From Leptonemataceae bacterium (GTDB lineage Bacteria; Spirochaetota; Leptospiria; Leptospirales; Leptonemataceae), in the NCBI GenBank assembly GCA_965227295.1, contig OZ245742.1, forward strand, positions 5,216,001 to 5,280,000: a stretch of 64,000 bases of DNA, in the 5' to 3' direction. Below are positions 1 through 64,000 of this stretch, in pieces. The translations under genes and the position numbers were made by a program. Below the pieces are notes generated by a model, which made no database searches, was not told the origin of the DNA, and saw nothing but the letters and a program-made list of their open reading frames with translations. Each line of letters opens with the position of its first letter. Within the stretch, counting starts at the first letter, position 1.

Positions 1-2
1 GC

Positions 3-365
3 CATCCCAAAATCAAAGAGATCATGCAATGGCACGCGGCCGAAGAGTGCGAGCACAACAGTGTCGCCTACGAAACTCTGCGGGACCTGGACAACGGCTA
101 TCTACTGCGCCAGTTGGGCAACGTGCTCGGACTGGGCATCATCCTGTTCTTCGTGCTCACCGGCATGGCATATCTCCTGACCCAGGATCGTCAGTGGTGG
201 AACGCGAAGACCTGGACCGAGTTGGGCGAACTCTTTCTCGGGAAGTATCACGTGCTACAGACCATCGGTGAACTCTTCGTGCATTACGCGCGGCCGGAGT
301 ATCATCCCGACGATGAGGACTATTCAGAGCTGGCCCGCCGGGTTCTCAATCCGACAACGGCTTGA
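3..365 (+). CDS. Predicted metal-dependent hydrolase, 3' part (5' end outside the window)
   Basis: Frame is open from base 3 (HPKIKEIMQWHAAEECEH). The WHAAEExEH motif and the C-terminal YxRPxYHP resemble the Metal_hydrol family. Confidence 0.7.
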   Translation, partial: HPKIKEIMQWHAAEECEHNSVAYETLRDLDNGYLLRQLGNVLGLGIILFFVLTGMAYLLTQDRQWWNAKTWTELGELFLGKYHVLQTIGELFVHYARPEYHPDDEDYSELARRVLNPTTA

Positions 366-382
366 TTCGACAACGCCGGCGC

Positions 383-736
383 TCAGAGCCGCCGGCGTTC
401 GAGTTCCTGAACGGCGTCGTCGACGCGCGGGAAGATTTTGAAGACGTCGTCCATGCGCGCCAGGTCGAGGACGTATTCAACCACCTGGGAAAGATCGGCC
501 AGGACCAGGCGACCGCCGTTCATCTCAAGGTCCTGGTGCAGGCCGAAGATGCGGCCGATGCCCGTGGAGCTGATATCCGTTACGTCGGTGAGTTCCAGTA
601 CGAACTTGCGCACGCCCTTCTGGCGATGCTGGTGGACCGCTTCGTCCAGGGCGGCGATGTGTCCGAGATCCATGCGCCCGACGGGGCGCAGAACGGCGAT
701 GCTTCCATGAGATTCGAGGCGCGATTCGATCTTCAT
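383..736 (-). CDS. STAS-domain anti-sigma-factor antagonist
   Basis: 117 aa with GRMD, VLELTDVTDISSTGIG (phosphorylatable Ser region) and VEYVLDLARMDDVFKIF. Confidence 0.85.
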   Translation of the reverse strand: MKIESRLESHGSIAVLRPVGRMDLGHIAALDEAVHQHRQKGVRKFVLELTDVTDISSTGIGRIFGLHQDLEMNGGRLVLADLSQVVEYVLDLARMDDVFKIFPRVDDAVQELERRRL

Positions 737-910
737 ATCTGAATCTTACATAAGATCGTCCTTCCCCTGTTTGTCCACTAACTTCGAATAGTCCCCGGCT
801 CGCGGCAACCACCGCGCGCCGTCGTCGAGACCGTGAAATGAGCCGTCGAGACGGGATTTTCATGGACAGGGATGCGCCGATCCCGCGTCTTCCTCAGGGT
901 CAGAGCGATC

Positions 911-2722
911 ATGGAACATCGATTTAAGATCCACCTCGAAGGCATCATCGAGATTCTCGCCAACCATCTCTACAGTTCTCCCGCGGTGTTCGTGCGCGAG
1001 CTGTTGCAGAACGCCGTGGACGCTCTCCGGGCGCGGGATGCGAATCCACCGAACGCGCGCATCGAACTGGAAGTAACCGACGGCGAACGCCCCGTGCTGA
1101 GCGTCATTGATACCGGCGTGGGGCTCACCGAAGATGAAGTACACGATTTTCTCGCGACCATCGGCCGCTCGTCCAAACGCGAGGCGCTGGAACACATGCG
1201 CTCGAACTTCATCGGCCAGTTCGGCATCGGCATTCTGTCGTGTTTCATGGTGGCGGAGGAGATCGTCGTCATCACGAAGAGCGCGGGCGATGCGGCCCCG
1301 GCCCTCGAGTGGCGCGGCAAGCAGGACGGTACCTACGAACTCAAACACCTGGAAGGCGACTTTCAGCCCGGCACCCGCGTCTACCTGCGCGCCCGTCCGG
1401 GACAGGAACATCACTTCCAGGCGGGTACCGTACGCAAGCGCGCCCTGCTCTACGGCAGCATGCTGCCGTTCCCGTTGATCCTGCGTCACGGCGAAAACGA
1501 AGAACGCCTGGACCGATTGCCGCCCTGGGAATTTCGCAGCAGCGGTGAATTCGCCGACGCGTCATCACTAAGATCTGCTGAGATGGAGTTTGCGCGCCGG
1601 GCCTTTCACGCGGATTTTCTGGACGTGATCCCCCTGGACCTGCCCGAAGCCGGCGTAGCGGGCCTGGCCTTCGTCATCGCACAACCGGTGAACCCGGCCG
1701 GCGAATCGTCGCATCGCATCTACTTAAAGAACATGCTCATCTCCGAAAAGCGTGCCGGTTTGATCCCCGAATGGGCCTTCTTCGTACAGTGCGTCGTGAA
1801 CACGCAGCGTCTGCGACCCACGGCGTCCCGGGAATCGTTCTACGTGGACGAACACCTGGAGGCCGCGTCCCTGGCAGTCGGTGCCCGCATCAAGGAGTAC
1901 CTGGCCGATCTGGCCCTGCGCCATCCCGATCGTTTTGAATCGTTGCTCTACGTGCACGGCCTGGCCCTGCACGCCACTGCGGCCCAGGACGACGCCTTCT
2001 TTCGAATCATGGCGCCGCATCTTTCGGTGGATACGAGTCTGGGTCGGCTCAGCATCGCGGAGTGCGCGGACCGCGGCGACCTGGAGTACGTCACCGATAT
2101 CTTTGAGTATCGCCAGGTGGCGCCGCTGGCCGCGGCCCGGGGAGCCTGCGTCATCAACGCCGGGTACGTCTACGTCCTGGAGTTGCTGGAAAAGTACCGG
2201 GAGTTGATTCAGCCGGACGTCGTGCTGCGTCCCGTGCGCACCGGCGAGTTCATGCACAACCTGGCGGAGGTGGACGTCGCCGAACGCGACGAGTTCTTCG
2301 ATCTCTTGCGCTTGAGCGATCGCGAGTTGCAACGCTTTCAGTGCCGCGCGGAAGTCCGGCGCTTCAGTCCGCCGGACATGCCCGCCGTCTACGCCCTGTC
2401 CGACGAAGCGCGGCGTTTTCGCCGGGCGCGAGAGAGCCGGGACCTGGCCCAGGACACGCCGTTCAGCGAGGTCCTGGACGCCATCGCCGGCCGGCAGGTG
2501 CACGACGGTTACGCCTCGCTCTACTTCAACTACGACAACGAACTCTTGCGCCGGCTGGCCGCGCGAGCGAAACACGGCGACGCCTTGATCGGCCACGCCG
2601 TGCGTACGATCTACGTACAGGCCCTGCTGCTGGGACACCACGCCCTGCGCCCGGAAGAACTGCGCCTGGCCAACGAGAGCCTGCTCGGGCTCATGGACAT
2701 CGCCTTAAGAGAAGGTGACTGA
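911..2722 (+). CDS. HSP90-family (HtpG-like) ATPase
   Basis: LYSSPAVFVRELLQNAVDA, DTGVG, IGQFGIGILSCF and GTRV GHKL motifs. Start placed at ATG 911 (MEHRFK). Confidence 0.9.
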   Translation: MEHRFKIHLEGIIEILANHLYSSPAVFVRELLQNAVDALRARDANPPNARIELEVTDGERPVLSVIDTGVGLTEDEVHDFLATIGRSSKREALEHMRSNFIGQFGIGILSCFMVAEEIVVITKSAGDAAPALEWRGKQDGTYELKHLEGDFQPGTRVYLRARPGQEHHFQAGTVRKRALLYGSMLPFPLILRHGENEERLDRLPPWEFRSSGEFADASSLRSAEMEFARRAFHADFLDVIPLDLPEAGVAGLAFVIAQPVNPAGESSHRIYLKNMLISEKRAGLIPEWAFFVQCVVNTQRLRPTASRESFYVDEHLEAASLAVGARIKEYLADLALRHPDRFESLLYVHGLALHATAAQDDAFFRIMAPHLSVDTSLGRLSIAECADRGDLEYVTDIFEYRQVAPLAAARGACVINAGYVYVLELLEKYRELIQPDVVLRPVRTGEFMHNLAEVDVAERDEFFDLLRLSDRELQRFQCRAEVRRFSPPDMPAVYALSDEARRFRRARESRDLAQDTPFSEVLDAIAGRQVHDGYASLYFNYDNELLRRLAARAKHGDALIGHAVRTIYVQALLLGHHALRPEELRLANESLLGLMDIALREGD

Positions 2723-2754
2723 CTTTTAGCTGTAGGATTTTAGCGAGGAAGACC

Positions 2755-3840
2755 GTGGACTATCGCCAGGAAGTGGAGGAACTGCGACAACGCGCCGCGG
2801 AGATCGGCTTTACGGACACCGCCGTCTCGCTCATGGAACGTGCCCTGGAACTGGCCGACGCCTCGGACGATCTGGACCTCCAATACGACAGCCGCATCGA
2901 CTACATACGCATCATGAACTTCTCCGGTTTCGCCGACCGGGCGCTCACCGCCTTCGCCTGGTGCGCGGCCCGCAGCCGCGAAGATCCGGGCAGGTTTCCC
3001 GAGGACGAGCTGTGTTTCTCGAACTACCTGGTCGCCTACGACGCCGTGGATTTTCCGGAGGTGCCCCGGCGCAAACTCATGGCCATCCTCCGGGACATGC
3101 GGGGCCGCTGTCTCCGGAACGGCTGGGACGGAGCCTATTACCATGCCGCGCATCGAGTCTTCTCCGCCATCGGCGAATCCTGGCGCGCGGAGGTCTTTTT
3201 GCGCCGGGTCCTCGATCAATGGCGGTTTCCGTGCGAAGCCTGCCGGGAGAACGAGGCGGTCGACCACGCCCTGGACCTGGGCGACAACGAGCGCGCCCTG
3301 CACGCCGGTCGTGCACTGATCGATTCCGGTAAAACCTGCGAGGCGGTGCCGCGCAATACCTACGGTTCGCTGCTCGTGCCGCTGCTCGAGTCCGGGGACG
3401 GCAAACTCGCCGCCGCCTATCACCGCCGGGGCATGGAGCTCGTGGGAGACCGCCGCGGTTCCGCCGGATGCCTGCCGGATCACTTCCAGTACCTGGCCAT
3501 CGTCGGTCGTCAAGCGGCGGCCCTGGAACTCTTCGAACGTTACGCGCGTTACCAGCTGGAATCGCTTGTCCCCGCGGATCGGTACTTCTTTTATAAAGAA
3601 GGCACCTGGCTCTTGCGCATTCTGGATGGCCGCACGGAATCGCCGACGTTGCGCCTCCGTTTACCGGAGTCGTTTGAGTTGCATCGCGCGGACGATCGCT
3701 ACGAACTGAGCGAGCTGCGCGCGCACTTCGAAGCGCGGGCCCTGGAATGGGCGCGGCGTTTCGATCAACGCAACGGAAACAGTGCGAAGGAAGATGCGTT
3801 GCACGATACCGAATGGTTGGATCGTCTGCCGGGCCGCTAG
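2755..3840 (+). CDS. Helical/TPR-like hypothetical protein, operonic with the HSP90-family gene
   Basis: 361 aa, 32 bp downstream of HSP90. Contains CEAC, TCEAVP and the C-terminal ARRFDQRNGN motif recalled from HSP90-associated partners. Confidence 0.7.
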   Translation: MDYRQEVEELRQRAAEIGFTDTAVSLMERALELADASDDLDLQYDSRIDYIRIMNFSGFADRALTAFAWCAARSREDPGRFPEDELCFSNYLVAYDAVDFPEVPRRKLMAILRDMRGRCLRNGWDGAYYHAAHRVFSAIGESWRAEVFLRRVLDQWRFPCEACRENEAVDHALDLGDNERALHAGRALIDSGKTCEAVPRNTYGSLLVPLLESGDGKLAAAYHRRGMELVGDRRGSAGCLPDHFQYLAIVGRQAAALELFERYARYQLESLVPADRYFFYKEGTWLLRILDGRTESPTLRLRLPESFELHRADDRYELSELRAHFEARALEWARRFDQRNGNSAKEDALHDTEWLDRLPGR

Positions 3841-3864
3841 ATCCAGGCTTCGCCCCGCCGACGT

Positions 3865-4890
3865 CTAAGCCGCCGCCAGGAAATCCCGGCCCTCCCGCAA
3901 ACCGAACTCTCCCAACTTCGCGGCGATCAACATCCGGGCCTCGGAGCCGGATACGTACGAAACCACGAACGGACGCCGTCCGTTCTTAAGTTCTTTCAGC
4001 AGAACATTAGCATCAAACACGGGCACGCCCCGCACCGACCGGCCGATTTTGGCCGGATCGATGTCGATGAAACCGGCGAAGCCCAGGCCTTCAGCCGTGA
4101 GCAGCGGCGAAAACCGCCGCCCGATCTTACCGGCGCCCCAGATGTAGAGCGGCCGGTGAAAGTTACCGGCGCCGCGGCGGCGCAAAAAGCGCGCCAGAAA
4201 CGGCGCCTTGAGTGCGTGAAAGGCCCGCTCGCTGTAGCGCGGATCGGTGCGCGTGAGGCGACGACCGTGATCGCGCCAGACGAGCAGAGTCCGCCGGAGT
4301 TTCTCCACGACCACGCCCTGTTCCAGCAGGCGCAGCCAGAGATCGTAGTCCTCCGGAAAGTCGCCGGAGCGATAGCCGCCGGCGGCGAGGAAGACCCGGC
4401 GGCGGCCCATGACACTCGGATTCACCAGCGGCGATTCCACGAAACGCTGAACCGCGATGTCCCGGTACCGCAGCAATGCATTCTGCCAGTCGACGTAACG
4501 CGCGAAGCCGCCGGCGAATTCCAGCGCGGAGACAAACTTTACCCGGGATGAAACTAAGCCGAGGCGCGGGCGCGCGTGCAGATGGGCGAGTTGCAGTTCG
4601 AAGCGGCGGCGCAGGCTGATATCGTCGGCGTCCATGCGGGCAATGAAACTCCCGCGCGATGCTTCGAGACCGGCGTTGAACGCAGCGGCCACATCCGCCT
4701 GATCCAGGGAGAGGATCCGCAGGCGTTGATCCTCGAAACGGCGAATCTCCGCACGCGTTTGCGCATCGCTGTCGTTCTCGACGACGATCAGTTCGAAATC
4801 GCGGAAGGACTGCCGCAGCACGCTCTCGATGGCCGTGCCGATACTCGCGGCGTTACGATGTACCGGCAGGATGACGCTCAGTTCGGGCAC
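3865..4890 (-). CDS. Glycosyltransferase family 2
   Basis: LSVILPVH, IESVLRQSFRDFELIVV, ARMDADD and EDYDLWLR, with a C-terminal Rossmann-like IWGAGKIG. Confidence 0.9.
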   Translation of the reverse strand: MPELSVILPVHRNAASIGTAIESVLRQSFRDFELIVVENDSDAQTRAEIRRFEDQRLRILSLDQADVAAAFNAGLEASRGSFIARMDADDISLRRRFELQLAHLHARPRLGLVSSRVKFVSALEFAGGFARYVDWQNALLRYRDIAVQRFVESPLVNPSVMGRRRVFLAAGGYRSGDFPEDYDLWLRLLEQGVVVEKLRRTLLVWRDHGRRLTRTDPRYSERAFHALKAPFLARFLRRRGAGNFHRPLYIWGAGKIGRRFSPLLTAEGLGFAGFIDIDPAKIGRSVRGVPVFDANVLLKELKNGRRPFVVSYVSGSEARMLIAAKLGEFGLREGRDFLAAA

Positions 4891-4898
4891 GGTGCAAT

Positions 4899-5747
4899 TT
4901 GAGTGGGGCCGCTTACGGGCGCGCGCTTTTTTTGCTTTGCGGAGCGTGCGCCGCGCCTTACATCGGAATCATGTATCACGCCATCCTGGGATTTTTCGCC
5001 TGGCTCAGCCGCGGTACGCAGCACATACCCATCGGCCACGTGCCGTTGAACGTCGCCCTGTGGGTCTTCGGCTATCTCGTCGCGTCGATCTTTCTTCCGT
5101 TGGGATGTTACGTCCTCTTGCAGGTCGTGAACGGGAATACGGCACCGCTCTTCACGGACCCCGACTATCCGCCGATGAGTTATCTCGAAGCCGGACTGTG
5201 GCTCGGTGTCGGCGTCGTCGCGCTGGTCCCGGCCGTGTTCATGAGCATCAGTTCGTATCAACGGCATACGATCTTTCGCGCCTTCGGTGAAAACGAACGA
5301 CCGAAGCTGCAGCCCACGACGTCACGCCCGCCGGGGGATCCGGGCTTTACGTGTCGCGCCTCCGGCACCTTCGATGCGGACGGCCAGGAGCCGCGTTATT
5401 TCCATCACGTTCCGGTGGAAACCGGCATCACCGAGGACACGGGTTACCTGGTATTTTATCTGCAAACCGACGAGCGCCCGGCGTTCTTCGGACTCAGCGC
5501 GGGCAACGAACACCTGGCGAACCTCACGCGCATGGCCACGGTGATTCCGGAGTCCGTCTTCAGTCTGTACTACGGCACGCAGTATCTCGGCTTCACCACC
5601 GCACCGGCCCTGCGTTTTCAGTATCGGTACATTATCGACGAGCAATCCGGCAAGACCCGGGACTTTACGTTGATTGCGGCCTTCGGCAGCGAGTACGATC
5701 GGGCGAATTACATCGCCTGGCTCCAGGAACTCAAGATCATCGGATAG
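4899..5747 (+). CDS. Hypothetical membrane protein
   Basis: 282-aa ORF with three N-terminal hydrophobic segments and a soluble C-terminal domain. Confidence 0.65.
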   Translation: MSGAAYGRALFLLCGACAAPYIGIMYHAILGFFAWLSRGTQHIPIGHVPLNVALWVFGYLVASIFLPLGCYVLLQVVNGNTAPLFTDPDYPPMSYLEAGLWLGVGVVALVPAVFMSISSYQRHTIFRAFGENERPKLQPTTSRPPGDPGFTCRASGTFDADGQEPRYFHHVPVETGITEDTGYLVFYLQTDERPAFFGLSAGNEHLANLTRMATVIPESVFSLYYGTQYLGFTTAPALRFQYRYIIDEQSGKTRDFTLIAAFGSEYDRANYIAWLQELKIIG

Positions 5748-5760
5748 TCGTGGTTCATGC

Positions 5761-6954
5761 ACGCCCCGAATCGTGGTGTAAGTTAAGGTCAGTTTGGATT
5801 AACACTCTTATGGGTACAACTGGTTCCAGCTGACGAACGGAGGTTGTGCCGGGGAATGTGGCAAGGCGGACCGGAACGGCGTCTTCTTCGTCGGAGACGC
5901 TGCGTTAGCTGATTCGCACAACCAGCGTCCGGGTCGAATGCAGCATTCTTGGCAAAACGACATACCACAACTCCCGCTTCGCTGTAGCCATAAAAACCCC
6001 TTTCCAATTCCGCGACTTACTTCATATTTCTCGCGGCAATCGTAACGAACCACGGCTCTTGAACTACCGGAAACGCGCGAGTAGTTCGCGGACGCCCCGA
6101 ATCGTGGTGTAAGTTAAGGTCAGTTTGGGTTAACACTCTTATGGGTACAACTGGTTCCAGCTGACGAACGGAGGCCATGCCGGGGAATGTGGTAAGGCGG
6201 ACCGGAACGGCGTCTTCGTCGTCGGATAAGCTGCGTTAGCTGAGTCGCAAACCGACGTCCGGGTCGAATGCAGCATTCTTGGCAAAACGACATACCACAA
6301 CTCCCGCTTCGCTGTAGCCATAAAAACCCCTTTCCAATTCCGCGACTTACTTCATATTTCTCGCGGCAATCGTAACGAACCACGGCTCTTGAACTACCGG
6401 AAACGCGCGAGTAGTTCGCGGACGCCCCGAATCGTGGTGTAAGTTAAGGTCAGTTTGGATTAACACTCTTATGGGTACAACTGGTTCCAGCTGACGCGCG
6501 GAGGTTGTGCCGGGGAATGTGGTAAGGCGGACCGGAACGGCGTCTTCGTCGTCGGATAAGCTGCGTTAGCTGAGTCGCAAACCGACGTCCGGGTCGAATG
6601 CAGCATTCTTGGCAAAACGACATACCACAACTCCCGCTTCGCTGTAGCCATAAAAACCCCTTTCCAATTCCGCGACTTACTTCATGTTTCTCGCGGCAAA
6701 CGCAACGAACCCGGCTCTTGAACTACCGGAAACGCGCGAGTAGTTCGCGGACGCCCCGAATCGTGAGTAAGTGGCGGCCAGTGTACATTAAGCCTTTTAT
6801 GGGTACGGCTGGTTTCAGCTGACGCGCGGAGGTTGTGCCGGGGAACGTGGAAAGCATAAGTCCCCGGCGTCTTCTTCGTAAAGATCCATCCAGCGAACCC
6901 GCGCCCCGGAGCCCGGCTCTATTCGCGGGGCGGAGCGGGTGCGGGTTCGCGACC
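5761..6954 (-). repeat. Tandem array 1 of the ~330-bp unit (about 3.4 units) plus terminal cap
   Basis: ACGCCCCGAATCGTG recurs at 5761, 6092, 6422 and 6751 (periods 331, 330, 329). Cap at about 6878-6954. The strand is arbitrary (element orientation). Confidence 0.95.
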
Positions 6955-8303
6955 TATAAAAACCTTCGCAAATCCTGACGTAGAGTATCAAAGCTCTGCC
7001 ACGCCGATCGACGCACGTTGCGTAACCAGCAGCAACGCACGCCTTCGATCCAGCCAAAAAACGCGCGGCGGTAATGCCTCGCGAAGATGCCGGAAAAAGG
7101 ATACGTCACCGCGTAGACAATCGCTTCGAACGGACCGGCGAGGACTGCGACGGCACCGGCGGCTGCGATCCAGTAGACTGGAATCAGAAACATGCCGCCC
7201 ACGAGTTTCAGGGCGCCGTGAAAATGCACGTCCCGAAAGAGCCGACGCGAGAGCAGGCGCAGACTCATCGCCACCGGATAAAAGTTAACGAGCCCCAGCA
7301 ATTGCACGGGAGCGAGGAGCATTAGCGCCAGGCCGTCGAGCAGCAACGTCGGCAAACCCGCCCGCCGTTCCAGGGCCGCTTCCCCTATGAACCAGGCGTT
7401 GCGACGCACGACATACTCCCGCACCCGATCGCAGAATTCCGTCGTGCGCTTCGGACGTTCCCGGTACTCTTGTTCCAGGCGACGCACCAGGCTCTGGTTT
7501 GCCGCGAACTCGGCGGAGTAGTCTCGCAGGGCTTCGCGGCGCAACCGGGATCGCTGCATTTCCCACAGGCTCACCGCGGCATCGTGCACGGCGTCCTCTT
7601 CGATGTGCAGGACGATCTTGCGCAGACGCTCTTCCAGATCGCGACGCAGTTCGTTCACAGCCGCCTTAGCATTCTTTCGATAGCGCTTACGGTACTCGCT
7701 GACATCGATGTGCGGCCCGTATTGAATCAACAACTCCGCATCGAAGCGAGTCGGATGATCGTACGACAAACCCACCGGCACGATGCGCACGCCGGCCTCG
7801 CCCCGGTCTTCGAAGCTCTGTTCCGCCTGCAGGGCGATGCGCGCGGCACCCTTCTTTAACGGACGCAGACGACGGCGCATGCTGTGATTGCCCTCGGGAA
7901 AAATCAACACCGCGTCGCCGCGCCCCAGGATCCCGGCACACAGATCGAAGGTCATCTCGTTGAATGCAAGCTTCTCGGCGCCGTCCCGGGTGCGAAAGAT
8001 CGGCAACATCTTGATGCTGTGAAAGAACTTGCGCAGCAGCGGTTTGCGAAAGACGTCCGCCCTGGCCAGGAAGGTGATCTGCTGCGGCGGAGTGACGGCA
8101 GGAACAAGGGCGTCGCTCAGGGCGTTGGAATGATTCGGCGTAAACAGGAGCGGACCGGAGGTCGGCAGCGGCTCGTGATAGCGGATTTCAATGCGCCGAA
8201 AGAAAAAGTAAACGGCCAGGCGCACCCACGTACCAAAGAACTCGTACGTAAAAGACCGGTGCGGAATAGAGGGACGATGCGGCGCCGCCGGTTCGTCCGG
8301 CAT
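6954..8303 (-). CDS. 1-acyl-sn-glycerol-3-phosphate acyltransferase family protein
   Basis: NHSNALSD (HxxxxD), FLAR and IFPEG motifs, with C-terminal TM helices. Confidence 0.85.
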   Translation of the reverse strand: MPDEPAAPHRPSIPHRSFTYEFFGTWVRLAVYFFFRRIEIRYHEPLPTSGPLLFTPNHSNALSDALVPAVTPPQQITFLARADVFRKPLLRKFFHSIKMLPIFRTRDGAEKLAFNEMTFDLCAGILGRGDAVLIFPEGNHSMRRRLRPLKKGAARIALQAEQSFEDRGEAGVRIVPVGLSYDHPTRFDAELLIQYGPHIDVSEYRKRYRKNAKAAVNELRRDLEERLRKIVLHIEEDAVHDAAVSLWEMQRSRLRREALRDYSAEFAANQSLVRRLEQEYRERPKRTTEFCDRVREYVVRRNAWFIGEAALERRAGLPTLLLDGLALMLLAPVQLLGLVNFYPVAMSLRLLSRRLFRDVHFHGALKLVGGMFLIPVYWIAAAGAVAVLAGPFEAIVYAVTYPFSGIFARHYRRAFFGWIEGVRCCWLRNVRRSAWQSFDTLRQDLRRFL

Positions 8304-9271
8304 TACGCGGCACCCTCCCGGCGCCGTTCTTCCCGGGCGCGGCGATCCCGCTCGGCGTGCTCCGGCGTGTACTTCCAGCGCCGGTGCAACCAGAAGTACT
8401 GCTCCGGATACTCCCTGATGTCCTCTTCCAGGGCGGAGACCCAGCGTTGGGTGTACTCGCGCACCAGCGCGTCGCGAGATTCGTATTGATTCTTTACGGA
8501 TTTGTCCAGCACGCCCAGGTCGCGGATCTTAATGCGAATGCGGCCGCCCGCTAAGTGTACGGCAGTGTACACTAAGATGCGCGCCCCGGCCATGCTCGCC
8601 AGCACCGCCGGCCCCTGAAACGTGGACGCCGGGCGATTCAGAAAGTCCACGAAGATGCCGGCCCCGCGGGCGTTCTGATCGGCGACGACGCCCATGAAAC
8701 CGCCCTGTTTCAACCAGCGCAGCACGCCGGGGGTTTCTTCCATGGTAAAGAGCTGAATGCCGCTCGACTCGCGGATCTTCTTGTACCAGCGATCGACGAA
8801 CTTATTCGAGAGCGGTTTGTAGATGCCGCCGCCGTTCAACACCCGTCCGGTATACTGCACGAGCAGCTCCCAGGTTCCGAGATGCCCGGTGAGAAAGATG
8901 ATGCCGGTGCCGTTGTTTTTGCCGGCTTCCATGGCCGCACGTTCGATGTCCTTCGACCCCGGCGTAAACTCCACGCGTTCTTCGAAGAAGCGATCGTTCA
9001 GGCGCGGACCGTAGAGGGCGTCCGCCGCCATGTGCCCCAGGTGACGGAAGTGTTCGCGGATCATCTTGCGGCGCTCATCGGCACTCAGTTCCGGGAACGC
9101 GTGACGAATGTTTTCGTCGGCAATGCGCCGGTGCTTGCGGGCGATGGGATACAGCATCGCCGTCAGCGCGCGGCCGAGCCACAGGCATCCGTCATACGGC
9201 AACAACCGCCACGGCAGCGTGAACCACCAGATAATGCAAAATACAAAAAAGTCGCCGATCGTCTTCAGCAT
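8303..9271 (-). CDS. Lipid A biosynthesis lauroyl/myristoyl acyltransferase (LpxL/HtrB family)
   Basis: GHLGTWE, VADQ and PEQYFWLHRRWK. Start placed at MLKTIG (9271), because the longer ORF runs through a REP-like repeat. Confidence 0.85.
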   Translation of the reverse strand: MLKTIGDFFVFCIIWWFTLPWRLLPYDGCLWLGRALTAMLYPIARKHRRIADENIRHAFPELSADERRKMIREHFRHLGHMAADALYGPRLNDRFFEERVEFTPGSKDIERAAMEAGKNNGTGIIFLTGHLGTWELLVQYTGRVLNGGGIYKPLSNKFVDRWYKKIRESSGIQLFTMEETPGVLRWLKQGGFMGVVADQNARGAGIFVDFLNRPASTFQGPAVLASMAGARILVYTAVHLAGGRIRIKIRDLGVLDKSVKNQYESRDALVREYTQRWVSALEEDIREYPEQYFWLHRRWKYTPEHAERDRRAREERRREGAA

Positions 9272-9358
9272 CGGGACATTCTGGGAATGACAACGAGGGT
9301 TTCCAGTCGAAAATCGAAGGCGAAGCCGAGGAGATAGGGAAACAAGGTGTAAGATCTT

Positions 9359-9483
9359 TTTGGGCGTGCCCCTCCGCGCTACGCGCTCCGGGTCGCGCTT
9401 TCCAGGGCTCCGCTTCGCTGCGGTCCTACGCGCTACGCGCTCCGGACTTGCGGCTGCGCCGCAACCCTTCCAATCGCTCACGC
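9359..9483 (-). repeat. REP-like palindromic dispersed repeat, family R1 copy A
   Basis: The reverse complement matches 21544-21719 and 52754-52888: GCGTnAGnGAT...AGTCCGGAGCGCGwAGCGCG.AGGACCG.AGCGA..GCGGAGCCC...ACGCCCAAA. Confidence 0.8.
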
Positions 9484-9553
9484 GAAGAGTCGAGGACAAT
9501 CATATCAAACCAGCCCATCAAAAAACCTCTCATCCTCCCTGTAAAATCTTCCC

Positions 9554-9579
9554 TCGGTACCTCGGTCCTCGGAGTGAAA
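9554..9579 (+). repeat. Short REP-like motif, family R2 (CCTCGGTCCTCGGAGT core)
   Basis: The core recurs at 15825-15840(-), 15935-15950(+), 17929-17944(-) and 18083-18098(+). Confidence 0.8.
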
Positions 9580-9585
9580 CCTTCT

Positions 9586-11355
9586 TCACCCCGCCGCGGC
9601 CACAGGACCGGCGGCCGGGATCGGGGCGCGCTTCAGTTTACCGCGGTTGCCGTTCAGGATCGCCTCGCTGTCCACGTTGTACTCGAAAGCCAGCTGCAAA
9701 CGAGCGTCTTTCTCTTCGCCGCTTAACTTATGCGCGCTGCGTTCTAAGAGTATGCCGATCAACAACCGCGTCGCCGATTCCACGACCTCGAACGAGAGCT
9801 GCGCTTTGCGATCGGCATCCGGAAGTTCCTTATACAGCGTGACGACCTCCTCGAAGGTCGCGCGCAGTTCATTCAGCAGCTCCGAGGCCGGGAACTCCGC
9901 AAAACGCGCGTTGAAGTAATCGCGCAGATTGCCCTTCGCGGACATCCCCGAAACGATGCCGCCGATGGCCGCGTTCACCTGGATCTGCGTGGTGCCGTCG
10001 TAGATGTTGGTAATGCGCACGTCCCGATACAGCCGCGCGAGATCGTACTCTTCGATGAAACCGGCGCCGCCCAGAACCTGCAGCGCGTCATAAATGACCG
10101 AGTTCGCCGTCTCGGCGATGTAGTACTTCTGCATGGGCGTCAGCGCGTTGGCGAGTTTCTCCCACTGACGAACCCCCGGATCGTTCTTGATCTCACGCTC
10201 GCTCGCGCCGCTTTCTTTAAGGCGAATGGCGCGCCAGTGATAACGATCCACGCTCAGCGACGCCTCGACCATGAGACAACGCATGCCCGCGATTTCACGT
10301 TCCATGCGCCGCAGCATCTTCGCCACGGCCGGAATCTCGATGATGGGCCGGCCGAACTGAATGCGTTCTTCGGCGTACTTGCGCGCCTCGTAGTAGGCCG
10401 CCGTGGCCATGCCCGTTCCCTGGGAACCCACGCTCAGTCGCGCACCGTTCAGCATGCCGATGACGTACTTCGAAAGACCGTGTCCTTCTTCTCCAATGAG
10501 CTGCGCCGGCGCTTTTTCGTAGGCCACCTCACAGGTGGCCGATGCCTTCAGACCGAGTTTCTTTTCAATGCCGGTGATCTCGATGTCCTTGCCTTCTACT
10601 AAAAAGAACGAGAGCCCCCGCGCCCCGCTGTTCGCGTCTCCCGTGCGCGCGAGCACCAACGAAGCGCCCGGAAATTCGTTCACCCCGCAGGCCATGGTCT
10701 GGTAACGTTTGGTGCCGGTGATGTACCACTTGCCGTCGATCTTCTCGGCTTTCGTGCGTACGCTCGGGAGATCCGAACCGAAGTCCGGCTCGCTCAGGCC
10801 CATCGTAACACTGTACTTGTTCTCAATGAGCTTCGGCAGCCACTCCTTGTTCATTTCCTCGCTCGCGTACATCTCCATGATGGCCGCCAGGTTTACACTG
10901 CCCGCGGCGATGGCGAAGGACGTATCCGCGCGGTAGGCGACCTCAAAGGCCAGGGCCTTCACGACGTGGGGCGTCCCCAGGCCCGCGTACTTGCGCTGAA
11001 AGGCCAGGGGATGCAGGCCGGCCTCCTGGATCTTTACGAAAAGATCCACGAACGGCTGCGGATGGCTAACTTTACCATTTTCGAACTTAAGGCCTTCGCT
11101 GTCCATGTCCTGGGCGATTTGAGAGACCTCTTTGCCCATGAGATCGCCGTAGCCTGCGAGGATTTGTTTGTAGTACTCCACGGCTTCTTCCACGGAACGC
11201 GGGGCGTAGGCCAGGCGCTCATCGCCGGTTTCGTCGTAGGCCTGCGCGTCGCGAAAGCCGTCCTCGTAGAGTTCAACCACCTCGTTCCAGTCGATGAACG
11301 TATCGACGTGGTTGCGGAGGTCCGGGTTGTCTTCGTAATAATTGCTGCTGATCAT
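9586..11355 (-). CDS. Acyl-CoA dehydrogenase
   Basis: MGLSEPDFGSD, IEKKLGLKASATCE, ERIQFGRPI, QVLGGAG and RITNIYDGT. Confidence 0.92.
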   Translation of the reverse strand: MISSNYYEDNPDLRNHVDTFIDWNEVVELYEDGFRDAQAYDETGDERLAYAPRSVEEAVEYYKQILAGYGDLMGKEVSQIAQDMDSEGLKFENGKVSHPQPFVDLFVKIQEAGLHPLAFQRKYAGLGTPHVVKALAFEVAYRADTSFAIAAGSVNLAAIMEMYASEEMNKEWLPKLIENKYSVTMGLSEPDFGSDLPSVRTKAEKIDGKWYITGTKRYQTMACGVNEFPGASLVLARTGDANSGARGLSFFLVEGKDIEITGIEKKLGLKASATCEVAYEKAPAQLIGEEGHGLSKYVIGMLNGARLSVGSQGTGMATAAYYEARKYAEERIQFGRPIIEIPAVAKMLRRMEREIAGMRCLMVEASLSVDRYHWRAIRLKESGASEREIKNDPGVRQWEKLANALTPMQKYYIAETANSVIYDALQVLGGAGFIEEYDLARLYRDVRITNIYDGTTQIQVNAAIGGIVSGMSAKGNLRDYFNARFAEFPASELLNELRATFEEVVTLYKELPDADRKAQLSFEVVESATRLLIGILLERSAHKLSGEEKDARLQLAFEYNVDSEAILNGNRGKLKRAPIPAAGPVAAAG

Positions 11356-11442
11356 AGCCTTAAGTATGCACCGGATCCCGGGTAAAAAGCAAGAAAAAGC
11401 GACGCAAAAAACGAAAAAATGCGCCGCACAAAAGTGAACTGA

Positions 11443-11456
11443 CTATAAATTTATAG
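11443..11456. promoter_or_regulatory. Candidate TetR operator (perfect palindrome CTATAAATTTATAG)
   Basis: 14-bp perfect palindrome between the divergent acyl-CoA dehydrogenase and TetR genes. Confidence 0.5.
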
Positions 11457-11487
11457 ACGCATCATCTTTTTCGGCGGACCGTGCGCC

Positions 11488-12093
11488 ATGAGCGGACTGC
11501 GCGAACGGCAAAAGGAAAAACGCCGCAAGGCCATCCTGAAAGCGGCAACCACGCTTTTTCTTCGCAACGGCTTCGACTCCGTGGCGGTGGAAGACATCGC
11601 GGCAAAGGCCGGGCTGAGCACCGGAACGGTCTACAACTACTTCACGAACAAAGCGGAGATCCTGGTAACCATCGCGGCGGTGGACATCGAGGAGTTTCTC
11701 GAAGAGTGCGAAGCCGTCATTGCGAACGGCCGCCTGGCGACGGCCACCGCGGTGCTGCGCATCTATCGTTCGTTTTTCGAATGGTCCCTGGCCCGCTACG
11801 ATCGTTCCCTGGCCCGGCCCATCGCATTTCTTCAGTTAGGCGTGGCCGGTCGTGAACTCGCGTACCTCGAAGGCGTACTGGAACAACCCCTACGCGCGTT
11901 GATTCGCGCCCACCATCGTTCCGGCAAGCTGCGCGCGGACCTGGACCTGGACGCCTGCGCGCGCGTGTTGTTCAATCTCAGCAACTCCGAGTACTACACC
12001 GCCCTCGCCGACGAACGCCGCGGTGTGGACGAAATCCTGCGCCGCCTGGAAACCCAGGTGGCCGCGGTGATTCAGGGCTGGCTGCCAGGTTGA
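11488..12093 (+). CDS. TetR/AcrR family transcriptional regulator
   Basis: GLRERQK...ILKAA..LF...GF..V.VEDIAAKAGLSTGTVYNYFTNK HTH. Confidence 0.92.
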   Translation: MSGLRERQKEKRRKAILKAATTLFLRNGFDSVAVEDIAAKAGLSTGTVYNYFTNKAEILVTIAAVDIEEFLEECEAVIANGRLATATAVLRIYRSFFEWSLARYDRSLARPIAFLQLGVAGRELAYLEGVLEQPLRALIRAHHRSGKLRADLDLDACARVLFNLSNSEYYTALADERRGVDEILRRLETQVAAVIQGWLPG

Positions 12094-12139
12094 ACGCGGC
12101 CCTTGCATTTTCCGAAGATTGTCTTCGTCTAATCCAAAC

Positions 12140-12661
12140 ATGAGCGCGCATCATCTGACTTACTTCGAAACGAAAGCGACCGAGGACGGACTCGTGCATT
12201 CTTTTCAGCAGACGTTGCGCGAAGACTACGTCGCCCGGGCCCTGCAAGTTTTTACGGACGGCGATCAAATCGTGCGCAGCGTGCACGTCAACTCCGCCGA
12301 CCTCGGAACCGCACGCTGGCATCGCGAAAAGGGGCTCGTCCATTGCCGCGCGTGGGAACGCCCGGAACAGTCGTCGGGTTTCGCCCATCATTACACCGCC
12401 GCCCTTGACGGTAAAGAGAGCGATGCCGCGTACGCCGCGACGATTCTGGAAGATTGTCTCAAGCGCCTCGCCGACCGCGAGCTGGCGGCGCGCCTGCAAA
12501 CCTTCTGCGAGGTGCCGGGATCAACCATCGAGTACGCCTACGAGGCGGATCGCCGGCACATCGAACACGTACGGCCCCTGAGTACGGAGGAGACCGGGCC
12601 GCCCGCCGGGAAACGACTGCACTTCGATGCGGAGACCGGGCAGTTTTACGTCAGCGAGTAA
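12140..12661 (+). CDS. Hypothetical protein
   Basis: About 173 aa, fills the intergenic space with coding-like composition. No recognised motif. Confidence 0.6.
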   Translation: MSAHHLTYFETKATEDGLVHSFQQTLREDYVARALQVFTDGDQIVRSVHVNSADLGTARWHREKGLVHCRAWERPEQSSGFAHHYTAALDGKESDAAYAATILEDCLKRLADRELAARLQTFCEVPGSTIEYAYEADRRHIEHVRPLSTEETGPPAGKRLHFDAETGQFYVSE

Positions 12662-12723
12662 GACCACCGATCGCCGGCGCGCATCGTGCTTGCCTTCGCG
12701 TCGAAAAAATCCGAAGATAGCCT

Positions 12724-13608
12724 ATGCAGATTTTTCAGCGCAGCTTCGTTTACTTCCTCACGATCGGCCTCACCATGTTCGCGGCGCATCTCGCGGCCCA
12801 GGACATGAACAACCCCGGCGAGATCGACACCATGCTCGATCAAATGGAGCAGCAGCTCGACAATCCCGAAGGATTCATCTTTCCCACGGAAAATCCTTCC
12901 GGTGACAAAACGAACGATGACGTCAACCCGTCTCTGAACGAATCCAACATCGACAAACGTCCCGAGGATCGCGTGCGGCCGGAGAACATCGTGCGTGCCG
13001 GCTCCGTGCGCCTGGACGTCCCGCTGGTGGAACAACAGCTCGGCCCGGTCTGCGGCCCGGCGGCGATGGAGATGGTGCTGCGTTACTACGGCGAGTACAG
13101 TCACGATCAATACGAACTCGCCCGGGCGCTGACGATGAAGTTCGCCACGGAAAAACGCTATCGCCGTTTCGCCGAAAAGATCCACCGCAAGGACCCGCGG
13201 GTGATTCCGTGGCAAGAGTATCCGGGCACGGGCACCTACTACATGCGCGAGTTCCTGGAAGGCCTCGGTCTGTCCGTGGAAAACAAACGCATCCAGCGCA
13301 TGCCGGCGGATCCCTACCAGGCCCGACTCAAGCGCGAAGAGTTTTTCGAGAATCTGATTCAGCACTTACACGCGGAACGGCCGGTCATCGTACACCAGTA
13401 CTGGAAAAAGAAATCGTCCTCCATGCACTATCGCGTGGTGACGGGATACGATCTCAAAAAACGGCGGGTCTATCTCAACGATCCGAAACTGGGGCGCATT
13501 GAACAGCCCTTTGGTGATTTTTTCGCATTGTGGAATGTGAAAGAGGAATGGTTGCAGTACAACAGCATCGTCGTGAAGGGCGAAAAGGGACTCAAGGTAA
13601 AGTTGTAG
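12724..13608 (+). CDS. Secreted C39-like (papain-fold) peptidase
   Basis: Signal peptide, QQLGPVCGPAAMEMVL (Q..C), HYRVVTGYD and YLNDP. Confidence 0.8.
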   Translation: MQIFQRSFVYFLTIGLTMFAAHLAAQDMNNPGEIDTMLDQMEQQLDNPEGFIFPTENPSGDKTNDDVNPSLNESNIDKRPEDRVRPENIVRAGSVRLDVPLVEQQLGPVCGPAAMEMVLRYYGEYSHDQYELARALTMKFATEKRYRRFAEKIHRKDPRVIPWQEYPGTGTYYMREFLEGLGLSVENKRIQRMPADPYQARLKREEFFENLIQHLHAERPVIVHQYWKKKSSSMHYRVVTGYDLKKRRVYLNDPKLGRIEQPFGDFFALWNVKEEWLQYNSIVVKGEKGLKVKL

Positions 13609-13707
13609 GATGATGCAACCGGTTTACACTTCGAGCGATTTCCTGCTGGCCTCCGGGCCCGGGCACCTTTACTTTAGAAGAAACTCCCGAACAAACGCAG
13701 GCCGATC

Positions 13708-14670
13708 ATGCAGCAACCCCGTCCCATCATCCCCACACGCAGTCTGTCCCTTCTCTTCGCGCTAATCTTCTCCGGAATCATGTTAGCCTGCGGCGAGAAA
13801 CACACCGCCGTCGCCGCGGCTCCCTCTCCGCTGGAAAATGAGGACTTTCGCAAGTACTGGTTCTCCGGCGAGGCGGAGCTGAATCGTTACCGGCTCTCCC
13901 AGGCACGCTACGGCGAGTTGCATCAGGGCGAAGCCGTGCTCATTTTTGTGACCGAGGAGTTTCTCCCGAAGGAACAGGTGAAGTACGAGGGCGGCCCGCC
14001 CCGCGGTAAACTCCCGGTGCTCAAGCTCAACTTCACGAAGAAATTCTACACCGGCGTATACCCGTACTCGATCATGTCATCGATCTTCACACCGGCGGAT
14101 ACATCCACTCACAACCGCAGCATGAAGATCACGACGTCGGCCCAGGAATGGTGCGGCCACGTCTACACGCAGTACAATCTGCGCGGCGATCAGTACGAAA
14201 TCAAATCGCACTCCTACTTCATGAACGAGGCCGACCAGGAGTTCGAACTGGGCGCGGCCGATCCCCTCGAAGACGACGTATGGACTCGCCTGCGCCTGGC
14301 GCCGGAATCCCTGCCGGGCACGGAAACCCGCAAAGAAATCCGCATGGTGCCGGGCACGCAGTATCTGCGCCTGCGCCATCGCGAGCCGGCACCGGAACGC
14401 GCCGTGGTCGAACTCAAGCGGGGCGCGCCGTCGCATACGTACGTAATCGAGTACCCGGAGCTGAACCGACGACTCGCCATCGAGTTCGAGGCGGATTTTC
14501 CCCACGCGATCCTGGGCTGGACGGAAAGCCATACGAGCGGCTTCGGCGCATCGGCGACGACGTTGACGACCACGGCCGAACGCACGCACGTCCTGCGTCT
14601 GGACTACTGGAACAAGAACGGCAACGCCGACGCGAAGTACCGCGAACGCCTGGGCCTGACGGAACGATAG
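13708..14670 (+). CDS. Conserved hypothetical lipoprotein
   Basis: Lipobox-like MLAC. Conserved-looking blocks YWFSGEAEL, QARYGELHQGEAVLIFVTE and SAQEWCGH. Confidence 0.7.
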   Translation: MQQPRPIIPTRSLSLLFALIFSGIMLACGEKHTAVAAAPSPLENEDFRKYWFSGEAELNRYRLSQARYGELHQGEAVLIFVTEEFLPKEQVKYEGGPPRGKLPVLKLNFTKKFYTGVYPYSIMSSIFTPADTSTHNRSMKITTSAQEWCGHVYTQYNLRGDQYEIKSHSYFMNEADQEFELGAADPLEDDVWTRLRLAPESLPGTETRKEIRMVPGTQYLRLRHREPAPERAVVELKRGAPSHTYVIEYPELNRRLAIEFEADFPHAILGWTESHTSGFGASATTLTTTAERTHVLRLDYWNKNGNADAKYRERLGLTER

Positions 14671-14725
14671 CCGCTTCCGCGGCTTCGCCGAGAGCAGCCG
14701 CCCGCTAAGATCACACCGGAGAAAG

Positions 14726-15778
14726 TTAGATCAAACCGGCGGCGTCCATCTGGGCCACATGTTCGCAGATGGTGTCGGGGATGGAACGATACTCAACGCC
14801 TAAATCCTCGCGACTGCGCGTGTTATCGAGGTCGTAGTTCACACCGAGGTTCTTGCTCAGAAAACTCCACGATAAACCCAGGAAAGGGCCGACGAGATAG
14901 ACAATGGGCGCCGGCAGATAGCCGCCCGGCGTGGGATATTTTTTTCCGAAGCGGTCGCCGATCATCTTACCGAGTTCGAGCAGCGGCTTCGTATCGGCGC
15001 AGAGGATGTGCCGGCCGGCGGCCTCGGGCGTAAGCCCTGCCAGGATGTGCGCACGGGCGACGTCGCGTACGTCCACGATGCCGAAGTGCAGACGCGGCAC
15101 GCCGAACTTCATTTCCCCGCTCACCAGCCGGCGCATAAACTGCACGCTCGTGCCGTCCATGCGTTCGGAGAGTGACGGCCCGAGGACAAAGGCCGGATTG
15201 ATGGTGACCAGGTCCCAGCGATCCTGGGCGTCGGCAATCTTCCAGGCCTCGCGTTCGGCCAGGGTCTTCGAGTATTGATAGGGCTGATGATCGACGCTGG
15301 AAGATTCGTTCCAGTCTTCTTCGGTCATGGTTTGATTTTCGTGTTTGCGCGCGTCCACGTTGTCACCCATGATCGCGGCGACGCTTGAGGTAAGCACGAT
15401 GCGTTTCACGGACGGTGTGCGGTTCGCGCCTTCCAGAACGCTGCGCGTACCGTTTACCGCGGGATCGACGAGTTCCCGTTTTGCATCTTTGAAACCGGAA
15501 ATGAAAAACGGTGACGCCGTGTGGATGACCAGTTCGCAATCGCGCATGGCGGTGTCGAAGGAACCGTTGGTGTTGAGATCGGCCTCAAAGAGTTCCAGAC
15601 GGCCCTCGTGTTTGTCGGCGAGCATCATGAGATGACCGACCTTCGTGGCGTCGTTGCGATCCCGAACGCTGGCGCGCACGGACAACCCGTCTTCGAGCAG
15701 ATACTTCACGATCCAGGAAGCGATGTATCCGGCGCCTCCGGTGACCAGGACGGGCTTGTTACGATCGATTTCGGTCAT
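14726..15778 (-). CDS. NAD-dependent epimerase/dehydratase (aldehyde reductase/DFR-like)
   Basis: VLVTGGAGYIA, HTASP, TSSVAA and YQYSK. Confidence 0.9.
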   Translation of the reverse strand: MTEIDRNKPVLVTGGAGYIASWIVKYLLEDGLSVRASVRDRNDATKVGHLMMLADKHEGRLELFEADLNTNGSFDTAMRDCELVIHTASPFFISGFKDAKRELVDPAVNGTRSVLEGANRTPSVKRIVLTSSVAAIMGDNVDARKHENQTMTEEDWNESSSVDHQPYQYSKTLAEREAWKIADAQDRWDLVTINPAFVLGPSLSERMDGTSVQFMRRLVSGEMKFGVPRLHFGIVDVRDVARAHILAGLTPEAAGRHILCADTKPLLELGKMIGDRFGKKYPTPGGYLPAPIVYLVGPFLGLSWSFLSKNLGVNYDLDNTRSREDLGVEYRSIPDTICEHVAQMDAAGLI

Positions 15779-15820
15779 AGATATACTGAAGTAAAATTTT
15801 CGCGAAATTCACGCCAGTAT

Positions 15821-15950
15821 TTTCACTCCGCGGACCGAGGTACCGAAGCAAGAAAAGACGCGAAGCCCGATAAAAGAGCCGTTCACAGCCCGACAACGCT
15901 CATCGTACGCAACCCCTCCCCGAAAACCCCGGCCCCTCGGTCCTCGGAGT
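15821..15950. repeat. Inverted pair of R2 motifs (REPIN-like)
   Basis: ACTCCGCGGACCGAGG at 15825-15840 and CCTCGGTCCTCGGAGT at 15935-15950. Confidence 0.7.
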
Positions 15951-15955
15951 AGAAT

Positions 15956-16816
15956 TTATTCCAACGTTATGTCCAATAACTCGCCTCGTTCTTCGAAAAC
16001 CGACGGCAACTCCGGCATGTCTTCGTCGGTCCAGAGCCAGCCGCCGAGGACGTTGACGATGGGGGCCGACGTGCCCGCGAGTGCGAACTTTACGCCGTTC
16101 ACAATGTCTGCCGGCTCCGTGGGCCGAAAGGGGCTGTCCGCGACGTGGCGATAGCTGTCCTCTTCGAATCGATAGTTTTTCTGATAAAAATAATCCAGAA
16201 ATGATTTTTGATCCGAGGCCTTCCACTCCTCGTACATGCGAACCATCTCCGGATACTTCCCGCGCATGGCGTTCCGCTGTACGAGGAGTGCGATGCCGCG
16301 CACGCTGTTGCTCGGGAACATGCCGAAGCGAACGGCCTTGAGTTTGTCTTTGCGCGCGATGGTCAGTCTTTCGGTGGCGATCTTAATAAACGACATGGCA
16401 CCGTAGACCACCAGCAACGGCTGCATGGTAATGAATCCGCTGAACCAGAGCGTGAGTTGCGGATCGAGTAAATCCATCATGCGCAGCATGGGCCGCACGC
16501 AGTAATCGGCCGCGGCCTCGACCTGTTCGCGGGTGGCGAGGCGCGCCGGCAGACCCACCTCGCCCCGGGCCGGAATGTAGATCAGCGCTTCGACCGCCGC
16601 GTCACCGGCAACGGCCTTCACGCCGTCGCGCAATTTCTCCGGTGCCGCCGCATCGTCGAGATCGATGCCCGGCACGGTATGATCCGCGCCTTTGGTCTCA
16701 CGCTCCCCCGACGTCGTACTGATGATGCGCGCCTTCGCTTCGATTTCCCGAATCGCTTGGATGGAACACTGCCCCGAGTAACTGCTGCCGCTGACGATCA
16801 CATAGGTCTTTGCCAT
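15956..16816 (-). CDS. Hypothetical protein with SDR/Rossmann-like N-terminus
   Basis: MAKTYVIVSGSSYSG and YGAMSFIK (YxxxxxxK, as in enoyl-reductase-like SDRs). Confidence 0.6.
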   Translation of the reverse strand: MAKTYVIVSGSSYSGQCSIQAIREIEAKARIISTTSGERETKGADHTVPGIDLDDAAAPEKLRDGVKAVAGDAAVEALIYIPARGEVGLPARLATREQVEAAADYCVRPMLRMMDLLDPQLTLWFSGFITMQPLLVVYGAMSFIKIATERLTIARKDKLKAVRFGMFPSNSVRGIALLVQRNAMRGKYPEMVRMYEEWKASDQKSFLDYFYQKNYRFEEDSYRHVADSPFRPTEPADIVNGVKFALAGTSAPIVNVLGGWLWTDEDMPELPSVFEERGELLDITLE

Positions 16817-16945
16817 GCGCCACGTTGTGTTCGTTGACTCAAATGTCAACGAAACTCGGACGCCCCCGAACCAATGAGTCGTAGATTTCACTCTGATTCG
16901 GGAAGGCTCAGATTGACACAACCGGAGCCCGAAGCAATTTACGAT

Positions 16946-17923
16946 ATGATCCGCCGCATCGTACTGACACTGCTCATCATCGTACTCATCCTCGGGATCC
17001 CCTACTACGCCTGCAACGGCGAACGGCGGCCCATGGACGCGGCGGCCCGGGTCGCGGCCCCGGGTAAATTCGCGACGTTGAGCGGCGGGCTAACGCATTA
17101 CCAGGACTCCGCGGATCACGATCAGGGACGGCCCGTGGGCGCGGCCGACACCGGCGAAACCGTGATCCTGGTCCACGGCTTCTCCATGCCCATGTTTATG
17201 TGGGAGGATCTCTACAAACAGTTAGTGAACGCAGGTTACCGGGTGGTCCGCTACGATCTCTACGGTCGCGGTTACTCGGATCGGCCGGACGTCGAGTACA
17301 ACCCGCAATTGTTTCAGACGCAACTGCACGACCTACGTCGACACCTGGGCCTCGGGCGCGTGCACCTGGCCGGCATATCCATGGGCGGGGCCATTGTAAC
17401 CCACTACGCGGCGCAGGACTTGAAACGCCCGGCGCAGGAACGCATCGTACAATCGCTCACGCTCATGGCGCCGTTCAGTTATCCGCTGGAACTCCCGCTC
17501 ACGGCCCGATTGCTTGAGGTCCCCTACGTCGGCCACTATGTCATGACGGTGCTCGGTGACCGCAGCCTCAAGGGACGTCTGGCCGCCAACGTCGCGCACC
17601 CGGAAGATCATCGCGATATCCTCGCGTTGTACCAAGATCAAATGCAGTTCTTCGGATTCAAACGCGCGCTGCGTTCCACGACTCTGCACATGATCGGTCA
17701 CGATGTGATTCCGTACTACGAGGCGGTGGGCCAGAGCGATTTGCCGGTGTTGTTGATCTGGGGCGAGGAGGACCAGGTGGTCCCGTTCGCCATGTCGGAA
17801 AAGTTGAGGCGTGTGCTGCCGAACGCGGAGTTTCAGGCGCTGGAGGACACGGGCCACCTGCCGCCGGTGGAACGGCCCCGGGCATGCGCGCGGTGGATGC
17901 GCGAGTTTCTGCGGGGGGAGTAG
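16946..17923 (+). CDS. Alpha/beta hydrolase
   Basis: LVHGFS, YDLYGRGYS, GISMGG nucleophile, WGEEDQVV and TGHL, with an N-terminal anchor. Confidence 0.9.
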   Translation: MIRRIVLTLLIIVLILGIPYYACNGERRPMDAAARVAAPGKFATLSGGLTHYQDSADHDQGRPVGAADTGETVILVHGFSMPMFMWEDLYKQLVNAGYRVVRYDLYGRGYSDRPDVEYNPQLFQTQLHDLRRHLGLGRVHLAGISMGGAIVTHYAAQDLKRPAQERIVQSLTLMAPFSYPLELPLTARLLEVPYVGHYVMTVLGDRSLKGRLAANVAHPEDHRDILALYQDQMQFFGFKRALRSTTLHMIGHDVIPYYEAVGQSDLPVLLIWGEEDQVVPFAMSEKLRRVLPNAEFQALEDTGHLPPVERPRACARWMREFLRGE

Positions 17924-17924
17924 G

Positions 17925-18102
17925 TTTGACTCCGAGGACCGAGGGGCCGAGGGGAAGATGGGAGGGTTATCGTAGTGTGCATGCGTGCAGGCTAAGAATG
18001 TTCTTTGAGAATGTTAGTCCACAGCATTCATAGCCGCACCGCCTTCACCCCCGCGGTCTGCCTCTCCGAAAAAACCTCGTTTCCTCGGTCCTCGGAGTCA
18101 AA
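17925..18102. repeat. Perfect 20-bp inverted pair of R2 motifs (REPIN/MITE-like) between convergent genes
   Basis: TTTGACTCCGAGGACCGAGG (17925-17944) and CCTCGGTCCTCGGAGTCAAA (18083-18102). Confidence 0.8.
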
Positions 18103-18108
18103 AAAATC

Positions 18109-19128
18109 TCACAACCCGCCGTCCCACAGATACATCGGTAAACCCGACATCTGCGCGAGCGTCATGAGCTTTTGTTCGATGGAAATGGGCCGCGCGATGC
18201 CGGCGTTGTAGAGGTTCGGTTCCGGCGGAATCGCGGGGCCCGGCAGGTACGCGACGACACGGACAGCGGACCAACCGCGCTGGTTGCGAATGTATTCGAG
18301 ATACTCTTCAATGTAACCGGTGCTGTCAATGAGCTTCGCGGCCTCGGCCTGGCCGGCGTCGAGCACACGACCGTCGGCGATGGCCCGCAGTTCGAGAGTG
18401 GAGATGCGATCCCCGCGGCCGGTTTCAATCACTTTGAGAAAGCGCTGATAGGCGCTGTCGATTTGTTTCTCGAAGAGCGCGCGTTCCTCCGGGCTCAGCT
18501 CCGTGAACATCGACAACGCATCTTTGAACTTACCGGACTTGATGCCGCGATACTCGACACCGATCTTTTCCATTAAACCGGTCAGGCCGAACGTGCGAAT
18601 GATGACACCGATGCTGCCCACGATGGCCTGGGGCCGCGCGTTCACGCGCTCCGCCGCCATGGCGACGTAGTAGCCGCCGGACGCGCCGACGTCGGCGATG
18701 TGCGCGTAGACCGGCGTGTTGGTCCGCTTGCCGTAGTCATCGAGCATGGTGTAGATGAGATCCGAAGACGACACGCCGCCGCCGGGGCTGTCGATGCGCA
18801 GCAGGATGGCGCGCGTATTGGAATTCTCTTCGGCGCGTTCCAGTACGCGCTGCACGTAGTCCGGCGTCGTAACCTCGCCCGGCAAGAATCCGCCGCGACC
18901 GATGACGCCGCTGATGGGAATCATGACGATGGTCGGATCGCTGCTTGCGGACGTGCCGAGGCAGCTCTCCCCGGCGCCCTCGTCCCCGTAGAGCAGGACC
19001 TCTTCCAATTCGCCGTCCTCCGAACCGAAGGGCGACAGGCTGACGTTGACGCGGTTGAAGCAGCCGGGCAGCGCGAGCGCGGCGAACAACGCGAGGGTAA
19101 GTGTGATGCGATGATTCCAGATGGGCAT
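18109..19128 (-). CDS. sppA: Signal peptide peptidase SppA (S49), lipoprotein
   Basis: LRIDSPGG, GASGGYYVA, GSIGV and KSGKFKD, with lipobox LPGC. Confidence 0.9.
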   Translation of the reverse strand: MPIWNHRITLTLALFAALALPGCFNRVNVSLSPFGSEDGELEEVLLYGDEGAGESCLGTSASSDPTIVMIPISGVIGRGGFLPGEVTTPDYVQRVLERAEENSNTRAILLRIDSPGGGVSSSDLIYTMLDDYGKRTNTPVYAHIADVGASGGYYVAMAAERVNARPQAIVGSIGVIIRTFGLTGLMEKIGVEYRGIKSGKFKDALSMFTELSPEERALFEKQIDSAYQRFLKVIETGRGDRISTLELRAIADGRVLDAGQAEAAKLIDSTGYIEEYLEYIRNQRGWSAVRVVAYLPGPAIPPEPNLYNAGIARPISIEQKLMTLAQMSGLPMYLWDGGL

Positions 19129-19271
19129 GCGTTCTGGAAATCGCCTGGGGCTTGCAGGTCAACGCAAAAAAGGACGGGCCTGCCGTGTGCACGACAGGAT
19201 GAGCAGGATGTTTGTGATCCTGCACAACCTGTAGGCCGCGAAGCGGCCGCAGTCCGTCTACTTCAGATGCC

Positions 19272-19511
19272 TTATTGAGCGGCGGGAGATTCGAGGGTTT
19301 CTTCGATTTTGTCCGTGTCGGCGGGAGAATCTTCGTGATTCAACACGGGAATGAGATCGGAAAGATCCGCGATGTCGTCCATTACGTCGGTCTCGACATG
19401 CTCTTTCTCCTCTTTGCGCTCCGCGCGGCGAGCCAGCTTTTCCTGGCGCTTGGCCTTTTTATTCTTCTCGCGGTTGCGTTTTTCGATGGTCTGACGTCCT
19501 GGTCTGGCCAT
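19272..19511 (-). CDS. Small protein with basic N-terminus and acidic C-terminus
   Basis: 79 aa (MARPGRQTIEKRNREK...), with a GGGAGGAAAG RBS upstream on the minus strand. Confidence 0.7.
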   Translation of the reverse strand: MARPGRQTIEKRNREKNKKAKRQEKLARRAERKEEKEHVETDVMDDIADLSDLIPVLNHEDSPADTDKIEETLESPAAQ

Positions 19512-19908
19512 AATCTTTCCTCCCGTGTTTTATTTGCTTAGTTGTTTCAAATTATGACATAGGCATAAATCCGTGCTCGTTCAGAGAGTACGTGCCGAAA
19601 CTCGGCCGCGACTGGCTCCTGCGCCGTGAGCGAACGCTGTTGTGCGATGCGTCGAAGAACCGTGATGAGAACGCGCGGGGCGTTTTAGTATGATCCGGTG
19701 AAGAACTTCGGCGGAAGGCGATGCTGTCAAAGTACGCAGCCCTCCTGAGATTGCAAGGATTTTGCCAGCAGGACATAATCTAACGGAAAAATTTACCCTT
19801 TTTGGTGCTTTTCCGGGTCCCTTTAGCACTTGATCCTGTGCCTCTATAGTTGCACTATGCGACATAATTCAAGGAAATACGGTCGCTATTCGGGACGGGG
19901 CCATATCC

Positions 19909-20435
19909 ATGAAATCATCGCGAAGAAAAGAAATCGGGGACCTGGCTGAGACCATATGCCAGGTTCTGGAGCCTGGAACACCGGTGGACGTATATAAGGC
20001 CGTCACCCGACTGGGGGCTCTCTTGCCGAGGCAGAATTGCCGCACGAAGCCGACGGTAAAATCGAAAAACAAGGAGATTCGTTTCAAATAACATTATCGC
20101 CGCGTCAGAGTTCCCTGCGCAAACGCTTCTCCTTAGCGCATGAACTGGGCCATCTTTTTCTGCATATGGGTTACATAATCAAGCCGAGTATCTGGAAAGA
20201 GTCAGACGCGTACGTTGATTCAGTATACTATCGTTACGGATACTCTGAAGAAGAGCACGAGGCCAATGAGTTTGCCGGTGCCTTCTTGATGCCGAAAGAA
20301 GAGTTCCGGCAGACTATCGAAGACCTGGGTCGCGATGGACTTGTGGATCTGGTAGCGCTGGCACAGCGTTTCGATGTTTCTAAAGATGCGGCACTAACCA
20401 GGGGACGATGGCTCGGACTCCTCTCATGGGATTAG
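19909..20435 (+). pseudogene. ImmA/IrrE-family metallo-endopeptidase, frameshifted near 20015-20025
   Basis: The N-part (MKSSRRKEI...PVDVYKAVTRLG) and the C-part (RKRFSLAHELGH...EHEANEFAGAFLMP) are in different frames. The C-terminal ORF 20037-20435 could still be translated. Confidence 0.8.
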
Positions 20436-20656
20436 CCCCTGATGAAAACCGCAAACGATTATAAAAGGGATATTGAAGCGCAGGTTCGTCCGGAAGACGA
20501 ACTTCGCAATCAAGTATCCCAACCGGAATATACAAGCGGCCACCCACAAAACGCCGCCTCGCAAATCTCTGGGAATTCGGCTGTGCGCAATTAGCAGGCT
20601 GCTGAAAAAGTCGAAATCTCCTGGCGATTTCGCGGTGCCTGTTCAGATTTTGTCGC

Positions 20657-21516
20657 ATGCGCGGCGAAGAGGAAAAGCAACCGAGTATCTGGAGTCACGT
20701 TTCGATGGAGGACCGGATTCCGGCAAACCATCCGTTGCGTGACATTCGCAAGCTGACGGATGCGGTCCTCGCGAAACTGAGCGATCGATTCGATGAAATG
20801 TATCCGGCCTTCGGTCGCCCATCGATTCCGCCAGAGTATCTATTACGCGCTGTGTTGCTGCAAGTACTGTTCAGCGTCCGCAGCGAACGTCAGTTGATGG
20901 AGCAAACGAACTACAATCTGCTGTATCGTAGGTTCATCGGATTGAGCGCCGACGATCCGGTCCGGGATGCGAGCGTCTTTTCAAAGAATCGTGATCGCCT
21001 GATGGAAGGCGGTATCGCCGACGAATTCTTTCGCGGCTTGCTGGAAGTGGCGGATGATCGCGGGCTGATGAGCGACGAACATTTCACAGTGGATGCCACT
21101 TTGCTGGCGGCTGCGGCGAGCTGTGCGCGACCGGAACGGCGGAACGCGATGCGGCAGCCATCTTCATGAAGGAACTACGCCGAAGCAATCATCGGCCCCG
21201 CGTCACTCTGGGCGCCGACAAAGGCTACGATGCTAAAACATTCGTAGAAGAACTTAAAGCGATCCGAATCGTGCCGCATATCGCACAGAAGAGCCGGTCC
21301 AGTGCCGTCGATTATCGAACCGCCCGCAGCCCCGCCTATGCCGTAAGTCAATGTCGACGCAAAGCCGTCGAAGAAATTTTTGGCTGGCTGAAGTCGGTCG
21401 GCCTGTGCAGGAAGATGCGCTTCCGCGGCCCGGATCCCGTTGGGTGGATCTTCCGCTTCGCTGTTGCCGTCTACAACTTGCTGCGAATCAGAAACCTGGA
21501 AGAGGGTACCGCATGA
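20657..21516 (+). pseudogene. IS5-family DDE transposase in two frames, central part missing
   Basis: N-part has GRPSIPPE, SERQLME and HFTVDAT. C-part has TLGADKGYD and RKAVEEIFGWLK. The break is at about 21120. Confidence 0.85.
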
Positions 21517-21543
21517 TCGCAAATGCTAACTTGCGAAATACAA

Positions 21544-21719
21544 GCGTTAGGGATGCGCAGGGGGCCGCGCAGCGGCAGTCCGGAGCGCGAAGCGCGGAGG
21601 ACCGAAGCGAACGCGGAGCCCGGAGCAGCCCGGCGCCCGGCCGGCTTCAGAGGGGAAGGAGCGAACAGCGGCCCCGTCCAGCGGGGCCTTGTTGGCGCCG
21701 GCCGGGCGCAACGCCCAAA
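21544..21719 (+). repeat. R1 REP-like repeat copy B, inside the IS 3' region
   Basis: Shares CAGTCCGGAGCGCGAAGCGCGGAGGACCGAAGCGA with copy C and ends in ACGCCCAAA. Confidence 0.85.
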
Positions 21720-22167
21720 TGAATTTCACAGATTCCGCTTTCGAATGACTTTTTCAGCAGCCTGTTAGTCCAGAACAAGGGCTTCGAAGAGTCTTTGATC
21801 CGGGGTTACCGAGAAGACTTCGCCGTAGAACTCGAGGTGGAACCGCTCACACCGATCAACGCATATCGCATAGAGGCCCAACACGGACGCATCATCCCAG
21901 GTATTATATTTATCGCAAGAGCTTCGGACTCGGAATGGGTCCCGGATGCAAAGAAAACGATGAAGCAGGCGTTCATGAAATGGCGGGTCTGGAAAGAGGC
22001 CGAATCAAGTTAATCCGGAGAGACTGCGAAGTTATTTTTCGAGATGATCCTTACTTTCCTTCATAGTTTTAAGCATACTCCAGTATCTTCACGATATCGA
22101 CGCGTCCTGGGTGAATTAGGGCGGCGGCGTAGTACAAAACGTACTATTGTAAACTCCGGAGCCGCCT

Positions 22168-23877
22168 CTGGAGTACAGCAACGAAATCAAGAATCTCTCG
22201 ATCACCTCGCACGTGGGTTACGAGGACGCCACCCGGGAGTGGAACCGCAATCCGGCGCTGACCTCACGGCTGTTCCTGCATACGAAGAGCTACGACTTCT
22301 TCCAGAGCGAGGACACGCTGTTCCTGTTCGGCCGCCGCGGCACCGGCAAGACCTCGATCATCCGCATGCTGGACTACGAGATCCGGCACGACCGCATCGA
22401 GTACTACCGGCTGTCGTCGGTACTCAAGCAGGAGAACGCGTACTATAACATCGCCATCCACCTGCGCCCGCGTTTTTCGGAGGAGACGTTTACGTTCGAA
22501 GAGCTGGTCCACGTCATCAAAGAGAAGTGGACCTGGGTCATCTACACCGCCGCGATGATCGCCGCGGCCGGCAAGTTCGAAAAAGAGCTGAAGAGCGACC
22601 CGGCGCTGAAGAAGATCCGTGTGTACCTCGAAAGCCAGGACCTGTTCTTCGCCGGCGAGCGCCATCGCGAGAACATCGAGGCGCCGCTGTGGAAACGTTT
22701 GTCCCGCGTGTTTTCGCAGAAGTTCGCCGAGATCGACGACGTGCGCGTGCAACTCAGTACCGCCGTGGCCGGCGTGGCGCTGGAACTCATGAACGCGCAG
22801 TACGACGCCGCCGCCGAGGCCCTGCGCAGCTTCTTACAACGCAAGAAGATCGGCTGCATGATTCTCATCGACAGCATCGAGGTCTACGACGTCTTCGATC
22901 GCGTGCAGCGCGCGGTGATGACGGCACTCATCGACGCGGTCAAAGAGTTCGACGACGGTTTCTACGGCGCCGGCGTAAAAGTCAAAGCCGCGTTTCCGTC
23001 GGAGGTGCGGCCGTTCTTCGAAAGCAGCAACGCCGAAAAAACGGACAGCCGCGGTTACACGATCGTCTGGAACTATAAAGACATTGCCGCGTTCCTTGCA
23101 AAACGCCACTACGAACACTTCGGCCGCCCGCGAAAGGCCGGCCGCTCCGCAAAAAGAACGACACCGAAGATCAACGACCTCGCGGACTTCGACGATTTTC
23201 AAACGGCCCGCGACTATCTCTACACGTATTTTCCGGAACGCATCGTGACTCGCCAGGGCATCGAGTTCGACACGCTCGCCTACATGATCCGGCACACGCA
23301 GAAGAAACCGCGCCAGGTGATCATGCTCGCAAACATCATCTTAACGTATGCCGGGCACAAGGGTGTCGACAGCAAGGCCGCCCTGCCGCCGGAGATCATC
23401 ACCGGCGGCGTGCACGCACGCCTGGATCTTTTGATCAACGGGACCATCGACATCTACAACAAGATCTACAAGGACTTCGCTTACATGGCCGGACGTGTAC
23501 TCAACGGCATGCCCGCGTGTTTCGGTTATTCGGACATCATGAAGAAGATGAAAGAGATCAACCCTTTGCTGCAGCAAGGCGAGCCGGGCGCACTGGACAA
23601 GGACGGTTTCCTCAAACTTCTAATCAACGCCGGTTTGGTCGGGAAAGAGATCGACCGCCGTCGGTTGGACTCCCACGGCGACGTCGTGTTGATCGAGGTG
23701 CACTTCGAGTATCAGATCAAAGACCAGGTCCAGTTCCACAACGATACACGCTTCGCGTTGCATCCCATGTTGTATCACGAGCTGGACTGCCGGGTCGGCG
23801 AACGCGAGTTCGCGTATCCGGTGCCCGTGGAGGCGGAAGAACTGAGCGTGATTGAACGCTTGAAACGGCGGGATTGA
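22168..23877 (+). CDS. P-loop ATPase, Sll1717-like family
   Basis: GYEDA..E N-terminal motif, Walker A FGRRGTGKT, Walker B ILIDSIE, RHTQKKPRQ and C-terminal LHP. Start is either GTG 22213 or CTG 22168 (GGAG upstream). Confidence 0.8.
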   Translation: MEYSNEIKNLSITSHVGYEDATREWNRNPALTSRLFLHTKSYDFFQSEDTLFLFGRRGTGKTSIIRMLDYEIRHDRIEYYRLSSVLKQENAYYNIAIHLRPRFSEETFTFEELVHVIKEKWTWVIYTAAMIAAAGKFEKELKSDPALKKIRVYLESQDLFFAGERHRENIEAPLWKRLSRVFSQKFAEIDDVRVQLSTAVAGVALELMNAQYDAAAEALRSFLQRKKIGCMILIDSIEVYDVFDRVQRAVMTALIDAVKEFDDGFYGAGVKVKAAFPSEVRPFFESSNAEKTDSRGYTIVWNYKDIAAFLAKRHYEHFGRPRKAGRSAKRTTPKINDLADFDDFQTARDYLYTYFPERIVTRQGIEFDTLAYMIRHTQKKPRQVIMLANIILTYAGHKGVDSKAALPPEIITGGVHARLDLLINGTIDIYNKIYKDFAYMAGRVLNGMPACFGYSDIMKKMKEINPLLQQGEPGALDKDGFLKLLINAGLVGKEIDRRRLDSHGDVVLIEVHFEYQIKDQVQFHNDTRFALHPMLYHELDCRVGEREFAYPVPVEAEELSVIERLKRRD

Positions 23878-23950
23878 TTCCGGTTGCCCCGCGATGATTC
23901 TCCGGTAATTCCTTTACACAAAACCCCGCACGATCGATCACTCGTGCATC

Positions 23951-26100
23951 ATGTTCGCGCGCGCCGTCATCGTGTTCGCCCTGTTGTTTTTTGCAGCGGA
24001 CTCCCTCACCGCCACGCCGGATGATCGATTACATCGATCTCTACATCGAAAGAGCCGACGGCGGCTTTCAGCATATCGCCACGGGCGATCGGCGGCCGGT
24101 CGCCACGCGGCACGTGTATCATCCGCAATTCTTGTTCGCGCTGGAGTTCGAAGAGCAAAGCAGCCGTACGATCTACATTCGCGTGGGATCGTACGACGGG
24201 ATGATCGAACCCTTCGACCTGATAACAGCCCTGGTGGGCCAATCATCTGCACCCGGTCATCATCGGTGCGAACCTCATGAGCGTGGTGATTCTCGCGCGG
24301 GGTTACTTGCGCACGCGCCGGAATTTTCCGCGCGCGGACAAGGCCCTGTTGCTCCTGCTCGTTCCCTGTGCTGCGGCAATGCTGATCGGCATGACCGATT
24401 CCTTCGCGCTCGCAATGCTGCCGCTGTTGGTGCTCACGCCGCCTGTCTACGTCGCCACGGCGGTACTCGCGGTCATCGCGTTGCGCCGCGGCGACCGGGC
24501 GGCCGGTTATCTCCTGCTGGCATTTTCCGGAATTTTCTTAGCTTCGATTCTTATACCATTAGGAGCCCTGAACATACTGCCCCAGGCCGCCGGCCTGGAC
24601 TACAGCGGCCTCCTCGGCAGCGTACTGGCCCTGGTTCTGCTTGCCGTGGGTCTCGGCGATCGCGTGCGGCGCATGCAGGAAGAACGGCAGAGCGCCATGC
24701 GCAACGCGGCCGAGGTGGAGAAACGCATCCTGGCGCAGTCCAACGAAAAACTCAAACGCCTGGATCGTTTGAAGGATGATTTTCTCGCGAACACCTCGCA
24801 CGAATTGCGCACGCCGCTGAACGGCATCATCGGCATTACCGATTCGTTGCTCGGGGGCGTGGCCGGGCCGCTGCCCGGCGGGGCCGTCGAAAACCTGGAG
24901 TTGGTCTCCGCGAGCGGGCGACGCCTGGCCGGACTCGTGAACGACATCCTGGATTTCGCAAAGTTGCGCCACGGCGATCTGCATCTGGAACGGCGCCCCA
25001 TCGATCCGCGGCCCATCATTGAAATCGTCTTAAAACTCAGCAAACCCCTTGCCGCGGGCAAGAACCTGGAACTCCAGGACGACCTGGCATCGACTGTGCC
25101 GATGATCGACGCGGACGCTTCGGCATCCCGCCGGAGAAACAGGAGGGCATCTTCGAATCATTCACCCAGGCGGACGGCAGCATCTCACGGCAGTACGGCG
25201 GAACGGGCCTGGGCCTGAGCATTACCCGGCGCCTGGTGGAACTGCACGGCGGCGACATCCGCGTGGAATCGCGGTCCGGTGAGGGCGCACACTTCGTCTT
25301 TACCATGCCCGCGGCGGACACTCGCAGCATTACCGTAACGGACGCCGACGTGCGCCGGCTCGCCCCTGTCCCGACCGGTCCCCGCACCGAAGAGCCGCCC
25401 GCGGGCAAGCCGGACACCGCAATAAACGTCAGGTCACAACATTCTAGCGCGTCGGCATTAGTAGCAGGGCCGGCACTGATCCGCTCGCTGATCGTGGATG
25501 ACGACCCCATCAACCTGCGCGTGCTGCGCAATCACCTGGACCTCCAGGGTCACAACGTCACCGAAGCCGCAAACGGTCGCGAGGCCCTGGGGTTGCTGGA
25601 CGCGGGACACTCCTTTGATTTGATCCTCCTCGATGTGATGATGCCCGGCCTGTCCGGCCAACCGCACGAGCGATTTTCTCGCCGGCCTGGAAAGCGGCGC
25701 GAACGATTACTTAACGAAACCCTTCGATCCCGAAGAACTCACCGCGCGCGTACGCACCATGATTCGTCTGCGCGAAGCCGCGCGCTCCCAGAGTGAACTG
25801 GCGGCGCTGAACGCCGGCCTGGATCCCGGGGACCGCATCATTCTCTACACGGACGGCATCCTCGAAGCGAAGCCGCCGGAGCGGCCGGAGCGGCCGGACG
25901 CTAACATAACTTCGCAGAAAGCTAAAGCAACGGATGCCATGCAGTTCGGCGAACAACGCTTCGCGGATTTTATCGCGGAACACGATTCGCTCAGCGCCAA
26001 CGATTTCGCCGACGCGCTGGTGGAACGCATCGTGGATTGGTCCGGGGGCGAGCACTTTATCGAGGACGACATTGCGCTGGTGATTGTGGACGTGTTGTGA
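23951..26100 (+). pseudogene. Collapsed 7TMR-DISM / histidine kinase / receiver / SpoIIE-PP2C gene
   Basis: Ordered fragments in shifting frames: signal peptide, DISMED2 (IDYIDLY...GDRRP), TM, HisKA (TSHELRTPLNG), HATPase C-half (GGTGLGL), REC (VDDD, DVMMP, NDYLTKPF) and PP2C C-end (YTDG, DDIAL). Confidence 0.85.
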
Positions 26101-26170
26101 GCAGAATTTGTACCGGGGCGTCGGAGCGATTTCTCCTTGCCTTTTCCGGTCGATCCGTATGATCAACTCC

Positions 26171-28333
26171 ATGTACCCTCGCCGTGTTCGTTTGTCGTTC
26201 ATCATTACCGCTGCGGTAACGTTGCCCTTGTTCGCCCAGGACATCCCTTCCGCGAAACGTGAATTGCCGCCGTTGTTCGAAGCGAAGGACCTCCAGCCCG
26301 AGGGACCGTTCTTCTGGATGGCGGCGCACGCGCTGGAAGCCACCGAGGCCGAAGGCATCGAAAGCATCGCGTATGCGCCGGACGGCAGCGCCCTGTTGAC
26401 CGGCGATACCGGCGATCACAGCGGCAGCAAAATCGAAGCGGGCAACGTGAACCTGTGGGACCTCAAAACGCTTCGTCGACGATGGTCGGTAAAACCCTTC
26501 GAGGCGTCACTCTACGGCGGCAACTACCCGTCCATCGACGAATTGCAGATCAGTCCGAACGGTCGTTTCGCTTCGGTCATCGCTTCGACGGATCGGCCGA
26601 AGTCTCCGCACGCCCTTAAGATTCTCTCCATGGACAACGGGCGCACGATTCACAGCGTATCGATCCCGTCGTTCTACGAACCGTGTCGCGGCAGCGTCCA
26701 CGGCGAACGCATGCATCTGGACCCGGTAAGCGCGCGTTTCACGCCGGACTCGCGCGGCTTGATCGCCTTGTTTCGCAACCAACGCGGCACGAACTACGGT
26801 CGTTGTTCGGTCGTGGAAGATCGTTGGTTGATTTACATCGAACTGAAAAACGGCGGGGAGGTGTGGAAGTACAACGTACGCCTGCCGCCGATGCCCGCTC
26901 ACGGCGTGCGCGAGAACAGTTGCCTGTTGCCGGTGCAAACCTTTGAAGTATCACCGGACGGGAACAGCGTGGTGATCGGTGATTGCGTGGGCACGCTCTG
27001 GTCCGTCAACGCGCGCAACGGCAACGAAAACTTTCGCACCGCGCCGTATTTCAAGACGCGGCGCGCCGAAGACTTTCCCGGCTCGACGGACATCTTTTAT
27101 GTTCAGTTCGATCCCCGGGACGCGAACCGCGTCTATGCCGTCGTCGGCGAATCGGGTTCGAAGACCATGGTCGCCGTAGCCGATCTGAACCGGCGGGAAT
27201 TCCTGCCGAAACTGGCTACCGGCGTAACCGATTCTCAGGCACGGTTAAGGTTTTCTCCGGACGGCCGTCTGCTGGCCCTGGGCGGAAACAATCTCTATCT
27301 CTGGGATCGTAACAGCGGCCGCGTCCTCTACATGACGTACGAAGGTACCGGCTACGCTTACTTCTTTCAGGTAAACCCGCGTTTCCAGGAAATCGCCTCC
27401 GTGGTACAAAATCACGTCGTCTTTCTGCAACCGCGACCGAAACGCAAAGACGTGCGGGTGGGCTCCGCCTGGACGGATGCGAAGATCAAAGTCCTGCCGT
27501 ACACGGCCGCGCACATTAAGGCTCGCGGAGGAGAAGTTTACGTGAGCTGGGGCTATCGCGGCATCGACGCCTACGACTACGAAAACGTAAACTACCACGG
27601 CTTCCAGGACGACTACTTCATAAAGGACGGCGGGCGGCTCGATCTGCGCGCCGAGGGCGACGGCGTTATGGCCGAAATCTACGGCGGCCTCGCCCCGAAC
27701 GAAAGCATTACGACGCTGCGTCGTTCGCTGAAGCCCTGGGGCGAGTACTGGAACAACATGGGCGCGGCCGTGCACGTCGCCGATCCGGATCCCGTCGTCC
27801 ATGATTCGGACGACAGCGACGCCGTCGCAGAGGTGGATCCCGACGACGCCGAAGAAGAACTCATCTACGCCATCAACACCGAGCGCCCGGCGCTTTTGCG
27901 CGGCGCGCTCAAGGCCGGCGCCGATCCGAACCTGCGCAACTCCATCGGTCATCCGGTCATTATGATGGCGGCGCTCTCCGGCAAAGTAGAGCTGGTGCGC
28001 ATCCTCATCAAAGCCGGCGCCGACGTAAACGCGAAGACCTCCATCGGCAGCACGGCCCTTTCCCAGGCGGCGTGGAACGGCTACGACGACATCATCATCG
28101 TTTTGGTCGAAGCCGGGGCAAACCTGGATGCTTCGTCGAACAAGGGCGTCACGGCGCTCATGCTCGCGGCGCGCAGTTGTCGGGTGGACACCGTCGGTGT
28201 CCTGGTCGACGCCGGGGCCGATCAGACCTTGAAAGATGAGGACGGCGACACGGCCTTTGACTACGCGAAGTCCAATTGCAATTACGCAACGACGGTAAGC
28301 CGCATGATCAACCGGGGGCTGAAGCCGCGCTGA
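26171..28333 (+). CDS. Secreted WD40-like beta-propeller plus C-terminal ankyrin-repeat protein
   Basis: Signal peptide, repeated xSPDG/LWD motifs, and about 4 ankyrin repeats (GADPN, GADVNAK, GSTALSQAA, GVTALMLAA). Confidence 0.8.
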   Translation: MYPRRVRLSFIITAAVTLPLFAQDIPSAKRELPPLFEAKDLQPEGPFFWMAAHALEATEAEGIESIAYAPDGSALLTGDTGDHSGSKIEAGNVNLWDLKTLRRRWSVKPFEASLYGGNYPSIDELQISPNGRFASVIASTDRPKSPHALKILSMDNGRTIHSVSIPSFYEPCRGSVHGERMHLDPVSARFTPDSRGLIALFRNQRGTNYGRCSVVEDRWLIYIELKNGGEVWKYNVRLPPMPAHGVRENSCLLPVQTFEVSPDGNSVVIGDCVGTLWSVNARNGNENFRTAPYFKTRRAEDFPGSTDIFYVQFDPRDANRVYAVVGESGSKTMVAVADLNRREFLPKLATGVTDSQARLRFSPDGRLLALGGNNLYLWDRNSGRVLYMTYEGTGYAYFFQVNPRFQEIASVVQNHVVFLQPRPKRKDVRVGSAWTDAKIKVLPYTAAHIKARGGEVYVSWGYRGIDAYDYENVNYHGFQDDYFIKDGGRLDLRAEGDGVMAEIYGGLAPNESITTLRRSLKPWGEYWNNMGAAVHVADPDPVVHDSDDSDAVAEVDPDDAEEELIYAINTERPALLRGALKAGADPNLRNSIGHPVIMMAALSGKVELVRILIKAGADVNAKTSIGSTALSQAAWNGYDDIIIVLVEAGANLDASSNKGVTALMLAARSCRVDTVGVLVDAGADQTLKDEDGDTAFDYAKSNCNYATTVSRMINRGLKPR

Positions 28334-28349
28334 GTAATTCCTGAAGACG

Positions 28350-29066
28350 ATGCGCGCGTTTTTGCGAAACTATCCGTACGGCGGCGTCCTCATCGATCTG
28401 GGACTCATCCTGCTCACGTACGTATTCCACGCCAGTGGGGCGTTTGCGTTCGTGCTGCAGGCCATCGCCGCAGCACCGATCAGCGCCATCGGAATCACGG
28501 CGCTTCTGCAAACGGCGGCCTTCGGCGCCTCGGCCCTGTTGTTGTTCGTCTATCGCCCGCCGGGACACGAGGTCACCCGCGCGGCCACGGCACAGTCCGT
28601 AACCTACGCGATCCTCATGTTACCGGTCATCTTCGGGCCGCAATGGACGCACATCCCGCGCGAGTCTCTGGTCACCGAAGAGATCGGGGCGGCCGGCGGG
28701 AAGTTCGGCGAGTTCGTCCTCTTTCTTTCGTTGATGGGCGTTTATGCCGCGCAGATCGCGCTGTGGATCAACATCGCTTCGAACGATGCGGCGCTGCGCC
28801 GGCACGCCTCCGCCGCGTATTTGCGACCGCTCTGCGTACCGGTGATCGGTGTGTTCTTGATGCTCGCCGAGATGCTGGTCATCACTTCCGTGGCGACGGT
28901 GCCGTCGGAGCCGGGCATCGACTGGTTTCGCGTATTGATCCTCACGTTTTCGTACTTACCGACGCGGCTTTTTCTGGTGTTCCGCCCGCCGTTCCGCTGG
29001 CTGGAAATGCTGAGCGCCTTAACTGCGTTCAGCTATTTATTAGTAAGATTGGATTTGCTATGGTAA
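28350..29066 (+). CDS. Hypothetical polytopic membrane protein
   Basis: 238 aa with about 6-7 hydrophobic segments. Confidence 0.65.
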   Translation: MRAFLRNYPYGGVLIDLGLILLTYVFHASGAFAFVLQAIAAAPISAIGITALLQTAAFGASALLLFVYRPPGHEVTRAATAQSVTYAILMLPVIFGPQWTHIPRESLVTEEIGAAGGKFGEFVLFLSLMGVYAAQIALWINIASNDAALRRHASAAYLRPLCVPVIGVFLMLAEMLVITSVATVPSEPGIDWFRVLILTFSYLPTRLFLVFRPPFRWLEMLSALTAFSYLLVRLDLLW

Positions 29067-29838
29067 CCAGGATTGTTTGTCTATTCGCGCTGATATTGAT
29101 CGCGGGTTGTTCTCGCGGGCCGGATGCGGAAGTTAGAAGAGAGCGACGCGATTACCGTACAAAACAACGCTCCGACCGTTCATCTCCTGCTGGGGAATCT
29201 CCACGCCGCTCAGGGCAATGCGGCGCTGGCGGAAGAATCCTACCGGCAAATCCTGGACATGGACGGCGAACATCCCGAGGCCGCGTACAATCTACTGCGC
29301 CTCGTGACGGCGCAACGAATCCCGCAGCACGCAGTGCAGATAATCGAAAACTGCCGGGGGAACACTATCTTTCGAAGGCCGAAGCACATCGGGAGACGAA
29401 CCGCGTCACGCAAAGTCTACAGGCTTACGATCGGGCCTTCGACCTCGGCGTCGGCGATAATATGAAGATCGCGGAACCCTGAAGAAAATTCCGGATGTGC
29501 GCCGGCAACGCCGGCTGGCGAACGAATGTTTCGAGTATGCCGTATCTCTGACCATCGACGACGACAAAGCCGCAGAACACGACTACAGCCGCGCCATTTA
29601 CTGGAACGAGAACAATGCGAAGTACTACGCGCACCGGGGCCACGTGCGCAAACGCCTGGACAATCAGAGCGGCGCCCTCGCGGACTACAAGCAGGCATAC
29701 GAATTATCCGGAGATGTGGACTATCTCACATTGCAGATGGACCTGGGCTTCATTATGGGCGCGGCCATCGAACGATCCGACATCGATGAGTCCATGCAGC
29801 GGATCGTCAAAGAGTCATTCAGGAACATCCACCCCTAA
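29060..29838 (+). pseudogene. TPR lipoprotein, fragmented
   Basis: Lipobox IAGC (MVTRIVCLFALILIAGC). TPR fragments in three frames (LLLGNLHAAQGN..AEESY; YLSKAEAH..QSLQAY; DYSRAI..YYAHRG..ALADY). Confidence 0.7.
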
Positions 29839-31209
29839 CACCAGCGGCCCCGCGGGCCGCAGCGTAATCGCCGGAAAGAACTTCAGCTCCGGCGCGTCCT
29901 TAAGTTTCGAAAAACGTACATTACGCACGATCGTCCCCAGGATCAAGACCGCTTCCATCATGGCAAAGTGCATGCCCACGCACACCCGTTGGCCGCCGCC
30001 GAACGGCAAATAGGCGTAACGCGGCAGACGATCGAAAAGGCCGTCCAGCCAGCGCTCCGGACGAAACTCCAGGGGCGCATCGAAGTACTTCGGATCACGG
30101 TGCAACGTATACGGCGAAAACGCGCAGAGGTCGCCGCGGCGCACTTTGTAATCGCCGAGTCGCGTTTCCCGCAGAGCCTCGCGGCCCGTGATCCATACCG
30201 GCGGATACAAACGCAAAGTCTCGCGCACCACGGCGGTGCAGAACGGCAAAGCGGCCATGTCCTGCGCGCCCGGCTCCCGGCCGGCGGCCACGTTTTCGAC
30301 TTCGGCACGCAAACGATCCTGGTACTCCGGATGTTCCGCGAGGGCATGCAACGCGTACGCGAGAGCGAGCGCCGTGGTTTCATGGCCGGCGGTGAACATC
30401 GTCATTAGTTCATCGCGTAAAAGATGCCGCGGCATGGCACGGCCGTCATCGTCTCGCGCCATCAACAGTCGCGTGAGCAGATCGTCACCGGCGCGGTCTT
30501 CGGCGATGCTGCGTTCGCTCGCCGCAACAATGCGATTCAGAATTTCGTCGATGGACGTGCCGACATCGCGAATGCGCCGCACCACCGGTTGTGGAATCCA
30601 CTTCGGCACGAGCCGGCGCCAGCTGCGCATCCACAGCACGTAGTCTTCCATTAGCTGTTCGATCAACTCACCGACGCCCTCGTCGCGGTCGTCCAGCTCC
30701 GCGCCGAAGAGCGTTTCCACCACCACATCCAGCGTAAGCTGCATGAGACCGGCGTGCACGTCCGTGCTGGAGTTCTGCAAAATGCCTTCCGCGTACCTGC
30801 GTGAGCGTTTTACCATGGAGTCGGCGTACGCGCTGATTTGTTTCGGTGCCAGGGACGGAGAGATGGTGCGGCGCTGGCGTTTCCAGAGTTCGCCTTCGCT
30901 CGTTAACAGACCGTCGCCGAGCACCATCTTGAGATCGCGAATGAAACGATCCTTAATGAACGCCTCGTCGCGATTGAGCAACAGGTGGCCGATCAACTCC
31001 GGGTCTTTGATCAACACAAAGCGCAGATCGATGCCGCGGATACGAAAGGCAGGCAGTTCGTAGCGCGCAAAGGCCTCAAGGCCACTCAGCGGTTCCTTGC
31101 CGAACGCGCTGAGTTCCCGCAGACCCTTGAGCACGGGCAGCGTCTCAATTTCCCGGAGTTCGTGGGGTGCGGAAACTTCCGGAGCAGTCGCAGGATTCGG
31201 CGGATTCAT
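29815..31209 (-). CDS. Cytochrome P450
   Basis: AGHETT, ETLRLYPP, PERW and FGGGQRVCVG heme motif. Start is uncertain (31209 or 31242). Confidence 0.95.
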   Translation of the reverse strand: MNPPNPATAPEVSAPHELREIETLPVLKGLRELSAFGKEPLSGLEAFARYELPAFRIRGIDLRFVLIKDPELIGHLLLNRDEAFIKDRFIRDLKMVLGDGLLTSEGELWKRQRRTISPSLAPKQISAYADSMVKRSRRYAEGILQNSSTDVHAGLMQLTLDVVVETLFGAELDDRDEGVGELIEQLMEDYVLWMRSWRRLVPKWIPQPVVRRIRDVGTSIDEILNRIVAASERSIAEDRAGDDLLTRLLMARDDDGRAMPRHLLRDELMTMFTAGHETTALALAYALHALAEHPEYQDRLRAEVENVAAGREPGAQDMAALPFCTAVVRETLRLYPPVWITGREALRETRLGDYKVRRGDLCAFSPYTLHRDPKYFDAPLEFRPERWLDGLFDRLPRYAYLPFGGGQRVCVGMHFAMMEAVLILGTIVRNVRFSKLKDAPELKFFPAITLRPAGPLVLGVDVPE

Positions 31210-31320
31210 CCCGCAGGCTGACTCCTTCCCCGGCAGCGTCAAGTGAAAACGAACATCGGCGGATTACAGCCGGGACGTTCGTCCATATTAACTACTGCCT
31301 GGTAAAACTTTGTCGCCGCA

Positions 31321-32181
31321 TCATTGCCCGGAGGCGAGGAACTCCGCCAGCAGCCGGCCCACGGTTTCGGGATCGTCCTCCTGCAAGAAGTGCCCGCACT
31401 CCGACAAAGCCGTAAGTTCGGCGTGCGGCAGGTCCTCCTGCAATCGCCGCGCGGTATCGGCGATGTCCGGCAGAATCCAGTCCCGCTCGCCGTAGATGAT
31501 GCGTACCGGGACCTTGAAGCGCTTCAGTTTCTGCGAAATCAGGAAGAAGCCCTTGCCGCTTAACTCGCCCCCGGCGCGCCTTAACGCTTCTCGGGAATCG
31601 GCGTCCGGAAACGGCGCGGTGACGCCCGCGTATACTTCGGCGGTGAGTCGCGCGGAACGGAACATGCCGAGCCACATCGCAAAGCGCAGGCCGGCCGGAC
31701 TGCACAGCCAGCCGGCCGTGAGCGGAAGTTGCAGGCTGCCGATGAACAACTTCACGGCCCACGACATCTCCGGATACACGATCGTATTCAGAATGCCCAG
31801 GCGCTCAATGCGCTCCGGATTCCGGCAGGCCCAGTAGAGACCCACCGGCCCGCCGAGATCGTGAACCACGAGCGCCGTGGTTTCGAGACCCAGGGCGGCG
31901 CAGAAACCGTCGAGCATCTTTGCAAACGATCCGAAGCTGTAGGCGCCGTCGTGCAGCGGCTTATCGGAAAGGCCGAAACCCGGCAGGTCCGGCACGATCA
32001 CGCGGCGACCGGCGTCCGCGATCACGGGCGCGACGTTGCGCCACAAAAACGAGGACGTGGGCCAGCCGTGCAGCAACAGCACCGGACGCCCGCTGCCGTA
32101 CTCGTGGTAATGGATGCGCAGGCCGTCGACGCTGACATACTTCGATTCGGCGGCGGTTAAGTTCGATAGGGTGTCGTTCAT
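31321..32181 (-). CDS. Alpha/beta hydrolase (haloalkane dehalogenase/epoxide hydrolase-like)
   Basis: LLHGWPTSSFLWR, DLPGFGLSDKP, VHDLGG and GHFLQED. Confidence 0.9.
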   Translation of the reverse strand: MNDTLSNLTAAESKYVSVDGLRIHYHEYGSGRPVLLLHGWPTSSFLWRNVAPVIADAGRRVIVPDLPGFGLSDKPLHDGAYSFGSFAKMLDGFCAALGLETTALVVHDLGGPVGLYWACRNPERIERLGILNTIVYPEMSWAVKLFIGSLQLPLTAGWLCSPAGLRFAMWLGMFRSARLTAEVYAGVTAPFPDADSREALRRAGGELSGKGFFLISQKLKRFKVPVRIIYGERDWILPDIADTARRLQEDLPHAELTALSECGHFLQEDDPETVGRLLAEFLASGQ

Positions 32182-32290
32182 GATTTCGCTCCTGCCCTGT
32201 ATAATGGGGATGACAGTACCGGCCGGGCGTGAAAAGAGGGTCAAACGGAAAGCAGTCCACCACCCTGCCTTCGCGAAAAATATTTCCCGA

Positions 32291-32329
32291 ATGACAAATC
32301 CCTTGCTTTGGCGACAAATGATTTGTCAT
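32291..32329. promoter_or_regulatory. Candidate MarR operator
   Basis: Palindrome GACAAAT-G-ATTTGTC at 32313-32327 plus a half-site ATGACAAATC at 32291, between the divergent hydrolase and MarR genes. Confidence 0.55.
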
Positions 32330-32340
32330 CTTGCATCATC

Positions 32341-32796
32341 ATGAAAAACAATCAGACCAGCGCCCACCGGGATCGCCGCCGGCTCCTGGGCGAACTAACG
32401 GGAGAAATCATCCGCACGTACCACGTGTTGCGGCGCATCGAGGAGCGCCTGCACGGCGACGGATCGGCTTCCGAGGCCGAACGAGGGGTGCTCTTCGCGT
32501 TGCATGCCGGCCCGCAAACCATGCCGGCGCTGGCCCGGGAGCGATCGCTGACGCGCCAGCGCGTGCAACAAATCGCCGCCGGCCTGGAACGTGACGGCCG
32601 CATCGAACGACGGGACAATCCCCTCAGCGAACGTTCGCCGCTCTACGTACTGAGCAAAGCCGGCAACGATTACGTACGATCGATGTTACGCAAAGAACAT
32701 CGCCGGTTTCGGGACGTGCTGGGTGAGTCGAGCGTGCGGCGGTTACGAACAACGCTCTCGGTCCTGCGCGAATTGCGCGAGGAGCTGGAAGATTGA
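32341..32796 (+). CDS. MarR-family winged-helix regulator
   Basis: GPQTMPALARERSLTRQRVQQI..LERDG.IER.DNP..RSPLY.LS..G. Confidence 0.85.
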   Translation: MKNNQTSAHRDRRRLLGELTGEIIRTYHVLRRIEERLHGDGSASEAERGVLFALHAGPQTMPALARERSLTRQRVQQIAAGLERDGRIERRDNPLSERSPLYVLSKAGNDYVRSMLRKEHRRFRDVLGESSVRRLRTTLSVLRELREELED

Positions 32797-32817
32797 AGTA
32801 ACTTCTGAAAACCAGGC

Positions 32818-32845
32818 TTGACCCGGTTTTCCGGCGTGTTATAAT
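32818..32845 (+). promoter_or_regulatory. Sigma70-type promoter TTGACC-N16-TATAAT with extended -10 TG
   Basis: TTGACC at 32818-23, TG at 32837-38 and TATAAT at 32840-45, 10 nt before ATG 32856. Confidence 0.65.
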
Positions 32846-32855
32846 ACCGTTCGTA

Positions 32856-33416
32856 ATGTCGGCTCCGGATTTAAGGAATCAAACGCAAGCTCCGTCTCAT
32901 GACGGTCGACCGGCCACGGTCACGGAATATTTAGAACTGCCGGACGACGGCCGACGCTACGAACTCATCCAGGGAGTGTTGCGTTTGAGCCCCAGTCCTT
33001 TTCGTCCCCACGGCACCGTCGCCGGACGATTCTTCCGCGTTCTGGATACATATCTGGACGAACATCCCGTCGGCACGGCGGGTATGGAATGTGACGTCAT
33101 ACTCGAAACGGGTGATGTCCTCCGGCCGGATGTTCATTTTGCTTCCGGCCCGCCCATTCGCGGTCACATTCGCCGCGTGCCGGAGTTGGTTGCGGAAGTC
33201 CTGTCCGCATCGACTGCCGAACGGGATCGTGAACTCAAAGGCCGCATCTATCTCCATGCCGGAGTCCGCGAGTTCTGGCTCATAGATCCCGACAAACATA
33301 CACTCGAAGTACGTTACCACGACGAGGGGACCTGGCAGGTGAACCGCGGTGACGAACTGGAATCCCGTGTCCTGCCCGGATTAGTGGTTACGGTCCGGCA
33401 ACTGTTCAAAGAGTGA
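32856..33416 (+). CDS. Uma2-family PD-(D/E)xK endonuclease
   Basis: RYELIQG..SPSP..H, RPDV, PELVAEVLS..T..RD..K..Y..AGVREFWLIDP. Confidence 0.9.
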   Translation: MSAPDLRNQTQAPSHDGRPATVTEYLELPDDGRRYELIQGVLRLSPSPFRPHGTVAGRFFRVLDTYLDEHPVGTAGMECDVILETGDVLRPDVHFASGPPIRGHIRRVPELVAEVLSASTAERDRELKGRIYLHAGVREFWLIDPDKHTLEVRYHDEGTWQVNRGDELESRVLPGLVVTVRQLFKE

Positions 33417-33459
33417 TACGCAAATCCCGGGTCTACGCCCGCGCATCCACTAACACGCG

Positions 33460-34737
33460 CTACTTCTTCGTCGCGTGGGGGATGTACGTCATCACGGCGG
33501 TGTCGCGGCCCTTCACCGTCAGCGGTTCGCGCTTTTCGAACTCGAAGCCGTCCACGTCTTTCGCGGCCTGGTAGGTGTTCTCGTCGACCAGGACCGTATC
33601 GGCGTGCACCATAAGGCGGGCGGCCAGGTTCACGTTCGTCCCGTGCATGGTGTACTCGCAGCGAACCTCGTTGCCCACCGTACCGCAGAATGCGCGCCCC
33701 GTGGCCACACCGACGGCGGCGTCGTGACCGGAAGCGGCCAGGGCCTGGCGCAGATCCAGCGCCGCGCGAATGCCGCGCACCGGATCATCCTCGTGGACCA
33801 ACGGCGGCAGACCGAAGGCGGCGAGCAGGATCGTGCCTTTCTCGTCCACGCCCAGGCGATTGATGCTGCCCTCGTAACGGTAAATGCATTCCTGCATCAC
33901 GAGCATAATGATCTGCACGACCTGAACCGGAAGGTCCGCGGTGAACTGAAGATTGCGAACTTTGCAAAAGAGCGCGGTGATGGGTCGAAGCTCCCCGCTG
34001 CTGTCCTCGAGGTCACCGACCAGCACGGCCCGCGGAATGTACACGTTGAAGGCCGTGCGCGCGGGTTCGGGAATTTCAATGCGTGACAGTGTCGGCCGAT
34101 CCTCCGGCGGGAGCGGTTGCATGCGGAACTTCTGCGCTGATTGTTTCTCGCCCAGACCGGCATTCTGCAACGAACGCCAGGCCTGCGGAGCGATCATCAC
34201 CTGACCCGGTTCCGCCAGCGTGCCGCCGTGACCGGCCTGGCCCATGGGACTGCCGGCGAAGACGTACTCCCAGCGATCCAGGTATCCGCCGAGATGCAGC
34301 TCATAGAGCGTGCCCGCGCCGACGCCGACGCGCAGCGCCAGGGTTACGTCTTCGTCGATGGGATAATTGTGCAGTTGCTTCTGGATCGTGAGGCCGCAGG
34401 TGGCGGCCATGCGTATCGCGTGGGACAGGCCGGCCGTCGCCGCCGCCGGCCAGATCGCAAACACGGCGTCCCCGGCAAACTTCACGATGTCCCCGCCGCA
34501 CTCGGTGATGATGTTCACGAGCCGGCCGATGTAGATGTCGAGGTAACCGGTGAGTTTTTTGACGCCCTGGCGGGGGTCTTCCCCGGTCAGGCGCTCCGCC
34601 AGGAGCGTGAAGTTCTGCATGTCCGCGAACAGCACGGCCGCGTGGAAGCTGTTGGAAATCGGCTCCTCGGGCGGCTCCGGGTTGCGATCAAGGTAATGCA
34701 GCAATCGCTGGGAGACGTATTTGGTCAGATTCTCCAG
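33460..34737 (-). CDS. Soluble tandem-domain class III adenylyl cyclase (sAC-like)
   Basis: C1 has VLFADMQNFT and IVKFAGDA. C2 has VDEKG..LAAFGLPP and EYTMHGTNVNLAARLM. The frame is open up to CTG 34737 (LENLTKYVSQRL); the annotated TTG start is 34704. Confidence 0.88.
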   Translation of the reverse strand: MENLTKYVSQRLLHYLDRNPEPPEEPISNSFHAAVLFADMQNFTLLAERLTGEDPRQGVKKLTGYLDIYIGRLVNIITECGGDIVKFAGDAVFAIWPAAATAGLSHAIRMAATCGLTIQKQLHNYPIDEDVTLALRVGVGAGTLYELHLGGYLDRWEYVFAGSPMGQAGHGGTLAEPGQVMIAPQAWRSLQNAGLGEKQSAQKFRMQPLPPEDRPTLSRIEIPEPARTAFNVYIPRAVLVGDLEDSSGELRPITALFCKVRNLQFTADLPVQVVQIIMLVMQECIYRYEGSINRLGVDEKGTILLAAFGLPPLVHEDDPVRGIRAALDLRQALAASGHDAAVGVATGRAFCGTVGNEVRCEYTMHGTNVNLAARLMVHADTVLVDENTYQAAKDVDGFEFEKREPLTVKGRDTAVMTYIPHATKK

Positions 34738-34882
34738 GGTTCGGATCCGGTCGGGTCACGCCCGAAAGTGTCATTTCAAATGCCGTCGCCGCTGCCGCAA
34801 CGATTTCCAGTCGCGGGAACACGGTGACACTGTTGAGATTATCGGCGCGGGCATGCGCAGAATCGACACGAACTACGGCACT

Positions 34883-36958
34883 TTACCGGGACACCATCTC
34901 CAGATGTTTGCGAATGCGATCCCGGTAGAAACGGGCCGCGGTGTCCTCGGGGTTGTCGTCGAGAACCGCTTCGAACAACCGGCCGGCCTCTTCAAACTGT
35001 TCGGCGTGGGCCAGCTCTACCGCCTCGTGAAACCGCGCACGGTCTTTTATGAGGCGCTGCTTGACGTCGTCCGGGTAACCGTTCAGAACCGAATGAACCG
35101 GAAACGATTGCGTGCGGCCCTTTACGCGCACCCGTCCCAACGTACGATGCAGGATCGCCTCGGTGTTCGTCAGATTCTCCAGGACCGCGTCGCTGATGAT
35201 GATCGCCGAACCGTAGCGGCGGGTCAGGCGTTCCACGCGCGACGCCGTGTTCACCGTATCCGAAATGACCGTGCCCTCCATGCGATTCTCGTGACCGATC
35301 ATGCCGAGCATGATGTCGCCGGTATGAATGCCGACGCCGATGGAGATGGACTCGTAACCCATGGCCGCCCGGTGACGGTTGTAGCGGCGCACCTCTTCCT
35401 GCATCTCCACGGCCGCGCGCACGGCCTGGTCCGGCGGCCCCGGAAACAGCGCCATGATCGCGTCGCCGATGTACTTGTCCACGAAGCCGCCGTGGGAGTT
35501 AACGATGGGCGTCATGCGCTTAAGGTACGAATTGAGAAAGTTAAAGTTCTGCGCCGGGGACATCTGCTCGGACATCACCGTGAACGAACGAATGTCGGTG
35601 AACATCACCGTCATGCGGCGCTCCACCTGATCGCCCAACTGCACCTCGGTGATGTCGTGTTTGCCGAGGATGTCCAGAAACTCCGTGGGCACGAAGCGGG
35701 CCAGCGACCGGTTCGTATCGCGCAGGTTCGCGGAAAGCCGGCTCACGGACTCGTAGGCGTTCGCGAAGAGCCGGGCCAGCAGATACGACTGCGCCAGAAT
35801 GAAAATCAACAGGCCGAACTGAAACAGCGGGCCCACCGGAGAGATGAGGCGAAAGTAGAGTATGTCGTTGACCGCGGCCCCGCAGGCGACGAGTCCGCCG
35901 AGCAGCGAAGCAAGCGCCCCGCCCCGCCGGTGATACAAAGCCACGCTCCAGATGATGATGCTGCCGACCACGGAAAGCGCCGTGCTCAACTGAAACCAGG
36001 TCAATATGCTCGCGAACACCAACGGCGGCGTAACCAGAATGAACACGGAAGAAACGACGGCGATTGTCAGCAACGGAACGAGCACGAAGCGTACGCCTCG
36101 AAAGGGATACGTAACGCCCAGAAACAAAGCGAAGAGCGGCCCCGCGACAATGAACGAGATGTACTCGACGCGCGCCTGCCAGGCGTAGGTCAGTCCCGGT
36201 AGATAGTTCAGGACGAGCACCTCGTTCGTAAACAGGATGCGCAGTACGTAACTGAAACAAAACGCGGCGAAGACCAGGGCCGGCCGGTCCGCGGGACGGT
36301 TCAGAAAGAGGCCGAGGTGATACAACGCCATCGCCAGGATGACACCAAGGGCTACGATGTTTCCGAACAACGCCTCCTCGCGCGCGGCCTCCACGGCCCC
36401 GGCCGGACCGAAGAGCGGCGCCCGCCGCAGACCGCCCGTGGGATACGTATAGTTCGCCACCTGGATGGCCAGCACGAACTCCGGCACCTCCGCTTTTTCC
36501 GCCGCGGGGAACGTACCGAGGGACACGTAACGCGTGCGCACGTCGGGATAATACTCCACGGCATCGGCGGAGACCCGGCCGAGGCCGGCGACGTCCCGCC
36601 CGTTCACAAAGATACGATTGCTAGAACTTACGGCGGATAGAAAGACTCCCGCCTGCTCGCCGCGCCAGGACTCCGGCACCTGCACGCGAGCGACGTACGT
36701 GCCGTAACCGATCGCGGGAATTTCCGAATCGTCCCACAGGAGCGGAGCCGGAACGACGACTTCGCCCGTGCAATCGGCGCCCGTGCAGAGCTGCGACGGA
36801 TAGTAGGCCCAACCCTGCTTGAGCTGTACCGGCGCGGGGTTTTCGGGCAGATGAATCAACGCGCCGGTGCTTTCGGCGACGGCCGCCGGCGGACGACAGG
36901 CAGACAACGCCGGCAACACAAGCGCCATCAAGAGAGGAATGATCAGTCGGGGACGCAA
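34883..36958 (-). CDS. 7TMR-DISM membrane adenylate/guanylate cyclase
   Basis: Lipobox LSAC, extracellular domain, 7 TM, VMFTDIRSFT, DKYIGDAIM and TVISDTVNTASR. Confidence 0.9.
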   Translation of the reverse strand: MRPRLIIPLLMALVLPALSACRPPAAVAESTGALIHLPENPAPVQLKQGWAYYPSQLCTGADCTGEVVVPAPLLWDDSEIPAIGYGTYVARVQVPESWRGEQAGVFLSAVSSSNRIFVNGRDVAGLGRVSADAVEYYPDVRTRYVSLGTFPAAEKAEVPEFVLAIQVANYTYPTGGLRRAPLFGPAGAVEAAREEALFGNIVALGVILAMALYHLGLFLNRPADRPALVFAAFCFSYVLRILFTNEVLVLNYLPGLTYAWQARVEYISFIVAGPLFALFLGVTYPFRGVRFVLVPLLTIAVVSSVFILVTPPLVFASILTWFQLSTALSVVGSIIIWSVALYHRRGGALASLLGGLVACGAAVNDILYFRLISPVGPLFQFGLLIFILAQSYLLARLFANAYESVSRLSANLRDTNRSLARFVPTEFLDILGKHDITEVQLGDQVERRMTVMFTDIRSFTVMSEQMSPAQNFNFLNSYLKRMTPIVNSHGGFVDKYIGDAIMALFPGPPDQAVRAAVEMQEEVRRYNRHRAAMGYESISIGVGIHTGDIMLGMIGHENRMEGTVISDTVNTASRVERLTRRYGSAIIISDAVLENLTNTEAILHRTLGRVRVKGRTQSFPVHSVLNGYPDDVKQRLIKDRARFHEAVELAHAEQFEEAGRLFEAVLDDNPEDTAARFYRDRIRKHLEMVSR

Positions 36959-37057
36959 GATTCGATGCTGTTCGGCGGTCAGGCGGGCGTCAAATCACTT
37001 TTGTCCGCCGGTTAAATGACTCTAACCGAAAACTAACAGTCTTCGACGCGCGTATGT

Positions 37058-37498
37058 TCACATGGACTGCATGAGCAACGTCTTCGCTTTTGCGTACTTC
37101 AACGAGATGCGATGCTGGTCTTCGGCCGGCAGATACTGCAATCGCCGCGGATCGGAGTTGTCCATGATGTCGGCCCACTTCACCGGAATGGCGATGGCGT
37201 TACCGGATTCGACGATGCGCTGAAGGTACTCGTCGTGGGGCTCGCCTTCGCGTTTCGTCAGCACCTCCACGGCACCGATGACCCGGGACGGACATCCGCG
37301 AGCGCGCAAATCTTCAATGGTAAGCTCCGTGTCTTCGATGGTGTCGTGAAGCACGGCGGCCATCTTCTGGTGAATGCCGGTTACGTTTTCCATGACCCGC
37401 AGCGGGTGAAAGATGTACGGGAAACCGGCCTTGTCCGTCTGGCCGCGGTGGGCCTCCGCCGCGATCTGTATGGCTGTTTCAATCGTGAAGTCTCTCAT
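37058..37498 (-). CDS. Stand-alone HD-domain protein (RelA/SpoT hydrolase-like, Mesh1/SAH type)
   Basis: AHRGQTDKAG.PYIFHP, AVLHDTIEDT and VKWADIMDN. Confidence 0.85.
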   Translation of the reverse strand: MRDFTIETAIQIAAEAHRGQTDKAGFPYIFHPLRVMENVTGIHQKMAAVLHDTIEDTELTIEDLRARGCPSRVIGAVEVLTKREGEPHDEYLQRIVESGNAIAIPVKWADIMDNSDPRRLQYLPAEDQHRISLKYAKAKTLLMQSM

Positions 37499-37531
37499 AT
37501 TGTTCTAAGAGTACGCGCCGCCGACGGATTT

Positions 37532-38311
37532 CTATGCCTTGCCGAGCAAACGATCCACCGGCTTGCTCATGAGTCCCAGCACGAAGCCCGGCGCCACGCG
37601 ACTCATGAAATGCAACTGGCCGGACTGGCCGGGACGAATCTCGAAGTTGTTTTTCTCGAAGCCTTTCATGGCAACGTCGACCATTTTGTCGAGGGGCATG
37701 ATCGCAGCGCCTTCCATGTCTTTGTCGTCGAAGGTGTCCAGAAGTTCCGTGGCCGTTGCCGGAGGCGCCAGTTCAAAGACCCGCACGCCGGTGTGTTTGA
37801 GCTGCACGCGCAACGACAATGTATACGAATGCAGGGCGGCCTTTGTGGCGCAGTAGACCGGAGAAATCGGCAGCGGTACGAAGGCCAGGCCGGAGGATAC
37901 GTTTACGATGGCGGCGTCGCCGTTCTTTTTGAGCAACGGCAGAAATCGATCCACCATCCAGATGGGCCCTTTAAGATTGATGTCGATCTCGCTCGTGAGC
38001 TGAACGGCCTTGCCCCCGCTCTTGTGCAGGTTGATGGAACGCATGACCCCGGCGTTGTTGATGAGCACGTTGAGCCGCGGAAACTTCTTCTCGACGGTCT
38101 TGTAGAGTTTATCGACGGCCTTCGGATCGGAAACGTCGCTCTGGATCGTTTGCAGTCCCGGTAGTTTCGCCGCGGCCTCTTTGAGTTTCTTCGCGTTACG
38201 CCCGGTTACGATAACCTGATTGTTGCCGGCCTCGATAAAGCGCTGCGCCAGTTCCAGGCCAATGCCCCCGGAACCGCCGGTAATTAAGACTGTGTTGCCC
38301 GTAAGTTTCAT
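37532..38311 (-). CDS. Short-chain dehydrogenase (DltE-like)
   Basis: MKLTGNTVLITGGSGGIG, NNAG, NVSSGL and YCATK. Confidence 0.92.
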   Translation of the reverse strand: MKLTGNTVLITGGSGGIGLELAQRFIEAGNNQVIVTGRNAKKLKEAAAKLPGLQTIQSDVSDPKAVDKLYKTVEKKFPRLNVLINNAGVMRSINLHKSGGKAVQLTSEIDINLKGPIWMVDRFLPLLKKNGDAAIVNVSSGLAFVPLPISPVYCATKAALHSYTLSLRVQLKHTGVRVFELAPPATATELLDTFDDKDMEGAAIMPLDKMVDVAMKGFEKNNFEIRPGQSGQLHFMSRVAPGFVLGLMSKPVDRLLGKA

Positions 38312-38450
38312 GCGGAGCCCCCGAGGTGTGTTGGATGCACCGATGCTGGTCGACACCGCCGGGCGCTGCAAGTGAAATTCACGGTTATTTTCCCTGCATC
38401 GAGCGAACAAAAAGAACTGACATTCGCCGAACGCCGTCCAACATCGTGTT

Positions 38451-39044
38451 ATGGAAATCATCTATCTCGTGCTCATGATCTTCTCCGAAGGCAATCTCCA
38501 GAGCATCAGCATCGACGCCTGGCATACTTACAAGGGCGCCCCGGCAGCCGTCGCCGACCGGAGTTGCGACGAGGCCATCCGCAATTCCGGTTTTCAGGCG
38601 CACGTCGCGGCCAAACTTCCGGAAGGCGCCGAGGCCCGCCTCGCCTGCCGCACGTTCTCCGAACTGAGCGATCTCGCGGCCACCGTGGAAACGGCGCAGA
38701 GTCTCCAGGTTTTTTCGAAGAACGATTTCGCCGACCGTCCGGAGACCCTGAGCGGCAAACTCATCCACAAACCCTACGATCCGCACCGTAAGTCCGGCGA
38801 GGCCTACCTGGGCCAGGAATTTTTTCTCGAAATCGAAGGGCGCGGCCGCGTGGCGTTGTATCCGACGGAATCCGTGGATAAGCAGGCGCTACTTAAGTTA
38901 AAAAACAAGAAAGTTAAGGTCCGCGGAAAATTCGTCGATCGCACGCCGAAAGTGGATCCGAACATGCCCGTGCAGTATCCCATCGGCGAAGACGGCGGCC
39001 CCCTGAAGCGCGTCGGTTACGAGGTGCTGGAGATTCTTCCGTAG
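38451..39044 (+). CDS. Hypothetical protein
   Basis: 197-aa ORF translationally coupled to the next gene, with an OB-fold-like C-terminus (KKVKVRG). Confidence 0.65.
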   Translation: MEIIYLVLMIFSEGNLQSISIDAWHTYKGAPAAVADRSCDEAIRNSGFQAHVAAKLPEGAEARLACRTFSELSDLAATVETAQSLQVFSKNDFADRPETLSGKLIHKPYDPHRKSGEAYLGQEFFLEIEGRGRVALYPTESVDKQALLKLKNKKVKVRGKFVDRTPKVDPNMPVQYPIGEDGGPLKRVGYEVLEILP

Positions 39045-40672
39045 TGTTTTCGTCGCGACGTTTTGCACTGACCGTCGGACTGGGCCTGCTCGCCGCCGCG
39101 CTCTGGGCCGAAAGCGACGGCGCCTCCAAATGGGAGGCCATCAAACGCACGAGCGATCTCATCGAACAAAAGCAGTTCGATGCCGCGCTCAATAACGCCC
39201 GGGAGGCAAACCGCAAGTTTCCCGACGACGCCGACGTGCAACAGAGCCTGGCCTTCGCGAACATCAAACGCGGCGAAGTCGAAGCCCAGGCGAAGCGTTA
39301 CGACGCCGCGTTGCCGTACTACAAGAGCGCCTACGATCTCAAGCCGGGCACCGACTGGATCCTCTTCAACTACGCCATCGCGCTCAGCAACGCGCAGCAG
39401 TACGAACAGGCCGTCACGATCTACGCAAAGGGTGTCGCCGAACACCCCGACCACGAATCCATGCGGCGCAACTACGTATGGACGTTATTCTATCGCGCAC
39501 AGGAAGTACGCGGGGAAGATCCTGAGCGTCACGCCGAACTGGCGGCCCGGGCCTACACCATCGATCCGCAGCATCGCGGCGCCTTACAGATCTACGGCGA
39601 AAGCCTGCTCGATCAGGGCGACGAAGCATCGTTGCGCAAGGCCCTTGAAGTCTTAGGTTCCGGCTATCGTAAGTTTCCGGAATCCCGGGCGTTCTGCCGG
39701 CCGCTGTCCCTGGCGTACCGGGACCTGGTGGAGCGTTTGCATCTCAAGGGCGATTCGATCGGCGCGCAAAAGATCGCCGCCGGCATTGCGAACGAAATCC
39801 GCGGCGAACCGCGCTGCGATCGTTCGCTGTTGATCGCCCTGGGCACAACGCACGCCATGATCGGCGCCTTCGAGACAGTCATTCCCGAACTGGAACGCCT
39901 GGCGGCGAAGCATCCGCAGCACTCCATCTACGCCGAAGAGGCGGGCTCGCACATGCATCGCTACGCCGTGCGCCTGCGCACCACCGGACAGGCGGAGCGC
40001 GCGAAACAAATGCGCGCGAAGGCGAATGTACACTTGCGCAAGGCCATGGACGTCTACGAACGCAATCATCCAGATCGCCCGGTGCTCAAGTCCGCGGTGC
40101 GTTTCCCGCTCGACGATCCCACGCTGGTGATCGCTTCGTTCGATACCGGCGGCACCCACAGCGGCTACGGCAAGTACTGTTACGACTTCGTGGGCGTGGA
40201 TGAGCGCGGCTCGCAGATTCGTCCGAACAGCGACGGCAAACGGAACGCACACTACTACGGCTTCGGCGCGGCGGTGCGGGCGGTGCGCGACGGCGTCGTC
40301 GACGTGAGCGACGACGGCGATCCGGACCCGGCCCCCGGCAGCGTTCAGTACGAAACGGACGGCAACTATGTTCGCGTGGACCACGGCGACGGCAGCTACG
40401 GCTGGTATGTCCACCTTAAGAACGGCAGCGTGAAAGTTAAGCAAGGCCAGCGCGTGCGGGCCGGAGACAAACTCGGCGAGTTGGGCAACTCCGGCATGAG
40501 CGTGAGCCCGCATTTACATTTCTGCATCGTAACAGACGACTACGTGTCGTTGCGCTTCGGTTTCGAGGAACTTCGCGTGCAGAAAGAGATCGGCGCGCCG
40601 GTGGAAACTTCGACGGAGCCGCCGGTGCAGGGCTGGATCATCGCACGCGAATCCGCACCGGGACCGCGGTAG
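39044..40672 (+). CDS. Secreted TPR + M23 peptidase
   Basis: Signal peptide and TPR repeats, then H..(x7)D, GNYVRVDH, YVHL and GNSG.S.SPHLHF. Confidence 0.88.
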   Translation: MFSSRRFALTVGLGLLAAALWAESDGASKWEAIKRTSDLIEQKQFDAALNNAREANRKFPDDADVQQSLAFANIKRGEVEAQAKRYDAALPYYKSAYDLKPGTDWILFNYAIALSNAQQYEQAVTIYAKGVAEHPDHESMRRNYVWTLFYRAQEVRGEDPERHAELAARAYTIDPQHRGALQIYGESLLDQGDEASLRKALEVLGSGYRKFPESRAFCRPLSLAYRDLVERLHLKGDSIGAQKIAAGIANEIRGEPRCDRSLLIALGTTHAMIGAFETVIPELERLAAKHPQHSIYAEEAGSHMHRYAVRLRTTGQAERAKQMRAKANVHLRKAMDVYERNHPDRPVLKSAVRFPLDDPTLVIASFDTGGTHSGYGKYCYDFVGVDERGSQIRPNSDGKRNAHYYGFGAAVRAVRDGVVDVSDDGDPDPAPGSVQYETDGNYVRVDHGDGSYGWYVHLKNGSVKVKQGQRVRAGDKLGELGNSGMSVSPHLHFCIVTDDYVSLRFGFEELRVQKEIGAPVETSTEPPVQGWIIARESAPGPR

Positions 40673-40679
40673 CAATGCT

Positions 40680-41135
40680 TCAGTCCAGCGGCAGAGCCGT
40701 GCGAATGAGGCGTTCATAGCGCGCCGTGTTCCGGCCGAGACCTTTCAAATGATAAAAGTCCTGTAGAATCTGCCCCTGTTGTTCGTAGTGAAAATCGAGC
40801 AACTGCTCGTGTTCGTCCAGGCTGTACTCGTAGACCCGACCCCATCGGTACACGTGTTCGGCGCCGGCTTTGAGGAAGTGGTAGGCCTTCAGGTTCTGAA
40901 ACTGCCAGACGTGCATGATCTCGTGGACCAGCACGGCGGCGATTCTTACCGGGGCCGCCGCGAAGTCCTCACAGTACAGCCGCGGATTCCAGTAGACGGT
41001 GTCCTGTAACGTAACCGCGCCGGCGAGTGCGGCGATCAACGCGCTGCGCCTCATGCCGACGATTTCGTAGCGTACCTGATCCCCGTAGATGGGCCGCAGT
41101 AACTGTATTTCGCCGGTAGTTAGTGGTCGTTTCAT
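40680..41135 (-). CDS. Small HExxH zincin-like protein (DUF4157-like)
   Basis: RPLTTGE, LVHEIMHVWQ and EQQG. Confidence 0.75.
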   Translation of the reverse strand: MKRPLTTGEIQLLRPIYGDQVRYEIVGMRRSALIAALAGAVTLQDTVYWNPRLYCEDFAAAPVRIAAVLVHEIMHVWQFQNLKAYHFLKAGAEHVYRWGRVYEYSLDEHEQLLDFHYEQQGQILQDFYHLKGLGRNTARYERLIRTALPLD

Positions 41136-41710
41136 TGCACTTCGCGCAGTGCCCAGAATTCCTGCGGTTCCCCGGAGTCCGCCAGCAAACCGGGCACGGT
41201 CCCGTCACGCCCCGTGCAGTATGCCATGGTATACGTCACGGTTTTATCGATGTCCTTCGGCAGGCTGCGCGTACCACTGCAGTCCGTTGTGGTACCGTCA
41301 TCCAGGGCCATGGCGGGTTCCAGGAGGGACTCCTCGCGTACGAACTCTCGCAGGTCGAGGCGGACCCGCAGGCCGTCCACGACGAAGCTGCCGCTCTCGG
41401 TCTCCGTAAACTCCACGGCGCAGAGCCCGTCATCACCGCCGCCGCCGTGATCGAGAGACGTGAAAATCCGCCGCACCTCAGCGTCCCCAAACGTCACCAC
41501 GTGCTCATACTCAGAGTAAGTGATTCCGGTGCAACCCGCTCCGACCGAAAAGAGTCGATTCGTAAGATGAAACGGTTCACGTGCCGGAATGATTTCACCG
41601 TCCAGGTCATGAGCGGAATCCGGCCGATCTTCGACATCACGATTGTGACCCTCAACGCAGGCCGAAAGAACGTGAGTGAGTGCGATGATTGCGAACAGAA
41701 TTCGATGCAT
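41132..41710 (-). CDS. Hypothetical lipoprotein
   Basis: Lipobox LSAC. Overlaps the next gene by ATGA. Confidence 0.65.
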   Translation of the reverse strand: MHRILFAIIALTHVLSACVEGHNRDVEDRPDSAHDLDGEIIPAREPFHLTNRLFSVGAGCTGITYSEYEHVVTFGDAEVRRIFTSLDHGGGGDDGLCAVEFTETESGSFVVDGLRVRLDLREFVREESLLEPAMALDDGTTTDCSGTRSLPKDIDKTVTYTMAYCTGRDGTVPGLLADSGEPQEFWALREVQ

Positions 41711-41836
41711 GCCGCAGCATACAGGTTACGCCGGACAATCGTCCAGCACTTCCACACAGCAGGATCATTCAAAATCGCACACGCTCATCATACAATTCCC
41801 CCTTGCCTCTCACCGCGCCCGCGCTGAAATCGACGC

Positions 41837-42865
41837 ATGCAGGCAGCCGTACTTCACCAGGGACAGGACCATCTTCGCATCGAAGAAACACCGACGCCGG
41901 AGCCGGGTCCCGGCGATGTTCGCGTGCGCGTGAAGTGCTGCGGCGTCTGCGGCAGCGACGTGCATGCGACCATCGGCCGCGGCCTGAAAGTGAGCGCGTA
42001 TCCGCGCATCATGGGCCACGAGTCCGCCGGCATCGTGGACGCGACCGGCCCGGGCGTGGATCGTTTCAAAGGCGGCGAGCGCGTGGTCATCGGCGCGGGA
42101 ACGTCCTGCGGCGAATGCGCGCACTGCCTGGCCGGCCGGGAAAACGCGTGTCCCCAGGTCGGCGTGCTCGGCTTTGATCGCGACGGCGCCTTCGCCGAGT
42201 ACGTCGTAGTGCCGGAACGGTACCTGCATACGTTGCCGGACGAGATTCCCTTCGAACAGGGGGCGATCCTGGCCGACGCGGTGTCCACACCTTATCAGGC
42301 CGTCAAGGTCGCGGGGAAGATGCAACCCGGCGAAAACGTCGCCGTCATCGGCTGCGGCGGCCTGGGCATTCACGGCGTCGCCATTGCCCGCGCCCTGGGG
42401 GCCGCTAAGGTCATCGCAGTAGATGTTGACGAAGGCGCCTTAAGCCACGCCGGCGAGTACGGCGCGGACGAACTGGTGAACGCGCGTAAGATCAAAAACG
42501 TCGGCAAGACTTTGAAAGAGTTCGGCGGCATGGACGTGGTCCTGGACTTCTCCGGTCACACGCGAAACATCAGCGACTCGGTGCGCGCCATGAATACCAT
42601 GGGCCGCCTCGTAATGGTGGGCATCGGCCGCGATAAGCTGGAGTTCGGCATCCCCGCGATCATGATCTTCAAACAACTCTGCGTCTGCGGTTCGTACGGC
42701 TGCGATCATCGCGCCGTGCCGGAACTCATTGAGCTCATGCAGAGCGGCAAACTGAACTTAGAGAAAAGCGTTACGTCCATGCACCCCCTCGGCGAGGTCA
42801 ACCAGTGTCTGGAAGATCTGCATCACCGTAGAGGCAACCCCATTCGTTTCGTAGTTCAGCCCTGA
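41837..42865 (+). CDS. Zn-dependent alcohol dehydrogenase (MDR)
   Basis: GVCGSD, GHE, CGECAHC..C and GCGGLG. Confidence 0.93.
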   Translation: MQAAVLHQGQDHLRIEETPTPEPGPGDVRVRVKCCGVCGSDVHATIGRGLKVSAYPRIMGHESAGIVDATGPGVDRFKGGERVVIGAGTSCGECAHCLAGRENACPQVGVLGFDRDGAFAEYVVVPERYLHTLPDEIPFEQGAILADAVSTPYQAVKVAGKMQPGENVAVIGCGGLGIHGVAIARALGAAKVIAVDVDEGALSHAGEYGADELVNARKIKNVGKTLKEFGGMDVVLDFSGHTRNISDSVRAMNTMGRLVMVGIGRDKLEFGIPAIMIFKQLCVCGSYGCDHRAVPELIELMQSGKLNLEKSVTSMHPLGEVNQCLEDLHHRRGNPIRFVVQP

Positions 42866-43500
42866 GCTCGCCGTAACGCGAAGAAGAACGGCTCGTCCAT
42901 GCCCTTGAAATCCATGAGGCCGAGCACGGTGTTCGCGTCCACTTTGCGAAAGACGTCGTGGATGGGCAGCGCGTCGTAACACATGGTGGCCGACGATTTA
43001 CCGCGGTGTTCGGTCATGCGCAGGCGCGCGGTGGTTTTCTTCGTGCTGAGAACAATCTTACCCAGACGAAAGAGATGTTTCATGAACGGCTTCTTGAGCC
43101 AGGGCTGACTGAGGGCCAGGCCCATGGGCATGAGCGCCGGATTCACGCGGAAGATGCGCCCGCCCCCGTCTTTGAAGAGCAGCGGATGCACGTGGTCCGA
43201 ATCAAGAAATGCCTTGCCGTACCAATCATAGGTTTCCAGCAATCCGTCCATGGCGTGATCCGTATGCACGCCGGAGCCCTGCCACTCACCGATCATGAAA
43301 TCCAGTTCCACGGCGGGCAGCGTGTCGAAGAGTTCCAGACATTCCGCCTGCGTACTGCGACCGGCTTCGATGGCGGCCAGGGCGCGTGTAGCGGCATTCG
43401 GACGCTTCGCGGCGGTTTTCTTTGGAGATGCGGCAGGCTTCGCGCTTTTGCGCACGGGCTTGCGAGATGATTTGACGACGGACTTTGCGGCGGTGCTCAT
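42856..43500 (-). CDS. DUF4334 / GXWXG protein
   Basis: GEWQG, HAMDG.L..WYGK.F, VHPL and YDALPIHDVFRKVD, with a Lys/Ala-rich N-terminal tail. Confidence 0.85.
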   Translation of the reverse strand: MSTAAKSVVKSSRKPVRKSAKPAASPKKTAAKRPNAATRALAAIEAGRSTQAECLELFDTLPAVELDFMIGEWQGSGVHTDHAMDGLLETYDWYGKAFLDSDHVHPLLFKDGGGRIFRVNPALMPMGLALSQPWLKKPFMKHLFRLGKIVLSTKKTTARLRMTEHRGKSSATMCYDALPIHDVFRKVDANTVLGLMDFKGMDEPFFFALRRAQG

Positions 43501-43598
43501 GAACAAAGCAGCGCCGCACAATGCAGCGACGCAAGCGGAATTTTTGCGGCAACGCGGGGTGCCGGTTCGTTGAAAACGCGCCGGCACTCCCGTCGTTT

Positions 43599-46550
43599 TC
43601 AGGGCCGCGGAAATACAAAGATGCGATTGCGCAGCGCTCCGGAAACGCCCGGCATCAAATTCTGGGTCGTCGATTCAAAGACAACGTAGCGCCCGTCCGC
43701 ACTTAAGGCAGGCCGTCCGAAGGCTCCGTTGTTCGCCTGACTGCCGTCGGGAGAGACGGAGACTCGCCGCGTCGAACCGCTCTGCCGATCATGCACGAAG
43801 ATTTCCCGAATGCCGTTCGTGTCCCCGCCAACGAGATTCGAAGCGTCGGAGAGAAACGTTACATAGCGGCCGTCGGCGCTGATGCGCGGTTGACTGGAAA
43901 AGCTGTTGCCCTGCGTACCGTCCGATGCCGTCGACACCCGCGTCGTCTGCCCGGTCTGTAGATCGTGCACAAAGGCGTCCGGACGAGAGTTGGTGTCCGA
44001 CGTAACCAGGTTGGACGCAAACGAGTTGAAGGTCACAAAGCGACCATCGTCGGAGATGTCCGGATCGAAGGAGCGATCGTTGCCCTGCGTGCCGTTGCTC
44101 GCCACGGACAACCGCGTCGTCGTTCCGGTCTGGCGATCGTGTACGAAAACGTCCTGTTCGCCGTTGGTGTCGCCGGCCGCCAGATTCCAGGCAGCCGAAA
44201 AAAATACAACGTAGCGCCCGTCCGCGGAAATGCGTGGTTGAAACGATACGTGGTTCGCCTGCGAACCGTCGCTCGCTACGGAGACGCGGTCTGTCTGTCC
44301 GCTCTGGCGGTCGTGTACAAACACATCCTGCCGATTGTTTGAATCGCCCGGTACCAGGTTCGTTGCCAGTGAATCGAAAGCGACGTAGCGTCCGTTCGCA
44401 CTGATGGCGGGCCGGTACGAATGCCCGTTCGCCTGGCTGCCGTCCGACGCCAGAGAGACCCGCACCGTCGTCGCCGAATTCCGATCGTGTACGAAGACGT
44501 CGTGCCGGCCATTCGTATCGTCTCCGACAAGGTTATCGGCGTTCGCATAGAAGGTTACGAATCTTCCGTCAGCGCTTATGTCCGGACGATTCGACCAGGA
44601 GTTCGCTTCGCTGCCGTCGAACGCCCGTGACACCCGGCTGGTGTCGCCACTCTGACGATCATGGACGAAGATATCGAACGTGGCGTTGGTATCACCGACA
44701 ACGAGATTCGGAGCGGAAGAATCGAATACCACATACCGACCGTCAGCACTCAATGCCGGCCAGCCGCCGTACCCGTCGGCGCTGCCGTTCGCCGCCACCG
44801 AGGCATACGTGTAGATACCGTCCGGATACCCCACGGACGCGCACGCCGGATCGCCGTCAATCGAAGGATGATTGTATGCCGTCAGAACAAACGTCCCCGT
44901 GGCCGCTAACGGCACCGTCACGGTTTCCGCCGATTCATCCACGACGCTACCCGGCACTTGCGCGTAACTGTTACTCGTCGCATCATAAGCAAACACCGTA
45001 AAGTCTTCCGAGAAACCGGCGTCGCTTAACTTATCGCCGTCATACGCAATGCGCAACGAACCCGGCGCTGCAAACACGGGCGTGCCGCTCAGGGCTTCCA
45101 CCGAATGCAATGCGCCGACCGGAATGTAGCACGATTCGATGCGTACGGGAACCGGCCGCATCGACGTTTCCACTATGAAGTCCGCGGGATCGTGAGGCGC
45201 GGGCGGCAGGAATTCGGGTGTCCCGGAATAATGCGTCTGTACGTTTTCGAAAACAAGATTGAGATCCGGAAAGTTGTACCAGTTTTCGTGCAACTCGCCG
45301 CCGGAACTGTACCAGTCCGTAAAAAATTCGTAGGCCGCGAAGATATCCCGACGTTCGTACATCCAGCGCCAGTCCACGGGAACGAGCAACGCCCAGGGAA
45401 AACCGTCGTCGTCGCGATAGAGATCGTGGCCGTCGTCGTCAAAAAACTTGCCGGCGAAGTGGACCGCGCGACCGGTATTTGCCACGTAGAGATGCAGATC
45501 GTACGGGGCCGGGCCGAGCTCGCTCTGCGACACCGGCGTATCGGGTACGATTTCGAGTTCGAAGAGATCCCCGGCCGCGAACGCCTGCCCGGGCTGAGCG
45601 TTGGCCTGCGGAATCGTGCGATCGCTACGCTCCGTAATTACGACATTCTCGAACGGTGCTGCCCGGCCCGGACTCGTCGAATGCAGCGACCCGTCCGGGC
45701 GAAAACGCCGCACCTCGTAGTCGGCCGCGGCCAGGGACAGGGTGATGCGCAGGAAATGATTGTATCCGGCAGCTTTTGCGACATGCCGATACGAACCGAC
45801 GATGCGGGCGACCTCTCCGGCCGCGTTCAGATGTTCTTCCTGACGGGCCTGGATCACATAATCGTTAAAGTCCGCGTCGCCCGGCGCGGGATACAAATCT
45901 TCGAACGCCACAGTGTAACGCCCGCGAGTGGGAAAGTGCACGCGCGTGGCGTAAGCGGCGTCACCAGGAAAGTCGTCGATTTCGTCGGCGATGCCGTCGC
46001 CGTCCGTGTCGGCCGGAGCCGTGATTGCCGACCCGTTGCGACTTGCGGTTTCGTCGAGATGAATGCTGCGATCCAGCATCAGGAGGTCTTCGAGCGGCAC
46101 ACGCTCCGCATAGACCCGTCCGCCGGTGGCAAATTCCAACTGCGCCGCGTTGGTGGTCGCCACCGTCACCAGATTACCACGTACGGTTCCGGCATCGTCC
46201 GTGAGCGCGCGAAACAAAACGCGCCCCGGACGGCCGTCGCGGAGTTCTCGCAGTTGCACCACACGGTCAACCGCAGGCCGATCGGCCACCCGCAACTGCA
46301 ATTTGAGATGTACCGCGCGCACGGTATCAAAGGCGAACGGCACATCGCCGCGCTGATCGTTGTTCGTGATGGTATAGTCCGCGGGACTCCCCGCGGGCAG
46401 CGGCAAGAATGGCTCCGTCGTGGCCGGACCGTTCGTAAGGTCCAGCAAATCGCGCAGACTCATGCGCATCGGCTCCGGGTACGCGGCGGAGTCACAGCCG
46501 ATCGCCGTTGCAAAGATACATACACTGATGAATAAGAATCGTTTTTTCAT
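43599..46550 (-). CDS. LruC-domain lipoprotein fused to a TolB/PD40-like beta-propeller
   Basis: Lipobox AIGC, DTDGDG Ca-binding motif, LruC motifs AFEDLYP..GDADFND and FPWALLVP..W, and about 6 repeats of ISADGRYV.F.S.A.NLV.GDTN. Confidence 0.85.
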   Translation of the reverse strand: MKKRFLFISVCIFATAIGCDSAAYPEPMRMSLRDLLDLTNGPATTEPFLPLPAGSPADYTITNNDQRGDVPFAFDTVRAVHLKLQLRVADRPAVDRVVQLRELRDGRPGRVLFRALTDDAGTVRGNLVTVATTNAAQLEFATGGRVYAERVPLEDLLMLDRSIHLDETASRNGSAITAPADTDGDGIADEIDDFPGDAAYATRVHFPTRGRYTVAFEDLYPAPGDADFNDYVIQARQEEHLNAAGEVARIVGSYRHVAKAAGYNHFLRITLSLAAADYEVRRFRPDGSLHSTSPGRAAPFENVVITERSDRTIPQANAQPGQAFAAGDLFELEIVPDTPVSQSELGPAPYDLHLYVANTGRAVHFAGKFFDDDGHDLYRDDDGFPWALLVPVDWRWMYERRDIFAAYEFFTDWYSSGGELHENWYNFPDLNLVFENVQTHYSGTPEFLPPAPHDPADFIVETSMRPVPVRIESCYIPVGALHSVEALSGTPVFAAPGSLRIAYDGDKLSDAGFSEDFTVFAYDATSNSYAQVPGSVVDESAETVTVPLAATGTFVLTAYNHPSIDGDPACASVGYPDGIYTYASVAANGSADGYGGWPALSADGRYVVFDSSAPNLVVGDTNATFDIFVHDRQSGDTSRVSRAFDGSEANSWSNRPDISADGRFVTFYANADNLVGDDTNGRHDVFVHDRNSATTVRVSLASDGSQANGHSYRPAISANGRYVAFDSLATNLVPGDSNNRQDVFVHDRQSGQTDRVSVASDGSQANHVSFQPRISADGRYVVFFSAAWNLAAGDTNGEQDVFVHDRQTGTTTRLSVASNGTQGNDRSFDPDISDDGRFVTFNSFASNLVTSDTNSRPDAFVHDLQTGQTTRVSTASDGTQGNSFSSQPRISADGRYVTFLSDASNLVGGDTNGIREIFVHDRQSGSTRRVSVSPDGSQANNGAFGRPALSADGRYVVFESTTQNLMPGVSGALRNRIFVFPRP

Positions 46551-46718
46551 GACACCCTCCGGTTATCGTTCGCGCGGCGCACGACACCGCGCACCGTCCA
46601 CACCAGGAGGCGATTGTCAAAATTTTTTTTCGGGCGAGCCTGCAAACCTCACATTTAAAGATGAGTTGCAGATAATTAGTGAGAAATTCTTAGCAGGTCG
46701 AAGCGGGGGAACGCCGCT

Positions 46719-47915
46719 TTACGGCAACGGCACGTTCAGAACGCCGCCCGGCGCAATCGGCAGCGTGGGGCCCGCGCTGATGGTGTTTGTGCCCGGATCG
46801 TAGAGCGACGTACTGTTCGTGGAGGCGCCGTGAATGATCCAGAGCTTGCCCGCGTTGGTTCCCGAAGTGATCGAAAACGTTTGCGCACCGCTGCCGGCCA
46901 GGGCGCTGAGGCTCGGACCGCCGCCGTAGGTACCGCCGGTTTGATCGTAGATGCGGGTCAAAGTCGAAGAGCCGCCGCAGACGGTCAGAAAGTCTCCGTC
47001 GTTTACGCCGCCGGATATCTTCGTACTGTGACAGCCGTTGCTGCAGTTGCAGCCGAGAGCGGGCCCGGCCCCGAAGGTGTTGCTGGCCGGATCGTAGAGG
47101 CGCGTGGTGGCCGTTGCGCCGCCGTCGGGAATGAGATACGAGCCGCTATCCAGCTTCATAGAATGCGAACCGGCAGCGATGGTACCGCCGATGGCCGGCC
47201 CCGCGGCAAAGGAATCGCCGGCGGGATCGTAGAGCTCACCGTTGGTATTGCCGCCGATGAAGATCATGCGTTTGCCGGCCTGGACTCCGCCCTCGATGAT
47301 GAAGCTGTGACTGCCCGCTGTACCCGAGCCGCCGTTGCTCGCCAGGGGAGAGGCCTCGTTGAGATCCGTGCTCGGATTGTAACGATCCGTACCGGCCCAG
47401 CCCTGTCCGAAGCGTAGATAGATCTTGTTCGTGTGGGTTCCGGAAGAGACGACCCAGGCGTTCGCGTTGTTCCCGTAGCCGACATCCAGGCCCGGACCGT
47501 TTGCGAAAGTTTGCGTCGAAGGATCAAAGAAATAACTGCTCGTACCGGAACCGGTCAACCAGTAGCTACCGTTGCGCGCACCTCCGCTGATCAGACTGGC
47601 GCTGCAGTTCGTGTTGAACGATCCCGTGGCCGTGGGGCCGGAGCTGATCGTCGTAAGGTCGGTGAGATCGACGAGGGCCGTGGCCGTACTGCCGCCGGCC
47701 TGGAAGATGACGTATCGTTGCGGCGTCGTGCTTGTCGTGGTGCCGTCCGAATCGCTGGATGTGAGAGTGACGGCCGCGGGAGCCAGCAGGAGCGCGAGCA
47801 ATACCTGGTTCTCTTCGCGTGTGTAGTCGGAGAACGTTCGATCCGCCTGAATACAGGCCATCCCGGGGCACACCAACACAATGCAGAACAGGCCCTGTAG
47901 CAAGCGAATTCGCAT
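46719..47915 (-). CDS. Secreted Kelch-like repeat protein
   Basis: Repeated GG...T.LYDP..NTF..GP units; Gly/Ser/Thr-rich. Confidence 0.8.
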   Translation of the reverse strand: MRIRLLQGLFCIVLVCPGMACIQADRTFSDYTREENQVLLALLLAPAAVTLTSSDSDGTTTSTTPQRYVIFQAGGSTATALVDLTDLTTISSGPTATGSFNTNCSASLISGGARNGSYWLTGSGTSSYFFDPSTQTFANGPGLDVGYGNNANAWVVSSGTHTNKIYLRFGQGWAGTDRYNPSTDLNEASPLASNGGSGTAGSHSFIIEGGVQAGKRMIFIGGNTNGELYDPAGDSFAAGPAIGGTIAAGSHSMKLDSGSYLIPDGGATATTRLYDPASNTFGAGPALGCNCSNGCHSTKISGGVNDGDFLTVCGGSSTLTRIYDQTGGTYGGGPSLSALAGSGAQTFSITSGTNAGKLWIIHGASTNSTSLYDPGTNTISAGPTLPIAPGGVLNVPLP

Positions 47916-48017
47916 ATTGCAGAGTATCGGCAGATTTACGGAACGTCAACGTAAATCGCATGCCGCTGCCCGTGCGAATTTATACGAGGAGTCTACTAAT
48001 TTCGCATGAACCACGGA

Positions 48018-49398
48018 AGCTGAGTCACAAATCAGCGTCCGGGTCGAACGCAGCATTCTTAACAAAACGAAAATCCACAACTCCTGCGAGCCGTAGCCAA
48101 AAAGGCCCTTCACCATTGCATAACTTACCTTCTGTGTCTCACGGCAAACGCCGCGAGCTACAGCTCTTGAACTACCGGAAACTTTTCAAACGTTCGAACA
48201 CGCCCCCGAATCGTCGTGTAAGTAGCGGCCAATGTAAATTAAGCCTTTTATGGTCACGGCTGGTTCCAGCAGATGAACGGAGGTTATGCCGGGGAATGTG
48301 GTAAGGCGCACCGGAACGGCGTCTTCTTCGTAAGAAACGCTGCGATATCCGAACCGCACAACCAGCGTCCGGGTCGAGGCGGACAATCTTAACAAAACGA
48401 ATCACCACAACTCCCGCTCAGCTGTAGCCAAATCAAACCCTTAACCATTGCGCAACTTACTTTCTGTGTCTCACGGCAAACGCCGCGAGCTACAGCTCTT
48501 GAACTACCGGAAACTTTTCAAACGTTCGAACACGCCCCCGAATCGTGGTGTAAGTAGCGGCCAATGTAAATTAAGCCTTTTATGGTCACGGCTGGTTCCA
48601 GCAGATGAACGGAGGTTATGCCGGGGAATGTGGTAAGGCGCACCGGAACGGCGTCTTCTTCGTAAGAAACGCTGCGATATCCGAACCGCACAACCGACGT
48701 CCGGGTCGAGGCGGACAATCTTAACAAAACGAATCACCACAACTCCCGCTCAGCTGCAGCCAAATCAAACCCTTAACCATTGCGCAACTTACTTTCTGTG
48801 TCTTACGGCAAACGCCGCGAACCAAAGCTCCTGGACTACCGGGAGCTTTTTAGCATTCGAACACGCCCCGAATCGTGGTGTAAGTGGCGGCCAACGTAAA
48901 TTAAGCCTTTCATGGGCACGGCTGGTTCCAGCTGACGCGCGGAGTTTATGCCGGGGAATGTGGTAAGGCGCACCGGAACGGCGTCTTCTTCGTAAGAAAC
49001 GCTGCGATATCCGAACCGCACAACCGACGTCCGGGTCGAGGCGGACAATCTTAACAAAACGAATCACCACAACTCCCGCTCAGCTGTAGCCAAAAAATCC
49101 CCTTCACTATACTGCAACTTACTCCATGTTTCTCACGACGGCGGTAGCGAACTACAGCTCTTGAACTACCAGAAATGTATCGGTTGTTCGCGGACGCCCC
49201 GGATCGTGGAGTAAGTGGCGGCGAGTGTACATTAGCCTTCTTTGGGCACGGCTGGTTCCAGCTGACGAACGGAGGTCATGCCGGGGAATGTGGTACGGCG
49301 CACCGGAACGGCGTCTTCGCCGTAAAGATCCATTCAGCGAATCCGCGCCACGGAGCCCCGCTCTATTCGCGCGGCGGAATGGTGGCGTGTTCGCGACC
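48018..49398 (-). repeat. Tandem array 2 of the ~330-bp unit (4 units) plus terminal cap
   Basis: CGTCCGGGTCGA recurs at about 48036, 48366, 48698 and 49028. The cap 49321-49398 matches 6878-6954. Confidence 0.95.
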
Positions 49399-50616
49399 GC
49401 GATCGCGCAGAAAATACGTAATCATCTCCCCCTTGCCCTTCACGGCGATCGGTTCCCGGGCCACGCTCGCGAACTCGTGTTGCACCAGGTCGCGCGTCCG
49501 CTGACTGACGGCAATCTCACCGGGCACGCCGTGGGATTCCATGCGACTCGCCGTGTTCACCGCGTCGCCCCAGAGATCGTAGCTGAACTTGCGCCGGCCG
49601 ATCACCCCGGCCACCACCGGCCCCGAATGCAAACCAATGCGAATGCGCAGATCATGCCTGCCCGCGGCGCGCCCGTGCTCCAGGAGACACTGCATTGCAA
49701 ATGCCATCTGAACGGCAGTTAGTGCGTGATTCTCTCGCGGCTCCGGCAGTCCGGCCACGGCCATGTAACAATCGCCGATGGTCTTGATCTTTTCCAGGCC
49801 GAAACGATCGGCCAGTTCGTCGAAGCCGGTGAAGATGTCGTTCAACATTTCGACGAGCTGCGCCGGAGCCGTTCGCCCGGCGAGAGCGGTGAAGCCGACG
49901 ATGTCGGCAAAGAGGACGGTGACCTCGTCGAGATGATCGGCGATGGGTTGTTCGCCCTGCTTCAGGCGCCCGGCGATGGACGCGGGCAATACGTTCAGCA
50001 ACAACTCCTCGGATCGCCGATGTTCGCGTTCGAGTCCGTCCTCGGCCTGGAAGTGGACGTTGCGCATGTAGCGCATGAGCAGGATCGCCCCCACCGACGC
50101 CAGGACTAAGTTCACCAGAACGCGTGTTTGTGTCACCGCCGGAGTCGCCGTCCATGGCAGCAGCGGCTTCAGTGCGAACACTTCAAAGGCTGCATAGGTA
50201 CCGATCAACAGTGCCGCCGCCGCCAGAGCCGCCGGCAGAATCAGGGACTTTTGCCGGCGCGAGAAGATGGCGAACGGCACGATCATTAAGAGCAGATAAT
50301 GGACCCAGGCGCCGGGAACCAGGCCGAAGGCGATTACGATCATGGTGAGCTGTACGTGTGCGGCTCCGAGAAACGCGATGCGTGCCGCCAGCGTCCGCCC
50401 GTGCTGGTGCAGTAAGTACAGACCGAGATACGCCAGGGCTCCGCAGTAGTTCATGATCACGGCGGCCCAGGCACCGCGCAGGATGCCCATGCTTCCGGCA
50501 ACGACCGAAATGATCAGAGCCGTCAGGATGGCGATACGCGTGAGGGCCCGGGCTTTTTGTTCGTCCCGGGGAAGTGATTCAGCGATCATCGTTGCCACTC
50601 CGATCTTGCCAGCCAA
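49363..50616 (-). CDS. Membrane class III adenylate cyclase
   Basis: About 6 TM, VLFADIVGFT, KIKTIGDCYM, YDLWGDAVNTASRME and VKGKG. Start is uncertain. Confidence 0.92.
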   Translation of the reverse strand: MAGKIGVATMIAESLPRDEQKARALTRIAILTALIISVVAGSMGILRGAWAAVIMNYCGALAYLGLYLLHQHGRTLAARIAFLGAAHVQLTMIVIAFGLVPGAWVHYLLLMIVPFAIFSRRQKSLILPAALAAAALLIGTYAAFEVFALKPLLPWTATPAVTQTRVLVNLVLASVGAILLMRYMRNVHFQAEDGLEREHRRSEELLLNVLPASIAGRLKQGEQPIADHLDEVTVLFADIVGFTALAGRTAPAQLVEMLNDIFTGFDELADRFGLEKIKTIGDCYMAVAGLPEPRENHALTAVQMAFAMQCLLEHGRAAGRHDLRIRIGLHSGPVVAGVIGRRKFSYDLWGDAVNTASRMESHGVPGEIAVSQRTRDLVQHEFASVAREPIAVKGKGEMITYFLRDRGREHATIPPRE

Positions 50617-51692
50617 CCGAGGCCGCGCGCGTGCAGACTGTGGACGAAGAGACCGTCCGCCGTTTCGGTGGCGCCGGTGGTATCGGGATACTCGGGCTCC
50701 GCGTCCTGGTACCGCGCGAGCACGTTGCCGTCCACGTCGATGGCGACGATGTGACCGAACGGCGGCGGGACCGGAAACAAACTGCGCGGCAGTCGCATTA
50801 TCATTTTGCGCGCGAACGGGTTGCCGGCGAGCTTCTCCAAAATTTTACTGCGCGGTTTCGTAAAGCCGATCCAGTAGCGGCCGTCACGCCCGCGATTGAG
50901 ATTGTCCGGGAAACCGGCCATGCCCTCGACGATCGCTTCGACGCTGCCGCGCCGTTCCCCGCGCAGATGATAACGCAGCACCCGCGAATCGCCGGTCTCC
51001 ACGATCAACACGTAACGACCGTCCGGACTCAACGCCACCCCGTTCGCGAACTGGATGCCGTCGACGAGCACGCGCGTTTGTTTCGAAACGGGATCGTATG
51101 CCAGCAATCGACCGGTCTTACGATGTTCGAAGATGTCGTAGAGGCTCGCTTCGAAGGTGTCGCCGTACGCGGGCGGGCAGTGACGCGCCGAGGAATCAGT
51201 GAAGTAGATGGTGCCGTCCGCGGCGACATCGACGTTGTTCGCGTAACATAAAAAATCTTTCGGTTTAGCAGTGGACGGCGGACTTGCGGGCACCAGGACT
51301 TCCATGGAAGCATCGGCATTCACACGCAGCAGGCCGCGAAAGGGGTCCGCGACGATGAGCCGTCCGGTGTTATCGAAGGCGAGGCCCAGCGGCCGGCCTC
51401 CGGTATTCACGAACGTTTCGACGGAGCTGCCGTCCGGCGCCAGGCGCAGAATGTCTCCGCTCAGCACGGCCGCAAAGATCTCCCCGGTGGAACTTACGAT
51501 GACGTCCTCAGGACCGGTGCGACCGTCGAGATCCAGGACTTCAAGTTTCTTTAAGGTGTCGTCGGTTTTCAGGGCGGGAGCCGGCGGCGGCGGTTCGAAA
51601 ACGACGGGATCAATGGGCGCGGGACCGGCGAGCAGATAGAGGATGAGTACGGCGAAGGTCAGCAGAACGGCGAGGAGGATTTTCTTGATCAT
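50586..51692 (-). CDS. Strictosidine synthase / SMP-30-gluconolactonase family
   Basis: GPED, GRPLGL, IYFTDSS, GRLL.YDP, FANGVAL and GFPDN. Confidence 0.9.
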   Translation of the reverse strand: MIKKILLAVLLTFAVLILYLLAGPAPIDPVVFEPPPPAPALKTDDTLKKLEVLDLDGRTGPEDVIVSSTGEIFAAVLSGDILRLAPDGSSVETFVNTGGRPLGLAFDNTGRLIVADPFRGLLRVNADASMEVLVPASPPSTAKPKDFLCYANNVDVAADGTIYFTDSSARHCPPAYGDTFEASLYDIFEHRKTGRLLAYDPVSKQTRVLVDGIQFANGVALSPDGRYVLIVETGDSRVLRYHLRGERRGSVEAIVEGMAGFPDNLNRGRDGRYWIGFTKPRSKILEKLAGNPFARKMIMRLPRSLFPVPPPFGHIVAIDVDGNVLARYQDAEPEYPDTTGATETADGLFVHSLHARGLGWLARSEWQR

Positions 51693-51758
51693 GGGTGGCC
51701 TCGATTGGAAGCCGCACACTGAGTGATTTGCCCCGGATATCAAGCGGGAAATTCCGGA

Positions 51759-51950
51759 CTATTTATAGTGATCCAGGCTCTCCACCGGCACCGGACTCCA
51801 GTTGCGCAGGACCGCGTCGATGTCCGGCAACCGATACAAAACATTCAAGGCCTCATCAACGAATTCGTGCGCCAGAAAAAGCGGCCCCGGAGTCAGAACG
51901 ATGCCGATCGGGATACCAACCATGAAGGCCGCATAGGGATAACGAAAACA
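51759..51950 (-). pseudogene. Short ORF or 3' gene remnant (..AAFMVGIPIGIVLTPGPLFLAHE...DHYK*)
   Basis: Coding-like frame ending at TAG 51759, 54 aa from ATG 51923. Its 5' side abuts the solitary 330-bp unit. Confidence 0.4.
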
Positions 51951-51982
51951 AAAGATAACCCGCGTTCGGAAACGGTTCTCTC

Positions 51983-52292
51983 GACGAAGACGCCGTTCCG
52001 GTGCGCCTTACCACGATCCCGTCATGACCTCCGTCCATCTGCTGGAACCAGCCGTACCCAAATTCTTCTTAACATACACTCACCGTCACTTACTTCACCA
52101 TGCGGGTGCGCACATGAACGAACTGAGCGTTTCCGGGATGCAAGCGTCGCGGTTCGTCAGGTTTGCCGGAAAAAACACGGGATGCGTCGTGCGACTGTGG
52201 CGGTTTTTTTGCTACGGCTCTTCGGAGTTGTGGTTTTTCGTTTTGCCAAGAGAGTCCGCATCGACCCGGACGCGGGTATGGACTGAATCAGC
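51983..52292 (+). repeat. Solitary diverged copy of the ~330-bp unit, inverted relative to the arrays
   Basis: GAAGACGCCGTTCCGGTGCGCCTTACCAC, GCTGGAACCAGCCGT, GGAGTTGTGG..TTCGTTTTG and TCGACCCGGACG match the reverse complement of the array units. Confidence 0.9.
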
Positions 52293-52359
52293 GAGCGGTG
52301 TTCTCGCTCTGCGAGACAGGAGATCGGCAGAAGAAAGCCTTCGGCTTTCTCTATAGTAT

Positions 52360-52390
52360 GAGCACTTTCACGCCTGGCGTGAAAGTGCTC
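52360..52390. terminator. 15-bp perfect hairpin downstream of the tRNA-Asn 3' duplication
   Basis: GAGCACTTTCACGCC-T-GGCGTGAAAGTGCTC. There is no clear U-tract, so a terminator role is uncertain. Confidence 0.45.
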
Positions 52391-52409
52391 CCCCGGTAGG
52401 ACTCGAACC
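52386..52409 (-). repeat. 24-bp exact duplication of the tRNA-Asn 3' end
   Basis: TGCTCCCCCGGTAGGACTCGAACC is identical to 52525-52548. Confidence 0.9.
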
Positions 52410-52526
52410 CACAATTGTCGCTTCGGCGGCAATTGTGAACCGCCGCCATCGCGACCCATAGGGAGCGATGGCCCTATGTGAGAGTCCTGCCGTCCCACAG
52501 GGAGGAATAGAATATGACGAACACTG

Positions 52527-52599
<73 letters not shown>

Positions 52600-52753
52600 G
52601 TGTCGGAAGTCCTCGTGCCTGGCCGGCCGGAGCGGGTCAGACGCGAAACCGCCGGAAGGCCGAAGCCGAACCGGCGGATGCGACAAGATTTTCCGGCCAG
52701 GCCGCCGTGTCAATCAAGACGGGGAATCGGGGCGTCCCCAACCAGGACTCTTC

Positions 52754-52888
52754 GCGTCAGCGATACGGAGGGTGGCGCGCAGCGCCAGTCCGGAGCGCGA
52801 AGCGCGGAGGACCGAAGCGATAGCGGAGCCCGGAGTAGCGCGGTCCCGGCCGCCGCATCCGCAACGCGGCGGCCGGGAGACGCCCAAA
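52754..52888 (+). repeat. R1 REP-like repeat copy C
   Basis: GCGTCAGCGAT...CAGTCCGGAGCGCGAAGCGCGGAGGACCGAAGCGATAGCGGAGCCCGGAG...ACGCCCAAA. Confidence 0.85.
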
Positions 52889-52990
52889 GAAGATCCAATG
52901 CATCGTAACGATCTTCACCATTTCCCCCGCCCCGTTTCTCCTTGAAACCCCGCCCTGTCTCTGGAATCTTAACCGCCGCAGCCCGCGAGT

Positions 52991-54310
52991 GTGACCGTGA
53001 TCCCGCTCATTCATCCACAGAACCAGCTCTACCGCGCCTTTCATTTCATCATCAACCTGCTGATCGTCTACAGTGCGATCGAGGTGCCGCTGCGCCTGGT
53101 GCTGCCCTACGAGGTTCCGATGTGGCTGCACATCCTGGACCTGGTCGTCATCGGTTTTTTCGCGACGGACATCGTCCTGCAATTCCATGTGCAGACGTAC
53201 CACCGCGGCAAGCTGTGCAACGATCGTAAGATCCTGGCGAGCAAGTATCTGCGCGGCTGGTTTCCCGTGGACCTGCTCGCGACGTTGCCGTTCGAACTCC
53301 TGGCCACCGGCGCCTTCTCCGAGGGGCACCGGGCCCTGCGCATGGTCCGCCTCATGCGGCTCTCACGTCTGCTCAAGCTGGCCCGGCTGCATCGCCTGTC
53401 CCGGGACTGGCATACCAACCGCGTGTTGAACCAGTCGCTCGTGCGGCTCATCTTCTTCGGTTTCTGGATCGTGCTGATCTCACACTGGCTCGCCTGCGGT
53501 TGGATTTTCCTGGAAGGCGTTCCGAAAGATGAGCCCTTCCCCGCCCAGTACCTGGACGCGATCTACTGGACGGTGACCACGCTCACCACAGTGGGCTACG
53601 GCGACATCACGCCGATCAGCGCGACGCAGAAAATCTATACCATGTTCGTCATGTTCTTCGGCGTCGCGGTCTACGGTTACGTCATTGGTAACATCTCAAC
53701 GTTACTCGCGTCCACCGACCTCGCGAAGACGAACTACGTGAACAAGATCGAAGAGCTGAACACGTTCTTCGAGGACAAGACGATCCCGTTCGAACTCCAG
53801 GAAAAAATCCGCGACTACTACAATCACATCTGGCAATCACGCCTGGGCCGGGACGAGGCCATCATTCTAAACGATCTGCCCGAGTCGTTGCGCACGGAAG
53901 TCACGCTCTACCTCAACCGCGAAATCATTCACAAGGTTCCCATGTTTCACGACGCCGGCGAAGAGTTCATTCGTGAACTCGCGGCGAAACTCGAACCCGC
54001 CGTCTTTCTCCCCGGCGACCTCATTATTCACAAGGGCGAGATCGGGGATCGCATGTACTTCGTATCCCGCGGCCACGCCGAACTCCTGGGCGAAGACGGC
54101 CAGGCCATCGCCACCTTCGCGGCCGGCTCTTACTTCGGTGAGATGGCCCTGGTGTTGGACCAGCCCCGGGCCGCGAGCATTCGTGCCATCGACTACTGCG
54201 ACGTGTACATCTTGCGAAAACAAAGCTTCGTCCGTTTGCTCGAGAAGTACAACAACTTCCACGAACACTTGCGCGATGTCATCGCCCGACGCAAGGCCGA
54301 GTTGGGATAA
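52991..54310 (+). CDS. Cyclic-nucleotide-gated K+ channel (SthK/LliK-like)
   Basis: 6 TM with Arg-rich S4, TVGYGD filter, C-linker and CNBD (FGEMAL...RAASI). Confidence 0.93.
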   Translation: MTVIPLIHPQNQLYRAFHFIINLLIVYSAIEVPLRLVLPYEVPMWLHILDLVVIGFFATDIVLQFHVQTYHRGKLCNDRKILASKYLRGWFPVDLLATLPFELLATGAFSEGHRALRMVRLMRLSRLLKLARLHRLSRDWHTNRVLNQSLVRLIFFGFWIVLISHWLACGWIFLEGVPKDEPFPAQYLDAIYWTVTTLTTVGYGDITPISATQKIYTMFVMFFGVAVYGYVIGNISTLLASTDLAKTNYVNKIEELNTFFEDKTIPFELQEKIRDYYNHIWQSRLGRDEAIILNDLPESLRTEVTLYLNREIIHKVPMFHDAGEEFIRELAAKLEPAVFLPGDLIIHKGEIGDRMYFVSRGHAELLGEDGQAIATFAAGSYFGEMALVLDQPRAASIRAIDYCDVYILRKQSFVRLLEKYNNFHEHLRDVIARRKAELG

Positions 54311-54343
54311 CCGCCTCCCGCTCTCCCGTACCTCGAGTATTCC

Positions 54344-55396
54344 ATGCGCACACCATCCGAAGACACATACGTACGCCGCGTGCTGATCACACTCAGCCTG
54401 GGTTCCCTGGCCGTGGCGGTCCTCGCTTTTGTCTTTTATACGCTGCATCTGTTACTGGTCCTCTTCGCGGGCATCATCGCCGCGCTACCGGTTCATTCCG
54501 CCACCGCCTGGTTACACCGACGCACGAGGCTGCCGTTCTCCCTGGCTCTCGCCATCGTGGCGCTCTCGGGTCTGGCCCTGGTGGTCCTGCTCTTCGGACC
54601 GGCACTGCCTTTGCTGGCCGACCAGGCGGTGGAACTGGTCAGCAGTCTGCCGCAGGTTCTCGAACGACTACGCGGGCTTTCGGATCAATACACCTGGGCG
54701 AAGCCGCTGACCGACGCTCTCGCCAATCCCCTGGCCACGCTCATGAACCAGGACCTGGGCGCCCTGGCCGGTCGGGCCGGCGGCGTGTTCTCGAATACCC
54801 TCGCCCTCCTGGGCTCCGGGGCGTTGGTCTTTTTGATCGCACTTTATCTCGCCGCGGACGCCCGGATGTACGTCAACGGCATGCTCACCCTGTTTCCGCC
54901 CGACCGGCGCGAGCGCATCCGTGAGGTCCTCGACGAGGTCGGCTACACCCTGCGCTGGTGGCTCCTGGGCCAATCCCTTTCCATGAGTCTGCTCGGAATC
55001 ACCACCACGCTCGTGCTCTGGCTCCTCGGTGTTCCCTTAGCTTTATTTCTCGGAATCTTAACAGCTTTGATGACGTTCATCCCGAACCTGGGGCCTTTGA
55101 TCGCGGGCATCCCCACGGTCCTGCTGGCGCTGACCCAGGGGCCGCTGACCGCCGTGGCGGTGATCGTGTTTTACATTATTCTACAGAATGTCGAGGGCCT
55201 GCTCATCACACCGAACATTCACCGACGCATCATCGCGTTACCGCCGGTCTTGATCATCGCCGCTCAGATCCTGCTCTCCGCCATCGTGGGCATTGTCGGC
55301 GTCATCCTGGCCATGCCCATCGTTGCGTGCGGGATGGTAATCATCCGCCGGCTGTACATCGAAGACGTGCTCGGAGATCGCGCTGATCAAATCTGA
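54344..55396 (+). CDS. AI-2E family transporter
   Basis: WLLGQ, FIPNLGP, QNVEG..ITP and GVILAMP. Confidence 0.9.
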   Translation: MRTPSEDTYVRRVLITLSLGSLAVAVLAFVFYTLHLLLVLFAGIIAALPVHSATAWLHRRTRLPFSLALAIVALSGLALVVLLFGPALPLLADQAVELVSSLPQVLERLRGLSDQYTWAKPLTDALANPLATLMNQDLGALAGRAGGVFSNTLALLGSGALVFLIALYLAADARMYVNGMLTLFPPDRRERIREVLDEVGYTLRWWLLGQSLSMSLLGITTTLVLWLLGVPLALFLGILTALMTFIPNLGPLIAGIPTVLLALTQGPLTAVAVIVFYIILQNVEGLLITPNIHRRIIALPPVLIIAAQILLSAIVGIVGVILAMPIVACGMVIIRRLYIEDVLGDRADQI

Positions 55397-55476
55397 TCGT
55401 ATTCCCGCGCCTGGTTGAGGAAGCGCCGGCTCTTTTACGATAGACAGTGCAATTTGGCAGAGACACATTTAGCCGG

Positions 55477-58400
55477 ATGTTCCCGCGCCTGAGCCTGCTG
55501 CTGCTCCTGACTCTACCGGCCGTCCTGGCCTGTCGGGAATCCCCGTCGGCGAAGGACAATGCTTCGTCTCCGTGCAGGAACGGCACCCTGGAAGCCGCGC
55601 CCGGTCCGGTGCATCTGTCTGCGGGCGAATGCCTCTTTCTGTTCGCGGACCCTGAAGGACGCCTGGACTTCGAAACGATCCGGGAAAGCGCGACTTTCAC
55701 GCCCACCACGGATCCCAACCCGAACTTCGGCTACAGCACGGCCGTACACTGGGCACGTATAACCGTACACAACGCGGGCGAGGCGCGGGACCTGCTGCTG
55801 GAATTCGGTTACCCGGTCGTGGATCATATCGATCTGTTCGTCGAGGAAGATCCGGGGAACTACGAACTCCGGCGCGCCGGAGATGCACTGCCCTTCGATG
55901 CGCGGGAAATCGCACATCGCCATGTCGTCTTCCGTATTCCGTTCGATGCCGCCGAAAACAAGACTCTGTACTTGCGCGTGCAGTCGAGCACGTCGGTACA
56001 GATCCCCCTCGATCTCCGGGACCGGGAAACCTTCGCCGCCCAGGATCACAATGAACAGGCCTTGCTCGGCATGTACTACGGCATGCTGCTCATCATGTGC
56101 CTGTACAATTTCTGGCTGTACTTCGGCCTGCGGGACGTTTCATATCTGTACTATCTCGGCCACGTGCTCGGCGTGTGCTGGCTCATGCTCATGCAACACG
56201 GTCTCGCCTATGAGTACCTCTGGCCCGAATCCGTCTGGTGGAACAATCGCGCGCATGCGTATTCGGCGTACGGGGCCGGCATCTTTGCTCTCTTATTCTG
56301 CCGCAGCTTTTTGAATTTGCGGCAAGTGGCGCCCGTCCTGGATCGCATCGTCCTCGGCTGCGCCTTGCTATGCGCATTCACCGCGATCCTGGGAACGTGG
56401 CTTCCCATGCATTTGCACGCCCTGGGCACCGCGCCGGTGGGACTCGTCGGAATCACCGTGGCCCTGATCGCCGGCGGCACGGCCCTTTCACGCGGCTATC
56501 GCCCGGCCCGCTTTTATCTCCTGGCCTGGGCCATGCTCATGGTGGGCATGTTGATGCTCCTCCTGCGCAATGTCGGCGGCCTGCCGCGAACGCCGCTCAC
56601 CAATTCCGGCTTAATGCTCGGTTCCATACTGGACGTCGCCCTGCTCTCGCTTGCCCTGGCCGATCGTTTACAGCATATGAAAGCCGAGACCGATCGGCTC
56701 AACGCCGGATTGGGCAAACTCGTAGACGAACGTACACGCGAACTGCGCACGGCCTACGGCGAGCTCCAGGCCCAGGACGAAGCGCGCACGACATTCTTTA
56801 CGAACATCTCTCACGAAATCCGCACGCCGTTGACGCTCCTGCTCTCGCCCATCGAAACCATGTCGAGCGAGCACATCGATGCGGCGGAACGCGGGCGTTT
56901 GCTGGCCATCATGCGCAAGAACGGACGCAATCTCCTGAAACTGGTGAACGATTTACTCGATGTTTCGCGCCTGGACGCCGGCCGCTCTTCGTTTGAACCG
57001 CGCGAGTTGAATCTTACGGCGCTCAGCCGTGAGGTCGTTTCTAATTTCGAAGAAGCCGCGCAGCGCGCCGGCCTGCAACTGGAGTTTCAGAACACCGCCG
57101 GGGGCGACGTCATAGCAAAGCTCGACGCCGAAAAAATCGAGAAGGTTTTGTTTAACTTAATCGGCAACGCTCTGAAGTTTACACACCACGGCTCTGTCCT
57201 CGTGTCGGTTGCTTCGAACGATGAGGGTGTCGCGCTGAGCGTCGCGGACACGGGCATCGGGATTCCCCGCGATCAACACGCTTCGATTTTCGAACGCTTT
57301 CGTCAGGTGGACGGGAGCGACACGCGAAAATTCGAAGGTACAGGCATCGGCCTGTACATCGTCCGGCGCTTTACCGAATTGCACGGCGGCAGCGTGCGTC
57401 TGGTATCGGAGCCTGGAACCGGCTCCACATTTACTATCGTGCTTCCGCAACAACCGAACACCGCGGCCGGCGCGGCGAAACCCGTGGAACGCGAACGCAG
57501 CACTGTCGCGGACCTGCGCATGGATGACGGCGTCTTCGAGGATCACGCCGAAAGATCGGCGGACGCGGCGACGCACGTCGGCGACGAGACTGTGCTGATC
57601 GTCGAAGACAACGCGGATCTCTTAAGTTATCTCAGCAGCATGTTTCGATCGCAGTACCGGATCCTCACGGCCCGAGACGGAAACGAAGGGCTGCAACTTG
57701 CACGCACCCACCGCCCGGATCTGATCGTCTCCGACATTAAGATGCCGAACAGCGACGGCCTGGAACTGCTCACGCAAATCCGTGCCGACGCAAACCTTGC
57801 CGAAACACCGCTTATCTTACTCAGCGCGAAGGCGGCCGTCGAGGATCGCTTGCGGGGGCTCAGCCGGACGGCCGACGACTACGTCAGCAAACCTTTTCAC
57901 GTACGTGAGTTGCTCTTGCGCGTGCGCAACCTGCTCTACCGCAAACGACTCCGTGAACTCGCCGTGGCCCGGGAAAACGAACGCATCTATACCGATTTCC
58001 ACGACTATCTCGGGGCGCGCCTCACCGATATTTCCCTGCTCGCCGCCCGCCTGGAAAAACGTGAGGAAAGCCTGCCGGAAACCTGCGCCAGGCTGCGCGA
58101 AGAGCTGGCGGGTTTGATCCACTCTTTTCGCGATTGTCTTTCGGCTCGCGATGATCTGGACCTGCTATCGGAGAGCTTCGCCGACGGCCTGCACATCATC
58201 CTGTTGCGACGCTATGTGAATGCGAACCGCCAGTTGCAATTTAGCGCGGATGCGGCGGCACGCGAATTTCTGGACGAACTGACGGATGAAAGGACGCGCT
58301 CGACGCTGCACGCCGCCTGCACCGAACTCGCAACGAACGATCTGCGCTACGGCCGGGGCCTTTCGGTATGGCAGGCACAGATGCAATCCGGCGAACTCGT

Positions 58401-58569
58401 GCTTACGATGCGGGCGGAGAGCGAGTACGACTCCGCGCGTGATCCCGGCCACGGCGTGGCCAATCTGCGGTCACGCCTGGAAGGCGTGGACGGCGCGTTC
58501 GAGGATGCGCTGGAAGAAGGGAAGTACGTCGCGACACTGCGTTTAGGAATTCGCGCGGCGGTGGAGTAG
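55477..58569 (+). CDS. 7TMR-DISM hybrid histidine kinase with a second HisKA_3-type transmitter
   Basis: DISMED2, 7TM, SHEIRTPL, NLIGNALKF, DTGIG, GTGIGL, REC (VEDN, SDIKMP, KPF), then FHDYLGARLTD and ELATNDLRYG. Confidence 0.9.
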   Translation: MFPRLSLLLLLTLPAVLACRESPSAKDNASSPCRNGTLEAAPGPVHLSAGECLFLFADPEGRLDFETIRESATFTPTTDPNPNFGYSTAVHWARITVHNAGEARDLLLEFGYPVVDHIDLFVEEDPGNYELRRAGDALPFDAREIAHRHVVFRIPFDAAENKTLYLRVQSSTSVQIPLDLRDRETFAAQDHNEQALLGMYYGMLLIMCLYNFWLYFGLRDVSYLYYLGHVLGVCWLMLMQHGLAYEYLWPESVWWNNRAHAYSAYGAGIFALLFCRSFLNLRQVAPVLDRIVLGCALLCAFTAILGTWLPMHLHALGTAPVGLVGITVALIAGGTALSRGYRPARFYLLAWAMLMVGMLMLLLRNVGGLPRTPLTNSGLMLGSILDVALLSLALADRLQHMKAETDRLNAGLGKLVDERTRELRTAYGELQAQDEARTTFFTNISHEIRTPLTLLLSPIETMSSEHIDAAERGRLLAIMRKNGRNLLKLVNDLLDVSRLDAGRSSFEPRELNLTALSREVVSNFEEAAQRAGLQLEFQNTAGGDVIAKLDAEKIEKVLFNLIGNALKFTHHGSVLVSVASNDEGVALSVADTGIGIPRDQHASIFERFRQVDGSDTRKFEGTGIGLYIVRRFTELHGGSVRLVSEPGTGSTFTIVLPQQPNTAAGAAKPVERERSTVADLRMDDGVFEDHAERSADAATHVGDETVLIVEDNADLLSYLSSMFRSQYRILTARDGNEGLQLARTHRPDLIVSDIKMPNSDGLELLTQIRADANLAETPLILLSAKAAVEDRLRGLSRTADDYVSKPFHVRELLLRVRNLLYRKRLRELAVARENERIYTDFHDYLGARLTDISLLAARLEKREESLPETCARLREELAGLIHSFRDCLSARDDLDLLSESFADGLHIILLRRYVNANRQLQFSADAAAREFLDELTDERTRSTLHAACTELATNDLRYGRGLSVWQAQMQSGELVLTMRAESEYDSARDPGHGVANLRSRLEGVDGAFEDALEEGKYVATLRLGIRAAVE

Positions 58570-58685
58570 CCGACCGGTTAAAGAAGCTGATCATTCGCAT
58601 GGTGAGTGCCGTTCCCGATTCGCTTGCGCATTTTTGCAGCGTCCATTTCTCTAGATCAAAACCATGAATCTAAAGGAGAACACGC

Positions 58686-59123
58686 ATGATTAAGTATCTT
58701 TCCCTTTCGGTTATCGCCGGCCTGGCCGCGATTGCGCTCATCGCGCTCGGCTCGCCGTCCACGGCGCAGACCAGGATCGAAAAACAACAGCCGCCGTCCA
58801 TCGGCGAAAACGCCATTTGCCCGCAGATCTGGATCGAAGTCAAATGCGCCGATTGCAATACAAGCAAGAAGTATCCGAATACGCGGATCATGACCCTCAG
58901 CTCATCCGGCGGCAAGGGCGGCTGCACCTACGCCGGCGATGTGAATTTTGGCGCGAAGCGGATCGACAATCGCACCAACGACTGCGTTTCGGCCAAGAAC
59001 ATCAATGCGAAAATCACGAAGCCCAATGGCCGCAGCGCACAGATTTCCGTCACCTACACCGGCGGTCCCTCGGCGGGAATTCCCAGTTCTTGCAGCTACA
59101 ACGTGAGCGCAAAGTTGAACTAA
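58686..59123 (+). CDS. Small secreted protein with 6 Cys
   Basis: AAGGAG RBS, signal peptide and six cysteines in the mature region. Confidence 0.8.
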   Translation: MIKYLSLSVIAGLAAIALIALGSPSTAQTRIEKQQPPSIGENAICPQIWIEVKCADCNTSKKYPNTRIMTLSSSGGKGGCTYAGDVNFGAKRIDNRTNDCVSAKNINAKITKPNGRSAQISVTYTGGPSAGIPSSCSYNVSAKLN

Positions 59124-59179
59124 GCACAGGATGATTTCTCGCCATTCTGCATTCCCCGCGTCGGCAATACAAACATAGT

Positions 59180-62100
59180 ATGCAGAATCAAAACTTTCCG
59201 GTAATGGTGACGATCGTTCTGGTCGCTCTTCTGATGTTTTCGCATGGGAGCGTGTACGGCGGCCCCGGCAGCGAAACAACGACCGACAAATATGTACCGA
59301 CCGTAAGCTACGTCCTCGATCCGGAAGGTCGCCATACCGTCTCGGATATGGCCGGGCTCGCCGACACGTTTCGTCCGTGGGATCGGCCGGTGTTCTACCA
59401 CGGCTATTCCCGCGATACGGTCTGGCTGCGCATCCATCCGTTGCCGGCGGCAAAGCCCGGCGAGCAAACGTATCTGCTGATGGTGGAAAATCCGCGCCTG
59501 GACGATGTGCGGCTGTTCATCGAAACGGCGAACGAAATTCGCGCAGAGCCGGCGGGCGACCGTCTGCCGTTTTCGGCGCGGTCCGTGGAGCACCAGAACT
59601 TTGTGTTTCAACTACCGGCCGACCTCGCCGCGGTTCGCGCGACGTACCTGCGCGTGCAGACCACGGGCCCGATCCTCGTGCCCCTCGTCGTGCTGACCGA
59701 AGGCGCGCTCAGCCGAATGGATTCGGTGCACAACCTCTTTCACGGGGCGTACTACGCCGCGATGATCGTCCTGTTTTCGTACAACCTGATCCTCTTCTTT
59801 TCGTTACGGGATATCAGTTTTCTGTACTACGTCCTGTTCCAGGTGGTCATCAGCCTGCTATTGGCCACGCTGACCGGATTCGCCGAACGTTTCCTGTGGC
59901 CGGACTCCGTATGGCTCAACCAGCATGCCACCATCATCCTGGTGGGATTGGCGGCCGTCCTCGGTTCTCGCGTCGCCGCCTCCTTCCTGAACCTTCAGGC
60001 CCGGGACCGCTGGATCCGGTACGCTCTGACGGCCCTGTTGCTGACCGGTCTGCTCGGCACCCTCCTGGCGCTCAGCCCGTATCTGGAATTCGCACACATA
60101 TTCTCACAGTACGCCACGATCTTCAGCCTGCTGATATTCATCGTTCCCCCGCTCGTGCTCAGCTTCCGGCCGGACAGCCGGGCCACGCGGTACTTTCTCT
60201 TCGCCTGGATGTTTTTCGTGGCCGGCGCTTTTTTGTTCATCGGCCGCAACCTGGGGCTCCTCCCGGACACACTGCTCACGCGACACGGGATGCACCTGGG
60301 ATCCGTGCTCGAAGGCATCATGCTCTCCGTCGCCCTGGGCAATCGCTACAACGCCATGCATTACGCGGCGCTGTTGAGTCGCCTGGAACTGAACCGCCTG
60401 CAGGAGATGGACGAACTGCGTTCGCGCTTTTACGCCGACGTATCGCACGAGTTTCGCACACCGCTCACGTTGATCCTTTCGCCGGTGGAACGCCTGCTGC
60501 GTGAGACACCGGCTGGAGAGCGGCAGCGCATGCTCACAACGATTCAGCGCAACGCCCTGGTTCTGTTGCGTTTGTTTCAGAATCTCCTGGATCTCAACCG
60601 CATGGATTCCGGCACCATGCAACCGGAATGGCGTCGTTTCGATCTCGCCGCTTTTATTCGCAACGCCGTCGAAGACTTTCGCATCGCCGCGCAAGAACGC
60701 GGGCTGAACCTGGAGTTCAGCAGCAGCCCTGAGCCCGTACACATCATCGCGGATCCTTACTTATTGGAACGCGTGCTGCACAATCTGCTCAGTAACGCAC
60801 TGCGGTTTACCACGCAGGGACACATTCGGCTGCGCGTCAGCAGCGGCACGGACCACGCCGACATCGAGATCGAGGACACCGGCCGCGGCATCGATCCGGA
60901 TAATCTGCCGCGCATCTTCGATCGCTTTTTCGGTACCTCGGGAATCGGACCCGGCAGCGGTCTCGGCCTGTCCCTCGCCCGGGACATCATTCAATTGCAC
61001 GGCGGATCGATCCAGGCCGAATCGCAAACGGGCGTCGGATCATGCTTCACGATCCGACTGCCCGCTCGCAGACAGGAACCGGCACCGGAGTTTCAGGATT
61101 TCACGGGTGACTTCGACGAACTCCGGCGCCGACGCGAATCCATGCTCGTTGCGGGTCCAGGCGACGCAGCGTACCATGCGGAACAATCTCATCCGCCGGA
61201 TTCTCGCTCCGACGAAAGCTTTCTCGAATACACCATCCTGCTTCTTGAGGACAATGCGGAGCTTCGTACATATTTGTGCGAGACGCTTGCCGAACACTTT
61301 CAGGTAACGGCCTCGGCCGACGGAAGCGAGGCCCTCGACCGCGCGCGCAGCGAACGACCGGACCTGATCGTGGCGGACATCATGACGCCCGGCCTGGATG
61401 GTTATGAACTTCTGGCGCGGTGCCGACAGGACCCGGCGCTCTCGTCGACGCCCTTCGTATTTTTGACCGCGCGCGGGGCGGTGGAAGATCGCGTCCGCGG
61501 ACTACAGTACGGGGCGGACGAATATCTCGTGAAACCGTTCCAGAACGATGAGTTGATCGCCCGGGTGAAAGCGGTGCTGCGCCGTCGACGAACGACGGAG
61601 AGTGAAGTCCGCGGTCGCGTGTACGCCGCGTTTCACGATCACCTGGGCGGACGACTGACGGACATGTACCTGCTCTTCCACCGGCCGGAGACGGAGGTCG
61701 AAGCGCAAGCAACCCTGGATAAACTTCGCGAGGAAGTCCGGGCCGTGCTTACCGAATTTCGCGACTTCCTCTCGGACGAGGACGACCGGGCGAATTTTGC
61801 CGGGGACTTCGCCGACGCCCTGCACGTGATTCTACTGCGGCGCTACGCCCGGGTCGGACGCGTGCTCAACTTTCATGGCGACGAATCCGTATCCGCCCGA
61901 CTGCGTGGTTCACGTTCGACGGCCCTGCGTGCGGGATTGCACGCCGTCGCCATTGAACTGGCCACGAACGATTTAAAGTACGGCACCGGTCCTTCCGAAT
62001 GGAAGCTGGGTTTCCTCCAGGCCGACCGGCTTGTGTTGCGCATGCAGTCGGCTTCGCAGTACGAAGCCGGGAACGAACGCGGACACGGTCGCCGCAATCT

Positions 62101-62200
62101 CCACCACACGGTGGCGGTTCTGCACGGGAATGTGGAAGAGTCGACGAAAGACGGCATCTACCGCTTCACGATGAGCGTGCCGATCCTTTCGCAAACATGA
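59180..62200 (+). CDS. Paralogous 7TMR-DISM hybrid histidine kinase with a second HisKA_3-type transmitter
   Basis: SHEFRTPL, NLLSNALRF, DTGRG, GSGLGL, REC (LEDN, ADIMTP, KPF), FHDHLGGRLTD, ELATNDLKYG and GHG..NL. Confidence 0.9.
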   Translation: MQNQNFPVMVTIVLVALLMFSHGSVYGGPGSETTTDKYVPTVSYVLDPEGRHTVSDMAGLADTFRPWDRPVFYHGYSRDTVWLRIHPLPAAKPGEQTYLLMVENPRLDDVRLFIETANEIRAEPAGDRLPFSARSVEHQNFVFQLPADLAAVRATYLRVQTTGPILVPLVVLTEGALSRMDSVHNLFHGAYYAAMIVLFSYNLILFFSLRDISFLYYVLFQVVISLLLATLTGFAERFLWPDSVWLNQHATIILVGLAAVLGSRVAASFLNLQARDRWIRYALTALLLTGLLGTLLALSPYLEFAHIFSQYATIFSLLIFIVPPLVLSFRPDSRATRYFLFAWMFFVAGAFLFIGRNLGLLPDTLLTRHGMHLGSVLEGIMLSVALGNRYNAMHYAALLSRLELNRLQEMDELRSRFYADVSHEFRTPLTLILSPVERLLRETPAGERQRMLTTIQRNALVLLRLFQNLLDLNRMDSGTMQPEWRRFDLAAFIRNAVEDFRIAAQERGLNLEFSSSPEPVHIIADPYLLERVLHNLLSNALRFTTQGHIRLRVSSGTDHADIEIEDTGRGIDPDNLPRIFDRFFGTSGIGPGSGLGLSLARDIIQLHGGSIQAESQTGVGSCFTIRLPARRQEPAPEFQDFTGDFDELRRRRESMLVAGPGDAAYHAEQSHPPDSRSDESFLEYTILLLEDNAELRTYLCETLAEHFQVTASADGSEALDRARSERPDLIVADIMTPGLDGYELLARCRQDPALSSTPFVFLTARGAVEDRVRGLQYGADEYLVKPFQNDELIARVKAVLRRRRTTESEVRGRVYAAFHDHLGGRLTDMYLLFHRPETEVEAQATLDKLREEVRAVLTEFRDFLSDEDDRANFAGDFADALHVILLRRYARVGRVLNFHGDESVSARLRGSRSTALRAGLHAVAIELATNDLKYGTGPSEWKLGFLQADRLVLRMQSASQYEAGNERGHGRRNLHHTVAVLHGNVEESTKDGIYRFTMSVPILSQT

Positions 62201-62258
62201 ACTCAAGCCCACTTAAGAGACGCGGGCACTCGGTTGCGGCAACTCGAACACCGCCCGC

Positions 62259-62888
62259 TCAACCATCTTCGCGAAGCAATCGAAGATCATCCAGCATCCC
62301 CGTTACTTTCCGTCGCGTGTTCAGGTACATGAACCGCAGGTTCATATCGGCATCCACGAGGTAGATCGCGTCGGTATGTTCGATGTCTTCGTCCGCGCCG
62401 GCAAGCGCCGATCCGCGCTCCGCGTTCGCATCCGGAATATAAAACGACGCGTGAAAGGCCCGGGCCGCTTCGATGAGCTGCGCACGATTGCCGTAAGCGA
62501 AGATCATCCGATCACCGAAGCTCTGCTGATACCCCCGCAGGGTGTCCGAATCGTGTTCGGCGGGATTCAGATTTACGTACAGGATCGGAACGTCTTGCGC
62601 GGCCGGCGCCGCGATGAGTCCGCGGAGGGTGCGCAGGCTCAGCGGGCACACGGTGCGGCAACGCAGATAACCGAAGTACACGTAGAACGGTTCGCCGCGC
62701 AGTTCCGAAATTCGAAAGCTTTGATGGCGCGCATCGCGGAGCGCAACATCGGGCAACGGGCGATCCAACGCGAGCCCGTAATAGTCACCGGCCTGGAACA
62801 GGCTCGCCAGGCGCGGAGCCAGGGCCAGGGCCGCCAGAGCGCAGATGAGCAACAGCGCGTAAGATATGGAACGACTCAGGGCAACCAT
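62259..62888 (-). CDS. SCO family copper chaperone
   Basis: YFGYLRCRTVCP (CxxxC) and IEHTDAIYLVD. Confidence 0.85.
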   Translation of the reverse strand: MVALSRSISYALLLICALAALALAPRLASLFQAGDYYGLALDRPLPDVALRDARHQSFRISELRGEPFYVYFGYLRCRTVCPLSLRTLRGLIAAPAAQDVPILYVNLNPAEHDSDTLRGYQQSFGDRMIFAYGNRAQLIEAARAFHASFYIPDANAERGSALAGADEDIEHTDAIYLVDADMNLRFMYLNTRRKVTGMLDDLRLLREDG

Positions 62889-62907
62889 AACAATACGAAG
62901 CAGCGGT

Positions 62908-64000
62908 TCAGGACCCCGCGGTCGGCGCGTTCCCGGATTGTTTTGCGATCGCGTTCAATCGGCTCGCCTGGAGTTCGATGTCCTGAAGCACCTGGCTGTT
63001 CTCCTCAAGTCGCTTGGAAAGATTGTTTACGCCGGCCAAAAGTTCTTCCGCGGCCGACGCGGTCTGCTGACTGGCGCCGGCGATATTGTCCATACGTCCC
63101 GTCACCGTACCCACGTTCTCACCGAGTTTATTCATCAGGTCCATGGTGCCGTGGGCGAATTCCGTGAGATCCTTGTTCGTGGTGTTGATGAAATCGAACT
63201 GCTGCGCGCTCTGATCGGAAATCGAGCGCAGGCTTTCCACGGTGGAAGTGTTCTGCCGCAGAATGGACATGATGGCGTTCGTCTCCGCCCGGCCGGCCTG
63301 GATGATGGAGCCGATGGACTTCACCGCTTCGCTCGACTGCTCCGCGAGTCGATTGATCTCCTCGGCGACGATCGTAAAACCGCGTCCCTGTTCGCCGGCC
63401 CGCGCGGCTTCAATGGAAGCGTTCAACGACAACAGATTCGTGTGCTCGGATATTTTCGAAATGGCTTCCAGGATTTCCGCGATCTGCGTTTGCTGATCGC
63501 TCAGGTTGCGCGCGGCGTTCTGGAAGCTTTCACTGAGTTCGGATAACTTCACCAACCGTTCCTGTAGCGATTCAATGGACGCGAGACCGGAGGTAACCGC
63601 TTCGTTCAACTTCAGTACCTGCTCCACGGTGCTGCCGACCTGTCGGCCGAACTGCTCCACCTCGGTACCGATTTCTTTCATCGAAGAGTTCACGCCGTTC
63701 ACCTGGTTCGATTGGGCTTCCGAGGAGCGACTGATCTCGTGAAACGTCGACACCATTTCTTCGAAGGCGGCCGAAGAATCCCGGGTGGATTCGGTCAACG
63801 ATTGTAGCGACGAGTTAATGGAATCCGATGCGCTGCGCGTGGCGTCGTTCACGTCGAGGAGGGCCGCGTGCTGATCCTGGAGCGCGGCGCTTGAGTCGTC
63901 CAGACGATTGATTTGATTCCTGGACCAGGTGACCTGTACCGCCAGGGGGATGGCCACGATGACCACCGCCAGGCCGTGGATCAAAAACGTTTGCCAGGGG
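62908..64000 (-). CDS. Methyl-accepting chemotaxis protein (5' end outside the window)
   Basis: [38 protein letters not shown]. Confidence 0.93.

What the first reader, a model, noticed from the sequence alone, without database searches (positions are those of the whole stretch)
5761..6954. Family of ~330-bp non-coding tandem-array elements at three loci (array 1; also 48018-49398 and 51983-52292)
Seen: at least 8 copies of a ~330-bp unit. Array 1 has about 3.4 units (periods 331, 330, 329), array 2 has 4 units (periods about 330-332), and one diverged inverted solitary copy lies near tRNA-Asn. Unit lengths vary by 1-2 nt and copies carry indels, so no reading frame is kept. Conserved blocks (CTGGTTCCAGC, GGGGAATGTGG.AAGGCG.ACCGGAACGGCGTCTTC, CGTCCGGGTCGA, CAAAACGA...CCACAACTCC, GCTCTTGAACTACC) alternate with variable ones. 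The solitary copy starts at the cap junction (GAAGACGCC) and ends where array 2 ends (..TCAGC), which defines natural unit boundaries. All loci are intergenic and no transposase or RT is adjacent. Inference: this is an abundant non-autonomous element or an arrayed structured ncRNA that I do not recognise. Three loci in 64 kb suggests many copies genome-wide.
Basis: partly seen in the sequence, partly recalled or inferred. Interest (0 to 1): 0.85.

Follow-up and report, generated by a model that had tools for sequence, protein, structure and literature searches.

The report
Self-shuffling two-half intergenic repeat arrays
The 330-base units are two related halves in alternating directions that fill about 112 gaps behind genes in one bacterium and have their short sequence blocks shuffled almost freely between copies, likely by DNA recombination, which makes them an unusually large, hairpin-free relative of known bacterial mosaic repeats rather than RNA genes.

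Summary
Both arrays and the solo copy are real, and short-read contigs from one study cover their flanks and unique parts. The family has 112 loci (73.8 kb, 1.2% of the genome).

The unit is two ~150-nt halves, X (minus strand) and Y (plus strand). Their heads are inverted homologues (98 of 127 score above 5 bits; 0 of 127 in six controls), so arrays alternate in orientation as BIME-2 does. Arrays end at either half-junction, mostly behind stop codons; 56 of 112 lie in convergent gaps.

Variable blocks are freely shuffled: linkage is nearly gone beyond ~10-20 nt, and neighbouring units are only 83% identical (median). The unit shows no conserved fold, Rfam match, coding signal or target duplication; only optional insert hairpins covary. 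Two sister species carry only solo copies of X's boxed core.

No Y1/RAYT, Y2 or DUF559 gene was found here. The spreading enzyme and the function remain inferred. This scan reported the family earlier from other windows of this genome.

The parts
5749..5886 (+). Array 1, leading Y half (head then tail), starting 2 nt behind the stop codon of ORF 4899-5747
   Evidence: HMM positions 190-327; sequence
5890..6217 (+). Array 1, unit 1: X half (~5890-6060, read on minus) plus Y half (~6075-6217)
   Evidence: 97% identical to unit 2
6221..6547 (+). Array 1, unit 2 (X plus Y)
6551..6874 (+). Array 1, unit 3. Its Y half switches allele set near 6767 and ends in the tail of the optional P2 hairpin insert
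   Evidence: 88% and 92% identical to units 1 and 2
6878..6952 (.). P1 cap: GC-rich palindromic hairpin found at Y-tail junctions, ending just before the stop codon of convergent ORF 6954-8303
   Evidence: DNA fold z -2.96; 41 of 42 genome copies lie at arrays; compensatory arm variants
48012..49318 (+). Array 2: four X+Y units (48012-48326, 48330-48658, 48662-48988, 48992-49318), pairwise 77-93% identical
49322..49398 (.). P1 cap of array 2. It contains the stop codon (49363-49365, minus strand) of the adenylate/guanylate cyclase ORF
   Evidence: (D10)
51972..52297 (-). Diverged solo unit (68-72% identical to the others), between ORF 50586-51743 and the tRNA genes
4899..5747 (+). Left flanking ORF of array 1 (282 aa, no Pfam family at E 0.001); its stop codon abuts the Y head
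6954..8303 (-). Right flanking ORF of array 1 (acyltransferase), convergent

Best explanation
This is a non-coding, BIME-like mosaic repeat made of two homologous ~150-nt halves in alternating orientation, which likely grows and shuffles by DNA recombination between its own copies. Shown: the two-half architecture; placement behind gene 3' ends; ragged ends without target duplication; free reassortment of short allele blocks; no conserved fold except in optional insert hairpins; and an older solo core in sister species. Inferred: an ancestral half-element (still solo in the sisters) was duplicated head-to-head into the 330-bp unit. Inferred: units pop out of arrays as small circles and pop into other copies or older solos by crossing over in the invariant boxes, with short-tract gene conversion on top; this gives tandem arrays of unlike neighbours and near-whole-number lengths. 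Inferred: new sites were seeded at gene ends by an enzyme that is no longer present or not yet recognised, and kept where they spare promoters. Inferred: the boxes persist because a host or element protein binds them.
For: Architecture. A Y-head HMM scores reverse-complemented X heads at mean 8.5 bits (98 of 127 above 5 bits) against 0 of 127 in six controls. The profile-profile score is 32.4 against a null of 18.3+-3.5, maximum 29.7 of 60. Natural hybrids join a Y head directly to an X tail: 2 clear cases, plus 5 with a Y-type box and an unclassified head. Solo halves exist, and array lengths cluster at whole and half units; 36 of 87 long arrays lie within -30 to +20 nt of a whole unit against 23.5 expected, p=0.0013. 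Mosaicism. With one unit from each of 71 loci, r2 falls from 0.40 (up to 5 nt) to 0.16 (6-10), 0.07 (11-20) and 0.02 (over 80); four-gamete violations occur in 93-99% of site pairs beyond 5 nt. All 15 of 15 pairs among six allele blocks are unassociated, p>0.1. Median identity is 83% within arrays and 79% between loci; only 5 of 95 within-array pairs reach 95%. Placement. 56 of 112 loci are in convergent gaps and 6 in divergent gaps, against about 16% and 17% of array-free gaps (my own gene caller). Heads face a gene 3' end in 85 of 108 cases and tails in 47 of 76, p=0.019. In 12 of 36 sense-preceded Y heads the stop codon sits 23-25 nt before the GTAAGT box, where the element has stop-codon alleles. 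Sisters. The boxed core occurs 18 times in G001 and 29 times in G002 and in 0 of the 138 other order genomes searched. In 4 orthologous locus pairs the boxes align while the flanks diverge.
Against: No circle, strain polymorphism or empty orthologous site was observed, so pop-out and pop-in are inferred. The acyltransferase flanking array 1 has no close orthologue in the sisters. MutS and MutL are present in all three genomes and should restrain exchange between copies about 20% divergent; shuffling at a 10-20 nt scale is finer than RecA's usual homology need (recalled). No seeding enzyme was found. Unlike REPs, the halves are not hairpins, and the GTAG tag is in only 17 of 127 Y heads. X-Y similarity by plain pairwise alignment is weak (39 against a null of 28+-5, maximum 50.5), and the tails show none. 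The box conservation in sisters is biased because copies were found with a model of those boxes. In the sisters, X does not keep a fixed orientation to neighbouring genes.
Confidence: 0.55

Rival explanations
1. Reverse-transcriptase-driven repeat. Read-through transcripts of the unit would be copied by a group II intron RT that switches templates often, giving mosaic, ragged concatemers that integrate behind genes.
For: G000 has 10 RT matches and the two sisters have none, and the arrays are expanded only in G000. Ragged ends, no target duplication and fine mosaicism fit template switching.
Against: The correlation rests on three genomes, one of them fragmented. The unit has no likeness to intron or IS ends: 16 elements tested, best score 20.8 against a null maximum of 22.3. 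It has no fold. Both half-junctions serve as ends, so there is no fixed 3' end. The intron copies are near-identical while the units are about 79% alike. The solo core exists in sisters where no RT was found.
Confidence: 0.12
2. Orphaned REP/BIME-type single-strand transposon. A now-lost HUH (RAYT-like) or Ssn-like nuclease would have cut, amplified and inserted the doublet on single-stranded DNA at replication forks.
For: Alternating inverted halves match the BIME-2 layout (PMC3333891 passages). CTAC is in 88 of 127 X heads and GTAG in 122 of 127 at the X junction box. The unit's plus strand lies on the leading strand in 69 of 112 loci (p=0.018) and 38 of 56 convergent loci (p=0.011), both uncorrected. 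No target duplication. The P1 and P2 hairpins covary.
Against: PF01797 matches 0 of 3 genus genomes and 1 of 42 family genomes, that one inside a 1198-aa frame. NF047646 does not match G000. The one small GIY-YIG gene has no array at its locus. No hairpin follows the GTAG tags. Array 1 duplicated recently (97%) without such an enzyme.
Confidence: 0.17
3. Host-selected chromosome element. The arrays would be multimers of a protein-binding cassette (nucleoid structuring, or an insulator between colliding transcription units), expanded because they are useful.
For: 153 of 327 columns are at least 93% conserved while 59 are below 70%. The boxes persist at orthologous sister loci. Convergent gaps are enriched threefold. 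Loci are spread evenly round the chromosome.
Against: Sites differ between species: none of the 7 sister copies with two-sided synteny has an array at the G000 site. The sisters manage with 18-29 solo cores. Arrays are disrupted by an IS481-like element, an IS3-end fragment and a 12.7-kb island. No binding protein was identified. This rival is compatible with the best explanation.
Confidence: 0.1
4. Arrayed structured or guide ncRNA, processed to ~150 or ~330 nt, with the variable blocks as guides.
For: Conserved boxes alternate with variable blocks; heads follow stop codons in the sense direction, so read-through transcription is likely.
Against: No covariation or fold. No Rfam match even at E 10. 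The variable blocks are few shared alleles, not unique spacers. Spacer-to-flank matching in 30 sister copies is 7.57 against a null of 7.37-7.50. No orientation bias in co-directional gaps, 23 against 27. No promoter-like site in array 1.
Confidence: 0.05
5. Decayed protein-coding repeat or silent cassettes for a variable gene.
For: The modal period is 110 codons; two frames have few stops (1.9 and 2.4 per unit); the core translates into a protein-looking string in one frame.
Against: dN/dS-like ratios are 0.62-0.97 in G000 and 0.87-1.28 in the sisters. Indels of 1-2 nt are common. A 138-aa array ORF finds only 2 proteins, both on a contig of this genome's length, and no Pfam family. Only 1 of 112 arrays overlaps a called gene by more than 60 nt.
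Confidence: 0.01

Closest known systems
BIME-2 / atypical BIMEs and REP doublets (E. coli, Stenotrophomonas, Xanthomonas; PMC3333891 and PMC2817692, passages read)
   Same: Two homologous units in alternating orientation, repeated head-to-tail; extragenic; high copy, about 1% of the genome; no target duplication; GTAG/CTAC at some junctions.
   Different: The halves are ~150 nt and unstructured rather than 20-40-nt hairpins. No RAYT was found in the genus. Tandem neighbours are unlike (median 83%), whereas the paper says BIME copies at one locus are well conserved. Allele blocks reassort across loci.
Neisserial intergenic mosaic elements (dRS3 plus RS; PMC1797815, passages)
   Same: Dynamic non-coding arrays of conserved boxes and variable segments. 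They host opportunistic IS insertions and serve as a target for a mobile element's recombinase (here a 12.7-kb island in one box).
   Different: NIMEs have one 20-bp inverted repeat flanking over 100 unrelated RS families of variable length. Here the order of about 15 different boxes and the 330-bp period are fixed.
Non-coding satellite families of Leptospira interrogans (PMC6749651, passages)
   Same: Dispersed intergenic tandem arrays without a known transposition mechanism, probably in the same order (the order is inferred, not tested).
   Different: Their listed units are 37-69 nt, against 330 nt here. My models found no match in the 99 genomes of the second family searched.
CGTC-tagged repeats and Ssn-associated motifs (PMC3733652; PMC11893778; passages)
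   Same: Repeats downstream of genes; the CGTC families lack a dedicated transposase; the X core begins with CGTC.
   Different: Those are short hairpins, and Ssn genes are flanked by their motif. Neither holds here.

Membership tests
REP/BIME | Two homologous units in alternating orientation, tandemly repeated | tested here: met
   (heads homologous; tails not shown to be)
REP/BIME | High copy number, extragenic, downstream of genes | tested here: met
   112 loci, 106 of 112 behind at least one 3' end
REP/BIME | Each unit is a 20-40-nt imperfect palindrome (hairpin) | tested here: not met
   halves ~150 nt with no fold; only optional P1 and P2 inserts are hairpins
REP/BIME | GTAG tag at the foot of the hairpin | tested here: inconclusive
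   CTAC in 88 of 127 X heads, GTAG in 17 of 127 Y heads, no conserved hairpin behind them
REP/BIME | A RAYT (Y1 HUH) gene flanked by the repeat | tested here: not met
   G000 is 93.6% complete, and the gene can be lost
NIME | One short inverted repeat flanking many unrelated spacer families | tested here: not met
   fixed box order and alignable allele blocks
NIME | Arrays dynamic between strains | not testable with these tools
   only one study holds this species
MITE (DDE non-autonomous element) | Fixed termini with terminal inverted repeats | tested here: not met
   ragged starts and ends
MITE (DDE non-autonomous element) | Target-site duplication | tested here: not met
   mean longest shared word 4.80 against 4.65+-0.08 in shuffled pairings, 112 loci; duplications of 2-3 bp would be missed
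MITE (DDE non-autonomous element) | Ends shared with a resident IS | tested here: not met
   16 elements tested, none above the null maximum
Structured ncRNA / Rfam family | Covarying consensus structure or Rfam match | tested here: not met
Structured ncRNA / Rfam family | Discrete transcript | not testable with these tools
   no RNA holder listed
Guide arrays (CRISPR, TIGR, bridge RNA; features recalled) | Unique spacers matching targets, with an effector gene beside the array | tested here: not met
   only local flanks were tested as targets
Ssn-related motif | Small GIY-YIG gene flanked by the hairpin repeat | tested here: not met

The most novel reading that the evidence does not exclude
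The 330-bp unit is the chromosomal footprint of a hairpin-free, enzyme-less DNA quasi-species. It would circulate as minicircles (or RT-made cDNA), its ~15 invariant boxes would be read by an undescribed protein, and it would swap 10-20-nt cassettes between copies despite intact mismatch repair. That would be a new route of bacterial short-tract recombination and repeat spread, distinct from RAYT-REP, DDE-MITE and guide-RNA systems.
Probability: 0.15. Interest if true: 0.82.

Novelty: new variant of a known kind. Interest (0 to 1): 0.48.

Why it matters
How bacterial mosaic and satellite repeats spread without a dedicated transposase is an open question; both the CGTC-repeat paper and the prokaryote-satellite paper leave it open. 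This family has about 200 copies of each half and dozens of polymorphic sites, with linkage lost within ~20 nt. It is therefore a natural read-out of intragenomic short-tract recombination. Sister species keep the ancestral solo form, so the step from solo motif to tandem mosaic can be traced. The arrays also appear to supply stop codons to genes, and they act as landing sites for IS elements and an integrase island. The function itself is unproven, and the family is limited to one genus among the genomes searched.

Tried and rejected
Rfam at gathering score on the window and at E 10 on array 1: only tRNA.

Mutual-information and RNAalifold analysis of 127 units and 30 cores: no structure. A hammerhead-like word in Y was considered (motif recalled) and dropped because common alleles break it.

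Coding origin: rejected.

Enzyme searches in G000: Y1 none, RAYT none, DUF559 none. The Y2 search was uninformative because no control rang. One IS110 gene, not at an array. Two GIY-YIG genes, neither at an array. Clustering of 266 array-adjacent ORFs gave only spurious array ORFs and signalling or housekeeping families, judged from sequence. Genes between 15 close array pairs showed no cognate enzyme (read by eye, not scanned).

Loss of mismatch repair as the cause of mosaicism: rejected.

The island integrase as the shuffler: linkage is equally low across the whole X tail and the Y tail, with no dip specific to its target box, and only 3 array ends fall near that phase.

Pattern scans. Metagenomes gave 1 hit, inside a coding gene. 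Viral contigs gave 0. The Y-head pattern matched 0 times in either sister.

Empty-site comparison failed for array 1; the array 2 region is not syntenic in the sisters. No RNA holder was listed. Joints in short-read contigs cannot tell circles from other arrays.

Literature searches listed no description of this family. The library lacks most subscription papers, and no supplement was read; the family tables in the supplements of PMC3733652 and PMC6749651 may bear on that claim.

Full report
Observation. The arrays are as described: 5761-6854 (period 330, 3.3 copies) and 48036-49325 (period 332, 3.9 copies), with an inverted solo at 51986-52297. Array 1 lies between convergent ORFs, starts 2 nt behind one stop codon, and its cap ends just before the other. 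Short-read contigs of two runs from one study cover the flanks and unit-specific pieces of all three loci at about single-copy depth, so an assembly artefact is unlikely. No piece spans a whole array, and the runs may be the assembly's source. The host is a single 5.94-Mb contig with 59.8% GC. 'Leptospirales' is my inference from gene content and earlier scan notes, not a test.

Genome-wide extent. An iterated profile gives 301 hits, 132 of them near full length. After dropping clusters under 40 bits and merging, 112 loci remain, 73.8 kb or 1.2% of the genome, with 189 X halves and 208 Y halves. They are spread evenly. Fainter solo fragments, many right behind stop codons, lie below that cut. 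By my own dicodon gene caller, 56 of 112 loci are in convergent gaps, 50 in co-directional gaps (23 against 27 for the two orientations) and 6 in divergent gaps; array-free gaps are about 16% convergent and 17% divergent.

Anatomy. The unit is two halves. X (model 1 to ~170) and Y (~185-327) each occur alone, and array lengths cluster at whole and half units; 36 of 87 long arrays are within -30 to +20 nt of a whole number against 23.5 expected, p=0.0013. The heads of X (minus strand) and Y (plus strand) are homologous. A Y-head HMM scores 98 of 127 reverse-complemented X heads above 5 bits and 0 of 127 in six controls. The profile alignment scores 32.4 against 18.3+-3.5. A plain consensus alignment is only weakly above its null. 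Two loci join a Y head straight to an X tail at the shared junction box, and five more carry a Y-type box before an X tail. Arrays therefore alternate in orientation. Heads face a gene's 3' end in 85 of 108 cases and tails in 47 of 76. In 12 of 36 sense-preceded Y heads the stop codon falls where the element has stop-codon alleles. Both show compensatory variants. Ends are ragged and show no excess of target duplication.

Not an RNA gene, not a coding relic. Rfam gives nothing. The top 60 covarying pairs among 127 units are local haplotype pairs or non-complementary. Folding z averages +0.28 and -0.35 for 19 of 132 units sampled. Thirty cores from three species yield 3 pairs with no double change. 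Substitution ratios are near neutral in all frames, and an array ORF has no outside homologue. Expression could not be examined.

Mosaicism is the distinctive feature. About half the columns (153 of 327) are at least 93% conserved; between them sit blocks with two to five multi-base alleles. With one unit from each of 71 loci, r2 drops from 0.40 within 5 nt to 0.07 at 11-20 nt and 0.02 beyond 80 nt (0.014 expected by chance), and all 15 pairs among six blocks are unassociated. Neighbours in an array are barely closer than units elsewhere (median 83% against 79%; 5 of 95 pairs reach 95%). Array 1, at 88-97%, is one of the few recent local duplications. MutS and MutL are present.

Relatives. A ~65-nt four-box core of X occurs 18 times in G001 and 29 times in G002, mostly solo, with one outward-facing doublet in each. 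It was not found in the 138 other order genomes searched, and the full-unit model found nothing in 39 other family genomes. No sister hit covers Y. Sites mostly differ from G000: 0 of 7 two-sided syntenic sites carry an array, while the doublet site and one other match on one side lie near G000 arrays. In 4 orthologous G001-G002 pairs the boxes align while spacers and flanks diverge, with the caveat that copies were found through those boxes. Some G000 alleles recur in the sisters, so part of the diversity predates the expansion.

Enzymes. No Y1, RAYT or DUF559 match was found in G000, and Y1 matches 1 of 42 family genomes; the Y2 search had no working control. Ten RT matches occur in G000 and none in the sisters, but no element end resembles the unit. 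G000 has two extra tyrosine recombinases. One heads a 12.7-kb island that splits an array in register at an invariant X box, with an 11-bp direct repeat and inverted arms around a 6-bp core. Its paralogue split a different repeat family. These islands use the repeats as targets; nothing shows they made them. A modest strand bias exists: plus strand on the leading strand in 69 of 112 loci, and 38 of 56 in convergent gaps, both uncorrected.

Mechanism. Shown: architecture, placement, mosaicism, lack of fold, and the ancestral solo core. Inferred (0.55): a head-to-head doublet of the ancestral half expanded, and its copies now exchange by excision and re-integration of unit circles plus short-tract conversion, with an unidentified seeding enzyme and box-binding protein. 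Rivals: orphaned single-strand nuclease system (0.17), RT template switching (0.12), host-selected binding arrays (0.10), ncRNA array (0.05), coding relic (0.01).

Comparison. It works like a BIME-2 or NIME array but fails membership of both: no REP hairpin, no RAYT, unlike neighbours, and no single inverted repeat between unrelated spacers. I read passages only of PMC3333891, PMC2817692, PMC1797815, PMC3733652, PMC6749651 and PMC11893778, and no supplements. Six library searches listed no account of this family. Earlier scan notes from other windows of this genome reached a similar filing. In the few lines shown I saw no mention of the inverted homology of the halves or of the sister-species core. 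Verdict: real, a new variant of a known kind, interest 0.48.

Noticed in passing
L204:1207-13931 (G000 2989206-3001930): 12.7-kb island with a rare tyrosine integrase (347 aa), a 257-aa partner gene, an HTH gene and a 1843-aa protein with a pretoxin-HINT domain, integrated into an invariant box of this repeat; one close homologue of the integrase (50% identical) elsewhere.
   Followed up: partly
G000 4208440-4226261 (right part in L205): Paralogous integrase island of about 17.8 kb that splits a copy of the other, hairpin-rich repeat family at a 7-bp core with inverted arms. Two related islands each target a different high-copy repeat.
   Followed up: partly
window 21544-21633, 52754-52843, 9414-9491: Second repeat family (about 90-120 nt, GC-rich); 57 matches to one 21-nt motif genome-wide, none at the 330-bp arrays. 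Earlier notes call it Flavo-1-like.
   Followed up: partly
window 9547-9591, 15821-15962, 17913-18102: Third short repeat family; 259 matches to a 16-nt motif genome-wide, none at the arrays.
   Followed up: no
window 20588-21769: Multi-copy IS (IS5-like by my reading, not scanned) with a broken transposase frame and a copy of the second repeat family inside its right end.
   Followed up: no
window 52387-52465: ARAGORN calls a tRNA-Val(CAC) next to tRNA-Asn, but Rfam finds only tRNA-Asn. It shares its 3' part with tRNA-Asn and may be a duplicated or decayed tRNA end.
   Followed up: no
L020:4231-5805: Retron-like RT (338 aa) followed by a trypsin-like protease ORF; not near an array.
   Followed up: partly
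G000 32821-33507, 40883-41494, 2021332-2021955, 4099046-4099660 and copies: Nine RT matches in four types that look like group II introns (one type confirmed by Pfam), several in near-identical copies; none found in the two sister genomes.
   Followed up: partly
G000 1034816-1035970 and 5159374-5159946: An IS481-like element inserted into one array and a short IS3-end fragment inside another.
   Followed up: partly
L206 (G000 5671755-5672953): A solo Y half lies just upstream of an xerC-like recombinase gene, and another array lies about 1.4 kb from an xerD-like gene; probably chance.
   Followed up: no
L119, L121, L152, L155: In the sister species other small palindromes are inserted at one fixed point inside the third box of the X core, next to where the G000 island integrated.
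   Followed up: no
window 43646-44747: 174-bp coding repeats (WD40-like PD40) inside the 983-aa ORF 43599-46550; ordinary.
   Followed up: no
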